Positions 1-64,000 of a DNA stretch of 64,000 bases are shown piece by piece. This DNA comes from Macrostomum lignano. Taxonomy: Eukaryota. A program made the position numbers and the translations under genes. Numbering within the stretch: position 1 is the stretch's first letter; the number at the start of each line of letters is the position of its first letter. The notes beneath the pieces were generated by a model, which searched no databases, was not told the origin of the DNA, and was given only the letters and a program-made list of their open reading frames with translations. The stretch spans positions 124,001 through 188,000 of the forward strand of contig NIVC01001141.1 in assembly GCA_002269645.1 (NCBI GenBank), in the 5' to 3' direction.

Positions 1-370
1 CTGATCGGAGAGCGGTAGAGTGGGTTGCAGATGGGCAGTCTGATGGGAGAGCGGCAGAGTGGGGTGCAGATGGGCAGTCTGATGGGAGAGCGGCGGAGTG
101 GGGTGCAGATGGGCAGTCTGATGGGAGAGCGGCAGAGTGGGGTGCAGATGGGCAGTCTGATGGGAGAGCGGCAGAGTGGGGTGCAGATGGGCAGTCTGAT
201 GGGAGAGCGGCAGAGTGGGGTGCAGATGCGCAGTCTGATGGGAGAGCGGCAGAGTGGGGTGTAGATGGGCAGTCTGATGGGAGAGTGGTAGAGTGGGGTG
301 CAGATGGGCAGTCTGATGGGAGAGCGGCAGAGTGGGGTGCAGATGGGCAGTCTGATGGGAGAGTGGTAGA
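1..370. repeat. 39-bp minisatellite (GCAGATGGGCAGTCTGATGGGAGAGCGGCAGAGTGGGGT)n, probably in a CARMIL intron
   Basis: Direct tandem repeats visible; 13-aa periodicity in the ORF track. Confidence 0.95.
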
Positions 371-509
371 CAGTTGAACCAGCAGGTAGATAGCTGGTGT
401 CTCAGGCATTAAAAGGATTCACAGAAGGTCAAAGCAGTTGCTCCAGAACATGTGAAATTTATGAGTTTATACTCCAGTCAAGCATGCTCAGTTTCCGGGC
501 TCCACTCAC

Positions 510-3500
510 TGTTGAATTCTCCCCCTTCTGCTCGTTGCAATCGATGACCAGGTGGCTGAGAGGCGGCGGGCCCGGGAGGCCCTGCTGACCGCCGCCGAGG
601 GCTTCGCAGACGCGGTTCAACGCCTTGGCGGAGAGGCCGCAGCCGCTCAAGACCAGCCGCTCCAGACTGCTGCTGAGCCGAGACAGCAGGGCGCACAGCC
701 GGTCCACGACTTCAATGAAAAGGGGATGAGGCTGCTGGCATTTGGACTTTAGCTGAGGACCGGCGGTTTTTCAGGGAAATAAGGGAGTGAGTGAGTGGCA
801 CCAGGAGTGAGTGAGTGACGTCCAGAGTGAGTGAGTGACGCCCAGAGTGAATTAGTGGCACCTGGAGTGAGTGAGTGATGGCCAGAGTGAGTAAGTGACG
901 CCCAGAGTGGAGTGAGTGAGTGACGACCAGGGTGAGTGAGTGACGCCCAGAGTGAGTGAGTGACGCCCAGAGTGAGTGAGTGACGCCCAGAGTGAGTGAG
1001 TGACGCCCAGAGTGAGTGAGTGACGCCCAGAGTGAGTGAGTGACGCCCAGAGTGAGTGAGTGACGCCCAGAGTGAGTGAGTGACGCCCAGAGTGAGTGAG
1101 TGACGCCCAGGGTGAGTAAGTGACGCCCAGAGTGAATGAGTGGCACCTGGAGTGAGTGAGTGACGCCCAGAGTGAGTGAGTGACGCCCAGAGTGAGTGAG
1201 TGACGCCCAGAGTGAGTGAGTGACGCCCAGAGTGAGTGAGTGACGCCCAGGGTGAGTAAGTGACGCCCAGAGTGAATGAGTGGCACCTGGAGTGAGTGAG
1301 TGACGCCCAGAGTGAGTGAGTGACGCCCAGGGTGAGTAAGTGACGCCCAGAGTGGAGTGAGTGAGTGACGACCAGGGTGAGTAAGTGACGTCCAGAGTGA
1401 GTGAGTGACGCCCAGAGTGAATGAGTGACGCCCAGAGTGAGTGAGTGACGCCCAGAGTGAGTAAGTGACGCCCAGAGTGAGTAAGTGACGCCTCACAGTG
1501 AGTGCGTGAGTGGCACCCCGGAGGGAGTGAGTGACGCCCAAAGTGAGTGACGTGACACCCGGAGTGAGTGCATGGCAAACAGCGCTAAGCCTGAGAAGGG
1601 GACTCCAGAGGTAGCAGGACAGCAGCCCTTTTCAATTTACTTTTATCGTCGCTGAAGGTGTTGCCGGACAGGTCGAGCACCTTGATGCGGAACCCGCTGT
1701 TGGCGTCCAACGCTGAGGCAATCGCCCGCACCGAGTCTCTGTGGCGGAGTTGGGAGATGTGAAAGCTGGGATTAAATGCAGAGAGCAGGGCGAGAAGCAG
1801 TGATAGCTACTCACATTTTTAGGCCGCAGTTGGGCAGGTGCAATTCCAGCAGCGTTGTGTTGTAAGTCAGCATCATCTCCAGGAACTTGCTCATCTGAGC
1901 TGTCTGGAAGGGACAAATGATTCGTGAGAAGTTTTGAGTTCGATGTACCGATGGATGAAATTTAGCCCCCACCTAAACTCTGAAGCCACCTGAAGCTTAA
2001 AGCTCCCGAATTAACTTGTACGGATACGAGACTCGTAGTGTTTTCTATTTGAAGTATATCAATACTACTTTTAGTACGTCTGCAGCAAACTACAAGTCTG
2101 ACTCAGCGAGCCCAATGACATCAGATTGGTTCGGAAGCCTAACCAAGGCCCACGCTGACCCAGCGAGCCTAATGACATCTGATTGATTCGGAAGCCTAAC
2201 CAAGGCCCACGCTGACCCAGCGAGCCCAAGGACATCTGATTGGTTCGGAAGCCTAACCAAGGCCCACGCTGACCCAGCGAGCCCAAGGACATCTGATTGG
2301 TTCGGAAGCCTAACCAAGGCCCACGCTGACCCAGCGAGCCTAAGGACATCTGATTGGTTCGGAAGCCTAACCAAGGCCCACGCTGACCCAGCGAGCCTAA
2401 GGACATCTGATTGGTTCGGAAGCCTAACCAAGGCCCACGCTGACCCAGCGAGCCTAAGGACATCTGATTGGTTCGGAAGCCTATCCAAGGCCCACGCTGA
2501 CCCAGCGAGCCCAAGGACATCTGATTGGTTCGGAAGCCTAACCAAGGCCCACGCTGACCCAGCGAGCCTAAGGACATCTGATTGGTTCGGAAGCCTATCC
2601 AAGGCCCACGCTGACCCAGCGAGCCCAAGGACATCTGATTGGTTCGGAGATCCAAGGGCCAGGTAACCCAGAGTCACAAATTTGGATCTTGTACACAGCC
2701 AGGAGCTCACAAACTTGATGCCCTCGACATGGAGCGCAGTGAAGTAGTCATTGAAGCTGAGGGAGGCCAGGATGATGGCGAAGTCCGCCGGGCCGAAGTG
2801 GCTGAAGTCAGTCATGTTGAAGGTGCGCGAGCCCTGCGAGAAGTAGATGGTCTCCACGTCCCACCGGATCTCTTCGCGAACCTCGGCGCCCGTGTAGCGA
2901 CAGAAGAACTCGTAGGCGCTGCCGAAGTGGCCGCACTTGTCCGAGCCCGGCCGGCCCAGCTCCACCTTGTGGGCCTCTACCAAGGACTCCAGGTCCCACG
3001 ACTTTGGCAGCCGCAGATCCAAGAGCTGCTGCTGTGTGGTGCGCAGCTGCGGCAGGTGAAACTGCAGGCTGGCCACCAGATGCGAAACCAGCTTGATGAG
3101 GTCGGCCTCGAGAGTGCAGATGAACTGCAGGACCTCGCCGGTGCTTATCTGCAGACTGGCGCGGTTCTCCCCGCCCGCTTCCAGTCGGCGAATGTCCAGG
3201 AAGTGCACAGAGCGCTCGGTGCGGATCTGGCCTTTCAGCACCGCCACCTCCATGCGATCGGACCGCATGATCTGGGGATAAGAGGCAGTTTCGATTTCTT
3301 CGTCACAGAGGTGCATCCGTGATGCTTGGCTTCAGTGTCGGATTGTGAGCCTACTGACTCCAATAGGCCGTCTCTTATGCGCGCCCTGGTCACTCCCCCA
3401 CACTTATATGCGTGCCCTGGTCACTCCCGCACACTTATGCGTGCCCTGGTCACTCCCGCACACTTATGCGTGCCCTGGTCACTCCCGCACACTTATGCGT

Positions 3501-4229
3501 GCCCTGGTCACTCCCCCACACTTATGCGTGCCCTGGTCACTCCCCCACACTTATATGCGTGCCCTGGTCACTCCCCCACACTTATGCGTGCCCTGGTCAC
3601 TCCCCCACACTTATGCGTGCCCTGGTCACTCCCGCACACTTATGCGTGCCCTGGTCACTCCCGCACACCTATGCGTGCCCTGGTCACTCCCCCACACTTA
3701 TGCGTGCCCTGGTCACTCCCCCACACTTATGCGTGCCCTGGTCACTCCCCCACACTTATGCGTGCCCTGGTCACTCCCGCACACTTATGCGTGCCCTGGT
3801 CACTCCCGCACACCTATGCGTGCCCTGGTCACTCCCGCACACTTATGCGTGCCCTGGTCACTCCCCCACACTTATATGCGCGCCCTGGTCACTCCCGCAC
3901 ACTTATGCGTGCCCTGGTCACTCCCCCACACTTATATGCGCGCCCTGGTCACTCCCGCACACTTATGCGTGCCCTGGTCACTCCCGCACACTTATCCGTA
4001 CATCAGTCGGTTGAGTCAGTGGTCAGTTTGGCCCATTCACCTTCACCACTAGAGCTACAGAGCTAACAAGACATTTTGTGCAGCTTTGCTTGATTGGCGC
4101 AAGAGTCTGCGCGCAGTGGCAGTTTATTTCAGACTGTCGCGGACTAATTACCAGGATCCTGGTGTCCATTTTCCCAGTAGACTTGTTCTCCCAGTGCACG
4201 GTGACCTTGCAGTACTCCTTCTTGTCCAT
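510..4229 (-). CDS. CARMIL: CARMIL/LRRC16-family capping-protein regulator, 5' portion (PH-like domain + first LRRs); gene continues beyond window start
   Basis: Exon ~2711-3329 encodes CGHFGSAYEFFCRYTGAEVREEIRWDVETIYFSQGSRTFNMTDFSHFGPADFAIILASLSFNDYF, matching the CARMIL motif (REEVQWDVDTIY...DFSHL...ALEYNQWF). Phase-compatible GT-AG exons at 1815-1903, 1641-1738, 1559-1590 (tentative) and 510-752 encode LRR-like segments (IKVLDLSGNTFSD, LERLVLSGCGLS). The first exon (~4150-4229) boundary is uncertain. Confidence 0.85.
783..1570. repeat. ~20-bp minisatellite (GAGTGAGTGAGTGACGCCCA)n in a CARMIL intron
   Basis: Visible tandem array with variant units. Confidence 0.95.
2100..2650. repeat. 57-bp minisatellite in a CARMIL intron
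   Basis: 19-aa periodicity (NQSDVLRLAGSAWALVRLP) in the ORF track; lies downstream of the donor at 2709-2710. Confidence 0.95.
3375..3995. repeat. 29-bp minisatellite (CACTTATGCGTGCCCTGGTCACTCCCGCA)n in a CARMIL intron
   Basis: Visible tandem array. Confidence 0.95.
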
Positions 4230-5374
4230 CGCTCAGCGTTGCAGCTCTGCCGAGTTGTCTCTGCTGGCTTCGGGCAGCCGTGTGCCGAGGGCTGCGCAGT
4301 GATATCTGAAAAATGCAGAGTGCGCACGGGCTTAGCAAGCAGAACTGCGTCCTGGTTGAAGTAAGAAGGGCGACTTGAATTGCGCGGGCCGGGGTGGAGG
4401 GCACGAGGTCGCAGGGCTGCACGCCACCCCCTCCCGGGGCAGAAGGTGCTGCAGAGCGAGCCGTACGGGCGGGGTGAAGCTGCGCAATAAGCCTGGAAAG
4501 CCGGGCCAGCCCGAGCAGCGAGCAGGTATGGGGCGGTGCTCTGCCTCTCAATTTCGTGCAATTCGGAGCAGCTCGCAGTGCGATTTGCGTAGCGCAAAAT
4601 TCCATTTTTGCGTGTTGTGACAGAGTTTTATTATTGTGACAAGCCCAAGGTGCGCTGGCGCGAGCTGCATTCACAGAACAATGGGCTGCTCTGAGAGAGC
4701 GAGTGCGGGACAGAAGGGAGCCCCCGGCGGTCTGTGAGCATTCGGCTCAGCCTTCCGGATAGAGAAGCGGCTGCGAAGCAATCCCGGCATCCGCAAGTCA
4801 TGACTGCAGCTGTGCCATATTCAAATGCAATCATTTCTTAATGCAGCAGCTGCACTGCGAGCCCAGCTAGCTTGGATTTATCTGCCAATCTCTGCATGCA
4901 GACTTCAGCCACCCAGTCAACTGCAGACTGCGCCCTCAGTGCTGCCATGCTGGCAGGGCATCGGAAAAGATGAGGCAGCCGGCATCCTCCCTCCGCTAGC
5001 TGGGGTGCAGCCTGGCGAGGTTCTAAAGGTCTGGAGCTTTGCAGGTGCAACAGGCGCCAGTGGGAGTGAATCTGAACACTGCTAACACTGTACCAAAGGC
5101 TGCCCTATTTGACCGGGCAAATCTGATACAGTCACTACAGGCTAGGGCTGCCCACAGTAATTCAGCGGATTTTTAAAAAGAATAAGCATTTTCCGACAGC
5201 ATTGTGCTAGCCAGACTACTTAAAGCGATAGATAACGAATGTGTCAGCAAAAAGCAGTGAAAATATATACTGTGTAAATAATAATACGAATATTTGCATA
5301 TACATTAATAACTTTTATATATCGTACATAAAAACAAATATACTAATGAAATAAATAAAAAATGAAATCAGAGA

Positions 5375-6470
5375 CAGAGAGATATAATGAGAGATGGAGA
5401 CAAGGACTACTTAAGTTACTTTAGTCGTCCTTGGATGGAGAGAGATATGATGAGAGCTGGAGATCGAGAGATATAATGAGAGATAGAGATAGAGAGATAT
5501 AATGAGAGATGGAGATCGAGAGATATAATGAGAGATAGAGATAGAGAGATATAATGAGAGATGGAGATGAAGAGATATAATGAGAGATGGAGGTGGAGAG
5601 ATATAATGAGAGATGGAGATGGAGAGATATAATGAGAGATGGAGATCGGGAGATACAATGAGAGATAGAGATGGAGAGATATAATGAGAGATGGAGATGG
5701 AGAGATATAATGAGAGATGGAGATCGAGAGATATAATGAGAGATGGAGATGGAGAGATATAATGAGAGATGGAGATCGAGAGATATAATGAGAGATGGAG
5801 ATTGAGAGATACAATGAGAGATAGAGATGGAGAGATATAATGAGAGATGGAGATCGAGAGATACAACTAGAGATGGAGATCGAGAGATATAATGAGAGAT
5901 GGAGATGGAGAGATATAATGAGAGATGGAGATGAAGAGATATAATGAGAGATGGAGATGGAGAGATACAACTAGAGATGGAGATCGAGAGATACAATGAG
6001 AGATGGAGATCGAGAGATATAATGAGAGATGGAGATGAAGAGATATAATGAGAGATGGAGATGAAGAGATATAATGAGAGATGGAGATTGAGAGATACAA
6101 TGAGAGATAGAGATGGAGAGATATAATGAGAGATTGAGATCGAGAGATACAACTAGAGATGGAGATCGAGAGATATAATGAGAGATGGAGATGAAGAGAT
6201 ATAATGAGAGATGGAGATGGAGAGATATAATGAGAGATGGAGATCGAGAGATATAATGAGAGATGGAGATCGAGAGATATAATGAGAGTTGGAGATCGAG
6301 AGATATAATGAGAGATGGAGATGGAGAGATATAATGAGAGATGGAGATCGAGAGATATAATGAGGGTTGGAGATCGAGAGATATAATGAGAGTTGGAGAT
6401 CGAGAGATATAATGAGAGTTGGAGATCGAGAGATATAATGAGAGATGGAGAGAGAGAGAGAGAGAGAAGG
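5375..6470. repeat. Purine-rich compound simple repeat (GAGAGATATAATGAGAGATGGAGAT variants)
   Basis: About 1.1 kb with strong purine strand bias. Confidence 0.95.
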
Positions 6471-6832
6471 ATGGTCAGTTATGAATAGTCAGGTGGTCAG
6501 AGTGTTAACCCGGAACCCCTTAAAAGCAGAAAAATCCGCATCCATCCGCATTGGCAATGCCGCTCGAGCCAGTTTGAATGAGAGCTGAGAAGCAATAACA
6601 GTCTCAGATTCCGTTCACGCGAGTCTCGCAGGAGCAGCAAAATGCGCGCGACGGCAAGTTTTCCAGCGTCCTGGGGGCCATAAATTAGGGCGGCATCATA
6701 AAAGCTGAGAAGGCATTTCGGACCGCACCCCGGACTGAGAACAATAGTCACCTGTAAGGCATGTTCCTGCTTTGTCCTGTCTCGCGTTGTTAAACCAGAC
6801 TTGCTTTTTTGAGCTGCATAATTCTGAAGTAG

Positions 6833-7105
6833 TAAGGCAGTAAGTAAGACAGTTAGTAAGGCAGTAAGTAAGACAGTTAGTAAGGCAGTAAGTAAGACAG
6901 TTAGTAAGGCAGTAAGTAAGACAGTAAGTAAGGCAGTAAGTAAGACAGTTAGTAAGGCAGTAAGTAAGACAGTTAGTAAGACAGTTAGTAAGGCAGTAAG
7001 TAAGGCAGTAAGTAAGACAGTTAGTAAGGCAGTAAGTAAGACAGTTAGTAAGGCAGTAAGTAAGACAGTTAGTAAGGCAGTTAGTACATGTAAGGCAGTA
7101 AGTAG
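6833..7105. repeat. 12/24-bp minisatellite (GTAAGGCAGTAAGTAAGACAGTTA)n
   Basis: Visible tandem array. Confidence 0.9.
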
Positions 7106-7966
7106 TAAGAGGGGTGACCCTGTCTCGATCCAGGACATTCAGTTTTCCATGAGTTCGCTTAAACAGGCCAACGTAAATGGCTATCTCCATATCTCTCAAT
7201 GACTTAAAAAACTTTACACACTTAAGTATTTAGACTTGATTCAGCTGTCAAGTGGGAATTAAAGAATGGATTAAAGTGGCCTCCTGAATTCATTGAAACA
7301 CGTGTAGAAGCAGCCAACTTCTTCCTTGGACCATCTTTTTAAGCTAACTCGGGAAAAACTGAATGCGGATCGGTCCAGTGACCTCCAGGTACAGAGGACT
7401 CCTGAAGTGAGGCGCCTGGCACCCGGCTGAGGCATCTTGGCTAATCCAGGGGATTTCAAGTCAAGCAAAGAACCAGCTTGACTGATTTTCAGATGCAGTC
7501 TGAGAGATTTCGGATCTGCCTTTGCGCCCTGAAATGATTCACTGTGGCAGTTTTCTCATTAAGTGCAGCGCACAATGAGTCACAGTGAGTCGGGCCGTGG
7601 GAAGGCGGGCTGCCACTTGGGCTGAGATATTTTACGTCTGCAAGTGTTGCTGCAGTAAAAAGAGAATACTGTGGGGCGGTTTGACAATGGCCTGAGCATG
7701 CCTGCCTGGCTATTGTGAGCACTTGCCAAGGAAGCTTCGAATGCTAAAAATGGAAGCCAGGAATAAAAAGTTTCTAAAATAAGCCCAAGCATCCTGCAGC
7801 TGCGGCAACCAATGCCTCTACTCGCTGCGAGCCCGCGTGGAGGAAGGCTCGAGGAGCCCCCGGGGTCCCCCTCCTCCCGCCCCGAGACTACATAAGGCGA
7901 GACCGCAGGCCCTGAACCCCACTCAGCCAAATTTTGCCTTGGAACAGCTGTTTTTCACCAGCAGCA

Positions 7967-8458
7967 ATGCGCCCAGAAACTAGCAGCAAGCCCAGCCTGG
8001 CAGCAGCGGCTCTCCTGCTCTGCCTGTGGCTGATGCAGCCTCAGGGCCAGGCCCTGCAGCCGACCAACCTGCTGCGACTGGTGACTGACCGCTGCGGCTC
8101 CGGCTTCGCGGCCAACCTGACCCGGAATGACACTTTCCTAGTCTTCCTGCCCGAGGGAATGCAAAGGCTGACGCCGGAGAGCGAGGTCCGCAGATGCAGC
8201 GTCGACACCTCCGGGCCTTGCCGGATGGAGACTTGCAGACACTACTGGAACCACCTGCCGGAGCAGGGCCTTGCCCACTCGGAGTCCAAGTGCATCAGCC
8301 CGAGTCCAACCGGCTCAATGGAGCTCGAGCACAACTACGCCTGTGGGAACCTTACCGTCAGGCAGACGGCCACGGAGGTCCTGGGCAGCTGCCAGGGCGT
8401 TGCCATCGTGCGCAGCTTCTCCAAAGACGTGCGCAGCTGCCGGGTGATGAGACTGTGA
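7967..8458 (+). CDS. Orphan secreted cysteine-rich protein, 163 aa, single exon
   Basis: ATG at 7967; hydrophobic leader LAAAALLLCLWLMQPQGQA; 8 Cys after the leader; three NxT sequons; GC-rich codon usage like neighbouring genes. Confidence 0.6.
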   Translation: MRPETSSKPSLAAAALLLCLWLMQPQGQALQPTNLLRLVTDRCGSGFAANLTRNDTFLVFLPEGMQRLTPESEVRRCSVDTSGPCRMETCRHYWNHLPEQGLAHSESKCISPSPTGSMELEHNYACGNLTVRQTATEVLGSCQGVAIVRSFSKDVRSCRVMRL

Positions 8459-9361
8459 CGCCTGCTGACCTGGTCCGATCGTGCGGTTTAACATTTCTAG
8501 AATGTACTTTTTACCCCACTATTATTACTGTCTTCATATTTTCTGCTCGCATTACATCGCTAGAAAGTTCAGCCACCCCACAATAGTCATATCAGTGCTC
8601 ATTACATTTTTTAGTTAAATTCATGAAGCTGGTACAGTATAAAATATAACCCAGTTGTAGTATGATTCTAATGGAATATTGAATTGACTGATGGCTTTTA
8701 TTTCTCGAGTTTTCATTGCTTTATAGACAGACAAAAATCACGAGGTTACGTCAAACGGATTTTCACAGCACTATTAGCGCATGCAGTTAAACAATATTTT
8801 GCTCTGTAACGATAAACATTGGGCGGCGGGCAGGTAGAGGTCAAATGTGGATAGTTGGCAGTCATTTCGGAAGCTGGGGGGGATAACAGCTGAGTCTTCT
8901 CATAAATATATTAAAATGCTTAGTTTACTAATCAACTGAAAGTAGCTTACTCGCATATTCGAGAGTGGCCCAATTTGTTTAAGTTTGCTGGTCCCCATAT
9001 AGTGGACATACTCTATACGTCCCCATGCAAACGGGGCTGATTAGTGCTGGCGTGAGAAGTGCAGCAGCGTCCTACACCTGAGCAGTCCCCGCTCAAGCAA
9101 TGGCCAAAAAGTTAAATGAAATACAAACAGAAAACAATTGGAAAATCTTTTAGTCTGTCTAGAGAGTCTAATTATATAAGGATTAAAATTGGAACATTAT
9201 CATTAATTTACCGCATAGTAAAACAAATCAAAACAGTATTGAAAAGTTAATCAGACAGCAGGAGGCTGCAGAAGAAGCAAACATCTCAACTTGAATCATC
9301 GGGGCGGCATCAGCGGGCACGGAGCTTGCGGGGGCCGCAGCAGCGTGCAGCCAGGGCCCGG

Positions 9362-12300
9362 CTAGGACTTCTTGAACCGCTTCAACTGGCGATTCGGCTT
9401 CAGCTGCGGGTCGATGACGGGCTTGGCGGGCAGCACGGCCGGGGCGGCGGACGGCACGTCATCGTCTGGGAGGCAGCGAGCTGGGGAGTCCCCAGAAACC
9501 CTGACTGCACTGCGCCGGGTGGCCGTGAGCATTCGGCGGACCTGCTTGCCGCAGGTCATCTGCCACTCCTGCTCCACCCTGCTCTTGTCCAGGTTGCGGA
9601 ACATCTTGCGAATCTCCTGCAGGTTGGCGCCCTCGGAAGGCGGTGGCCCAGCACGAAGATGGTGAGGTTGTTGCGCGGCTCGAAGACGCGGCCGTAGCCG
9701 TCCTGCACCGTGAAGCCGCCATTGTCAAGCGCAAACTTGTCAATGAGGTGCTTAGAGAGGCTGAGGCGCTCCCAGCTGGGGGCATCGTCCCACCTGGGGA
9801 AGGTGACGAAGAACCAGCAGTTCTCATCGCCAGTGTCCAGATAGTCCAAAATCCTTGAGGCCACCCGGTCCATCATGGCCTCGATGAAGGGTGGGTTCAC
9901 ATGCCAGCCGCCGTGGCACTTGGAGAAGTCCACCTTGAAGAAGCTGCCCATGCTGCCGAACTCCTCGTCAGTGTCGATGAAGAGGCTGCAGAAGCGAGAG
10001 TCCGCCTTGTCGATCATCTTGGAGTTCAGAGGAGACGCGAAGCCCTCGTACCGAACTCCCATGAGGTCATGCAGTGCATTGTGCACCGTGATGGGGTCGC
10101 CCCACTGCAGACTGCCGGTGCCCAGCGCCTCGTACCTGATCAGCATCCTGGTGGCTGGCAGCAGTCCGAAGTTGCGCACCAGGAACTTCACCCGCCAGCA
10201 GTGCTTGGACTTGAAGTCGCCCAGTGTCACGTGAGCTGCATCTTCGCTGTCCTCAATCAGCTCTATGCGGAGGTCGCTTGTGTCTTCGTCCCTGCCATCG
10301 TCCTTCAGGAACTTGCGCAGTCGCTGCTCCAACTGACCAAAGATGGTCCTGGCGTTCTCCCTGTCCGAGCTGAACTTCTTCTCCACGCACTCGTCGATCA
10401 GCTTCTGGTTCACCGAGTCCTCCTCGCTCAGGCTTTGCGGAAACAGCGGGTAGCGCGAGTCCATGCTGCCATCGTAGTCCAGCTGGAAGGACAGCAGCCA
10501 GCGGTCCAGCATGTTCTGCGCCTCCGAAAGGTTCTTATCCGCTGTGTGGTACATCCTGCCGTCTCCCTTCAGGAAGACGTCCACCAAGGAGCGGGCGAAG
10601 CGCCACTGCCGCAGCTCCGTCAGGTGCTTCTCTGTGGGCTCGGACTCATCAAGCAGTGGGGAATGCCTTCTTTTGAGTCTGTTCCGGAGATCCGCGGTGT
10701 TGCCCGTCTCATGGCCGTCGGTCTTGGCAGCTCTGTGCCGGCTGGGCTTGAGGATTACACGGAGCTGCTTGCTGCAGGTCATCCGCCACTCCTCCTCCAC
10801 CATGTGCCGGTTGAGGTTGCGGAACATCTTGCGAATCTCCTTTAGGTTGGCATCATCGGGCAGGCGGTTCCCCATCACGAAGATGGTGAGGTTGTTGCGG
10901 GGCACGAAGATGCGGCCGTAGCAGTCCTGCACCGTGAAGCCGCCGTCGTCCAGCTCGATCTGGTCGATGCGGCGCTTGGAATCACTGAGACGCACCCAGC
11001 CGGGGGTGTCATCCCACCTGGCGGATGTTTAGGCGATGGGAAAAAATACAATTTAGAGGTGTAAGAAAAAAAAGTTTCTGACGTAGATAAGAAATCCCCT
11101 TAGTGAGTTAGAAGCAATCAAATCCGATTTGACCATCGAATTCCTATCTAAATAAAATTCATTCGGCCGCAAGAAGGCTTCGACTTGGAGAAAAACTGAA
11201 GCAGACCAGCACATTCCTCTACTAAAAGTAGCGAGGATCGGGTATAGACAGAATTTTGGCATGCTTTGAAATCTGCCATGAATGTTAACTAAGCAAAGGT
11301 CGCCACCTCAGAGATTTCTGAGCTAGAAGCGCACTTGCTTAGCTGTACTGTGTGGACAGGTCGCTCAAACTACGAGTACAGGTGTAAAACGAGTAAATTG
11401 GTAATTCCTAGTGCAATGCAGAGACAGCAATTTTTATTCCAGTATCTGAGATACACTGGTAATTTAACTGCATCAGTTTCACAGAGTCACTCCACTTCTA
11501 GCTCGTAAATACCCTCAGAATTTGCGCTTAATGTTGTGGAAGGAGAGCTCCCTTCAGGCCAAGAGACATCCCAACAATAGTGTCCCAGTTGTGGCTCTCA
11601 AATCCTGGGATTATTGGGCGGCAGATCGTCCCGAATTAAGTGCTCAAATCCCAGGAGCAATAGCTGGGAAACGATCCCGAACAGAGTGCTTGAATCCCTG
11701 GATCAGTTGCTGGTGAGGATCCCAAAAAGGCTCAAATACCGGGATCAGTGGCTGGTAAGGATCCCAATTCCAAAATAGGCTTAAATACCGGGATCAGTGG
11801 CTGGTAAGGATCCCAAATAGGCTTAAATACCAGGATCAGAGGCTGGTAAGGATCCCAAATAGGCTTAAACACCGGGATCAGTGGCTGGTGAGGATCCCAA
11901 ATAGGCTCAAATACCGGGATCAGTGGCTGGTAAAGATCCCAAATAGGCTCAAATACCGGGATCAGTGGCTGGTAAAGATCCCAAATAGGCTCAAATACCG
12001 GGATCAGTGGCTGGTGAGGATCCCAAATAGGCTCAAATACCGGGATCAGTGGCTGGTAAAGATCCCAAATAGGCTCAAATACCGGGATCAGTGGCTGGTA
12101 AAGATCCCAAATAGGCTCAAATACCGGGATCAGTGGCTGGTAAGGATCCCAAATAGGCTTAAATACCGGGATCAGTGGCTGGTAAGGATCCCAAATAGGC
12201 TTAAATACCGGGATCAGTGGCTGGTAAGGATCCCAAATAGGCTTAAATACCGGGATCAGTGGCTGGTAAAGATCCCAAATAGGCTCAAATACCGGGATCA

Positions 12301-15300
12301 GTGGCTGGTAAGGATCCCAAATAGGCTTAAATACCGGGATCAGTGGCTGGTAAGGATCCCAAATAGGCTCAAATACCGGGATCAGTGGCTGGTGAGGATC
12401 CCAAATAGGCTCCAATACCGGGATCAGTGGCTGGGAGAGGATCCCAAATAGAGTGCTCAAATACCGGGATCAGTGGCTGGTGCGGATCCCAAATAGGCTC
12501 AAATACCGGGATCGGTGGCTGATGAGGATTCTGAGTTGATCCGGGACTGCTAAGTATGATTAAAAAGGTTGCTGGTGGAACAAAACGCTGAGCGCTCTCA
12601 ACAGTCGAACCTGGGGAAGGTGACGAAGAACCAGCAGTTCTCATCGCCAGTGTCCAGGTAGTTCAGCACCTTGGTGGCCACCCGGTCCATGAGCTCCTCG
12701 ATGAAGGGCGGGTTGACCGTCCATCCACCGTGGCACTTGGAGAAGTCCACCTTGAAGAAGCTGCCCATGCTGCCGAACTCCTCGTCAGTGTCGATGAAGA
12801 GGCTGCAGAAGCGAGAGTCCGCCTTGTCGATCATCTTGGAGTTCAGAGGAGACGCGAAGCCCTCGTACCGAACTCCCATGAGGTCATGCAGTGCATTGTG
12901 CACCGTGATGGGGTCGCCCCACTGCAGACTGCCGGTGCCCAGCGCCTCGTACCTGATCAGCATCCTGGTGGCTGGCAGCAGTCCGAAGTTGCGCACCAGG
13001 AACTTCACCCGCCAGCAGTGCTTGGACTTGAAGTCGCCCAGTGTCACGTGAGCTGCATCTTCGCTGTCCTCAATCAGCTCTATGCGGAGGTCGCTTGTGT
13101 CTTCGTCCCTGCCATCGTCCTTCAGGAACTTGCGCAGTCGCTGCTCCAACTGACCAAAGATGGTCCTGGCGTTCTCCCTGTCCGAGCTGAACTTCTTCTC
13201 CACGCACTCGTCGATCAGCTTCTGGTTCACCGAGTCCTCCTCGCTCAGGCTTTGCGGAAACAGCGGGTAGCGCGAGTCCATGCTGCCATCGTAGTCCAGC
13301 TGGAAGGACAGCAGCCAGCGGTCCAGCATGTTCTGCGCCTCCGAAAGGTTCTTATCCGCTGTGTGGTACATCCTGCCGTCTCCCTTCAGGAAGACGTCCA
13401 CCAAGGAGCGGGCGAAGCGCCACTGCCGCAGCTCCGTCAGGTGCTTCTCTGTGGGCTCGGACTCATCAAGCAGTGGGGAATGCCTTCTTTTGAGTCTGTT
13501 CCGGAGATCCGCGGTGTTGCCCGTCTCATGGCCGTCGGTCTTGGCAGCTCTGTGCCGGCTGGGCTTGAGGATTACACGGAGCTGCTTGCTGCAGGTCATC
13601 CGCCACTCCTCCTCCACCATGTGCCGGTTGAGGTTGCGGAACATCTTGCGAATCTCCTTTAGGTTGGCATCATCGGGCAGGCGGTTCCCCATCACGAAGA
13701 TGGTGAGGTTGTTGCGGGGCACGAAGATGCGGCCGTAGCAGTCCTGCACCGTGAAGCCGCCGTCGTCCAGCTCGATCTGGTCGATGCGGCGCTTGGAATC
13801 ACTGAGACGCACCCAGCCGGGGGTGTCATCCCACCTGGCGGATGTTTAGGCGATGGGAAAAAATACAATTTAGAGGTGTAAGAAAAAAAAGTTTCTGACG
13901 TAGATAAGAAATCCCCTTAGTGAGTTAGAAGCAATCAAATCCGATTTGATCATCGAATTCCTATCTAAATAAAATTCATTCGGCCGCAAGAAGGCTTCGA
14001 CTTGGAGAAAAACTGAAGCAGACCAGCACATTCCTCTACTAAAAGTAGCGAGGATCGGGTATAGACAGAATTTTGGCATGCTTTGAAATCTGCCATGAAT
14101 GTTAACTAAGCAAAGGTCGCCACCTCAGAGATTTCTGAGCTAGAAGCGCACTTGCTTAGCTGTACTGTGTGGACAGGTCGCTCAAACTACGAGTACAGGT
14201 GTAAAACGAGTAAATTGGTAATTCCTAGTGCAATGCAGAGACAGCAATTTTTATTCCAGTATCTGAGATACACTGGTAATTTAACTGCATCAGTTTCACA
14301 GAGTCACTCCACTTCTAGCTCGTAAATACCCTCAGAATTTGCGCTTAATGTTGTGGAAGGAGAGCTCCCTTCAGGCCAAGAGACATCCCAACAATAGTGT
14401 CCCAGTTGTGGCTCTCAAATCCTGGGATTATTGGGCGGCAGATCGTCCCGAATTAAGTGCTCAAATCCCAGGAGCAATAGCTGGGAAACGATCCCGAACA
14501 GAGTGCTTGAATCCCTGGATCAGTTGCTGGTGAGGATCCCAAAAAGGCTCAAATACCGGGATCAGTGGCTGGTAAGGATCCCAATTCCAAAATAGGCTTA
14601 AATACCGGGATCAGTGGCTGGTAAGGATCCCAAATAGGCTTAAATACCAGGATCAGAGGCTGGTAAGGATCCCAAACATACATGCGCAACAGTCGGCCGA
14701 GTCGGCCGATCCGGCCGACTGATTTGGCAGCCAACCAAGGAAGTCGCAAAAAATGCCCACCCAAAAAATACCCACGCAGTAGTACTAAGTAGCTGACGAG
14801 GCATTTTTGCCTGATAAGACAGTCATAGTTACTCCCGCCGTTTACCCAAAGTTGCGTTAATTTTGCTTTAGGGTTTTTTTACATGTAAGTCGCATTTTTG
14901 GCCAAAAACTACGTCGCATTTTTGTTAAAACTAAGTCGCACGGCCGACCGAATTTTGGACGTTGCGCATGTATGATCCCAAATAGGCTTAAACACCGGGA
15001 TCAGTGGCTGGTGAGGATCCCAAATAGGCTCAAATACCGGGATCAGTGGCTGGTGAGGATCCCAAATAGGCTCAAATACCGGGATCAGTGGCTGGTAAAG
15101 ATCCCAAATAGGCTCAAATACCGGGATCAGTGGCTGGTGAGGATCCCAAATAGGCTCAAATACCGGGATCAGTGGCTGGTAAGGATCCCAAATAGGCTCA
15201 AATACCGGGATCAGTGGCTGGTAAAGATCCCAAATAGGCTCAAATACCGGGATCAGTGGCTGGTAAGGATCCCAAATAGGCTTAAATACCGGGATCAGTG

Positions 15301-16704
15301 GCTGGTAAGGATCCCAAATAGGCTTAAATACCGGGATCAGTGGCTGGTAAAGATCCCAAATAGGCTCAAATACCGGGATCAGTGGCTGGTAAGGATCCCA
15401 AATAGGCTTAAATACCGGGATCAGTGGCTGGTGAGGATCCCAAATAGGCTCAAATACCGGGATCAGTGGCTGGTGAGGATCCCAAATAGGCTCAAATACC
15501 GGGATCAGTGGCTGGTAAGGATCCCAAATAGGCTCAAATACCGGGATCAGTGGCTGGTGAGGATCCCAAATAGGCTCCAATACCGGGATCAGTGGCTGGG
15601 AGAGGATCCCAAATAGAGTGCTCAAATACCGGGATCAGTGGCTGGTGCGGATCCCAAATAGGCTCAAATACCGGGATCGGTGGCTGATGAGGATTCTGAG
15701 TTGATCCGGGACTGCTAAGTATGATTAAAAAGGTTGCTGGTGGAACAAAACGCTGAGCGCTCTCAACAGTCGAACCTGGGGAAGGTGACGAAGAACCAGC
15801 AGTTCTCATCGCCAGTGTCCAGGTAGTTCAGCACCTTGGTGGCCACCCGGTCCATGAGCTCCTCGATGAAGGGCGGGTTGACCGTCCATCCACCGTGGCA
15901 CTTGGAGAAGTCCACCTTGAAGAAGCTGCCCATGCTGCCGAACTCCTCGTCAGTGTCGATGAAGAGGCTGCAGAAGCGAGAGTCCGCCTTGTCGATCATC
16001 TTGGAGTTCAGAGGAGACGCGAAGCCCTCGTACCGAACTCCCATGAGGTCATGCAGTGCATTGTGCACCGTGATGGGGTCGCCCCACTGCAGACTGCCGG
16101 TGCCCAGCGCCTCGTACCTGATCAGCATCCTGGTGGCTGGCAGCAGTCCGAAGTTGCGCACCAGGAACTTCACCCGCCAGCAGTGCTTGGACTTGAAGTC
16201 GCCCAGTGTCACGTGAGCTGCATCTTCGCTGTCCTCAATCAGCTCTATGCGGAGGTCGCTTGTGTCTTCGTCCCTGCCATCGTCCTTCAGGAACTTGCGC
16301 AGTCGCTGCTCCAACTGACCAAAGATGGTCCTGGCGTTCTCCCTGTCCGAGCTGAACTTCTTCTCCACGCACTCGTCGATCAGCTTCTGGTTCACCGAGT
16401 CCTCCTCGCTCAGGCTTTGCGGAAACAGCGGGTAGCGCGAGTCCATGCTGCCATCGTAGTCCAGCTGGAAGGACAGCAGCCAGCGGTCCAGCATGTTCTG
16501 CGCCTCCGAAAGGTTCTTATCCGCTGTGTGGTACATCCTGCCGTCTCCCTTCAGGAAGACGTCCACCAAGGAGCGGGCGAAGCGCCACTGCCGCAGCTCC
16601 GTCAGGTGCTTCTCTGTGGGCTCGGCTGACTTGACGCTGGGCTCGGACTCATCAAGCAGTGGCTGGCGCTTTAGTTTGAGTTTGTCTCTGAGATCGGTGG
16701 CCAT
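9362..16704 (-). CDS. PCIF1/CAPAM-like N6-adenosine methyltransferase with three tandem catalytic units and no WW domain (~1269 aa, 3 exons)
   Basis: Exons 15776-16704, 12611-13834 and 9362-11017 are joined by phase-2 GT-AG introns (CCCAG|GTTCG ... CCGCCAG|GTGG). Each unit has LDRWLL, SLQWG, EGFASPLNS, FCSLFIDTDEEFGSMGSFF and the NPPF motif, as in PCIF1 (ECFASPLN..YCSAFPDTDGYFGSRG..NPPF). One 1-nt frameshift near 9637. Confidence 0.85.
11705..12530. repeat. 42-bp minisatellite in intron 2 of the PCIF1-like gene
   Basis: (GGATCCCAAATAGGCTCAAATACCGGGATCAGTGGCTGGTAA)n. Confidence 0.95.
14525..15695. repeat. Same 42-bp minisatellite in intron 1 of the PCIF1-like gene, interrupted by a MITE
   Basis: Same unit and flanks as 11705-12530. 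Confidence 0.95.
14677..14974. mobile_element. MITE, 298 bp, 14-bp TIR CATACATGCGCAAC, 8-bp TSD ATCCCAAA (hAT- or P-like)
   Basis: Perfect TIRs and TSD; the empty site is visible in the paralogous intron near 11850; second copy at 27892-28190. Confidence 0.93.
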
Positions 16705-17496
16705 TTGCTTGAGACGATGATGTCAGAGTTTTATTCAGCTTTCTGACTCGCTTTTTAATTTAAAACGTAAAACAGAAAACAAATTATCTGCTAAATCCGG
16801 AAGCCTCAGTTTTCATTTTTCGTTTTCATTCTTGTCGTTGCTTGCCTTCTTCCTTTAATAGGTTCAATGTACAAGCCAGGCCCTACCCTCAGCCCTGTCA
16901 GCCTCTCACTGCTGGCCCGCGGGGAGAGAAATGAAGCCCAATGCCTCGACTCTTTTTAGAAACCCCCTTGCCCGTGCACAAATGTACACTCTGCCCTGCG
17001 TCAATGTACATTATTTTCCCTGTCCCCCGCCTTCCCAGCGCTAAATGACTGTACACACAGAAAGAACGCCTCTCTCCACAGCCTGACTCGCTAGACAAAG
17101 CCTTAGAAGTAAAGCCAACTAACCTTACATTCAGCAGGGGCCTGTCTTCTGCTCAAGAACTACTAATACTGAATACTCGTATATACAAATACAAGCTATA
17201 GTAGGGCTCCAACCAACTAAAGAGAAGTTTCTATCTATCGAGTTAAAGCAAAATATAAATATTTAAAATCTAAAGCAAAATCAAATAATAAATATTTCAC
17301 TTTGCGGCTTCTAATCCAACCAAAAGTCAAGGACTACTTAAGTATATATATGCGTTACTTTAGTCATCCTTGCCAAAAGTACTTCAGATTTAATAAATGA
17401 GTTTGTTTGCGAAACATTCTAGTGCCTTTATGATCGAACGGTGCAAGTTTCATGAAAATCTTTTGAGCCTTTTAAAAAATAAGTTTAGTACATGCA

Positions 17497-18105
17497 CTTG
17501 GGAGCCAGTCCACTGAAGCACTGGGGAGCCAGTCCACTGAAGCACTGGGGAGCCAGTCCACTGAAGCACTGGGGAGCCAGTCCACTGAAGCACTGGGGAG
17601 CCAGTCCACTGAAGCACTGGGGAGCCAGTCCACTGAAGCACTGGGGAGCCAGTCCACTGAAGCACTGGGGAGCCAGTCCACTGAAGCACTGGGGAGCCAG
17701 TCCACTGAAGCACTGGGGAGCCAGTCCACTGAAGCACTGGGGAGCCAGTCCACTGAAGCACTGGGGAGCCAGTCCACTGAAGCACTGGGGAGCCAGTCCA
17801 CTGAAGCACTGGGGAGCCAGTCCACTGAAGCACTGGGGAGCCAGTCCACTGAAGCACTGGGGAGCCAGTCCACTGAAGCACTGGGGAGCCAGTCCACTGA
17901 AGCACTGGGGAGCCAGTCCACTGAAGCACTGGGGAGCCAGTCCACTGAAGCACTGGGGAGCCAGTCCACTGAAGCACTGGGGAGCCAGTCCACTGAAGCA
18001 CTGGGGAGCCAGTCCACTGAAGCACTGGGGAGCCAGTCCACTGAAGCACTGGGGAGCCAGTCCACTGAAGCACTGGGGAGCCAGTCCACTGAAGCACTGG
18101 GGAGA
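17497..18105. repeat. 24-bp minisatellite (CCAGTCCACTGAAGCACTGGGGAG)n, about 25 essentially identical units
   Basis: Visible perfect tandem array. Confidence 0.97.
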
Positions 18106-18931
18106 CGGCCCCTCTGAAGTCCCGGAATCCAGCCCACCGAAGTCCATTGTGAAGCAATGATAACTATCTGGAGTTTAAGATTCCTCTCAGTGCCATGTTA
18201 AAATATCTGGGCCAGTTCTACAAAGCCATCGTAACATAAGATTGTTCTTATTTCCGCAGTGTAAAAGTTCCGACGAACGATCGAACTTACGCTACGACAG
18301 CTTTATAGTGGACCCCTCCGAGTGTAGAGTGAATGAGTTAAGAGAAGTCGCCGCTCGCTAGAGGTGCTACATTTGACTCTTCCATGTGCATATTCGTAGC
18401 TGTAATTGCATTATGTGACCGCATAATGTCTGCCTGTTGGGTTCTAATAAGTTCACAAAGTACCTGCCAAAAAGCGCAGCAAAAACCACATAAACCCAGC
18501 AACGAGAACGCATTCCATTAATTATTGGCTCAGGTATGATTGTCCAGGAAGCCACACTAGATATTCTGTCAAGTAGTAAAGCTGATCAGTTGCAGAGCTC
18601 TCACAGAGGCGCCAGCAACTCCGAGTTTATTTCGATATGATTAATAATTAATGCACAGTTACAGCCATACAATTCATTTTTACTAGCTGAAAATGCCGAA
18701 TAAAGCAGAGCAAAGCGAAGGAATCTGGGAGAAGCAGGTCAGCGCCAAAGGCATGCACCTGCCTATAACTAACTATAAGAACAAGCGGTGCAAATATCAG
18801 CCCCAGTTATACATTGTGGGCCGTCACAGGTAAACCAAAATCGTCAACCGAATGCAGCCGGTAAGACAAAAACATACAATTGCTGAACAGACGCAATAAA
18901 GGAGGATCAGCACCGGTCAGACAGCAGCCAG

Positions 18932-20521
18932 TCAGTTGCCATGCTGGGCGAAGAACTCCCTGGCCGCGGCGCACCTGGGATTTGTGCACAGCGGGCAGCG
19001 CAGCTGGAACTGCGAGCTGACGGTGCAGCCCTCGGCCAGGTGCTGCAGCACCAGGTCGGCCAGCGCAGACACGAAGGTCGGACTGTCGTTGAGAGCCTCG
19101 GAGCGGAGGACGCGGGCGCCGAGGTCGCCGGCCAGTTTGCCTGCGTATTCGACGTCCAGCTCGTACAGCGTCTCGATGTGGTCGCTGGTGAAGGCGATGG
19201 GCACCAGAACCAGCTGGTCGCGGCCGCGCTTCACCAGGCCGCGGATGGCCTCCTCCGTGCTGGGGCCCAGCCAGGGCAGCGGACCCACCTTGGACTGCCA
19301 GACCAGCCGGTACGGCACGCTGCCGGGGCCCAGCGCCTGCGCCACCATATGGGCGGTGACGGCCACCTCAGCCGGGTACGGGTCGCCCCGGTTCACCACC
19401 GACATGGGCAGCGAGTGGGCGGAGATCAGCAGCGCGCAGCGGGCCCGTTCCTCCGGCCCCAGCCTATCCAGCTCTGGCCGAACCCGCTCGGCCACGGCGG
19501 CCACGAAGCCAGCGTGCGCCGGCCAGCGGTCGATGAGCGACCAGCGCTGAATGCTGCTGGCCCCGCTGCGCTTGCGGTAGTACGCGGCCAGCGCGTTGAA
19601 GGAGCTGCCGCTGGTGCTGCAGGAGTACTGCGGGTACTGTGAGAAGGCGATCGCGTGCTGCACGCCGTCCCGCTCCATCGCCTCCACGGCGTCCTCCAGC
19701 AGCGGCCGGGCGTAGCGGAAGCCAACGTAGTGGCGATGCGGCGCCGATCCCGGGCTCAGCCGGTCCAGCTGAGCCGTCATGGCGCGGCCCTGCGGGTTTG
19801 GGGATAATTCTCCCATGGTCAGCTTTCATGGCTGGTCAGCTCCTACGAAGTCTGACATGCTGGAAAGTTATTTACGATACATATCGGCACCCGAACAGTG
19901 ATATATAAGAGAGATCGCTTACTGAAGAGAAGCAAGGAAACAATTTGAAGCGAATCTCTTATAGGGTGTGCAAAAGGTTGCGCACTGATGGATAAACAGA
20001 AATTTGACGCGTGTGTCTTTGAGCTGGCAAAGAGAACTCAGACACTGGTCCTGGCCAATCGTGAGTCCGAGTCTCGCACTTGGACACATGCAGAAGCTCA
20101 TATGTGGAATGCCAAGCCAGTATCGCTAGAAAATTTGCATCCACTCACCGAATACTAAGATTGAAGCTAAACAAAAGCTAAAACTGTCCCCTGAGCGGGG
20201 ACTCACCTGAGCCTCAGTCCACTTGAGGATTGGGCTGCCGCCGCCAATGCGGTAGTACTGCTCCCTGATGGCCGGGGTGCGCCTCCTGGCGATGTACTTA
20301 GACAGCCGAGACTGTGCGGGCAGCGGGATCAAGTCCCCGTCACTGAACAGGCGGTGCAGAAAGTCGCCAACATCGTCCAGTGTCTCCGGCCCGCCCATGT
20401 TCAGCATGAGGATGCCGGTCTTGGGAGGCTGCGCGCCGCCGCTGGTGGAGCTGAGAAGACGGCGGCCAGAGGCGGTCAGACGGGCCAGCCGCCCAGAGGA
20501 CAGCAGCGGCAGCAGCGGCAT
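18932..20521 (-). CDS. FECH: Ferrochelatase, mitochondrial (2 exons: 20207-20521, 18932-19789; 390 aa)
   Basis: [73 protein letters not shown] and the C-terminal CPLC...C Fe-S motif; Arg/Leu/Ser-rich presequence; canonical splice sites. Confidence 0.97.
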
Positions 20522-20787
20522 AGGAAGAGGCTGCGGAGCGATCGAACAGACTACTGCTAGTAGGGAGTAAAAGTTATTGAAGTTAAATTCTAAGAACAAA
20601 AAGCAGAAAATTAACAAGAACAAAAAATAAAAAGCGAAACAACAGAAAATTGTTCTAGCAGCAAAGGTCTGCACGCAGAAAATGCAGTGTAGGGTGCATT
20701 TTATTGGTAGAACAAGCTAGCAATCAATGATAACACATTAGGCTGCAAAGTAACTGGGCTGTTGCCAGTGAAGCTACAAATTAAAAG

Positions 20788-22256
20788 TCAAAACTCGGCA
20801 GCCAGCAGCCGCAGCTTCTTCAGCAGCCGCCTGTCCGGGACGCGGCCGGGCAGCGAGTCCGCGTCCACCCACTTCCAGCTGCCCGAGGCCTCTGCGCTGC
20901 GCCAGTCGGCACCGGTGAAGATGGCCCGGTGCAGGAACAGGGAAACTGGGGATTTCTTGTACTTGTACGTGTGCAGGCCGACTGGCGCGTTGCCTAGCAA
21001 CCGGCAGCTGGCGGTCAGCCCCATCAGCTCCAGTAGGCGGTCGCAGGCGGCTCGAAGGCTGGCGTCGCCGTCAACAACTGGGCAGCAGGGGAGGCAGAGG
21101 TCAGCATCCGTGCTGAGCAGCACGGCTGGCCGCTTCAGGCTGGGGTCGGCGGCCTCCCTGTGGTGGAGAGAATGCGGAGTAGCTACTGTGAGTAGTGAGA
21201 GCGGACTGCAGCTGACCTAGCTGTGCAAACAGCTACTGTGAGTAGTGAGAGCGGACTGCAGCTGACCTAGCTGTGCAAACAGCTACTGTGAGTAGTGAGA
21301 GCGGACTGCAGCTGACCTAGCTGTGCAAACAGCTACTGTGAGTAGTGAGAGCGGACTGCAGCTGACCTAGCTGTGCAAACAGCTACTGTGAGTAGTGAGA
21401 GCGGACTGCAGCTGACCTAGCTGTGCAAACAGCTACTGTGAGTAGTGAGAGCGGACTGCAGCTGACCTAGCTGTGCAAACAGCTACTGTGAGTAGTGAGA
21501 GCGGACTGCAGCTGACCTAGCTGTGCAAACAGCTACTGTGAGTAGTGAGAGCGGACTGCAGCTGACCTAGCTGTGCAAACAGCTACTGTGAGTAGTGAGA
21601 GCGGACTGCAGCTGACCTAGCTGTGCAAACAGCTACTGTGAGTAGTGAGAGCGGACTGCAGCTGACCTAGCTGTGCAAACAGCTACTGTGAGTAGTGAGA
21701 GCGGACTGCAGCTGACCTAGCTGTGCAAACAGCTACTGTGAGTAGTGAGAGCGGACTGCAGCTGACCTAGCTGTGCAAACAGCTACTGTGAGTAGTGAGA
21801 GCGGACTGCAACTGACCTAGCTGTGCAAACAGCTACTGTGAGTAGCGAGAGTGGCTATGCAATACAATTAAAGCATTAAGTGAAACCGACAGCACACCTG
21901 GAGGCCAGAGTGACTGCCTGTTGCTCAGCAGCCCACCGCTGCATCAGGTCCTTGGCGGTAATTACGGCGCCGTCCCTGGCCACCTGGACTTTGCCCTCCG
22001 CGGCTGCGCTGAGGCTCCGCTTGGCTGCCTCCGACTCGGCGCGGTCGCGCAGCTCAAAGTCGGACAGGCGGCTGCGCTCAAAGTCCAGCCGGGTGAAGAG
22101 GTCCGAGGCTCGAGTCTCCAGTTCAGTGAGGTCAGGCGTGAGCACAGCTTTGCGCTGGATGAGCAGGCCAACGCTGAGCAGCCGGCCAGACCGGGTGAGG
22201 CCCGGAGTGGCGGCTGAGCCCGATCGCCACAGGGCAGCCACAGCGGCTGATGTAGC
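20788..22256 (-). CDS. MRPL46: Mitochondrial ribosomal protein L46 (exons 21898-22256 and 20788-21157; first exon not located)
   Basis: LLIQRKAVL..FERSRLSDFELR and LLGNAPVGLHTYKY..LFLHRA..WKWV resemble MRPL46 (IERSLYSDHELR; FLGNAPCGHYTFKF); the phase-2 junction is consistent. Confidence 0.85.
21180..21845. repeat. 50-bp minisatellite, about 13 units, filling the MRPL46 intron
   Basis: (AGCTACTGTGAGTAGTGAGAGCGGACTGCAGCTGACCTAGCTGTGCAAAC)n. Confidence 0.97.
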
Positions 22257-22289
22257 CTGCGGATGGCGGGGGACTGGGATGCAGATCCT

Positions 22290-22500
22290 GGGTGCTGATC
22301 CCACTATAGGGTGCTGATCCCACTATGGGATGCTGATCCCACTATGAGGTGCTGATCCCACTATGAGGTGCTGATCCCACTATGAGGTGCTGATCCCACT
22401 ATGAGGTGCTGATCCCACTATGGGATGCTGATCCCACTATGAGGTGCTGATCCCACTATGGGGTGCTGATCCCACTATGGGGTGCTGATCCCACTATGGG
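22290..22500. repeat. 19-bp minisatellite (GCTGATCCCACTATGAGGT)n
   Basis: Visible tandem array upstream of the MRPL46 acceptor. Confidence 0.9.
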
Positions 22501-23213
22501 TTGTTGCTCGCACAGAAGTGCCAGATCCTACTTAGACTGCACAGTCAATGGATAACGCGGTGCCCAAGGTTTTATACCAAAACAGAAGTAACTCAGAGCT
22601 GAGGAAGCAAGCTGAACCCGAGCTAAAAACCACCTGCCGCACCAAAATGATTTACAAGGCAGCGGCAAAAAACAGCCCAGTGAGTTTCGAATCGCGAGGA
22701 AAAATAACAAGACAGCGATCGGACAGTTTATTTGATTAGATTGAGTACAGATAGCAGTGCCAGTTGCAGCAGTCGGACCGCAAAGTCAACCAGCCTCAAC
22801 ACAGAAGTCCCAATAGGTCCCAGCACAGCGTGCAATTGTCAATGCAGTGCGAGCCCGCTGCATCAGTGGGCGCGCTGGGCAACAACTGCAGCACAGGGCT
22901 GCGCAGGGCACAAGCAAAGGTCCGCGGGACTCGCTTGAGAAAAATTGTCACAATTAGAAAGAGAAAAACGGCTGCTTCAAACAAATAATGAATCAGAATT
23001 AGATCGGACAATAAAGCTGCTCAATAAGTGCGGGCTCATTGATTCTAGTGAAACTTGCTAAACACTAACAGTCAAAGCTTGCATATCTAATCTGAAATAG
23101 TTAAGTACTTAGCATGCAGCGCAGAGTAGCAAGGTACCTATTAGACAAATTTCTGCTTCAATAAAAAGTTCCAGAGTTTGCAGACGAGACTCCAGATGAG
23201 CTGCGCCGGTGCC

Positions 23214-26200
23214 TCACACAGCACCCTCAGCCTTGCCCTGGTGCAGGCTCACGTAGTAGTCGTGAAAGTACATGATGATGGCGAGAGGCTGTCCGATGAT
23301 GAGGCTGAGCCACACCGCCATGTTGCCGAGCTGACCGCCTCGGAGAACCCGACTGACGAACATGGCGAACGGAACCTGCGGGTGGGGAGTGACCTGCTCA
23401 GCTGCCCATCTGCAGGAGTGACCTGCTCAGCTGCCCATCTGCAGGAGTGACCTGCTCAGCTGCCCATCTGCAGGAGTGACCAGCAGTGGGATCGGTGGGA
23501 CTAGTACACTGGGACCAGCACACTGGGATCAGAACTGAGATCAGTAGGACCAGCACACTGGGACCAGCACACTGGGACCAGCACACTGGGACCAGCACAC
23601 TGGGACCAGCACACTGGGACCAGCACACTGGGACCAGCACACTGGGACCAGCACACTGGGACCAGCACACTGGGACCAGCACACTGGGACCAGCACACTG
23701 GGACCAGCACACTGGGACCAGCACACTGGGACCAGCACACTGGGACCAGCACACTGGGACCAGCACACTTGGACCAATACAGGGATCAGTGGGACTTGTA
23801 CACTGGGACCAGCAGTGGGATCGGTGGGACTAGTACACTGGGACCAGCACAGGAATCAGTGAGACTAGTACACTGGGACCAGCGGTGGGATCGGTGGGAC
23901 CAGCACATTGGGACCAGCACAGGGATCAGCCCTGTCCCGCGCACCTGCATAATCATGGCCAGGAAAGCCCAGAGCCGGAACATGCGCAGCGGCACGGATA
24001 CCAGCAGCTCGTGGAAGAAGGCGGACACGGCGAAGACCACAACAGAGGCCAGCAGCTTGTTGAAGCCCCAGCGGTGGATCAGCGGAGTGAAGATGTGCCG
24101 CTTGGCAAAGCGGTGAACGGGCACATTCCAGAGCGTCCAGAACTCGGTGACGCTCTCGCTGTTCCACCAGTCCTTGTAGAAGTTGCGGTCGCCAAACAGC
24201 GTCAGCTCCCCGGCCACGTTCAGCGCGGAGTGGAAGAACACGTAGAAGAAGATCAGCCAGATGAGGTGGTTGGGGATGGCCAGCTTCAGCAGCCGCTCCA
24301 GCACCACCGGCCATTCCGAGGCCTGCAGCGGCTTCACGGAGTTGTTCAGGATCGGAATGATCCACTGCTGCGTCAGGCCCGCCATCACCTGCGGATGCGA
24401 GGCGTAGCTGGCCTGCTGACACTGCGTGACTGGCATCTGATCTGACTGCATAGCTGTGCCTGACTCATCTGATCTGACTGCATAGCTGTGCCTGACTCAT
24501 CTGATCTGACACTGCATAGCTGTGCCTGACTCATCTGATCTGACTGCATAGCTGTGCCTGACTCATCTGATCTGACTGCATAGCTGTGCCTGACTCATCT
24601 GATCTGACACTGCATAGCTGTGCCTGACTCATCTGATCTGACACTGCATAGCTGTGCCTGATTCATCTGATCTGACACTGCATAGCTGTGCCTGACTCAT
24701 CTGATCTGACACTGCATAGCTGTGCCTGACTCATCTGATCTGACACTGCATAGCTGTGCCTGACTCATCTGATCTGACACTGCATAGCTGTGCCTGACTC
24801 ATCTGATTTAATCTGACACTACGAAAGCGACTGCACAATTGTGCCTGACTTGACTGACACTGAGTGACACCGACTCATTTGATCTGACATTGCGCGACTG
24901 AGTGACTTATGTGGTCTGACACTGCATTGCTGACACCTGCTGCCCGGCTTACCTGCGGCAGGAACACGAGTTCCAGACATCGCTTGACCAAGAATCGCTT
25001 CCGAATTCGCATCAGCCTGGGAAAGTTGAGCTCATAGCAGAGAGTCGGCGTCATCATGAAGTAGTACAGGTTGCCCAGAGTCAGGTTCTCCGGGTAGCAC
25101 AGCAGGGAGGACCGGCTGGAGGACCCCCTGGCCAGCCGCAGCCGCTCGCTGCCGCCGTCCCCGTCGGCCCCAGCCTCCGTGAGCACGGAGGCGATGCTCT
25201 TGTTCCGCTTGAGCTCTGAGCGCTTGTTGAGCTGCAGTTGGCGCTCCAGACGGCACCAGGAGTTCATGTCCCGGTAGGACCACAGCTTCAGGAACACGAT
25301 GGAGTAAATGCCCAGGGTTGGCGCGCTGAAGACTGCAAAGAGGGAGGCGAACACGTCTATGACCCCCAGAGCACAGGGCAGGTCTAATACCCCCAGAGCA
25401 CAAGGCAGGTCTAATACCCCCAGAGCACAGGGCAGGTCTAATACCCCCAGAGCACAAGGCAGGTCTAATACCCCCAGAGCACAAGGCAGGTCTAATACCC
25501 CCAGAGCACAAAGCAGGTCTAATACCCCCAGAGCACAAGGCAGGTCTAATACCCCCAGAGCACAAGGCAGGTCTAATACCCCCAAAGCACAAGGCAGGTC
25601 TAATACCCCCAGAGCACAAGGCAGGTCTAATACCCCCAGAGCACAAGGCAGGTCTAATACCCCCAGAGCACAAGGCAGGTCTAATACCCCCAGAGCACAA
25701 GGCAGGTCTAATACCCCCAGAGCACAAGGCAGGTCTAATACCCCCACAGCACAAGGCAGGTCTAATACCCCCAGAGCACAAGGCAGGTCTAATACCCCCA
25801 AAGCACAAGGCAGGTCTAATACCCCCAGAGCACAAGGCAGGTCTAATACCCCCAGAGCACAAGGCAGGTCTAATACCCCCAAAGCACAAGGCAGGTCTAA
25901 TACCCCCAGAGCACAAGGCAGGTCTAATACCCCCAGAGCACAAGGCAGGTCTAATACCCCCAGAGCACAAGGCAGTCTAATACCCCCAGAGCACAAGGCA
26001 GGTCTAATACCCCCAGAGCACAAGGCAGGTCTAAGACCCCACTGCACAAGGCAGATCTAATACCCCAGATCTCAAGGCAGGACTAATACCCCCACAGCAC
26101 AAGGCAGGTCTAAGACCCCACTGCACAAGGCAGGTCTAATACCCCAGATCTCAAGGCAGGACTAATACCCCCACAGCACAAGGCAAGTCTAATACCCCAC

Positions 26201-27625
26201 TGCACAGGGCAGGTCTAATACCCCCACAGCACAAGGCAAGTCTAATACCCACAGCACAGGGCAGGTCTATAGCCCCCAGACAGCCGCAGCTCACATGGAT
26301 TCGGGTGGTCTCTCAGAATGAGGTAGGACGGCACGAGGAGCAGGGCGGCCAGATTGCCCACCTGCAGACAGGAGAGGGCGGGCGACACCAGCCGGAAATT
26401 CTCCGCCAGCAGCTCGAGGCCGAAGGCGATGAAGATGAAGATGTTGCACATGAGCAGCAGGCAGATGCACGGCCACTGGCCAGGCGAGGACAGGAAGATC
26501 TCGATGGGCCTGACCGGGTCCACCAGGATGCCGTACTTGATTATGTTTTCCAGCGCCACCCGGAAGTTCGACACCACCAGCAGGATGAGGCCCAGGTTCA
26601 GCAGGCCGCGGAAGTTGTTGAAGCCGCTCGAAGAGGAGAACGGGCTGTCAACCAGGCTGTGCAACCTGCGAATGTATGGGGAAAATGCAGAGCATATATC
26701 CAATCTGAGCTATTCTATATCCAATCTGACCTATTCTATATCCAATCTGACCTATTCTATATCCAATCTGACCTATTCTATATCCAATCTGACCGATTCT
26801 ACATCCAATCTGACCTATTCTATATCCAATCTGACCGATTCTATATCCAATCTGACCTATTCTATATCCAATCTGACCGATTCTACATCCAATCTGACCT
26901 ATTCTATATCCAATCTGACCTATTCTATATCCAATCTGACCTATTCTATATCCAATCTGACCTATTCTATATCCAATCTGACCGATTCTACATCCAATCT
27001 GACCTATTCTATATCCAATCTGACCTATTCTATATCTAATCTGACCTATTCTATATCCAATCTGACCGATTCTATATCCAATCTGACCTATTCTATATCC
27101 AATCTGACCTATTCTATATCCAATCTGACCTATTCTATATCCAATCTGACCGATTCTACATCCAATCTGACCTATTCTATATCCAATCTGACCGATTCTA
27201 TATCCAATCTGACCTATTCTATATCCAATCTGACCGATTCTATATCCAATCTGACCTATTCTATATCCAATCTGACCGATTTTACATCCAATCTGACCTA
27301 TTCTATATCCAATCTGACCTATTCTATATCCAATCTGACCGATTCTACATCCAATCTGATCCATTATGTTTCAATAGACCGAGATAGGTTATATTTATCC
27401 CAAATATAAATCTGGATGCACCACTCACGGCTTATCGGGCGCCATCTCCTTGATTGCCCGCTCCAGAGTCTCCATGTCCTCCAGGCGGTTCAGGCTGCTG
27501 CTGCGCGGCAGGCGCCGCTTCGACTCGGAGGTCGCCACCGTGGCGCCTTGGTCAGCAAGCGCGGAATCATCTTTGGCGCCACCCTTGGCGCCAATGCCAG
27601 CTGATCGCCTGCGAGCCTCGGACAT
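23214..27625 (-). CDS. DGAT1: Diacylglycerol O-acyltransferase 1 (5 exons: 27429-27625, 26295-26665, 24953-25332, 23945-24388, 23214-23375; 517 aa)
   Basis: SSSSGFNNFRGLLN, ENIIKYGILVDP, FLKLWSY, YPENL..TLCYELNFPR, FGDRNFYKDWWN, WNVPVHRF, SAFFHELL, GNMAVWLSLIIGQP, YFHDYY; all exon phases are compatible. Confidence 0.96.
23385..23930. repeat. 14-bp minisatellite (GGGACCAGCACACT)n plus a short 29-bp repeat, DGAT1 intron 4
   Basis: Visible tandem arrays. Confidence 0.9.
24435..24810. repeat. 32/34-bp minisatellite, DGAT1 intron 3
   Basis: (CTGCATAGCTGTGCCTGACTCATCTGATCTGA[CA])n. Confidence 0.92.
25360..26270. repeat. 27-bp minisatellite, DGAT1 intron 2
   Basis: (AATACCCCCAGAGCACAAGGCAGGTCT)n. 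Confidence 0.95.
26695..27360. repeat. 21-bp minisatellite, DGAT1 intron 1
   Basis: (ATATCCAATCTGACCTATTCT)n. Confidence 0.95.
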
Positions 27626-27734
27626 GGCAGAGTGCTCAGTTACAGAGGCCAGGCCGGCCTGGTCTGGAAGCAGGTTTTAGATAGATTATAATTTTCAATA
27701 TGCGATGCAAAACAATCAAAGCGCTATATTTACT

Positions 27735-28715
27735 GGGAGCACGAGAAATGCCTGCGGACGAATTTCCTGCCGAGATTTGCCCGTCGGGATTTGCCCGCCG
27801 AGCTTTTCCCACAGTGCATTTTGCCCGTGAGCGAATTGCCCACCGAGGTTTGCCCGCAGTGCATTTTTCCTACAGCGCATTTGGCCACGCGCATACATGC
27901 GCAACAGTCGGCCGAGTCGGCCGATCCGGCCGACTGATTTGGTGACCAACCAAGGAAGTCGCAAAAATGCCCACCCGAAAAAATACCTAAGTAGTAGTAC
28001 TAAGTAGCTGACGAGGCATTTTGGGTTAATAAGACAGTCATAGTTACTCCTGCCGTTTACCCAAAGTTGCGTTAATTTTGCTTTAGGCTTTTTTTTACAT
28101 GTAAGTCGCATTTCTGGCCAAAAACTATGTCGCATTTTTGTTAAAACTAAGTCGCACGGCCGACCGAATTTTGGAGGTTGCGCATGTATGGCCACGCGGC
28201 AGATTTTGTCTGCATTGCCTCCCCCAATGCTTAGTAAGTCTTAATAAAGAGATTTACACGATCAAATGTTTTGATGGTAGCTGCATATCAAATGCATATT
28301 AAGTTTTATTATTAATTTTTATTATTAATAATCTACATATTATTCATTTTTTTGGGGGGAGGGGGCATTGCAGACAGAATCTAGCTGCCAAATGCGCTGC
28401 AGGAAAAAAAGCATTGCGGGCAAATCTCCACGGGCAAAATGCACTGCTGGCAAATCTCGGCGGGCAAAATGCACTGCTGGCAAATCTCGGCGGGCAAAGC
28501 TCCACGGGCAAAATGCACTTCTGGCAAATCTTGGTGGGCAAAGCTCCACAGGCAAAATGCACTGCTGGAAAATCTTGGCGGGCAAATCTCCATGGGCAAA
28601 ATGCACTGCTGGCAAATCTTGGCGGGCAAATCTACACGGGCAAAATGCACTGCTGGCAAATCTCGGTGGGCAAAGCTCGGCGGGCAATTCATCTGTGGGC
28701 AATTCTCATGGACCC
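27735..28715. mobile_element. Foldback-type non-autonomous DNA element with long imperfect, internally repetitive inverted arms and a probable 9-bp TSD (ATATTTACT/ATATTTACC)
   Basis: Left arm GGGAGCACGAGAAATGCC.. mirrors right arm ..GGCAATTCTCATGGACCC; TTTGCCC/GGGCAAA subrepeats are inverted between arms. Confidence 0.75.
27892..28190. mobile_element. Second copy of the CATACATGCGCAAC MITE (299 bp), 8-bp TSD GCCACGCG, nested in the foldback element
   Basis: Perfect 14-bp TIRs and TSD; highly similar to 14677-14974. Confidence 0.93.
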
Positions 28716-30899
28716 ATATTTACCATATGCACTATAGCACATTAAAATTAGAAAAAACTAAGCACGAATTATGCCAGATAAAAAGTATGATCTACTAGTT
28801 AAAAAACATTTTCAAGTGGCATGGTAACAAAGTTCATAGAATTCCTAATGACTTCAGAATTATAAGCCATCTTCATCAGATCCAAATGCATTTGGATTCA
28901 TTTGGGGGGGGGGCATTTTCTACACATTTTCTACATATAAAACTGACTATTGCATCTAGTAAGCCATTTGCAACATAGCATTTTCTTTATATGCAAAATT
29001 TTCTTTTTTAGCTTCAAATACTTAATTTTTATCTATTATAGATATAGATATAGCTACTAGCTACATATATAAACTATTAGATGTTGTAGATGTAGAGGTT
29101 TTTAGATAGAACATAATTTAGAAGTATGGTTATAGGAATATTTATTTTTTATGTTTAGTTCTCATACATAGTAAATATTAAAGCTAAAGCTTATCAATAA
29201 TTGAATAACTTTATAACTTTAATAAATTTATAATCCAATAACATTGACTTAAAAGATCATGCAAGCCTACTTGATGCTAACTTAATCTATCAAGTCAAGA
29301 CTACTAATACTAGTAAAAATATTAGTGCTTATAAAAGTCTGTCTAGTAAAAAAGATTTTTTAAAATCTGAAATTTTGATAACATTACTTTATAATGGTAG
29401 GCCAAGTTATTTAGTTGGCTATTATTTCTTATCTTTTCTAAAGAAAAAAAATTGTCTACTTTCTTTTTCAATATAAGGCAAATGCCAACAAGGTCATCTC
29501 CAAAATAAATAGGCCCTAGCAACTAAGATAACAACCCACAGTTGCCTAAATTACTTTGCCTTATACTTAACCTACTCAATTACAATTATTATCTTGGAAA
29601 ATATAAGTTAGGCCTAACCTTTATTATTTTACTATATAAGAAAAACTATAGACAACATCTAAAGCATACTTTTGAAATTTTCTAAAGCGTGCTGCATTCA
29701 AAAGCATGCAATGTCTATCTATGCCTCATGCCTAAACTGCCTTTTCCTGCTAGCTACTGCTCCAGAAAATAAATATATGGCAGTTATAATAAACTTAGTT
29801 TTTTGTTTTTATTTTAGAAAATTTTAATTTTGATTTTGAAGGTTAGCAAATTTCAATATCAACAAAAATTGCTCTTTTCGTCTTTTGGAACATCTCTAAT
29901 AATTTAAAGTGCAATAAAATATTTTGCCTCTATTCTGAAGTATTTATGGATACGAATATTATAAATACTAAAATACTATAATAGCAAAATTGTTATTTTT
30001 ATTTAGTCAATGTATACAACATGCACTTACTTGTACTGGGCTTAAGGTTTAAACTTAAATTTAGCCATAAAAATAGCGAAACTGTTATTTCTATAATTCT
30101 ATAGTCACTGTACAATGTGCATTAGAAACAAAAGGCCTAACTTTTATGGTCATGAGGAGAAATTTCATTTACATTAATAGTTTTTACATTAAGTAATCTA
30201 GCTAAGGTCAGTGACCAAAACGTTGTGTTGCGAGAAGTGCTACACTGACCTAACCTCAGGTGTGATGAACATAATTTATAAGTATTTGAAATTTAAATGT
30301 AGGTTAGGTTTTGATAAACAGGTTTCAATTCTCTCTCTCGAGTCTCTTTGAGTCTTTTTTACATTTTAAGAAATATTTTAATTTTCAAAATAAAAAGAAG
30401 TGTAAAAAATGAAAATATTATCTGTTAAAACAAACAACACACGCGTTGTGCCTAAATTTTAAAATTATTACAACGGTTAACTCATTTAAGAAAAATATCT
30501 ATACTTTAAATAATATTTGCTTATCTACACGACTACTTAAAATACACGATAAATAAATGTAACGTGCAGCGCTCACGTTTACGGTTGCATATTTTTCCTC
30601 TTAACCATAATTTGCATGCAAAGAAGACCTATGTCGCCCTTTTTGTTTTCATCTTGCTAAGCAAAAAGTTACATGATATTTAATTTTTCACATTAAGCAT
30701 TAATTATTCTTTCTGACCGCGACTTTTACATGTGACTCTTACATGTACACTGGGATCCATTAGAAATATACGTCGACTGACTATTTTGAAAAGCAAAGTA
30801 CGCTAATAGTAAAGAATAGCATCAGACAGAGTGCTTATGCCTGAAATCGAGGTGTCCATAGGGACAAAAAAGCTTTTATTACAAATTTTACAAATTTTA

Positions 30900-31317
30900 C
30901 AAATTTTTATACTCCATTTTAATTATGAACATGCACAATTGGTAAAAATTAAGAATACGCTCGTAATTAACTTAAATAACTTAAGAAAAGGAACTCTGAA
31001 AGGAGTTAATATAAACAAAAATCAACGAAAAATAAAATCAATTTTATTGTTGATTAATCGTTCCCATTGTCTTAAATTCAAGGTGTCACGCGAACAAACA
31101 AGTACTACATCTAAATATGACAAAACTCAATATTATTTGCGACGCGTTTCGGCTAAAACTAGCCATCTTCAGGCACTATCGAACAGAATTTATTTCAACT
31201 TATTAAATACTGTGTAGACGACAAAATCAGGTATTGAAAAGATATAAAAGGACTAAAGGATCAATGTACAGTATAGCAATGTTCATAATATTTTTTTGTG
31301 GAATGACAGGACAGAGA

Positions 31318-31379
<62 letters not shown>

Positions 31380-31985
31380 GCGTATGCGCCCCAAATGTAC
31401 TCTAGCTTAGAACACCAACAGCCGTTCACTCGCACCTCCTCCAGATAGTTGGACATTGAGAATGGGTTTGTGTAACTTAATGTGCAGAGCTTCAAGAATG
31501 TTAAGTTTATGCTCATTTTTGCTGTTGTCTATGACCTTGAAATGAGAGGTTATGTCTGGCTCATCACAACAACCATGGCATTGCAGCAAATGTTCCTGAA
31601 TCGGAGAGTTTCGTTGTCTATGTTCCTTGGCTCTCGTGAGTAGGTGTCGCTTGGTTTTACCAATGTAGGTAATGCTCTGGTCAACAGAGCAACGAAAACG
31701 ATAGATGACACCTGCCTTGAGAGCACATGGAACACGAGACTTTAAACTGCCAACGAATTGACTGACTTTATGAGTACGGAACACTACATGAATCTTAGTC
31801 TTAAAGAATTTTTGGCAAGTTTTGCGAATTTGCCTCTTAAACACAATCGAAGAGTTGCCCAAAAACGGAAGAGTCAAGATTGGTTCTCCTGGTTCTCTAT
31901 CTGGCCGTTTAGGTTTAAGCTTTTTTTCAATTTTTTCATCTAAGAAATTACCAATAACCTTCATGATGTAGTTAATAGGGTATCC
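30900..31985 (-). mobile_element. 5'-truncated Penelope-like retroelement (GIY-YIG endonuclease end plus 3' region)
   Basis: ORF 31407-31964: ILTLPFLG, AGVIYRFRCSVDQSITYIGKTKRHLLTRAKEH, LNILEALHIKLHKPILN; hammerhead motif downstream. The 3' boundary is approximate. Confidence 0.9.
31138..31175 (-). ncRNA. Minimal type I hammerhead ribozyme of a Penelope-like element
   Basis: Minus strand: UGC CUGAAGA U GGCUA-GUUU-UAGCC GAAA CGCG UC GCA = 3-bp stem I, core, perfect 5-bp stem II, GAAA, palindromic ACGCGU stem III, GUC cleavage triplet. Confidence 0.88.
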
Positions 31986-32039
31986 ATTGGCAGTGAGAAT
32001 ATTGATAATGTATTAATATATATCAATATTCTCACTGCA

Positions 32040-33110
32040 GTACATCTCGTAATAACATCTCATAAAAACAGCATGCAGTACATCTCGAAAACACATGGTG
32101 GTTTTCGACTGAGAAAATGAATTGTCTATAGTAAGCTAAGTAAGCAGACAAAACAGATACAGTTACATTGAACTGATAAAGCTACAAGCGTAATTAAGAA
32201 ATAAAGTGAAAGAACTGCAGCGAGCAACATTCCCGACATTCCCCCTCGTTGAAGTCCAAAAAACACCAGTCAGTTCGAATAGTGCAGTCACAGTGTTGCA
32301 GATGCTCAAGTGGCTGCTTGCGACCGGGCACTGCGGGAATCGCCGAGGCGGCGTGACTGTCTCGTCAGCGGCGCCCGCTCCTGGACCTTCCTTTGTCACC
32401 TCGGTAACCGGTCCGCTGCTTCGTTTGAGATCTCCGGCGGTGGCACGGGTACTGCCTCCGGCAGCGAGCTCACCAGCAGCTGATCGGTGTACCGTCAGTA
32501 GATGGTAGTTACGGGTTCAGGTGGATACGACAGTGGACTCCGTTCAACAGGTGCCGACTACTGCTCCATCCGCTGTTCCTGGCGCTAATGCATGCTGTCC
32601 ATCAGCAGGTCCAGCCGACTGCGCATCTGGCTGGGTCCGGGGTGACGTAGCGCGGCGTATTACGGTAGGACATCAGCATCTGCAGCAGTGCTGTCGCTGA
32701 GTGACCAATCTTGATCAGGTGTCGTTGACCACTTGGACGGAACTCTCCACCTGGCATTTTTTGGCAGGGTGAAATGGCGCTGAGAGGACGTGGCGGATGA
32801 ATTGCGCCAGGCGAACTCGCTGAAATTCGTGGAGGTGAATTGCGACCAGCATCCGATGGATGTTGAGTCTAGCAAAGACCTTGCAGAATCACTCGATGGT
32901 GGCGATTGACATCATTCTATGCACCTGCTGAACCTCTGGTCACTTGCTGAAGGCTGATACAGGCCTCGCTGTGTGTTGATAGTCGTGCCATATAGTCGTC
33001 CTCGGACAACGGCAGCTGCAGGAAGGCGCTTGACGTGTCCAGCTTGGACCACTTGCAGTCGCAACCCAGCTTGGCAAACAGGTATTCGATGCGCATCAAA
33101 CTCAAACTAC
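32040..33110 (-). mobile_element. Degenerate Ty3/Gypsy LTR retrotransposon remnant (RT and integrase fragments, PPT, 3' LTR start)
   Basis: WSKLDTSSAFLQLPL and, in a shifted frame, TTINTQRGLYQ (RT); SQFTSTNFSEF..IRHVLSAPFHPA (integrase); MRSRLDLL; PPT GAGGGGGAA directly followed by TGT at 32238. Confidence 0.8.
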
Positions 33111-33974
33111 TGTGGCTGTAAACGGCATAGGGAACTACCTGATAATTGCTTTGAAGCATTTCAAACAATATTCGACCTAGAATAAATACGACGCAATGTC
33201 CTAATGAGATCAGTACTACCGTGTTTGGCAACTATGAAATGTGTATTGTGATTCAGCATGCTTCTGTAGGCAGGCAGATCTTGAACCAGAGCCACAATAA
33301 AGCTGTGCTGCTTCACGGAACTCTACTTTTCGACGAGCGGCAGATACTAAATGTGCTGCAAAAAAAGTTTAACGTTCTTTTGGCTATTTTATATTTATCA
33401 ATGTGAAAACTGCAAGTAAGTTGTCGTTCATTCACGATATGTCAGTCTTTTGAAAGTTACGAGTATTTCCAAGCACACCATCGAACAGAGGAGCCCAAAA
33501 ACTTTTTAGACGAGTGAAAGAAGAAGCGAGAAGTAAGGGCGAAAAGGAGCCCTGCTGCTGCCAGCACGCAAACACCTGATGCGGCTTAGGGAGGTTGTCT
33601 GCGACACTGAGGGCTTCATAAACTGGTTTGAGGTATTGGGGGCACAATTTTTAGCTTTTTGGGAAAGGAACTACGCTGAACTGAGTCTCATCAGCTAGTT
33701 GAACTCTGTACAAATATCCAACAGCCAGCTGTCCTTCGTTCAAATCCTCTTACAAAATATTATACAGCTATAACATTATACATAAGACTTCTACCAGCAT
33801 CCATTACTTCCATTTAATACGAAAACATATTCAGAATTATCCGACTCTATCAAAATTGTTTGATTTTGTCTGCTAAATATACTGCTAAGCAATGAATAAA
33901 ATGACCAAACTAGCACATGTAGCTTTGGCGTAACAGATTCTGTCCTATAGTATAACTGACTTTTCTTATGGTAT

Positions 33975-34230
33975 GCTCAGTGAGCTCAGCTGTATGACCG
34001 AATGGGGTACAGCCCCGTGTGAGCTCAGCTGTATGACCAAATGCGGTACAGCCCTGTGTGAGCTCAGCTGTACGATCGAATGGGGTACAGCCCTGTGTGA
34101 GCTCAGCTGTACGATCGAATGGGGTACAGCCCTGTGTGAGCTCAGCTGTATGACCGAATGCGGTACAGCCCCGTGTGAGCTCAGCTCTATGATCGAATGC
34201 GGTACAGCCCCGTGTGAGCTCAGCTCTATG
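33975..34230. repeat. 39-bp minisatellite
   Basis: (GAGCTCAGCTGTATGACCGAATGCGGTACAGCCCCGTGT)n, about 6 units. Confidence 0.9.
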
Positions 34231-34689
34231 GCCGAATCTCCATTTAGGAAGTACCAGATGACTGCAGACAGTACAGCCCCATGCTGCTCATGGGGGGAGG
34301 CTGAAGGCGGTACAACTTTGTAGATGGTCACACAGTAATTCTCTTAATGTATTTATTGTAAACCCATCTGAAGCTGAATATGAGCATACAGTTAGAACAA
34401 AACTAGCAATCTTCGCCCCCCGATGGGGGACATCTGGATAGAATCTCTGTTCTCTACACGGATCAAAAACACATCCAAATAAAGCCTTCACAAAGACAAT
34501 ATACAAACTGCTCAAATGAAGAGCAATGCGAAAAGAAAACATCCCAAGACAGCATGCAAGCATCCCCCCCAGATAGCAAGCACCCCCAGATAGCAAGCAC
34601 CCCCCCCCCCCATAGCAAGCATCCACCAGACAATAAGTATCTAGTGCAACAATTTTCTTAGCTTTATGGTGGCTTCTTTATGATTGGCA

Positions 34690-37600
34690 TGACGCTTCTT
34701 TTTACGTTTGTAATTGTCTCTTTTATGTTTGGCATGGTGGCTCTTTTATGTTTGACATGGTGGCTCTTTAATGTTTGACATGGTGGCTCTTTTATGTTTT
34801 ACATGGTGGGTCTTTAATGTTCGACATGATGGCTCTTTAATGTTTGACATGGAGTCACAAATATGTTTGACCTGGTGGCACTTTACTGTCTGCAATGATG
34901 GCTCTTTAATGTTTGACATGGAGTCACGTATACGCTTGACATGGTGACTCGTTAGTGTTCGACATGGTGGCTCTTTAACGTTCGATATGGTGGCTCTTTA
35001 ATGTTCGACATGGAGTCACATATATGTTAGACATGGTGGCTCTTTAATGTTCGACATGGAGTCACATATATTTTAGACATGGTGGCTCTTTAATGTTGGA
35101 CATGGTGGCTTTTTAATGTTCGACATGGTGACACTTTAATGTCTGAAATGATGGCTCTTTAATGTTTGACATGGAGTCACGTATACGCTTGACATGGTGA
35201 CTCGTTAATGTTTGACATGGTGGCTCTTTAACGTTCGACATGGTGGCTCTTTAATGTTAGACATGGTGGCTCTTTAATGTTTTACATGGTGGCTCTTTTA
35301 TGTTCGACATGGTGGCTCTTTAACGTTCGACATGGTGGCTCTTTAATGTTTGACATGGAGTCACATATATGTTGGACATGGTGGCTCTTTAATGTTGGAC
35401 ATGGTGGCTCTTTAATGTTAGACATGGTGGCTCTTTAAATTTTTTTCATGGTGGCTCTTAAATGTTTGACATGGTGGCTCTTTATTATTTGACATGGTGG
35501 CTCTTTAATGTTTGACATGGTGGTTCTTTAATGTTCGACATGGTGGCTCTTTAATGTTCGACGTGGTGGCTCTTTAATCTTCGACAAAGTGGCTCATTTA
35601 CGTTTGACATGGTGGCTCTTTAATGTTTGACATGGTGGCTCTTTAATGTTTGACATTGTAGCTCTTAAATGTTCGACATGGTGGTTCTTTTACGTTTGAC
35701 ATGGTGGCTCTTTAATGTTTGACATTGTAGCTCTTAAATGTTCGACATGGTGGTTCTTTTACGTTTGACATGGTGGCTCTTTAATTTTCGACATGTTGAC
35801 TCTTTTATGTTTGACATGGTAGCTCTTTAATTTTCGACAAAGTGGCTCTTTAATGTTTGACATGGTGGCTCGTTAATGTTTGACATGGTGGCTCTTTAAT
35901 GTTTGACATGGTGGCTCTTTTATGTTTTACATGGTGGGTCTTTAATGTTCGACATGATGGCTCTTTAATGTTTGACATGGAGTCACAAATATGTTTGACC
36001 TGGTGGCACTTTACTGTCTGCAATGATGGCTCTTTAATGTTTGACATGGAGTCACGTATACGCTTGACATGGTGACTCGTTAATGTTTGACATGGTGGCT
36101 CTTTAATGTTTTACATGGTGGCTCTTTTATGTTCAATATGGTGGCTCTTTAACGTTCGACATAGTGGCTCTTTAATGTTCGACTTGGAGTCACATATATG
36201 TTAGACATGGTGGCTCTTTAATGTTGGACATGGTGGCTTTTTAATGTTCGACATGGAGACACTTTAATGTCTGAAATAATGGCTCTTTAATGTTTGACAT
36301 GGAGTCACGTATACGCTTGACATGGTGACTCGTTAATGTTTGACATGGTGGCTCTTTAACGTTCGACATGGTGGCTCTTTAATGTTAGACATGGTGGCTC
36401 TTTAATGTTTTACATGGTGGCTCTTTTATGTTCGACATGGTGGCTCTTAAATGTTTGACATGGTGGCTCTTTATTATTTGACATGGTGGCTCTTTAATGT
36501 TTGACATGGTGGTTCTTTAATGTTCGACATGGTGGCTCTTTAATGTTCGACGTGGTGGCTCTTTAATGTTCGACAAAGTGGCTCCTTTATGTTTGACATG
36601 GTGGCTCTTTAATGTTTGACAAAGTGGCTCTTTAATGTTTGACATGGTGGCTCGTTAATGTTTGACATGGTAGCTCTTTAATGTTCGATGTGGTGGCTGT
36701 TTAATGTTCGACAGAGTGGCTCTTTAATGTTTGACATGGTGGCTCTTTAATGTTTGACATGGTGGCTCGTTAATGTTTGACATGGTGGCTCTTTAATGTT
36801 TGATATGGTGGCTCTTTTATGTTTGACATGGTGGCTCTTTAATGTTCGACATGATGGCTCTTTAATGTTTGATATGGTGGCTCTTTAATGTTTGACCTGG
36901 TGGCACTTTACTGTCTGCAATGATGGCTCTTTAATGTTTGACATGGAGTCACGTATACGCTTGACATGGTGACTCGTTAATGTTTGACATGGTGGCTCTT
37001 TAATGTTTTACACGGTGGCTCTTTTATGTTCAATATGGTGGCTCTTTAACGTTCGACATGGTGGCTCTTTAATGTTCGACTTGGAGTCACATATATGTTA
37101 GACATGGTGGCTCTTTAATGTTGGACATGGTGGCTTTTTAATGTTCGACATGGTGACACTTTAATGTCTGAAATAATGGCTCTTTAATGTTTGACATGGA
37201 GTCACGTATACGCTTGACATGGTGACTCGTTAATGTTTGACATGGTGGCTCTTTAACGTTAGACATGGTGGCTCTTTAATGTTTTACATGGTGGCTCTTT
37301 AATGTTTTACATGGTGGCTCTTAAATGTTTGACATGGTGGCTCTTTAATGTTAGACATGGTGGCTCTTTAATGTTTTACATGGTGGCTCTTTTATGTTCG
37401 ACATGGTGGCTCTTAAATGTTTGACATGGTGGCTCTTTATTATTTGACATGGTGGCTCTTTAATGTTTGACATGGTGGTTCTTTAATTTTCGACATGGTG
37501 GCTCTTTAATGTTCGACGTGGTGGCTCTTTAATGTTCGACAAAGTGGCTCCTTTATGTTTGACATGGTGGCTCTTTAATGTTTGACATGGTGGCTCTTTA

Positions 37601-38490
37601 ATGTTTGACATTGTAGCTCTTAAATGTTCGACATGGTGGTTCTTTTACGTTTGACATGGTGGCTCTTTAATTTTCGACATGTTGGCTCTTTTATGTTTGA
37701 CATGGTAGCTCTTTAATTTTCGACAAGGTGGCTCTTTAATGTTTGACATGGTGGCTCGTTAATGTTTGACATGGTAGCTCTTTAATGTTCGATGTGGTGG
37801 CTGTTTAATGTTCGACAGAGTGGCTCTTTAATGTTTGACATGGTGGCTCTTTAATGTTTGACATGGTAGCTCTATAATTTTCGACATGTCGGCTCTTTTA
37901 TGTTTGACATGGTGCCTCTTTAATGTTTGACATGGTAGCTCTTTAATTTTCGACATGTCGGCTCTTTTATGTTTGACATGGTAGCTCTTTAATGTTCGAC
38001 AAAGTGGTTCTTTATTGTTAGACATGGTGGCTCTTTTATGTTTGACATGGTGGCTTTTTCACGTTCGACGTGGTGGCTCTTTAAAGTTTGACATGGTGGC
38101 TTTTTTATGTTTGACATGGTAGCTCTTTAATGTTTGACATGGTGGCTCTTTAATGTTCGACATGTCGGTTCTTTTACGTTTGACATGGTGGCTCTTTAAT
38201 GTTCGACATGGTGGTTCTTTTACGTTTGACATGGTGGCTCCTTAATGTTCGACATGTCGGTTCTTTTACGTTTGACATGGTGGCTCTTTAATGTTCGACA
38301 TGGTGGCTCTTTTATGTTTGACATGGTAGGTCTTTTATATTCGACATGGTGGCTCTTTAATGTTTGACATGGAGTCACAAATATGTTTGACATGGTGGCT
38401 TTTTAATGCTTGACATGGTGGCTCGTTTATGTTTGGCATGGTGGCTCTTTAATGTTCGACATGGTGCCACTGATATGTTTGACATTGTGC
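34690..38490. repeat. 3.8-kb satellite of 23-bp units (GACATGGTGGCTCTTTAATGTTT) with higher-order structure
   Basis: Diverged monomers; a diagnostic variant block recurs at ~34872, ~36000 and ~36897. Confidence 0.95.
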
Positions 38491-38545
38491 TTCTTTTATG
38501 TGTAGCAGTTTCATGTTTTCAAGGTGTTTTAATAAAAAAATTATT

Positions 38546-38614
38546 TTGCACTACTAAGATTCGAACCCAGGTCGCTACATTAGCATTCCAGTCTGTTCGC
38601 ATCTGGGCTATCTC
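38546..38614 (-). other. Degenerate tRNA-derived sequence (SINE head or tRNA pseudogene)
   Basis: Minus strand has an A-box-like TAGCCCAGATGCG and a B-box/T-arm CTGGG-TTCGAAT-CTTAG; no clean acceptor stem. Confidence 0.6.
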
Positions 38615-39419
38615 TTTTCAATTGGAGTACATCAATTGTGGCCCTTATAATTCAATTCTTACAGCAAGTCAATTAGAGTAAAAAGTTATGACATAATCAA
38701 TTTCTCAGTCAGCCAGTATCAGTTTCAATTCAAGTTAGCAATATTGGTTACGCAATTTAAATCAAGTCGTGTGTGCATTTCTTCGGCACTGTTTTCTACT
38801 TGTTGTGATGCAATCTTTATCAGAATTGAAATTCAGTCAGTCAGGTTTTTTTCTAGCATTCTTACAATGCATTTCAAGTCGAAAATTTTGCTTGACCTTT
38901 GCAAAAAAGCATGTTTTTCGAATATTTAATCCCTTTAATATATAGCAATTTCTTAGCCAAGATGCATGTACCGTCCCAGGAAAATTTCTGATCGAATGGT
39001 GCAAGTTTGAAGAAAATCGGTTGAGCCAATTTTTCTGAAATCTATCGCATACCCACAGACAACTCATTTTTAGTATATAGGATATTGTTGCAAGTAGGTC
39101 CGGAACAATCACTTAACTAAGTTGCTGCTATTTTTGCGAGTAACATTCACCCGAGTTTCCATGGGGAACCGCTGCTGCCGGAGCTGTCGGAACTGCCGGT
39201 AAGCTGCTCACCCTGCAGTTTGTACTGGGGCCTCAAATCCCCGGGTGCGACAGCATTCGGTGCCTTTTGGGCGCCCCGTCTGGAGGTGGAATGCCTGCAA
39301 AGTTCGAAATGCAAAAATTTCGTTTCTTGGAAGTGGGGTTTCACCATAGACAAAACACCTTGTCCTTTGTGCGCGCCCCCGTCTCTTAGGTGGGTGCGCC
39401 TGTCTCTTAGGTGGGCGCG

Positions 39420-39725
39420 CCTTCTCTAGGTAGCCCCCCTTCTCCAGGTGGCCCCCCTTCTCCAGGGGCGCCCCTTCTCCAGGTGGCCCCCCTTCTCCAG
39501 GGGGCGCCCCTTCTCCAGGTGGCCCCCCTTCTCCACCCCTTCTCCAGGGGGTGCCCCCTTCTCCATGGGGTGCCCCTTCTCCAGGTGGCCCCCCCTTCTC
39601 CAGGGGGTGCCCCCTTCTCCAGGTGGCCCCCCTTCTCCAGGGGGTGCCCCTTCTCCAGGTGGCCCCCCTTCTCCAGGTGGCCCGGTGGCCCCCCTTCTTC
39701 AGGTGGCCCCCCTTCTCCAGGTGGG
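39420..39725. repeat. C-rich repeat (CCCCTTCTCCAGGTGG/GGGG variants)
   Basis: Visible degenerate tandem array; G-tracts on the minus strand. Confidence 0.85.
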
Positions 39726-40599
39726 CGCCGCTACCTCTCGGTGTTTGCATAGATGCCCTGTCCAAGAGATGGCTTGTTGGCGTCTTCTGTTTTGCTTTTG
39801 GAAGGATTCAGTTTTGGTGGGCTATTGGGGCCGCGGCCCCTGCAGTCTGTTGCTATCTGGAGCCAAATGAAACTCCTCAGTATGCATTTTAGCTGGTTGC
39901 AAAACTATGCACAGTGGAAGAACATCAATGAGCCGAATCCGCTGCGGAGATCGCGACTGCCATGCTGCTGCAGACACAGCGGCCATGTACAAATGTACGT
40001 CTGCTGCCAAGACTATAGCTGCAGCAGCTGTGCAAAGCATTATTGGTAAGTCAGGCGCGCACCTCTGCTTGTTTGAGCAGTTCGGTCTCTCTACTCGAGG
40101 ATTTTTTTCAAGCTCCATCGTCTCGGGTTTCAGCGTGAAGAGCAGCGATGTCAGAAGGTTGCGCCAGAACTGCTGCTGCAAGCACTACTATGCCACCTTC
40201 GTGAACAGCGACATCGAGATAACGTAGACTTTGCTCATGTTCAACCGGACCTGTCGCATGTGTCTCGCTAGCACCTCAGAAGGTTCGCTCTAAAAGGTTT
40301 TTCAGAGCGAGCAAACACCCGAGTTTACTCTTTCATAAGTCAATAATTTCAGGCCTTACTAACTACGCATCAAATGCATGTAAATGAAAACATTGCTTTG
40401 AATGCCACAAAATTTTATAAATAAAAATCTTCGGCAATTTGCAAAAATTTTATCAACTTTATTTACGTTGCTTGGACAGTTTTTAATTAAAATTTGTACG
40501 ATACTACTGAAGAAATGTCATGCAAACTTTAGCCAACACGAATCACAGCAAAACAAGCACTCAGTATGCCTTGCATGATGAGTATCACGCTAAGTAGCT

Positions 40600-41590
40600 G
40601 ATATGCATGTAGTTGATGTACGTGTAGCTGATGTACATGTAGCTGATGTACGTGTAGCTGATGTACATGTAGCTGATGTACATGTAGCTGATGTACGTGT
40701 AGCTGATGTACATGTAGCTGAGGGTGGGTTTCACAAACGCGAAATTTCATAACCGCTAAAAGCACTTGCTTTCATAAACGCGAAACTTCACAAACGCGAA
40801 ACTTCACAACCGCGAAACTTCACAACCGCTAAATCACCTACTTTCATAAGCGCTAAATTTCATAAACGCGAAACTTCACAACCGCTAAATTTTTTGCTGT
40901 CACTTTCACAAACGCGAAACTTCACAACCGCGAAACTTCACAAACGCGAAACTTCACAACCGCTAAAAATTTTGCACATACTTTCATATACTGCAGTCTT
41001 TTTAGCGGTTGTGAAGTTTCGCGGTTATGAAGTTTCGCGGTTGTGAAAGTAGATGACATTTAGCGGTTGTGAAGTTTCGCGTTTGTGAAGTTTCGCGCTT
41101 ATGAAAGTGGGTGATTTAGCGGTTGTGAAGTTTCGCGTTTGTGAAAGTAGATGACATTTAGCGGTTGTGAAGTTTCGCGTTTGTGAAGTTTCGCGCTTAT
41201 GAAAGTGGGTGATTTAGCGGTTGTGAAGTTTCGCGTTTGTGAAGTTTCGCGTTTATGAAAGTGACTGCAAAAAAATTAGCGGTTGTGAAGTTTCGCGGTT
41301 ATGAAGTTTCGCGGTTGTGAAAGTAGGTGATTTAGCGGTTGTGAAGTTTCGCGGTTGTGAAAGTAGGTGATTTAGCGGTTGTGAAGTTTCGCGGTTGTGA
41401 AATTTCGCGTTTGTGAAAGCAACCCGTAGCTGATGTACATGTAGCTGATGTACATGTAGCTGATGTACATGTAGCTGATGTACATGTAGCTGATGTACAT
41501 GTAGCTGATGTACATGTAGCTGATGTACATGTAGCTGATGTACATGTAGCTGATGTACATGTAGCTGATGTACATGTAGCTGATGTACAT
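40600..41590. repeat. 15-bp minisatellite (GTAGCTGATGTACAT)n split by the foldback insertion
   Basis: Arrays at ~40600-40721 and 41426-41590. Confidence 0.92.
40722..41425. mobile_element. 704-bp foldback/MITE element with GGGT.. termini and 8-bp TSD GTAGCTGA, inserted in a 15-bp minisatellite
   Basis: Left end GGGTGGGTTTCACAAACGCGAAATTTCA versus reverse-complemented right end GGGTTGCTTTCACAAACGCGAAATTTCA; internal subrepeats switch orientation near 40990; the flanking (GTAGCTGATGTACAT)n phase is offset by 8 bp. Confidence 0.85.
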
Positions 41591-43434
41591 CTCGCTTATG
41601 CTTTCTTAGTAATTGTTGTTGATGAAGTCTCATCAAATCGCTAGATCATTGAAATAGCGATTCTGTTTACAGTAAATACGATGATGTAAATACGATTTTG
41701 TTTACAAAGTCATTAACCGATTTCGTTGTTAATGCTGTGTTTAAATAGACTTTGAGGTTTTTTATGGACAGTTTATGCCATGCAGCTTTTTGTGAGCTCA
41801 CCAAGCCTCTTAGTACATGTACCCGAGCTGATAAGTATTTGCTTTGAAAGTTTTGCGTCTGCAAAAGCCTGATTGTGTAGCAAATACTGGCTTCCAAAAC
41901 CTGGAAATGTGCTCAGCTTCTTATCGCTACTCTGTCTACAATTTGATCATTATGAGTCTCCAAACACAGCTCGATTGCAGATTTTACTGAATTATCGGTA
42001 TTTCATACACACAATATAAGCTATTTAGTAGTAGCGGAGGCCGCCGAAATTATGCCCAGAACCGTCACAGCGCATTTGCACTGCCACAATGTGCTGTACT
42101 CAAAAGGAATGAATTTATACAAGGTACATCCGTCAATTTCAGGTCGTTTCCATGCTTGCATATCTATATTAGCTAAATTTTCCTTAACTTTTCCAGAACC
42201 TTCTCTACTGCTTTCAGTGAGTCTTTGCTGGTGTAAAAACAATTAAATCTTCCAGTCAAACGGCTCGCCAGCATCCGAGTTGCATCGGGCCCTCACAGCT
42301 CTGCTCAGCTCGAGAGCAATGAGCATCTGTAGCGCTCATCCCTCTGTCTGTGCCGTTCTCAACAGTTGCATCTGCATCGCGGTTTTCTTTCATTTCGATT
42401 TGCAACCCAGCAGTCTGAAGTGCCTCATTGTTTCAGCTGGTAGCCCTGCTGCAGTCAACTGAAAACTGTAGCCACTGCCAGCGCCAACCCTCCGCTGCTC
42501 TTTCCTCTCCACCGCTCATTCTCTCCCGCGCGTACGCAGCAAGAAAGTGCGAGAGCAGCCAGGCAGAGCGCAGAGAGGAGGGCAGGCAGGCAGGCAGGCA
42601 GGCAGTCCACCCTGTCTCTGGGTGGCGGGGGGGGGGGCAAAGTACAAGCAAGCGCGCGGCCACCCCATGGATGGCGGCGCATAAGAGCCACCCTGCGCTC
42701 CCGCTAACGCTCGTAAGCTCAGCGCAGGTATTCAGCTCCACTGGCACAAGGATATCGCAAAAAAATTAATTATGTAAGTTTTCACGCTCTCTAAAATTTC
42801 AAAATAACGCCCGAATCGGTCATTTCAAGCCTTGCAGTAGCGCGCCATTCAGAAATCGGCAACTTTAGTCAGCATTGACGCGCTTGTTAATTGTTAATTC
42901 AGTAAATCCTATGGATAGAAATGTGCAATTTTTTTGCTTTTCTACCTATATGAGAACTCAGATGGCAGAGCTGTCGGGCCTTTTGTAGTGAAGACAATTT
43001 TACCACCTACATTACTGAATGGTTAATTACTGTACATAAGTTACATTTAGCTCATGATGAGTAAAACCCATGAATTACAGGGTTAATTAAGCACATTCAG
43101 TAGATTATCATTTTATCTATTTTTAAATGGCAATTTCTCAAGAATTAAATCTTTTCTATAATTTTCAACAGATAGATAGTAAAGAACGAGTCACAAAACT
43201 TCTACAAGGCACCAAAATATTTCAAACATTCTACTGACAGTAGCAAACCTGGGCAGCAAGCGCTAAACATATCTGAATTATGCAAGCTAAAATTGCACAC
43301 AAAGTGAGATACATGTAGCAGCAGCGAGCCTTGTTGATTTTACTTAGCCCTACTAAAAGATATCCCTGTCGAAACATTTGGAACTCTACATCGAAACTAC
43401 CAAACCTGGTTCATTCAGATCCAACCCTGCAGCC

Positions 43435-46400
43435 ATGGACTCTGGCCAGCGACAGCAAGTTCAGGAGCTGCAGCAGGCCCTGATGCAGCTGGCCGCACTA
43501 TTCGGCGTGTCTGCTGACGATCTCCAGAGCGTCACAAGCATGTCATCGAGCGTGAAGAGCTTAATGGAGGCGGCGGCCGTAGGGAACAGGCAGCAGTGCC
43601 GCTCCCTGGTGCGCAAGGCCGGCGGCCCCAACGCTCGCGGCAACAAGGGCATCGTGGCGCTGCACGTGGCGGCGCACGAAGGCCAGTTGGAGGTGATGAA
43701 GGAGCTACTGGAGCTTGGAGCGGACATCGAGGCGGTGGACGAGGATGGCGACACGCCGCTCATCATGGCCGCCATGAACCGCCAGGACGATGCGGCCGAC
43801 CTGCTCATTGAGAAGGGCGCCAACGTGCGCCATCTCAACAACAAGGGCCTCTCCGCTGCCGACGTGGCCCTCGCAAAGCGCAACTTAAACATGGTTTACT
43901 CGCTGGAAGGCGTCTCGCACTGCCTGCAATACGACTCGGACATTCACGAGAAGACTCTCACGAGCGCCGCTCAGGAGGGCAACACCCGCGTGATCGAGTT
44001 CTGGCTGGAGCACAGCCCGAGCGCCGGGCCTACAACAGGCAGCTGGGGCAGAAGAGGACCATTGCATTCATCGCAGCCCTCAATGGCCACCTGGACATCA
44101 TCGAGCTGCTGGAGTCCAAGAGAGCCGATTTCGAGCTGACCGACGATCGCGGCAACACCCCGCTATTCTGCGCAGCACAGAACGACCATTTCGAAGTGGT
44201 CCAGTTCCTTCTGGACAAGCGCTGCAACGTGAACCACGAGAACTGCAACCGGAGGACACCGATTTTCTCGGCTGTGAACAATGGACACGAGGATATTGTG
44301 AGCCTCTTGATTCGCCATGGTGCCCGAGTTGACCACGAGGACGAAGACGGCAGGACGCCGCTGGAGTGCGCAGTAAAGCAGGGCTCCCTGCCGGTGTTTC
44401 AAATGCTGGTGGAAGCTGGCGCGGACCCGAAGCACGTGAACTCTCGGGGCTACGATCTCGCCATGGGCGCCGCGGACTCCTCCAATCTTGAAATTCTCAA
44501 GGAGCTTAGGAATCTGGGCGTATCTTTGACTCGCGTCAACACCAGGAATGGTGAGACGGCCCTTCTCGGCGCCTGCCAGGTGGGTCCGGATGAAGTCGTC
44601 AAGTACCTGCTGAAAGAGGGAAGTGACAAAAATCACAAGAACAGGCGCGGAATAAGTCCTGCCCTGCGAGCGGCGTACAATGGACTGACGGATGTTGTGT
44701 CTGTACTGGCCAATGCTGGAGCCAATATGGACATTGCGGACAACGATGGGGACACGCCGATTCTCTGCGCTGCCCAGCAAGGCAACCAGGAGATGGTGGA
44801 GCTCCTGCACGGCCTCGGCTGCAAGGTGTCGGCCAAGAACAACCGGGGCCGAACGCTCGTCTGGTTTGCGGCGAAGAGCGGCAACCTGGAGCTGGTGGAG
44901 TTTCTGAAGGACATTGGCGCTCCCATGGACGCTCCAGACGCCAACGGCAACACTCCGCTGATGATAGCGGTGATGGACGGCTCCAACCCCGATTTGGTCA
45001 GCTACTTGGTGCGCTGCGGCTGCAGCGTGAGGAAGCAAAACCAGAAGGGAGAAAATGCAGAGGCTCTCGCTAAAAAGGCGAACCAGCGGGCCATCCTGAC
45101 AGTGCTGACGGAGACCAAACGGGAGCCTGGAGCCAGAGAGAAGATGACTGAAAGCGGGTTCCTGCGTAGGAGCCGACCGCAGCCGCCAAAGCCGGAGATT
45201 GATCAGGAGCCAATGTAAGTGCAAGCTGGAATTCAGCTCCAATACCCTATGTAAGTGCAAGCTGGAATTTAGTTCCAATACCCAATGTAAGTGCAAGCTG
45301 GAATTTAGTTCCAATACCCAATGCAAGTGCAAGCTGGAGTTCAGTTCCAATGCCCAATGTATTGTAATATGTAAGTGCAAGCTGGAGTTCAGTTCCAATA
45401 CCCAATGTAAGTGCAAGCTGGAAATTCAGCTCCAGTGAACTTGTGATCATCTTCTGTCTTATGTCGCAGATATCCTGGTGCGGGCCTCGATGCGAGCTTC
45501 AAGAGGTGGAACATCATGTGCGAGAATGACGGATCCAAGAAGCCGATTGGCGAGGGTGGCTTCGGCAAGGTGTACAAGGCCATCACGGACAAGCACCAGT
45601 TCGTGGCCGTTAAGGTTGTGCAGCTGCGGGGCCTGATGAGCGAGCAGACGACTCGCATCGTGTCCCAAGAGAAGAAGGGCATCGAGATCCTCAGCGGCCT
45701 GAAGCATCCCAATATCTTGGTGTTCCTCAAGTGCGAACAAGCTCCGAACGGCGACTTCTGCATCTTCACGGAGCTCATCTCCGGTGTCAGTCTGTGCGAC
45801 TTGATGAGGCGCCAGAAGCAGCCATTCGAGGAGGCTGGAATCTGCAAATTTTCACGCCAGGTAACTAAAACGTTTTTTGTGAGATTTTATGCTCAGTCAA
45901 AGTTAATATTCGCTGAGAACTGTGAAAGGGATTTGATTATACGCGTTCATACCTGTCACTTGTCTAGATTTGCGATGCCTTGAACTTCCTGCACAGCCGG
46001 AAGGTGCTGCACCGAGATATCAAGTGCTCCAACATTATGCTTTCCAACGAGGGCATCATCAAGCTGATCGACTTCGGCCTGGCTAAGGAGATTTTCACCA
46101 CCACGGTGGCCTACTCGAGCTCCAGCCAGTGCGGCACGCTGTGCTTCATGGCGCCCGAGCTGCTGGACTGCAGCGCCGACCGCGTGATTTACTCCACCAA
46201 GTCTGATGTGTGGGCCTTCGGCTGCACAGTGTACGAGATGGCGTGCATCCTCCCGCCCAACTGCCGGCTGCCGCAGGGCCAGATGATCAACGCCATCGTC
46301 TCCAAGCCCATGCCGGATCTGCCGTCCAAAGCCTCCAGGAACCTGCGAGACTTCTACGCCAAGTGCGTCATCAAGGACCCGAGCACGCGGCCCAGCATGG

Positions 46401-46438
46401 AAGGCCTCCTGCGGCACCCTTTCCTGGCGGGCCGCTGA
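43435..46438 (+). CDS. Ankyrin-repeat Ser/Thr protein kinase (exons 43435-45214, 45470-45860, 45968-46438; ~880 aa)
   Basis: Many ankyrin motifs (GDTPLIMAA, GNTPLFCAA, GRTPLECAV, GNTPLMIAV); kinase motifs GEGGFGKVY, VAVK, HRDIKCSN, DFG, GTLCFMAPE, DVWAFG; phase-compatible splice sites; 1-nt frameshift near 44026. Confidence 0.9.
45210..45435 (+). repeat. 36-bp minisatellite that begins at and includes the splice donor of the ANK-kinase intron 1
   Basis: (CCAATGTAAGTGCAAGCTGGAATTTAGTTCCAATAC)n. Confidence 0.9.
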
Positions 46439-47092
46439 GGCCAAACATTGTGGGCTGCCATCGTCTCAAACTGCTCCCGTATCAGCCTTAACTCTTCATT
46501 AACTATTTCAAAACGGACATGGCTGTGCTTTCACAGTTAAATTCCCCTTCCATCGGAAGCTTTTTCATTTACCAGAAGTATGTAAGTGTTCAGACTATTC
46601 AGAGAGTAGGGGTGGGGACTCGCTCCGCTGCCGTAGCTTACGAGTTTCTGTTGAGAGACTCGGATCGATTACTCATTACTAATTTCTACCCGCAAGTGAG
46701 CTATGGAAGCCGAGACGACGAGAGTTGTCGAAGCTCAAGTCTTGGATACCGTTTCCGTGCCATAAAAATGTCAGAATTTTTATTTTTAACACATAACTCA
46801 TCCTAACTGCTAATCCTGACTTCCTGGAGACACTGAGCCAATTCAAAACCCGATTGATTATTTAGATCGGCTCGATTCTCTCTGTAAAAAGATTTTCCAC
46901 TACTGTCATTGCACCCATTTTTATTGATGATATCTAGCAACAGCCCGTCAGTGTTTTCTGTGCCGTAAAAAGCTTTTGCACATTGCTAAAGTACGTCGCT
47001 AAGGTACGGGCGACTCAATTACCCAAAATTATTCGCCGTCTACCATATTTAAAAAAATTTGGACTTCCACGCTTGAGTATTATGCACCGGAA

Positions 47093-47700
47093 TGACTCAG
47101 ACTGATGCTGCATGACTGAAACTGATGCCTCATGACTCAGACAGATGCTGCATGACTCAGACAGATGCTTCATGACTGAAACTGATGCCTCATGACTCAG
47201 ACAGATGCTTCATGACTGAAACTGATGTCTCATGACTCAGACAGATGCTTCATGACTGAAACTGATGCCTCATGACTCAGACAGATGCTTTCATGACTAA
47301 AACTGATGCCTCATGACTGAAACTGATGCCTCATGACTCAGACAGATGCTTTCATGACTAAAACTGATGCCTCATGACTGAAACTGATGCCTCATGACTC
47401 AGACAGATGCTTCATGACTGAAACTGATGCATCATGACTCAGACAGATGCTTTCATGACTAAAACTGATGCCTCATGACTGAAACTGATGCCTCATGACT
47501 CAGACAGATGCTTCATGACTGAAACTGATGCCTCATGACTCAGACAGATGCTTTCATGACTAAAACTGATGCCTCATGACTCAGACAGATGCTTGATGAC
47601 TGAAACTGATGCCTCATGACTCAGACAGATGCTTTCATGACTAAAACTGATGCCTCATGACTGAAACTGATGTTTCATGACTGAAACTGATGCCTCATGC
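47093..47700. repeat. 20/21-bp two-variant minisatellite (TCATGACTGAAACTGATGCC / TCATGACTCAGACAGATGCT)
   Basis: Visible alternating units. Confidence 0.92.
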
Positions 47701-48389
47701 AACACTACTAAAAAAATTTGACTCGGTTGTCTTGGAAAGCCAAACATTCCACCTGGCTTGTGAAAGTGCTTCGATAAAACCCTAGTCGACACTTAGGAAA
47801 ATCTGCACATGGTCAAACAGCTGCATGAGTCATGCCATGCACTGCATGCTACTTGGTAATTATAGGATGTTAAAAACTAATTTAATGCATTTACGAGTGT
47901 AGAGCATTAAATACCGTGATCGAAGAAATTCAGAAAATTTATCAAAAAGGCATTTGTCAATTGCGTTCAATTTATTGAATTTTGAGAACTTTGACTGCTT
48001 TACCGCTTGAACTTCGCTCGCACTTCGCCTTACAAAGCACTGCCAGTGCGTGAGAATCTTGCGAGTCAGTGAATCCAAATGGAACTGAAAATGAAACTCC
48101 GTTGGTTATCTCACACATTACGCATTTGTATTCGCAGTTACTTTATTGCTGAGTAAGTTCGCGGTCTTCAGTCCAACGGTGAATAGCAGCCTAGCCTAAG
48201 ATAGCATCCAGTTTGGCGCTCTGCAATTGGCGTGATCGGCAAACAGCGACAAAGATAGGGATTTTTTATTTAAGTATTTGCTAACCGGCCGCGCTGGGGA
48301 ATAGGAAACAGACAACAGGGAACATAGAACAGGGACATGGAACATCTAAAGTAAATTATCATAAAGATTATGCTCAGTTCTCAAGAGAG

Positions 48390-49277
48390 AAGTGAGTCAC
48401 GGTAAGCGTGGCCATAGACACAAGAGGTGCAGGTGAGTAAAGAGAGAGGTGAGTCACGGTAAGCGTGGCTATAGACACAAGTGGTGCAGGTGAGTAAAGA
48501 GAGAGGTGAGTCACGGTAAGCGTGGCCATAGACACAAGCGGTGCAGGTCAGTAAAGAGAGAGGTGAGTCACTGTAAGCGTGGCCATAGACACAAGAGGTG
48601 CAGGTCGGTAAATAGAGAGGTGAGTCACGGTAAGCGTGGCCATAGACACAAGAGGTGCAGGTCGGTAAAGAGAGAGATGAGTCACGGTAAGCGTGGCCAT
48701 AGACACAAGAGGTGCAGGTCGGTAAAGAGAGAGGTGAGTCACGGTAAGCGTGGCCATAGACACAAGCGGTGCAGGTCAGTAAAGAGAGAGGTGAGTCACG
48801 GTAAGCGTGGCCATAGACACAAGAGGTGCAGGTCGGTAAAGAGAGAGGTGAGTCACGGTAAGCGTGGCCATAGACACAAGAGGTGCAGGTCGGTAAAGAG
48901 AGAGGTGAGTCACGGTAAGCGTGGCCATAGACACAAGAGGTGCAGGTCGGTAAAGAGAGAGGTGAGTCACGGTAAGCGTGGCTATAGACACAAGTGGTGC
49001 ATGTGAGTAAAGAGAGAAGTGAGTCACGGTAAGCGTGGCCATATACACAAGAGGTGCAGGTGAGTAAAGAGAGAGGTGAGTCACGGTAAGCGTGGCTATA
49101 GACACAAGTGGTGCAGGTGAGTAAAGAGAGAGGTGAGTCACGGTAAGCGTGGCCATAGACACAAGCGGTGCAGGTCAGTAAAGAGAGAGGTGAGTCACTG
49201 TAAGCGTGGCCATAGACACAAGAGGTGAAGGTCGGTAAAGAGAGAGGTGAGTCACGGTAAGCGTGGCCATAGACACT
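48390..49277. repeat. 57-bp minisatellite, about 16 units
   Basis: (GTGAGTCACGGTAAGCGTGGCCATAGACACAAGAGGTGCAGGTCGGTAAAGAGAGAG)n. Confidence 0.95.
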
Positions 49278-49725
49278 GAATGGAAAACTACTTACCTTAA
49301 CTGCTTAGCTATTAGAAATCGATGATGAGAGGCAGTGCAGAGCAGTGATTAAACACTGATTCCGGAAATGCTGTTAGCAATGTGGACACGGCAAACCCCA
49401 GACGTCAATGTTATAGCAAAGCTTATTTATGCCTGAGCTAAGTTGTGGAAAGTACAGAAACATCAAGACAAAATCTAATTATTGCACACGTTTGTATGCG
49501 ATGCAACTGGAAACAGTTTATATTCGGAATAATTTACCAAAGATTCGCCCCGCAGTGACCAAATTCTAATTCCAATAGTTAAAAAACTCATACGACTTCC
49601 AAAATCGAAGAAAAGCATACATGGTCCAACACAGCAGCTCTGAATTATAGCGATCTAACAAATCTCTGGAATCTCTGGCGGCTCATAAAGGGGGAGGCAA
49701 ACGTTCAGTTTCTATGAAATCATTA

Positions 49726-51574
49726 TTAACAAGAGTCGCCCAGCGGCTCGACCAGCCGGATGACCACCAGGCCGTGCTGGCCGGCGTTGCCGCCAGTGGT
49801 GCCGCTGCAGCCGCTGCCAGAGCAGAAGGAGCCGCCGCCACCTCCTGGAGGGCTCCCCGAGAAGCTGGTGGCGCCTCCGCTGAAGCCGCCGCCGGCCCCG
49901 GCAGCGCCCCAGTTGGGGATCGAAGTGCCGCCTCCTCCGCCGCCGCCGAACCCGCCGTCGCCGGTGTTGGAGCTGCCGGCGTCGCCGCCCAGCCAGCCTT
50001 CGGCCCGACTGCCGCCTCCGTCACCGTCGTCCGGTCCCCGCCTGGTGCACACCGGCTTCCCCAGCCAGCCGGCGCCGCAGCCAGCGAGGTTCTGGTTGCC
50101 GGTCATGGCGCTGGAGTTGTGGAAGCCCGGCTGTCCGTTGCTGCCGCCGTGGCTGTTTCCGCTCTGATTCGCGACGGAGCCGTTGACGCCGGCCTCTCCG
50201 GGCAGGCCTGTTGAAATTTTGGATTCGGCTTTTACCAGCTGCGTAGCAGTCAATTCTGAGATAAGCTCAAGCTGAGTGTACTCAAAGTGGAGTCCGTTTG
50301 AAGTTGGGGTGTTGTCAGAAATCTGAAGCTGGTGCTGTGTTCCCTATAGACCTATGTAATTTTACTGCACTCACCGTCCCTATGGTAGGTCCCAGCACCT
50401 CCACCTCCGGCTGCAGCCAGCAGCAGCCCGTCTGCCGTCCGGTACACGAAGCTGCCGCCGCCTCCGCCGCCACCTGCGTACAAGCTGCTGGGCGGACCGC
50501 CGGCCTGTCCGACCACGACACTCAGCTGGGTGCCGGCCGTCAGGTTGAAGGCGCCGGACACGAAGGCGCCGCTGCCGCCAGCCTTGCCTGAAAAGGAGTT
50601 GGTGCCGCCTCTGGCGCCCGACACTTCGATCCGGTAGCAGCCGGTCGAGGGGATCGTCACGGACTGGATGGAGCCGGCTGTGCCCGTGCCGCTGTCTGCA
50701 GTGAGAGAGGACTCTATTCGCACTCAAGGTACGACACAGAATGGAAATACACCTGACCCACAGCAAGACACACCAATCCAACTGCCGGTGGGCAGCCAAC
50801 AGAACAGCCGCTGCAATTTCGATCTCTGTGTGCAGTTTGTTCTGTGAAGGCACTCTGGGGATCGGAACCCTGCATTTCCTTCCTTCCCATTCAGCTGCGT
50901 ACTAACTACGGCCAACTCAGCTTAACTTGCAGCTCTGGCAGTAAATGTGCTGACCCACTAGGCCAGCGAACTACAGTTACCTTAGCAAACATGGGCTTCT
51001 CCTCACTTCTCAGCTCAATGGTGACATTCAGCATCCTCTTCCTCATCAGCTCCGTGAAGTTCTCGGCCGTCCACAGCCTGGCGCCGGGCTCGGAGCCCAC
51101 GAGTCTCTGCACGTGAGTCCCGTCCGGTCCCGGCGCCTGAGACGCGTCGTTCAGCAGCAGCAGCTGGCAGGCGCGCGAGCTGGGGATGAGCGAAGCCAGC
51201 AGGCAGCCCTTCCGCTGGCACGCTGCCAGACACTCCAGCCGGGTCTGGACGCCGGTCAGGTTGACGAGTTCGCTGCTGGAGGCGTTGCCGATCAGGACGG
51301 ATCCCTTTGCTTTAATGAAGCGGCCGTTTTGGTGGAGCTGGGCGCCTGTTGGTTGAAGGAGATTCGGCTTTTTGCAACCTGTGGCTCCTCCACCACAGCG
51401 CGGTTTTTACGAGCTAACGGTGGTCTACCTCGAAAATGTTCAATTCTTAAAGTTTTACGGGTTTGGAAATCGACTTGACGCATTCACAGGGACTGCTTGT
51501 GCATTGTGCAAGAGAATCTCACCTATCACAGTAGCCGTGCAGCCGAAGAGCAGCGCTAGGAAGGCAGATCGCAT
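49726..51574 (-). CDS. Secreted protein with signal peptide, PAN/apple-like domain and ALK/LTK-type glycine-rich domain (exons 51523-51574, 50959-51345, 50375-50695, 49726-50207; ~413 aa)
   Basis: MRSAFLALLFGCTATVIG leader; RLECLAACQRKGC..CQL; GSIQSVTIPSTGCYRIEVSGARGG..FNLTAGTQLSVVVGQAG..GGGGGSFVY..LLAAAGGGG..GGFGGGGGG..GGGFSGG..GGGGGSF..GLVVIR. The exon-2 donor (50959 versus 50981) was chosen for phase compatibility. Confidence 0.8.
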
Positions 51575-52978
51575 TTCAAAATGCCTAGAATTTCTACTTT
51601 ACAGTTCTTTTTTGTTTTAGACTTAAGCTCCTTTGTAAGTTTTCTTGAACTCAGCCTGCTCAGAGATTTAAGCTTTCAGGCTGTGAGAAGGTGCTTGGAT
51701 TGATGGTGTTTTGTTGCCCTGAAGACCGATGAATGGCTGAGGATGGCTGGGCCATTTTCATTGGCTAAGTTGGGGCCAATTCTTTTGATCAGGTAGCAGC
51801 GATGCGCAAATTTCCTTCTGTGTGTTGATTTTTCCGCAGCTCCGCAATGCCTCCGCTTGAGTGGCACAAAAAGCGTTCTGCAACCTAAGCTGAGTTGTCA
51901 ATCTCTGAGAAGCAGAATCTCTATCTTCTAATTTGGGGTCGATCCTGAATAGTGACCTGGCCTTTATCATTCACAGGTGTTTACCGCACCCCTTTTAAAC
52001 CAAGCAAGTTCGAGCTTAAGTTAGGAATCTCTGCCGCAAATCAAGGCGACAGTTGACGGCCCCATCAGCGAGGAAGCCGATTCCGCTGAGCCCTGAGCAC
52101 CACACGCGCACATTCCCATGAAGGTTGGCCCTCGTGCGGGAGAATCGCACAAGCCTGAAGGCAAACTTCTGTGCTATGAAAGCTATACTTCAGTAGCCTA
52201 TGAGACTTCGGGTCTTGAAGTGGATTCTGCTGTCTTCCACGATTCTGAAACAAACATTGATTTGGCATCATCTTGCACACCTATCGTAAGGTTCTGGGAA
52301 GCGATTTTGCAACACATTAGTCCTCAAGTTGGCACGAGTGTAAGACTGAATTTTTTCTCTTTCCGTAAATTCAGTCTGCACAAAGGATTACTGATGGACG
52401 AGGATTTATCAGCGCCATTACCATGGAGACTGCTCTAAGCACTCTGATAAGTTGACTTTATTCTGGACTTGAGAGTCACCCTCGGTCGGTTAGAGATTCG
52501 ACATGCAGTTGGAGAGGCATCTTGCAGACGCCTAAACCTCCTTGCTTGACGAGAAGACGGGCGCCTACAAGAGTAGCTTCAGAGCTTTTCCTGGTCAGCA
52601 TCCAGACACGTGTGCTGAAACAGCTTCTGTCCAGTTGGCTTCTCCTGAGTTTTGGTTAAAAGCTTCCCTGGATTCATTTTGCCCACTTCAGACTTGCCTA
52701 ATGGAAGCACTGAGCTTTTAAATGCGCTGAGCAAGCCGCTGGGCCTTACTAAGTTCCTAGAAAAAAAATAATTGTAATATCTTGCTTTCTGGACTTCTAA
52801 TGTACATGTATGTTTACATTAGGCTTTTTTATGTTGATTCGAAGGCTGCCTACTAGTTAATTTTTTTAAATGTAAGAGGCGAGACATAAGCAATTTTTTT
52901 TAATCTGACTTCTGGGAAACTGCTAGAATTAGGGACAGTGGGTGTTAAACTTAATAATTGTTGTTAAAGGGGCGCCAA

Positions 52979-53182
52979 GGGGGCCGTAGCCCAGCGGTAG
53001 CGCAGCTGCTCTGGTGTGCCAGCGACCCAGGCTCGATTCCAAGTGCAGTCATTAATTTGGGGCTGAATTAGAATTTCGGCTTGGCTCTGCTCGTGCAATT
53101 AACGGCCTTGAGAGCCAACCCCCCAAGGCGCAGTGAAGTGTACATGCCTAACGATAAAATAAAGTTAGGGCCGCTGTACACT

Positions 53183-53239
<57 letters not shown>

Positions 53240-53332
53240 CTGCGTACGTATCCGCGCGCTTGTATGCCTGCTCAGGGGAGTCGGCGGAATGGGCAGTAAT
53301 GCCTCTCGCTGGTTGTGTGCCATGTCGCTTAA
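52979..53332 (+). mobile_element. tRNA-derived SINE (~354 bp) with an internal (TG)n tract and 13-bp TSD AAAGGGGCGCCAA
   Basis: A-box TAGCCCAGCGG and B-box GGCTCGATTCC; TSD at 52966-52978 and 53333-53345. Confidence 0.85.
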
Positions 53333-54587
53333 AAAGGGGCGCCAAATCAGTGGGCAGTAAAGTTTTGAGAGCCTATGTAGAACAATACATAACCCTTAAA
53401 TTGCATCCGATGAGCTTATATGACGTAAAAATTCGCCTCCGAAGAGCTTTCATTTGAAAGTTATGTCTTCCTTTCGCATACTAGCTGCATGGTGTCAAGA
53501 AATTCTGGCCTTAGTATAGGCCATAGTGCTCAATGTTGACGCACTCTTAGGACCACTCAGAATACTCGTATTTTACTATAAGATGCAATAATAGTCGAAG
53601 TCGAAGACGATAGTTAATAGACAACGATTTTATGTTATATTTGCAGATATTTTCTGAACTTCTGAACTAAATTCAAACAAAACGCAGCCAAACTTTATGG
53701 ATTCAAAAGTTTAAGAGTTTGTAACGGAATTTTCACTTTGGGGCTTTTCATACGAGCGTATTACCAATTCCAGAATCAGAATCGGTTCGGATCTTCCAAG
53801 AAAAACAGCAGTATAACTATTTAATTCTGTTGAATGTTTGACTGCCTTAACAACCTCACTTTGCACAATTTTTCACTTTCTTCTTGGCGATTGTCATTCA
53901 ATAATAAAAACTTTATAGCACATATCTCCCTCTAGTTATGGAGACAAAAAGTTATACTTCACAAATTGGTTCTGGTTCTGGAACCAGAACAAGCAATATG
54001 AAAAGGCCCTAGGTACGGTCTAACGCGGCGCGGCAGCTCAGCTCGCCGTGCTCCCGTCTAAACGCCATAATTTTAGTTGCTGTATTACCGACTAGACGGT
54101 CGTCAATAGGCTGAGCTAGGGCCTGCGCAAGTAGAAGAATTGGAAACTATGTTTCTTGGAAAATTTTGAATTTAGGAGGCCAGGTTTTTTTCAAAAAAAT
54201 ACATTACAGAAACAGGTTTTCATTTTTATAGGGCCTAGCTCTATTGATATTTTCTATACTATGCCTAAAAAAATAAAATGCATGGCATAGCTTTACTCAT
54301 CATTTTTATAAATCTATTTATCTTTTCTATCTGTTATATAATATTGTTATAGTCAACTAGAGCCTCAGGCTAAGAATTATAAAATTGATTCATGAGATGA
54401 AACCAATGAGCCAAGCTTTTTTATTTTTTTGGTTTCAAGGCTATCAAGACTATAATACTATAGGCCTATAAATTATAAGTGCAATATATATTTAATAAAA
54501 AATAATTTTTTAAACAAAAAGCTTTTTAGAAAGTAATAGAACTAGAACTATAAAAAGGCAAATTATCTCAAATGATAGGCCTAGTTA

Positions 54588-55953
54588 GGGCAAGCCCCTT
54601 GGCCCCCACTCTGGCAAATGTCTGCTTGGCCCACTGGGAAACCAAAAATTGGATGTCTCTTAACTATGCCCCCAAATTCTACAGGCACTACATCGATGAT
54701 ACGTTTGCTATCTTAAATTTGATCAGGAGCAAAAAATTGATCAGTTCCTCCACGGCCCACGCTCTCAACTCCACTCATAAGAACATCAAATTCACGGTTG
54801 AACATGCTGTTGACCAGACTCCTATTCCTGGACATTGGCATTGACTACAGACAGTAAGGAAACCCTCTCCACAAAAGTCTTCCATAAGAAAAGCTTTACC
54901 AATCTCATTCTCAATTTCCAAGCCACTTGCCCCAGACAATGGAAAACTGGGCTTGTGAGGTGTTTGCTCCATAGGCATAGAGCTTTCACTACCTATAACA
55001 CCTGGATCAACTTTGACTGGGAGGTGCAGTTCCTTACCAGACTGTTCTATCAAAATGACTACCCCGTTTGTCTGGTTCAAAAAATCATCAACAAGTTCAT
55101 CTCGGACAAAATCACCAAACAAAAACCTAAGCAATCTGTTACCACTGAAGAATTTGAACCCATTCTGCGTCTCCCCTTCCTCGGACCTCCATCTCTAGCC
55201 TTGAAAAACAGAATGCATAGGTTATTCTTTGCCTCTTTCAATAGTAATATCCAGGTTGTCTTCTACATAAACAAGATTGGAAACTTTGTTAGCAGATTAA
55301 AGTTGCGTGTTCCTCGTACTCTGTGTGCAGGTGTTGTTTACCAATTTAACTGCTCTGTGGACCAGAGCGTCTCCTACGTGGGGAAAACCAAAAGACACCT
55401 ACACACGAGGATCAGGGAACACTGGCTCAAACCACCTGCTATACAAACTCACCTCTTTGAATGCACTAACTGCAATGACTGCAAACCAGAAGAACACTTT
55501 AAAATCATTGACCAAAGCCATACTGATGCCAAACTTAGAATTCTCGAGGCCCTACACATAAAAGCTCAGTCCCCAAATCTCAACACCCAATTACAACATA
55601 ATGGTGCAGGTCACGTTCTCTGCGTTTTCTGAACAGTGAGTGACACAAACGTGTATGCTGTGTACACTTAACTTGACGTTCATTTACTTAAGCTACCACC
55701 CCTGATTCTGCCTTTTGACCACTGAACAAGAATTGTGTACTTTTGGTTTATTTTCAATCTTAATCTATAATTTTCTCTCCTACCTACCTATGTATGTTGT
55801 TAAAGCCAAGTTGTAATCAATTGTTTTCAATCTTACCCTCCTTATCTATGTACGTTGCAAAAACCAATATTTAATCAATTGTTTTCAATCTCACTTTCTC
55901 AAATTGTTCTAATAAAATCCTAACGATGCACAATGGTGTGCAAAGTTGTTAGA
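54588..55953 (+). mobile_element. 5'-truncated, frameshifted Penelope-like retroelement (RT C-terminus + GIY-YIG)
   Basis: SPLAPTLAN, YRHYIDDTFA (RT); LRLPFLG, AGVVYQFNCSVDQSVSYVGKTKRHLHTRIREH, LRILEALHIK..PNLN (GIY-YIG); short tandem repeats and a decayed hammerhead-like motif in the 3' region. Confidence 0.9.
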
Positions 55954-56652
55954 AATTGCAATCATATTCAAATATTGATATTAAGCTTTCTAAAATGCTA
56001 ATAGGTTTTGTTCATCTCTTGTCATATTTAATTGCTGATTAAGTGGCAGTTTTGGTTGTCAACTCAGATTCAGTTCCAAATCAGTAGGATTTGGAGCTCC
56101 TCATAGGTGACTGGCCTTGGGATATGATCAGTTAAGTTTAATGTTTGGCATCTATTAGTAGGATTTGTTGGTGCAGCTTCGGCTGTGGTGGCATGGTTTG
56201 GGGTCTGGAGCTCCTTCTATATGATCGCTACTTAGACCAATTGCCATGTTGTTGAGGTGCCTAAAGGTCAATCTTTGTCAATGGCTTTGGCATCATTATT
56301 GTTGGATTTAGATTTGTCAGCAGATGATAAGGTGTAGCAGCTGTCAGCATTGCTGCTGAACCTCACTCTCTTAAACACCAGATAGCAAGCAGGTTGGCAG
56401 CGGTTGTCACTGGCTATGCTATGGTCCCAGTCCTTGTCACCTTCAGCTAGTAGATGGTGGCTCCTAGTAAGGCAACATGTTGTGCTGCTAAAGCTAGTAA
56501 ATAACCTCTGCATGTCTCGATAATGGCTGGCAGATGGCCTTGGCTTTGTTGCCGGCAGGTGCAGCACTGTCAGTGGTTTGCTGTCAGCTGTTGATGATGT
56601 TGGCAACATAGCCTTGCCATTGGACTCCTTCAATGTTGCCTCAGTAGTAGAC

Positions 56653-56676
56653 TAGGGTTAGGGTTAGGGTTAGGGT
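56653..56676 (+). repeat. Short interstitial telomeric tract (TTAGGG)~4
   Basis: TAGGGTTAGGGTTAGGGTTAGGGT. Confidence 0.8.
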
Positions 56677-57334
56677 ATTACAATATTATAAATATTATGT
56701 TTCTATAAGGTAGGCCTACAGTTTAAAGTTATTGTTATTGCTTTTATAAAATCTTCATTTTTTAATGAGTAAGTCCCTCTATTATAATAAATAGTAAATA
56801 TTTCTTAATATCTATTTAAAATATTTTGAGTTTTTTGTTAGTTCTAGGCTAGAAATACTGATATCATATATGCAATTTCTAAAATTATATTATACTTGTC
56901 ATGTGGATTAGTTTTGACTAAAAATATGGTAAGAGTTTTTATTAAACATTATTTGCAAAGTTTTTTATCATAATAGTCCCTAGTAGTACTTTCTTAGCCC
57001 TAATTTAGAGATTTGAACAGTATTATTTCTTTGTATTATCATTTGTTAAGCTTTGGATTTTATAATTAATATAAAGTCTATAATTATATCTTATATTCAT
57101 TGAGCTAATAGCTTAGACCTGAGATTTTTTAAAAAAATAAAAAATAATATAAATTTATATTGATACACTGTTTGATTGAAACAAATGCAATCATTGAGAA
57201 TTTTTTTAGCCTGCTTAATCTATTTTAATAGACGAATTAACTGAATATAAGCATTAGTTTAAATGTTAACTAGAGCAATGAGAGAACAAATGGGGTTGCA
57301 GGCCCAGGACTAAAAAATTCTATGAAGGCAAGGT

Positions 57335-57482
57335 GCAAGAGTATTAGTGTAAGAGTATTGGTACAAGAGTATTGGTACAAGAGTATTGGTACAAGAGTAT
57401 TGGTACAAGAGTATTGGTACAAGAGTATTAGTGTAAGAGTATTGGTACAAGAGTATTGGTACAAGAGTATTGGTACAAGAGT
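57335..57482. repeat. 14-bp minisatellite (GTACAAGAGTATTG)n
   Basis: Visible tandem array. Confidence 0.88.
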
Positions 57483-57703
57483 AAAGCTAATAAGTCATAA
57501 CAAGCATACAGTCATTCTCAGTTTAGTCAATTAAGGTGCAAGCAAGCTCAGTGTTGCCTCAATATTTTTTAATCAATTGCCCTTTGTAAATTCACAGTTA
57601 AAAAATAGAAAACGTAAATGTCTGATTTTATACACATTCTGACAGCTTGATTGAGAGCCAACCTGGAAACTGAGATGTCAATCACCTTCTGCAGCTCCAG
57701 GCA

Positions 57704-58248
57704 ATGCCAGCAACTGGCCAGAAGCAGCAGTTTGCCAACCTCTTGTGCGAGTACTGCGGCGATGAGCCCGCTGCAGTGGCCTGCTCTGCGCCCCGCTGCA
57801 AGCGCCTCTGCTGCGCCTGCGACGCTGTCTGGCATGGCCACCCGAGCGCCGCAGCCACCGCGCCACCCGCAAGGAGATCCCCCAGGCTGCCTCGAGCTCT
57901 ACGCGCCATCAGTCGGCTCGGCTCAAGGCTGAGGACGCCCCGTGTCCAGCGTGCACTCTGCTGAACCCGCCCGATGCCCACAGTTGCCGCTTGTGCAACA
58001 CTCCGCTGCCACCGCGAGCGGCTGGTGCCGATGTTGCCCACCTGGAAGGTGTCGACCTGCGCGCCAGCATGATGGCGCAGGAGCGGCGCCAGCTGGCGCT
58101 GGTCAACCGGCTGCACCAAGAGTACCGAAGCCTGGCTTCTGGCAAGCACCTGGAGTGCCGGGGTTCGGCCTCTGATAAGCACCTGGAGTACCGGGGCTTG
58201 GCCTCCGACAAGCACCTGGAATACCGGGGCCTGACCTTCCAAAAATAA
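57704..58248 (+). CDS. Small B-box + NZF/RanBP2-type zinc-finger protein resembling the HOIP/RNF31 N-terminal region (~181 aa after correcting one frameshift)
   Basis: CEYC..CSAPRCKRLCCACDAVWHGHPS then, after a 1-nt shift near 57846, RRSHR..CPACTLLNPPDAHSCRLC; AATAAA overlaps the stop. Confidence 0.55.
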
Positions 58249-58885
58249 ATTTTAATGCGTTTATCGAATCGTGTTTTCGTAGCCAACAGATCGTTTTGGT
58301 TTGTTTGCCGATCTGCTCTGGTGACTTGCAGTTGTGCAATAATGAAATCCAACCGTTTCTGTTTCAATGACATTGTTCTGCTTTCATTCAGTACCTTTGA
58401 CCCGGTGTCGCATTTTATGCTCACAAAGCAGATTTTTCTATATTTATTCGGGAGTGCTTAAAAGTATCCCTTTATTGCTCCAGTTTACCTTAGCGTTACC
58501 GTTGCCTCACTGGTTGCATTATATTCTATCCGGCTTGATGTCAGTCTGTTTTTGGTTATTTTCTCAGTTTTATAATACAAGCATTTGCTACCAATTGAAC
58601 CGAATTGAAGTTTGTTACTTTATCAACTTTTTGACTGCTTATTAGCCTAAATTTTACCTGTCAACGAATGAGACTACTTCTAATTTAGTTTGTAAGTAGT
58701 AGCTTAGCAAATTATGCTAGGGGACAGGGTAGCTCAGCGGTAAATTTCGCTAACTTTCTCACGCTACGAACCCTGGTTGTTTGACCGCCCCCTGATAATA
58801 ATATTATTATTTGTACTCGTAGTAGTAGTAACTTATGTTGAAAATATAACAAAATTTCTGTCTGGCAACTGCTGCTGATTGCCCA

Positions 58886-59994
58886 ATGACTAGCAGCGCT
58901 ACAGTGGTGCTGGCCACCTCGGCCGAGACCTTCGAGTCCGCCCTGGCCTCCGCCAAGCCGGGCGGCCTCTGCCTGCTGCACTTCAGAGCTGACTGGGCGG
59001 CCCAGTGCGTCCAGATGTCGCTGGTGATGGACGAGCTGGCCAAGGAGCCGGCCTACTCAGCTGTCACTTTTGTCAATGTGGAGGCTGAACAGGTGAGCTG
59101 TGCGGAGCTGCTTGCTGGTCAAAGTGAGTCGCAAAATCCATTTGATTCAATCAAATCGCATGCAGGTGCCGCAGGTAACCAGCAGGTTTGGCGTCCTGGC
59201 GGTGCCCACCTTTCTGCTTGTGCGCAGGGCGGCTGAGAGCCAGCAGCCGCAAGTTATGGACCGCCTGAACGGTGCTGACCCGCGGCCCTGGCCGCCAAGC
59301 TCTCGGCCGCTGTGTCCGCCACCGCCCCGGCTACCGGCGGGGACGTCGCCGCGGCGCCAAAAGAGACGCAGGCGCAGCTGGAGGCCCGCCTGAAGTCGCT
59401 GCTGACCCGCTCGCCAGTCTTGCTGTTCATGAAAGGCTCGCCAGACGCGCCTCGCTGCGGCTTCAGCCGGCAGATCGTGGAGCTGCTGCGGAAGCACGCC
59501 GAGGTGGCGCCTTTCGACCACTTCGATATCCTCACCGACCAGGCCGTGCGAGAGGGCTTGAAGAAGCTGAGCAACTGGCCAACCTACCCGCAGCTGTACG
59601 CAGCCGGCGAGTTGCTGGGCGGTCTCGACGTTGTTCGCGAGATGGACGAGGCCGGCGAGCTGGGCCCCGCGCTGAAAGCCGCCGTGACGGCCCGCCTGGA
59701 GAAGCTGGTCAAGGCCGCGCCAGTCATGCTGTTCATGAAAGGCTCGCCAGACGCGCCCGCTGCGGCTTCAGCCGGCAGATCGTGGAGCTGCTGCGCTCCG
59801 AGGGCGTCCAGTTCGGCCACTTCGACATCCTGCAGGACAATTCCGTGCGAGAGGGCCTGAAGAAGTTCAGCAACTGGCCGACCTTCCCGCAGCTGTACGC
59901 TGATGGGCAGCTGTTGGGCGGCCTGGATATTGTGCGGGAGATGCAGCAGGCCGGTGAACTCAAGGAGTCCCTGCCGGCCAGTTGCCGAGCTTAG
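58886..59994 (+). CDS. GLRX3: Glutaredoxin-3/PICOT: Trx-like domain plus two monothiol CGFS domains (exons 58886-59092, 59166-59994)
   Basis: [16 protein letters not shown], two [44 protein letters not shown]; 1-nt frameshifts near 59281 and 59757. Confidence 0.95.
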
Positions 59995-60944
59995 GGGAAG
60001 CCATGAGTTGCCAGCGACTTCAGACTTGGCTGAACTGGGCTTAGATTGGGTTTTCATACAGTCCGCCATGGCAACACTTTGATGCGTAGATCATTTCTGT
60101 AAACTTCGAATATCCCGGTTGCCATGGCGAACTTCAGCTAACTAGCAAGATGGATTGATTTCCAACAATAGACTCTGCTTTGACCACCTGGTTTGCGCCT
60201 TGGTTTGCATGGCAATATCAGCAATATTGTGACCGTAGTGTTCTGGACTAGCAGGACCATCTGAGAGCGGTTCAGCACTCTCTTACCGTGTTAATTTGCT
60301 TCAGTGTTCGATGCTTTTACTAAAGAAACTCGGGGTTCAGAATGGAACTCTGTGTGTTTGCTAGTTACCAGCCTCATTCTTTAAACCTTCCGTGACTTTT
60401 ATTTGCTTCATTCTTTGTCCGTTACATTGAGTTCTAATTAATACTCTGGCCAGCAGTCTGGCAGCCTTAGGGCACCTCGGCTGGCGCGGGTCGATCGATG
60501 CCTCCCCCCAGCAAGTCTCAGCTCCCGCCCGCTGGTCGGACAAAATCGATTTCTGGGCCTCATGGAAACGGGCAGAAAACTTCATCAGCTGCCACTAAAA
60601 ATTGATCGCGCCCCTTCGATCGATTCTTCAGAAAGGCCAGCGTTTTTAGATAGCGGATACAGACGTGTGGCTCCATTTGGCCTGTTTCAAAAACATTTTC
60701 AGCAACATAGGAACATTGAGATGGCTACAATAGATTACTATCGTCAGCTGCAATGAGCTTGAGTGTAAGGAAAGTCTTCACGAGTCTCTTGGCGAAATTC
60801 AATGCAGTCATTTTATCATCATCCAGCACTGGCAAGCACATTATTCATATTTTGCAAGCACATTATCACTTAGCCGAATGACATTTATTATACGAGCAAC
60901 GGAAATAACATAAATTTCAATTTGTCATCGTGACGAGTTCGCCA

Positions 60945-61795
60945 TTACTTGTCAAAGTCAGAGCCCTCGTCACGCAGCTTTTGCTGCACAGCCCGGAAGA
61001 ACTGCTCTCCGTCGCGCTCGGCAAACTTAAGCATGTCCTGCTGCGCCGCCTTGGCGAAGGCCGGATCCAGCTCCTTAAGCTCGCGGCCCGTCTGCATGGC
61101 CAGCAGCTGGTACATGGCGCAGCGCTCCAAGTAGTAGGAGTAGTGGAAGGCCATGGCCGCGGTTCCCGCTAGTACCAGGTAGCCGTGGTTGGCCATCATC
61201 AGGCAGGTCTTGTCAGGTGCCAGGCAGGAAGCCAGCCGAGCGCCCTCTGAGTCCTGGACGGAGACGCCGCTGTAGTCCAGATCGTAGGCGATGCTGCTGA
61301 GAAAGTACAGGCAGTTCTGGTGCACCATGCGCAGTCGGGAGTCCTGTAGGCAGCTGAGGGCGGTGGCGTACGGACTGTGCAGGTGGAAGACCGCCTTGGC
61401 CTCGGGCCGGGCCTCGTGCAGCGGTCGGTGGATTGTGGCCGCGGACGTCTCGGCGCGACCGTTGCCCTCCACTACCCGACCTGCAGCGTCGAGGCCGACC
61501 AGGTCGGAGGCGCGCACGCGGGACCAGTGCAGGCCGTAGGGCACCAGCAGCATCAGCTCGGCTCCGGAGCCGTCAGCCGATGGCGTCATCAGGCTGAGAT
61601 GGTTGCAGATGCCCTCGTTGTAGCCCAGCTGGTCCAGGGCCCTGTAGGCTGCCGCCAGGTCCACCCTGGCTTGCCAGTTCTGCTGAGCCGCTGTTGTGGC
61701 GCACCGTTCTCGCTGAGCTGGCGGATGCCGGTGGCCACCGGCTGCAACAGCAGGCGGCACCGCGTCCAGCCGTTGCGTACTGCTGCAGTCAACAT
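60945..61795 (-). CDS. Class II aldolase/adducin-family protein with a probable mitochondrial presequence, intronless
   Basis: YNEGICNHLS, WSRVRASDL, TIHRPLH, FHLHSPYATALS, MANHG (Zn-binding His pattern); ATG at 61795 MLTAAVRNGWTRCRLLL joins the main frame via a 1-nt shift near 61701. Confidence 0.85.
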
Positions 61796-64000
61796 TTTTC
61801 ACTCGGCTTAGTATTTAACAGTCTGTCTCACCTCGGCCTAGAGAAGCTTTAATGGCATTTGTTCTTCTCTTTATATGGTAGCAAGATAAGTGTACACTGC
61901 TAACTGCTTTGTACACCCTCCGTGCAGAGATATGACACTCTACGCTCGTACACTGTTGCGAGAATATGAAAATTAGCTAATAATCTTCAAGTATGTCTGT
62001 TTATGCACCTGGCTGAGCCTATACTGTGCCCTGCTGCAGCTACAACTCTTGCACCCCCATTAGCTGACCTGCCCTTCGCCACCACGATTCTGCTATTCCA
62101 AGACAGTTTTCTGTGCAAAGTACTTTAAAGAAAAATGATGCCTTGGGCTTAGCCAATGCTACACTGTCTGCAGTCAGCCACTGTGCAGGATGCAGGATTG
62201 GATGCAGGACTACCCTTTCAAAGCAAAAGCCGTTTTGGAGTCTTTATTGTAGTTTAAAGAAGCCAGAGAGCTAAAGGGCTTGAGATCCACTTATGAATTG
62301 CGCTGAAAATTAAAGAGGACAGAAAGCAGCCGGTCGTGCTGGGCAGGAAGCTCTCAGTCCAAAGGCGATCCTTCTTTAGAAAGTTCGGCACAAAGGGAGA
62401 TCGGGATAGGGAAGGGGACAGCGCGGGCGCCCTGCTGCAGCTCACTCGACCATATCTATCGCTACGAGACAGCCGGTTGCTGTCTTATAAAAAATCTGGC
62501 AAGCAATTATAGAGCGGCCATTCCGATGGAAGACACTGCAGTGAACCTGGTAGGCATGTTTGAGGCCATAAAGCTGGATGTGGGTGGCTATTATCTTTTT
62601 ATTCCCATTTTCATTGATGGGAGAATATTGAATTCTGCATTCTCTAGGTGTTTTATTGATGCAGCATCCCAAAATAAACTCTGCCAAGCCTTGGAAGTGA
62701 AAAGTACAAAAAGATCTTCTCAATGGAGAGAGGAGGTACGGGCAGAGCACAAGCAAATTTATGCTCTGCATGCCCTAGCACTCAGCCTAGCGGAGATTCG
62801 CTTACCTGAACTATTATAATGTCCGCTGCTGCAATACCTCCGCGTGCCAAAGCTAGCATGCAGTGCTCAACAGCCCCGCTGCCGCTCATTAAGACAGAGT
62901 AGAAGCTGCTCTACTGAGCAACTGCAGGTCAGACGAACTCTGCCCAGCCGAGTCCCCGTGCCCCCCCCCCACCCTGGCCCGAGCGGCCCAGCCAGCGGAG
63001 GAAAAGGCAGTGTCTTCCGTTTCGTGAGGCAATTTCCCGTTTTCACGCGTAATGCGAAGTGACGCGCCTTCCCTCCTCTGTCGCGGGTGCGAGAGAGGGG
63101 CAGCTGAGACAGGCAGAGAAATAGGCCTCCACAGCGGCTGCAGCTGAAGGGATGATGCTTGGATTCCAGAGCCTCCAGTCCGATGCAGGAGTTAATCCGA
63201 TTGTGTGTCATAAGTTGAGAGCAGGCATCACGGGATCTCGCTGAGCTCCCTCTCGAGTTGCAGCGCCTTCAAGTCGTGCAGAATTCTTATTAGTAGATTT
63301 CTTTTGAATTCACAGTCAGTTATTTCGGCAAAAATACAAATTATAGCCCATGTCCCTCTTGAGCGAAGCCGTTGCCTTGTTTGAGTCCGGTGCTCTGAGC
63401 AGGGGGTGTCGGGTTGCTCTCGTGTTGAAGTGGCTCGCAGCTCCAGCCGGAATTCACGCCGGGAGAAAATTTTGAAGCCGCTGTGCTGCACTTTCTCTCA
63501 ACCAACGAGTCCAGAGACTCGTGAGGGGCTCAGAAATTCTCATCAGCTTTTCTGTCCCCTGAAGTTCCGCCCCATCCCCTGTGTCCCTGGGGTGAGGCCG
63601 CCGGATTAAGCTGAAATCGGGAGCAGATTAGTGACAACTTCGCCCGGGGCGGGCCGCCAGCCTCAAAGCAAATTGGGATTAACTTCATCGCGAACGCCGC
63701 TCAGGACTGCGTGATGAAGATGCAAACTTTTATAACTCGCAGGGCTGGCTAAGCATGCGGCTGACTCTATCTCGGAGCAAATTACGCCCACATCGACTCA
63801 AGGATTTTTGTAGTGTAGGAGACGTGAAAGACGGAGGAGCTCTCTGAAGGCTCTCAGCTTTAAAATGAGTTCTCATGCTCAAAAACGCTTTCTCAATGCA
63901 TGGGCGGGCAGAGCAATTTTTCGTTCCTAGAGTAGCTGCTATGATCGGAATCTCTTTGGAGAATCTCCCGCCTAAGACTGATGGGACTTTTAAAGCTGCC

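What the first reader, a model, noticed from the sequence alone, without database searches (positions are those of the whole stretch)
9362..16704. One gene encoding three tandem PCIF1/CAPAM-like m6A methyltransferase domains, with no WW domain
Seen: what the ORF track shows as three separate ORFs splices into one ~1269-aa reading frame via two phase-2 GT-AG introns, giving three units each with an intact NPPF motif. Established: animal PCIF1 is a single-domain cap-specific m6Am methyltransferase recruited to Pol II by an N-terminal WW domain. Inference: a WW-less, triplicated enzyme must find its substrate differently. Candidates are spliced-leader caps, snRNA caps, multiple or processive methylation, or DNA. 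I am not aware of a described multi-domain CAPAM.
Basis: partly seen in the sequence, partly recalled or inferred. Interest (0 to 1): 0.88.

Follow-up and report, generated by a model that had tools for sequence, protein, structure and literature searches.

The report
Flatworm gene with three PCIF1-like domains
This is a gene of the flatworm Macrostomum lignano in which a very recent tandem duplication has strung three near-identical copies of a PCIF1/CAPAM-like RNA adenine methyltransferase into one reading frame; the architecture is real and unusual, but it is already in GenBank as a hypothetical protein, and the missing WW domain is normal for its subfamily.

Summary
Three minus-strand ORFs each match Pfam PCIF1_WW (E 1e-25 to 1e-29). 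Two phase-2 GT-AG introns (15775-13835 and 12610-11018) join them in frame and rebuild the conserved FPR|WDD segment.

The window is Macrostomum lignano. A syntenic locus in assembly GCA_002269645.1 carries an RNA-seq-based 1283-aa model, BOX15_Mlig000263g6, with exactly these junctions.

The correction: a one-base homopolymer deletion near 9634 shifts the frame. The sequence as given yields 1204 aa (stop at 9556).

- The gene is not the animal PCIF1 orthologue. It belongs to a well-supported Macrostomum clade of short, WW-less PCIF1-like paralogues, whose wider relatives include proteins labelled viral.
- The triplication is very young. About 730 bp of coding DNA is identical in all three units, and the units evolve in concert.
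- So neither trait need imply a new way of finding substrate.

An AlphaFold model (pLDDT 91) matches the CAPAM crystal structures, and NPPF is intact in all three units. The most likely function is SAM-dependent N6-methylation of RNA adenosine, independent of the Pol II CTD; this is untested. Novelty and interest are modest.

The parts
15776..16704 (-). Exon 1. Starts at the ATG (16704) and encodes unit 1: an N-terminal helical region plus the methyltransferase core with NPPF, up to ...FVTFPR. Ends after the second base of a codon.
   Evidence: In-frame stops lie upstream of the ATG. If the intron is retained, the frame stops three codons later (FDC*).
13835..15775 (-). Intron 1 (1941 bp, GT...AG, phase 2). 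Contains a 42-bp minisatellite at 14974-15694 and a remnant at 14505-14676.
   Evidence: The equivalent intron in GenBank locus L001 is 1234 bp with the same junctions.
12611..13834 (-). Exon 2 (1224 nt, symmetric phase 2-2). Encodes the last strands and C-terminal helix that complete unit 1, a 19-aa linker, then unit 2 up to ...FVTFPR.
   Evidence: The invariant Trp303 and near-invariant Asp305 of the family lie just after the junction.
11018..12610 (-). Intron 2 (1593 bp, GT...AG, phase 2). Contains the 42-bp minisatellite at 11693-12529.
   Evidence: It is 99% identical to intron 1 outside the satellite.
9556..11017 (-). Exon 3 as it reads in the window. Encodes the completion of unit 2, a linker, and a full uninterrupted unit 3. 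After the frameshift come 26 out-of-frame residues, then the stop at 9556-9558.
   Evidence: Pfam match reaches profile position 168 of 176.
9631..9645 (-). Site of the one-base homopolymer deletion (CTTCCGAG here, CTTCCCGAG in L001) that shifts the frame of the C-terminal tail.
   Evidence: It is the only difference from L001 in about 430 nt of coding sequence.
9362..9633 (-). Conserved C-terminal tail (EGANLQEIRKMFRNL...KRFKKS, stop at 9362-9364). It is in frame only if the deletion is repaired, and it is intact in GenBank P0001.
9792..16625 (.). Extent of the genomic tandem repeat: unit A 9792-12608, unit B 12609-15773, partial unit C 15774-16625. Periods are 2817 and 3165 bp at about 99% identity.
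   Evidence: self-BLAST; alignment.

Best explanation
The locus is a single Macrostomum lignano gene for a WW-less, CAPAM-like (helical domain plus Rossmann methyltransferase domain) adenine-N6 methyltransferase.

How it arose:
- A roughly 3-kb block has been amplified by unequal crossing-over to give three catalytic units in one ORF. The block holds a satellite-bearing intron plus an exon. That exon encodes the end of one unit, a linker, and most of the next unit.
- Two phase-2 GT-AG introns are removed to complete units 1 and 2. Unit 3 is uninterrupted.
- The units are kept identical by ongoing gene conversion and unequal exchange.

Where it belongs: the gene is one member of a Macrostomum expansion of a short PCIF1-like subfamily. 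That subfamily is distinct from canonical animal PCIF1, and its wider relatives include proteins labelled viral.

Inferred mechanism: each unit binds SAM and N6-methylates an RNA adenosine. By analogy with CAPAM this is most probably the cap-adjacent nucleotide. It would act without recruitment to the Pol II CTD. The three-fold repetition is a young copy-number or dosage-type event, not a new catalytic principle.

The copy in this window carries a one-base frameshift. It removes only the C-terminal helical tail of unit 3, and it may be an assembly error.
For: Shown:
- Pfam PF12237 matches all three ORFs, and P0001 has three matched stretches.
- Exact GT-AG junctions restore the conserved FPR|WDD segment. 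The family-invariant Trp303 lies after the junction, so units 1 and 2 are incomplete unless spliced.
- The GenBank CDS BOX15_Mlig000263g6 in syntenic locus L001 uses the same junctions and translates exactly to P0001. That annotation is RNA-seq-based and splits transcripts at spliced-leader or poly(A) evidence.
- The window and L001 are colinear at 96-98% identity and both have three units, with different intron lengths. This argues against an assembly artefact.
- Units are 100% identical over about 730 bp. One site is A in all three window units and C in all three L001 units, which is concerted evolution. The unit-3-specific 3' differences are shared by both loci.
- The internal and terminal C-terminal pieces differ by dS 0.37 with dN/dS 0.50 and no stop codons. 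An architecture of at least two domains is therefore older than the last amplification.
- The AlphaFold2 model has pLDDT 91.4 and pTM 0.89. Its top Foldseek PDB hits are all CAPAM structures (6IRW, 6IRV, 6IRX-6IS0; E 6e-15 to 3e-13), with a gap of ten orders of magnitude to the next hits.
- The family profile aligns to both the helical and methyltransferase domains of CAPAM.
- Subfamily placement rests.

Inferred: the substrate (RNA, cap-adjacent A), independence from the CTD, and the dosage-like meaning of the triplication.
Against: - I examined no transcript reads directly. The units are identical, so short reads cannot distinguish the exon 1-2 junction from the exon 2-3 junction. A genome-guided assembler could therefore overstate the number of units in the mature mRNA.
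- dN/dS of 0.5 over 96 codons is only moderate constraint.
- The window copy is frameshifted.
- No biochemical data exist for any member of this short subfamily, so cap specificity is extrapolated from vertebrate CAPAM at about 17-19% structural-alignment identity.
- Cap-pocket residues were not compared.
Confidence: 0.72

Rival explanations
1. Three separate genes or mRNAs. Each ORF is expressed on its own, through polyadenylation inside the 'introns' and/or spliced-leader trans-splicing at the acceptor sites, as in M. lignano operons.
For: M. lignano trans-splices about 30% of its genes and has operons (PMC8629364; PMC5730564). Trans- and cis-acceptor sites look alike. A stop codon follows the donor three codons later.
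Against: - Stand-alone units 1 and 2 would end at Pfam profile position 144 of 176. They would lack the invariant Trp and the last two beta strands of the fold.
- mRNAs starting at the acceptor would begin with an orphan C-terminal fragment, and the ATG at the end of the spliced leader would be out of frame (sequence).
- The TBONE pipeline, which cuts at spliced-leader and poly(A) evidence, left the syntenic gene as one 1283-aa model.
- The post-junction coding piece is conserved and open.
Confidence: 0.08
2. A neutral or decaying structural variant. The array is a recent accident of a highly repetitive, neopolyploid genome. The extra units add nothing selectable, and this copy is already on the way to being a pseudogene (frameshift).
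For: - Zero divergence among the units.
- Satellite-rich introns of variable length.
- A frameshift in the window copy.
- 180-312 Mb of the assembly is duplicated.
- At least five other paralogues could cover the function.
Against: - Two diverged loci both keep three open, motif-intact units.
- The frameshift is a single homopolymer base with no further damage downstream, which is typical of an assembly error.
- The older internal C-terminal piece has stayed open with dN/dS below 1.
- This rival overlaps with the best explanation: it disputes only adaptive value, not structure.
Confidence: 0.3
3. An assembly artefact. A one- or two-unit gene was over-expanded because of the 42-bp satellite and near-identical repeats.
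For: About 99% identical 3-kb repeats containing minisatellites are hard to assemble.
Against: A separate contig of GCA_002269645.1 (96-98% identical flanks) also has exactly three units. It has different intron lengths and locus-specific substitutions present in all of its units.
Confidence: 0.04
4. A transposon-derived or DNA-directed methyltransferase. The family would descend from the PCIF1-like methyltransferase domain of DIRS1-type retrotransposons, or would act on DNA (6mA).
For: The PCIF1 clade includes DIRS1 polyprotein methyltransferase domains (PMC4738411). The units are intronless internally, while the closest paralogue has four introns, which suggests a retrocopy-like origin.
Against: - DIRS1 methyltransferase domains are reported as catalytically degenerate, whereas NPPF and all family motifs are intact here.
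- Pfam found no reverse transcriptase or tyrosine recombinase domain in P0001.
- The neighbouring genes are ordinary animal genes: ferrochelatase and a CARMIL-like gene.
- The fold includes the CAPAM helical domain used for cap and RNA binding.
Confidence: 0.05

Closest known systems
Vertebrate PCIF1/CAPAM (human Q9H4Z3; PDB 6IRV, 6IRW, 6IRX-6IS0), the cap-specific m6Am writer
   Same: - Pfam PF12237 match and an NPPF catalytic loop.
- A Rossmann methyltransferase domain preceded by a helical domain.
- The only strong structural matches in the PDB (E about 1e-14).
- Shared motifs F-A-S-P-L-N, F-x-D-x-D-x-x-F-G-S and P-x-W.
   Different: - No WW domain and no long disordered linker.
- Each unit is about 355-400 aa, against 704 aa for human PCIF1.
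- Only 65.8 bits and a roughly 135-residue alignment by phmmer.
- Placed in a separate clade.
- Three catalytic units per polypeptide.
- Activity is untested.
GenBank hypothetical protein BOX15_Mlig000263g6 (P0001, 1283 aa; UniRef name 'PCIF1 WW domain-containing protein'), M. lignano assembly GCA_002269645.1, contig NIVC01002568.1
   Same: The same gene at a syntenic locus: the same three units, the same two splice junctions and 98% protein identity.
   Different: - The GenBank copy has no frameshift.
- It has the 7-aa SVKSAEP insert in all three units (only unit 1 has it here), which accounts for 14 extra residues.
- It has Ala instead of Asp at one site in all three units.
- Its introns are shorter (1234 and 1413 bp).
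- Whether it is an allele, a homeologue or a redundant contig is not determined.
Single-domain M. lignano paralogues (BOX15_Mlig021227g1 = P0168; A0A1I8HAP9 = P0010; BOX15_Mlig015920g2-4 = P0013; BOX15_Mlig030305g1 = P0015)
   Same: WW-less, 360-440 aa, with the same motif set. P0168 and P0010 are 48-54% identical to one unit and group with it in 51 of 51 bootstraps.
   Different: Each has one domain per protein. P0168 has four introns at other positions and none at the FP|W site.
Short PCIF1-like proteins of giant-virus-like and marine metagenomic contigs (for example P0067 'uncultured virus', 855-kb contig; P0174 'viral metagenome'), and their two-domain or fused forms
   Same: WW-less helical-plus-methyltransferase architecture, 27-35% identity across nearly the whole unit. 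Tandem two-domain versions exist.
   Different: - In the two-domain forms checked, only the C-terminal copy keeps NPPF or NPPY. Here all three copies are intact and identical.
- Others are fused to XRN, DEAD-box helicase or GT8 domains.
- They form the sister group, not the same clade.

Membership tests
PCIF1/CAPAM superfamily (Pfam PF12237) | Significant match to the PF12237 profile above the gathering score | tested here: met
   Scores of 90.9, 90.1 and 104 bits against a cutoff of 31.1 for the three ORFs. P0001 has three matched stretches and 304 bits.
PCIF1/CAPAM superfamily (Pfam PF12237) | Catalytic NPPF motif after strand 4 | tested here: met
   GGWTVNPPFIEE in units 1 and 2, GGWHVNPPFIEA in unit 3. 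N268, P269 and P270 are at least 90% conserved in the family alignment.
PCIF1/CAPAM superfamily (Pfam PF12237) | Rossmann methyltransferase domain plus helical domain, as in the CAPAM crystal structures | tested here: met
   AlphaFold2 pLDDT 91.4. The top six Foldseek hits are all CAPAM (E 6e-15 to 3e-13, TM-score on query about 0.5). The profile aligns to both the helical and methyltransferase regions. High global rmsd suggests a different orientation between the two domains.
Canonical animal PCIF1 (orthologue of human PCIF1) | N-terminal WW domain that binds the phosphorylated Pol II CTD | tested here: not met
   No PF00397 hit in any ORF or in P0001. No WW pattern within 3 kb upstream. Stop codons lie upstream of the ATG.
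Canonical animal PCIF1 (orthologue of human PCIF1) | Groups with metazoan PCIF1 in sequence comparison | tested here: not met
   65.8 bits to human PCIF1 against at least 95 bits to 150 short-form representatives. In the neighbour-joining tree, the vertebrate PCIF1 pair (together with P0211) is separated from all the other short forms in 51 of 51 replicates. Only two canonical sequences were available, so this is a rough test.
Canonical animal PCIF1 (orthologue of human PCIF1) | m7G-cap-dependent N6-methylation of the first transcribed Am | not testable with these tools
   Needs an enzyme assay or cap mass spectrometry.
Canonical animal PCIF1 (orthologue of human PCIF1) | Conservation of the residues that hold m7Gppp between the helical and methyltransferase domains | not tested
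   The residue list and a residue-level structural superposition were not available to me. The review describes the pocket only in general terms.
Tandem intragenic duplication under concerted evolution | Head-to-tail genomic repeats, introns included, with frame-preserving (symmetric-phase) repeat exons | tested here: met
   Periods of 2817 and 3165 bp at about 99% identity. Exon 2 is 1224 nt with phase 2-2.
Tandem intragenic duplication under concerted evolution | Units more alike within a locus than between loci | tested here: met
   Site 169 is A/A/A in the window and C/C/C in L001. The SVKSAEP insert is in one unit here and in three units in L001. This rests on few sites.

The most novel reading that the evidence does not exclude
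Macrostomum has a lineage-specific radiation of CTD-independent, CAPAM-like RNA methyltransferases related to enzymes found in giant viruses. On this reading the three-headed member is a functional multivalent enzyme. It might mark several adenosines, or several RNAs, in one encounter. It might act on a non-canonical substrate such as trans-spliced or TMG-capped RNAs, snRNAs, or transposon and viral transcripts. That would reveal a second, unstudied branch of cap-adjacent or internal m6A(m) writing in animals.
Probability: 0.12. Interest if true: 0.75.

Novelty: new variant of a known kind. Interest (0 to 1): 0.38.

Why it matters
PCIF1/CAPAM is the only known writer of cap-adjacent m6Am, and it has been studied almost entirely in vertebrates.

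This locus shows that an animal can carry a whole family of short, WW-less CAPAM-like genes outside the canonical orthologue. One of them has become a three-catalytic-domain protein through very recent intragenic amplification.

Two things follow.
- These short enzymes are compact helical-plus-methyltransferase units. They offer a tractable way to ask what CAPAM-like enzymes do when they are not tethered to Pol II, including in giant viruses.
- The locus is a clean, datable example of how a multi-domain enzyme is born: a symmetric-phase exon, new introns at the repeat junctions, and concerted evolution.

It does not, on present evidence, reveal a new mechanism.

Tried and rejected
- **Dinoflagellate origin.** I first suspected this from the GC content, the tandem units and the AG|G acceptors. 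The 98% match to M. lignano rejected it.
- **Hidden WW exon.** I found no WW pattern in 16650-19600 on either strand.
- **Repeated intron sequence.** I asked whether the intron is a repeated element elsewhere in the window. There are no copies outside 9300-16800. An introner or transposon origin could not be tested genome-wide.
- **Non-coding RNAs.** Rfam found nothing at gathering thresholds in the whole window.
- **Literature.** Searches for PCIF1 with Macrostomum, planarians, the locus tag or giant viruses found nothing relevant. One broad search was mis-specified and wasted.
- **First homologue search.** My query accidentally omitted exon 2, giving an 861-aa two-domain version. It still identified P0001.
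- **Canonical PCIF1 in M. lignano.** I ran no further search on human PCIF1. The hit list would be dominated by vertebrates, so whether M. lignano also has a WW-containing PCIF1 remains open.
- **Failed script.** One phylogeny script failed without returning output. I re-ran it in two smaller steps.


Full report
**What is in the sequence**

On the minus strand between 16704 and 9362 there are three long ORFs: 16704-15763 (313 aa), 13812-12598 (404 aa) and 10995-9556 (479 aa). Each matches Pfam PF12237 (PCIF1_WW). Despite its name, that profile covers the methyltransferase domain of PCIF1/CAPAM. The E-values are 9.6e-26, 1.6e-25 and 8.8e-30. In ORFs 1 and 2 the match breaks off at profile position 144 of 176, where the ORF ends in ...FVTFPRFDC-stop. 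In ORF 3 it continues to position 168.

- Exon 1 ends at 15776, and the intron runs from GT at 15775 to AG at 13835.
- Exon 2 spans 13834-12611, and the second intron runs from GT at 12610 to AG at 11018.
- Exon 3 starts at 11017.
- Exon 1 is 929 nt and exon 2 is 1224 nt, so both introns are phase 2 and exon 2 is symmetric.

Splicing produces FPR|WDDTPGWVRLS. This is the counterpart of the uninterrupted FPRWDDAPSWERLS in unit 3. In an alignment of 36 family members, the Trp just after the junction is invariant and the following Asp is at least 90% conserved. Units 1 and 2 are therefore incomplete unless spliced.

**The correction**

The window carries a single-base deletion at about 9634-9636 (CTTCCGAG). 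The internal repeat has CTGCCCGAT at that position, and the GenBank locus has CTTCCCGAG. As the sequence stands, the spliced frame ends at 9556 after 1204 aa, with 26 out-of-frame residues at its end. The deletion is the only difference from the GenBank locus in about 430 nt of coding sequence, and it sits in a homopolymer. An assembly error is as likely as a real mutation.

**Organism and prior record**

A homologue search returned a 1283-aa Macrostomum lignano protein, BOX15_Mlig000263g6, at 98% identity.
- Its gene lies on contig NIVC01002568.1 of GCA_002269645.1.
- That contig is colinear with the window at 96-98% identity.
- Ferrochelatase lies upstream and a CARMIL-like gene downstream.
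- Rebuilding that CDS from the DNA shows it uses exactly the same two junctions, with introns of 1234 and 1413 bp.

The annotation of that assembly was derived from RNA-seq using StringTie and TACO plus a mapped de novo transcriptome. A pipeline then cut transcripts wherever spliced-leader or poly(A) evidence existed (PMC5730564). That is indirect support for a single three-unit mRNA.

The caveat is that the units are identical. Short reads cannot tell the two junctions apart, so the number of units in the mature mRNA is not proven.

**The three 'domains' are a young genomic tandem repeat**

Self-comparison shows that 9792-11859 equals 12609-14676 at 99.1% identity. It also shows that 11809-13460 equals 14974-16625 at 99.0%, introns included.
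- Across about 730 bp of coding sequence, the three units have no differences at all.
- Unit 3 differs only in its last ~120 bp, at 19 sites. Both loci share those differences, so the three-unit array predates their split.
- One site is A in all three window units and C in all three units of the other locus.
- A 7-aa insert (SVKSAEP) is in one unit here and in all three there.

This pattern is concerted evolution by gene conversion or unequal exchange.

The introns carry a 42-bp minisatellite of variable length.

The internal C-terminal piece lies after each intron. It differs from the terminal C-terminal piece by dS 0.37 and dN/dS 0.50 over 96 codons, and it has stayed open. A version with at least two units is therefore older than the last amplification, and it has been under some constraint.

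The closest single-domain paralogue (P0168) has four introns at other positions and none at this site. The junction introns are thus specific to the repeated gene. How they arose I could not determine.

**What kind of enzyme it is**

An AlphaFold2 model of unit 3, built with 58 homologues, has pLDDT 91.4 and pTM 0.89.
- Its only strong PDB matches are the six human and zebrafish CAPAM structures (E 6e-15 to 3e-13).
- The next hits, generic methyltransferases, are around 1e-3.
- A family profile aligns to both the helical and the methyltransferase domains of CAPAM.
- The residues encoded after the splice junction form a helix and two strands at high confidence within the fold.
- NPPF and the other family motifs are intact in all three units.

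**Which branch of the family it belongs to**

It is not the canonical animal PCIF1.
- One unit scores 65.8 bits to human PCIF1 over about 135 residues.
- An exhaustive search of 1.84 billion representatives found 2381 relatives. The top 150 all score at least 95 bits, and most are 300-450 aa proteins matching nearly the whole unit.
- No WW domain was found in the 18 relatives scanned against Pfam.
- At least five further M. lignano paralogues are among them.
- The named non-flatworm members are labelled 'uncultured virus' (an 855-kb contig) and 'viral metagenome'.
- One high-scoring member sits in a dense array of ORFan genes typical of a large DNA virus.

In a neighbour-joining tree, the unit groups with P0168 and P0010 in 51 of 51 bootstraps. 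All the M. lignano paralogues, plus three sequences of unknown source, form a clade in 50 of 51. The vertebrate PCIF1 pair (together with P0211) is separated from all the other short forms in 51 of 51. This is a distance tree with only two canonical sequences, so it is indicative rather than definitive.

WW-lessness is therefore the normal state of this subfamily. The WW domain is in any case dispensable for catalysis in CAPAM (review PMC8287941).

**Multi-domain relatives**

Two-domain PCIF1-like proteins are frequent among the metagenomic relatives. In those I checked, only the C-terminal copy keeps NPPF or NPPY. Others are fused to XRN, DEAD-box helicase or GT8 domains. Among the 214 sequences retrieved, the Macrostomum protein is the only one with three copies. 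It is also the only multi-domain one in which every copy has its catalytic motif intact. That is the unusual feature. It is also the expected look of a duplication too young to have diverged.

**Most likely mechanism**

Shown:
- one gene, three complete CAPAM-like units after splicing, and a recent tandem origin.

Inferred:
- Each unit is a SAM-dependent adenine-N6 methyltransferase acting on RNA. By analogy with CAPAM's helical-plus-methyltransferase architecture, the target is probably the cap-adjacent adenosine.
- It acts without Pol II CTD tethering, as its likely viral relatives presumably also do.
- The triplication most likely acts as a dosage or copy-number change. Multivalent or processive action is possible but has no support yet.

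The published M. lignano spliced leader begins with C. This argues against the spliced-leader cap-adjacent nucleotide as the target.

**Rival explanations**

- Three separate mRNAs is unlikely. Stand-alone units 1 and 2 would be truncated folds, and the evidence-based annotation kept the gene whole.
- An assembly artefact is unlikely, because two diverged loci agree.
- A neutral or decaying variant cannot be excluded, and it overlaps with the main explanation.
- A DIRS1-type or DNA-directed origin has little support.

**Verdict**

The gene model is already public but is undescribed in the literature I could search. The interpretation over-reads both the missing WW domain and the triplication.

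I rate it a new architectural variant of a known enzyme family, of moderate interest. The broader point may be worth more than the triplication itself: an animal carries an expanded family of short CAPAM-like genes whose wider relatives include viral proteins.

Noticed in passing
window 9631-9645: A single-base homopolymer difference (CC versus CCC) from the GenBank locus shifts the frame of the last 66 codons. It is the only coding difference in the terminal 430 nt, so it may be an assembly error.
   Followed up: yes
window 11693-12529, 14974-15694, 14505-14676: A 42-bp minisatellite (17-20 copies, 92-95% matches) sits inside both introns. Intron lengths differ between the window (1941 and 1593 bp) and L001 (1234 and 1413 bp).
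   Followed up: partly
window 17494-18104: A nearly perfect 24-bp satellite (25.5 copies, 99%) lies between the ferrochelatase gene and the start of the PCIF1-like gene. It generates long spurious ORFs in four reading frames across both strands.
   Followed up: no
L002 4001-8530 (GCA_002269645.1, NIVC01000281.1): The closest single-domain paralogue, P0168, has four introns, none at the FP|W junction. The units of the three-domain gene are intronless internally. This hints that the amplified unit began as a processed (retro)copy and that the junction introns are new.
   Followed up: partly
proteins P0007, P0025, P0085, P0091, P0107, P0002, P0003, P0009 (metagenomic): A recurrent two-domain PCIF1-like architecture. 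In the five scanned for the motif (P0007, P0025, P0085, P0091, P0107), the N-terminal copy has lost NPPF while the C-terminal copy keeps NPPF or NPPY. This is a pseudoenzyme-plus-enzyme arrangement reminiscent of METTL14/METTL3.
   Followed up: partly
proteins P0008, P0204, P0205 (XRN), P0006 (DEAD-box helicase), P0004, P0005, P0028, P0082 (GT8); L003 8892-10999: Short PCIF1-like domains are fused to, or lie adjacent to, an XRN 5'-3' exonuclease, a DEAD-box helicase or a family-8 glycosyltransferase on virus-like contigs. The XRN fusion suggests a link to mRNA 5'-end metabolism.
   Followed up: no
M. lignano proteins P0010/P0158, P0168, P0013 (three gene copies), P0015, P0016, P0198, P0203: M. 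lignano carries an expanded family of WW-less PCIF1-like genes in two well-supported subgroups. Whether a canonical WW-containing PCIF1 also exists in this species was not determined.
   Followed up: partly
window 12611-13834: Exon 2 is 1224 nt with phase 2 at both ends. Skipping it, or losing or gaining a repeat unit, keeps the frame and would give two-domain or four-domain isoforms or alleles.
   Followed up: partly
window 18932-20674 (-), 43378-44139 (+), 60945-61802 (-), 54835-55632 (+), 28000-32000: Other content of the window:
- ferrochelatase in two exons;
- an ankyrin-repeat ORF;
- a class II aldolase/adducin-domain ORF;
- a weak, sub-threshold GIY-YIG match (E 4.6e-4) that might belong to a mobile element;
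- an AT-rich block (33% GC).
   Followed up: no
window 9901-10845, 12730-13662, 15895-16629 (+): Long antisense ORFs (244-314 aa) lie opposite each methyltransferase unit. They repeat with the units and are most simply a by-product of GC-rich codon usage on the coding strand.
   Followed up: no
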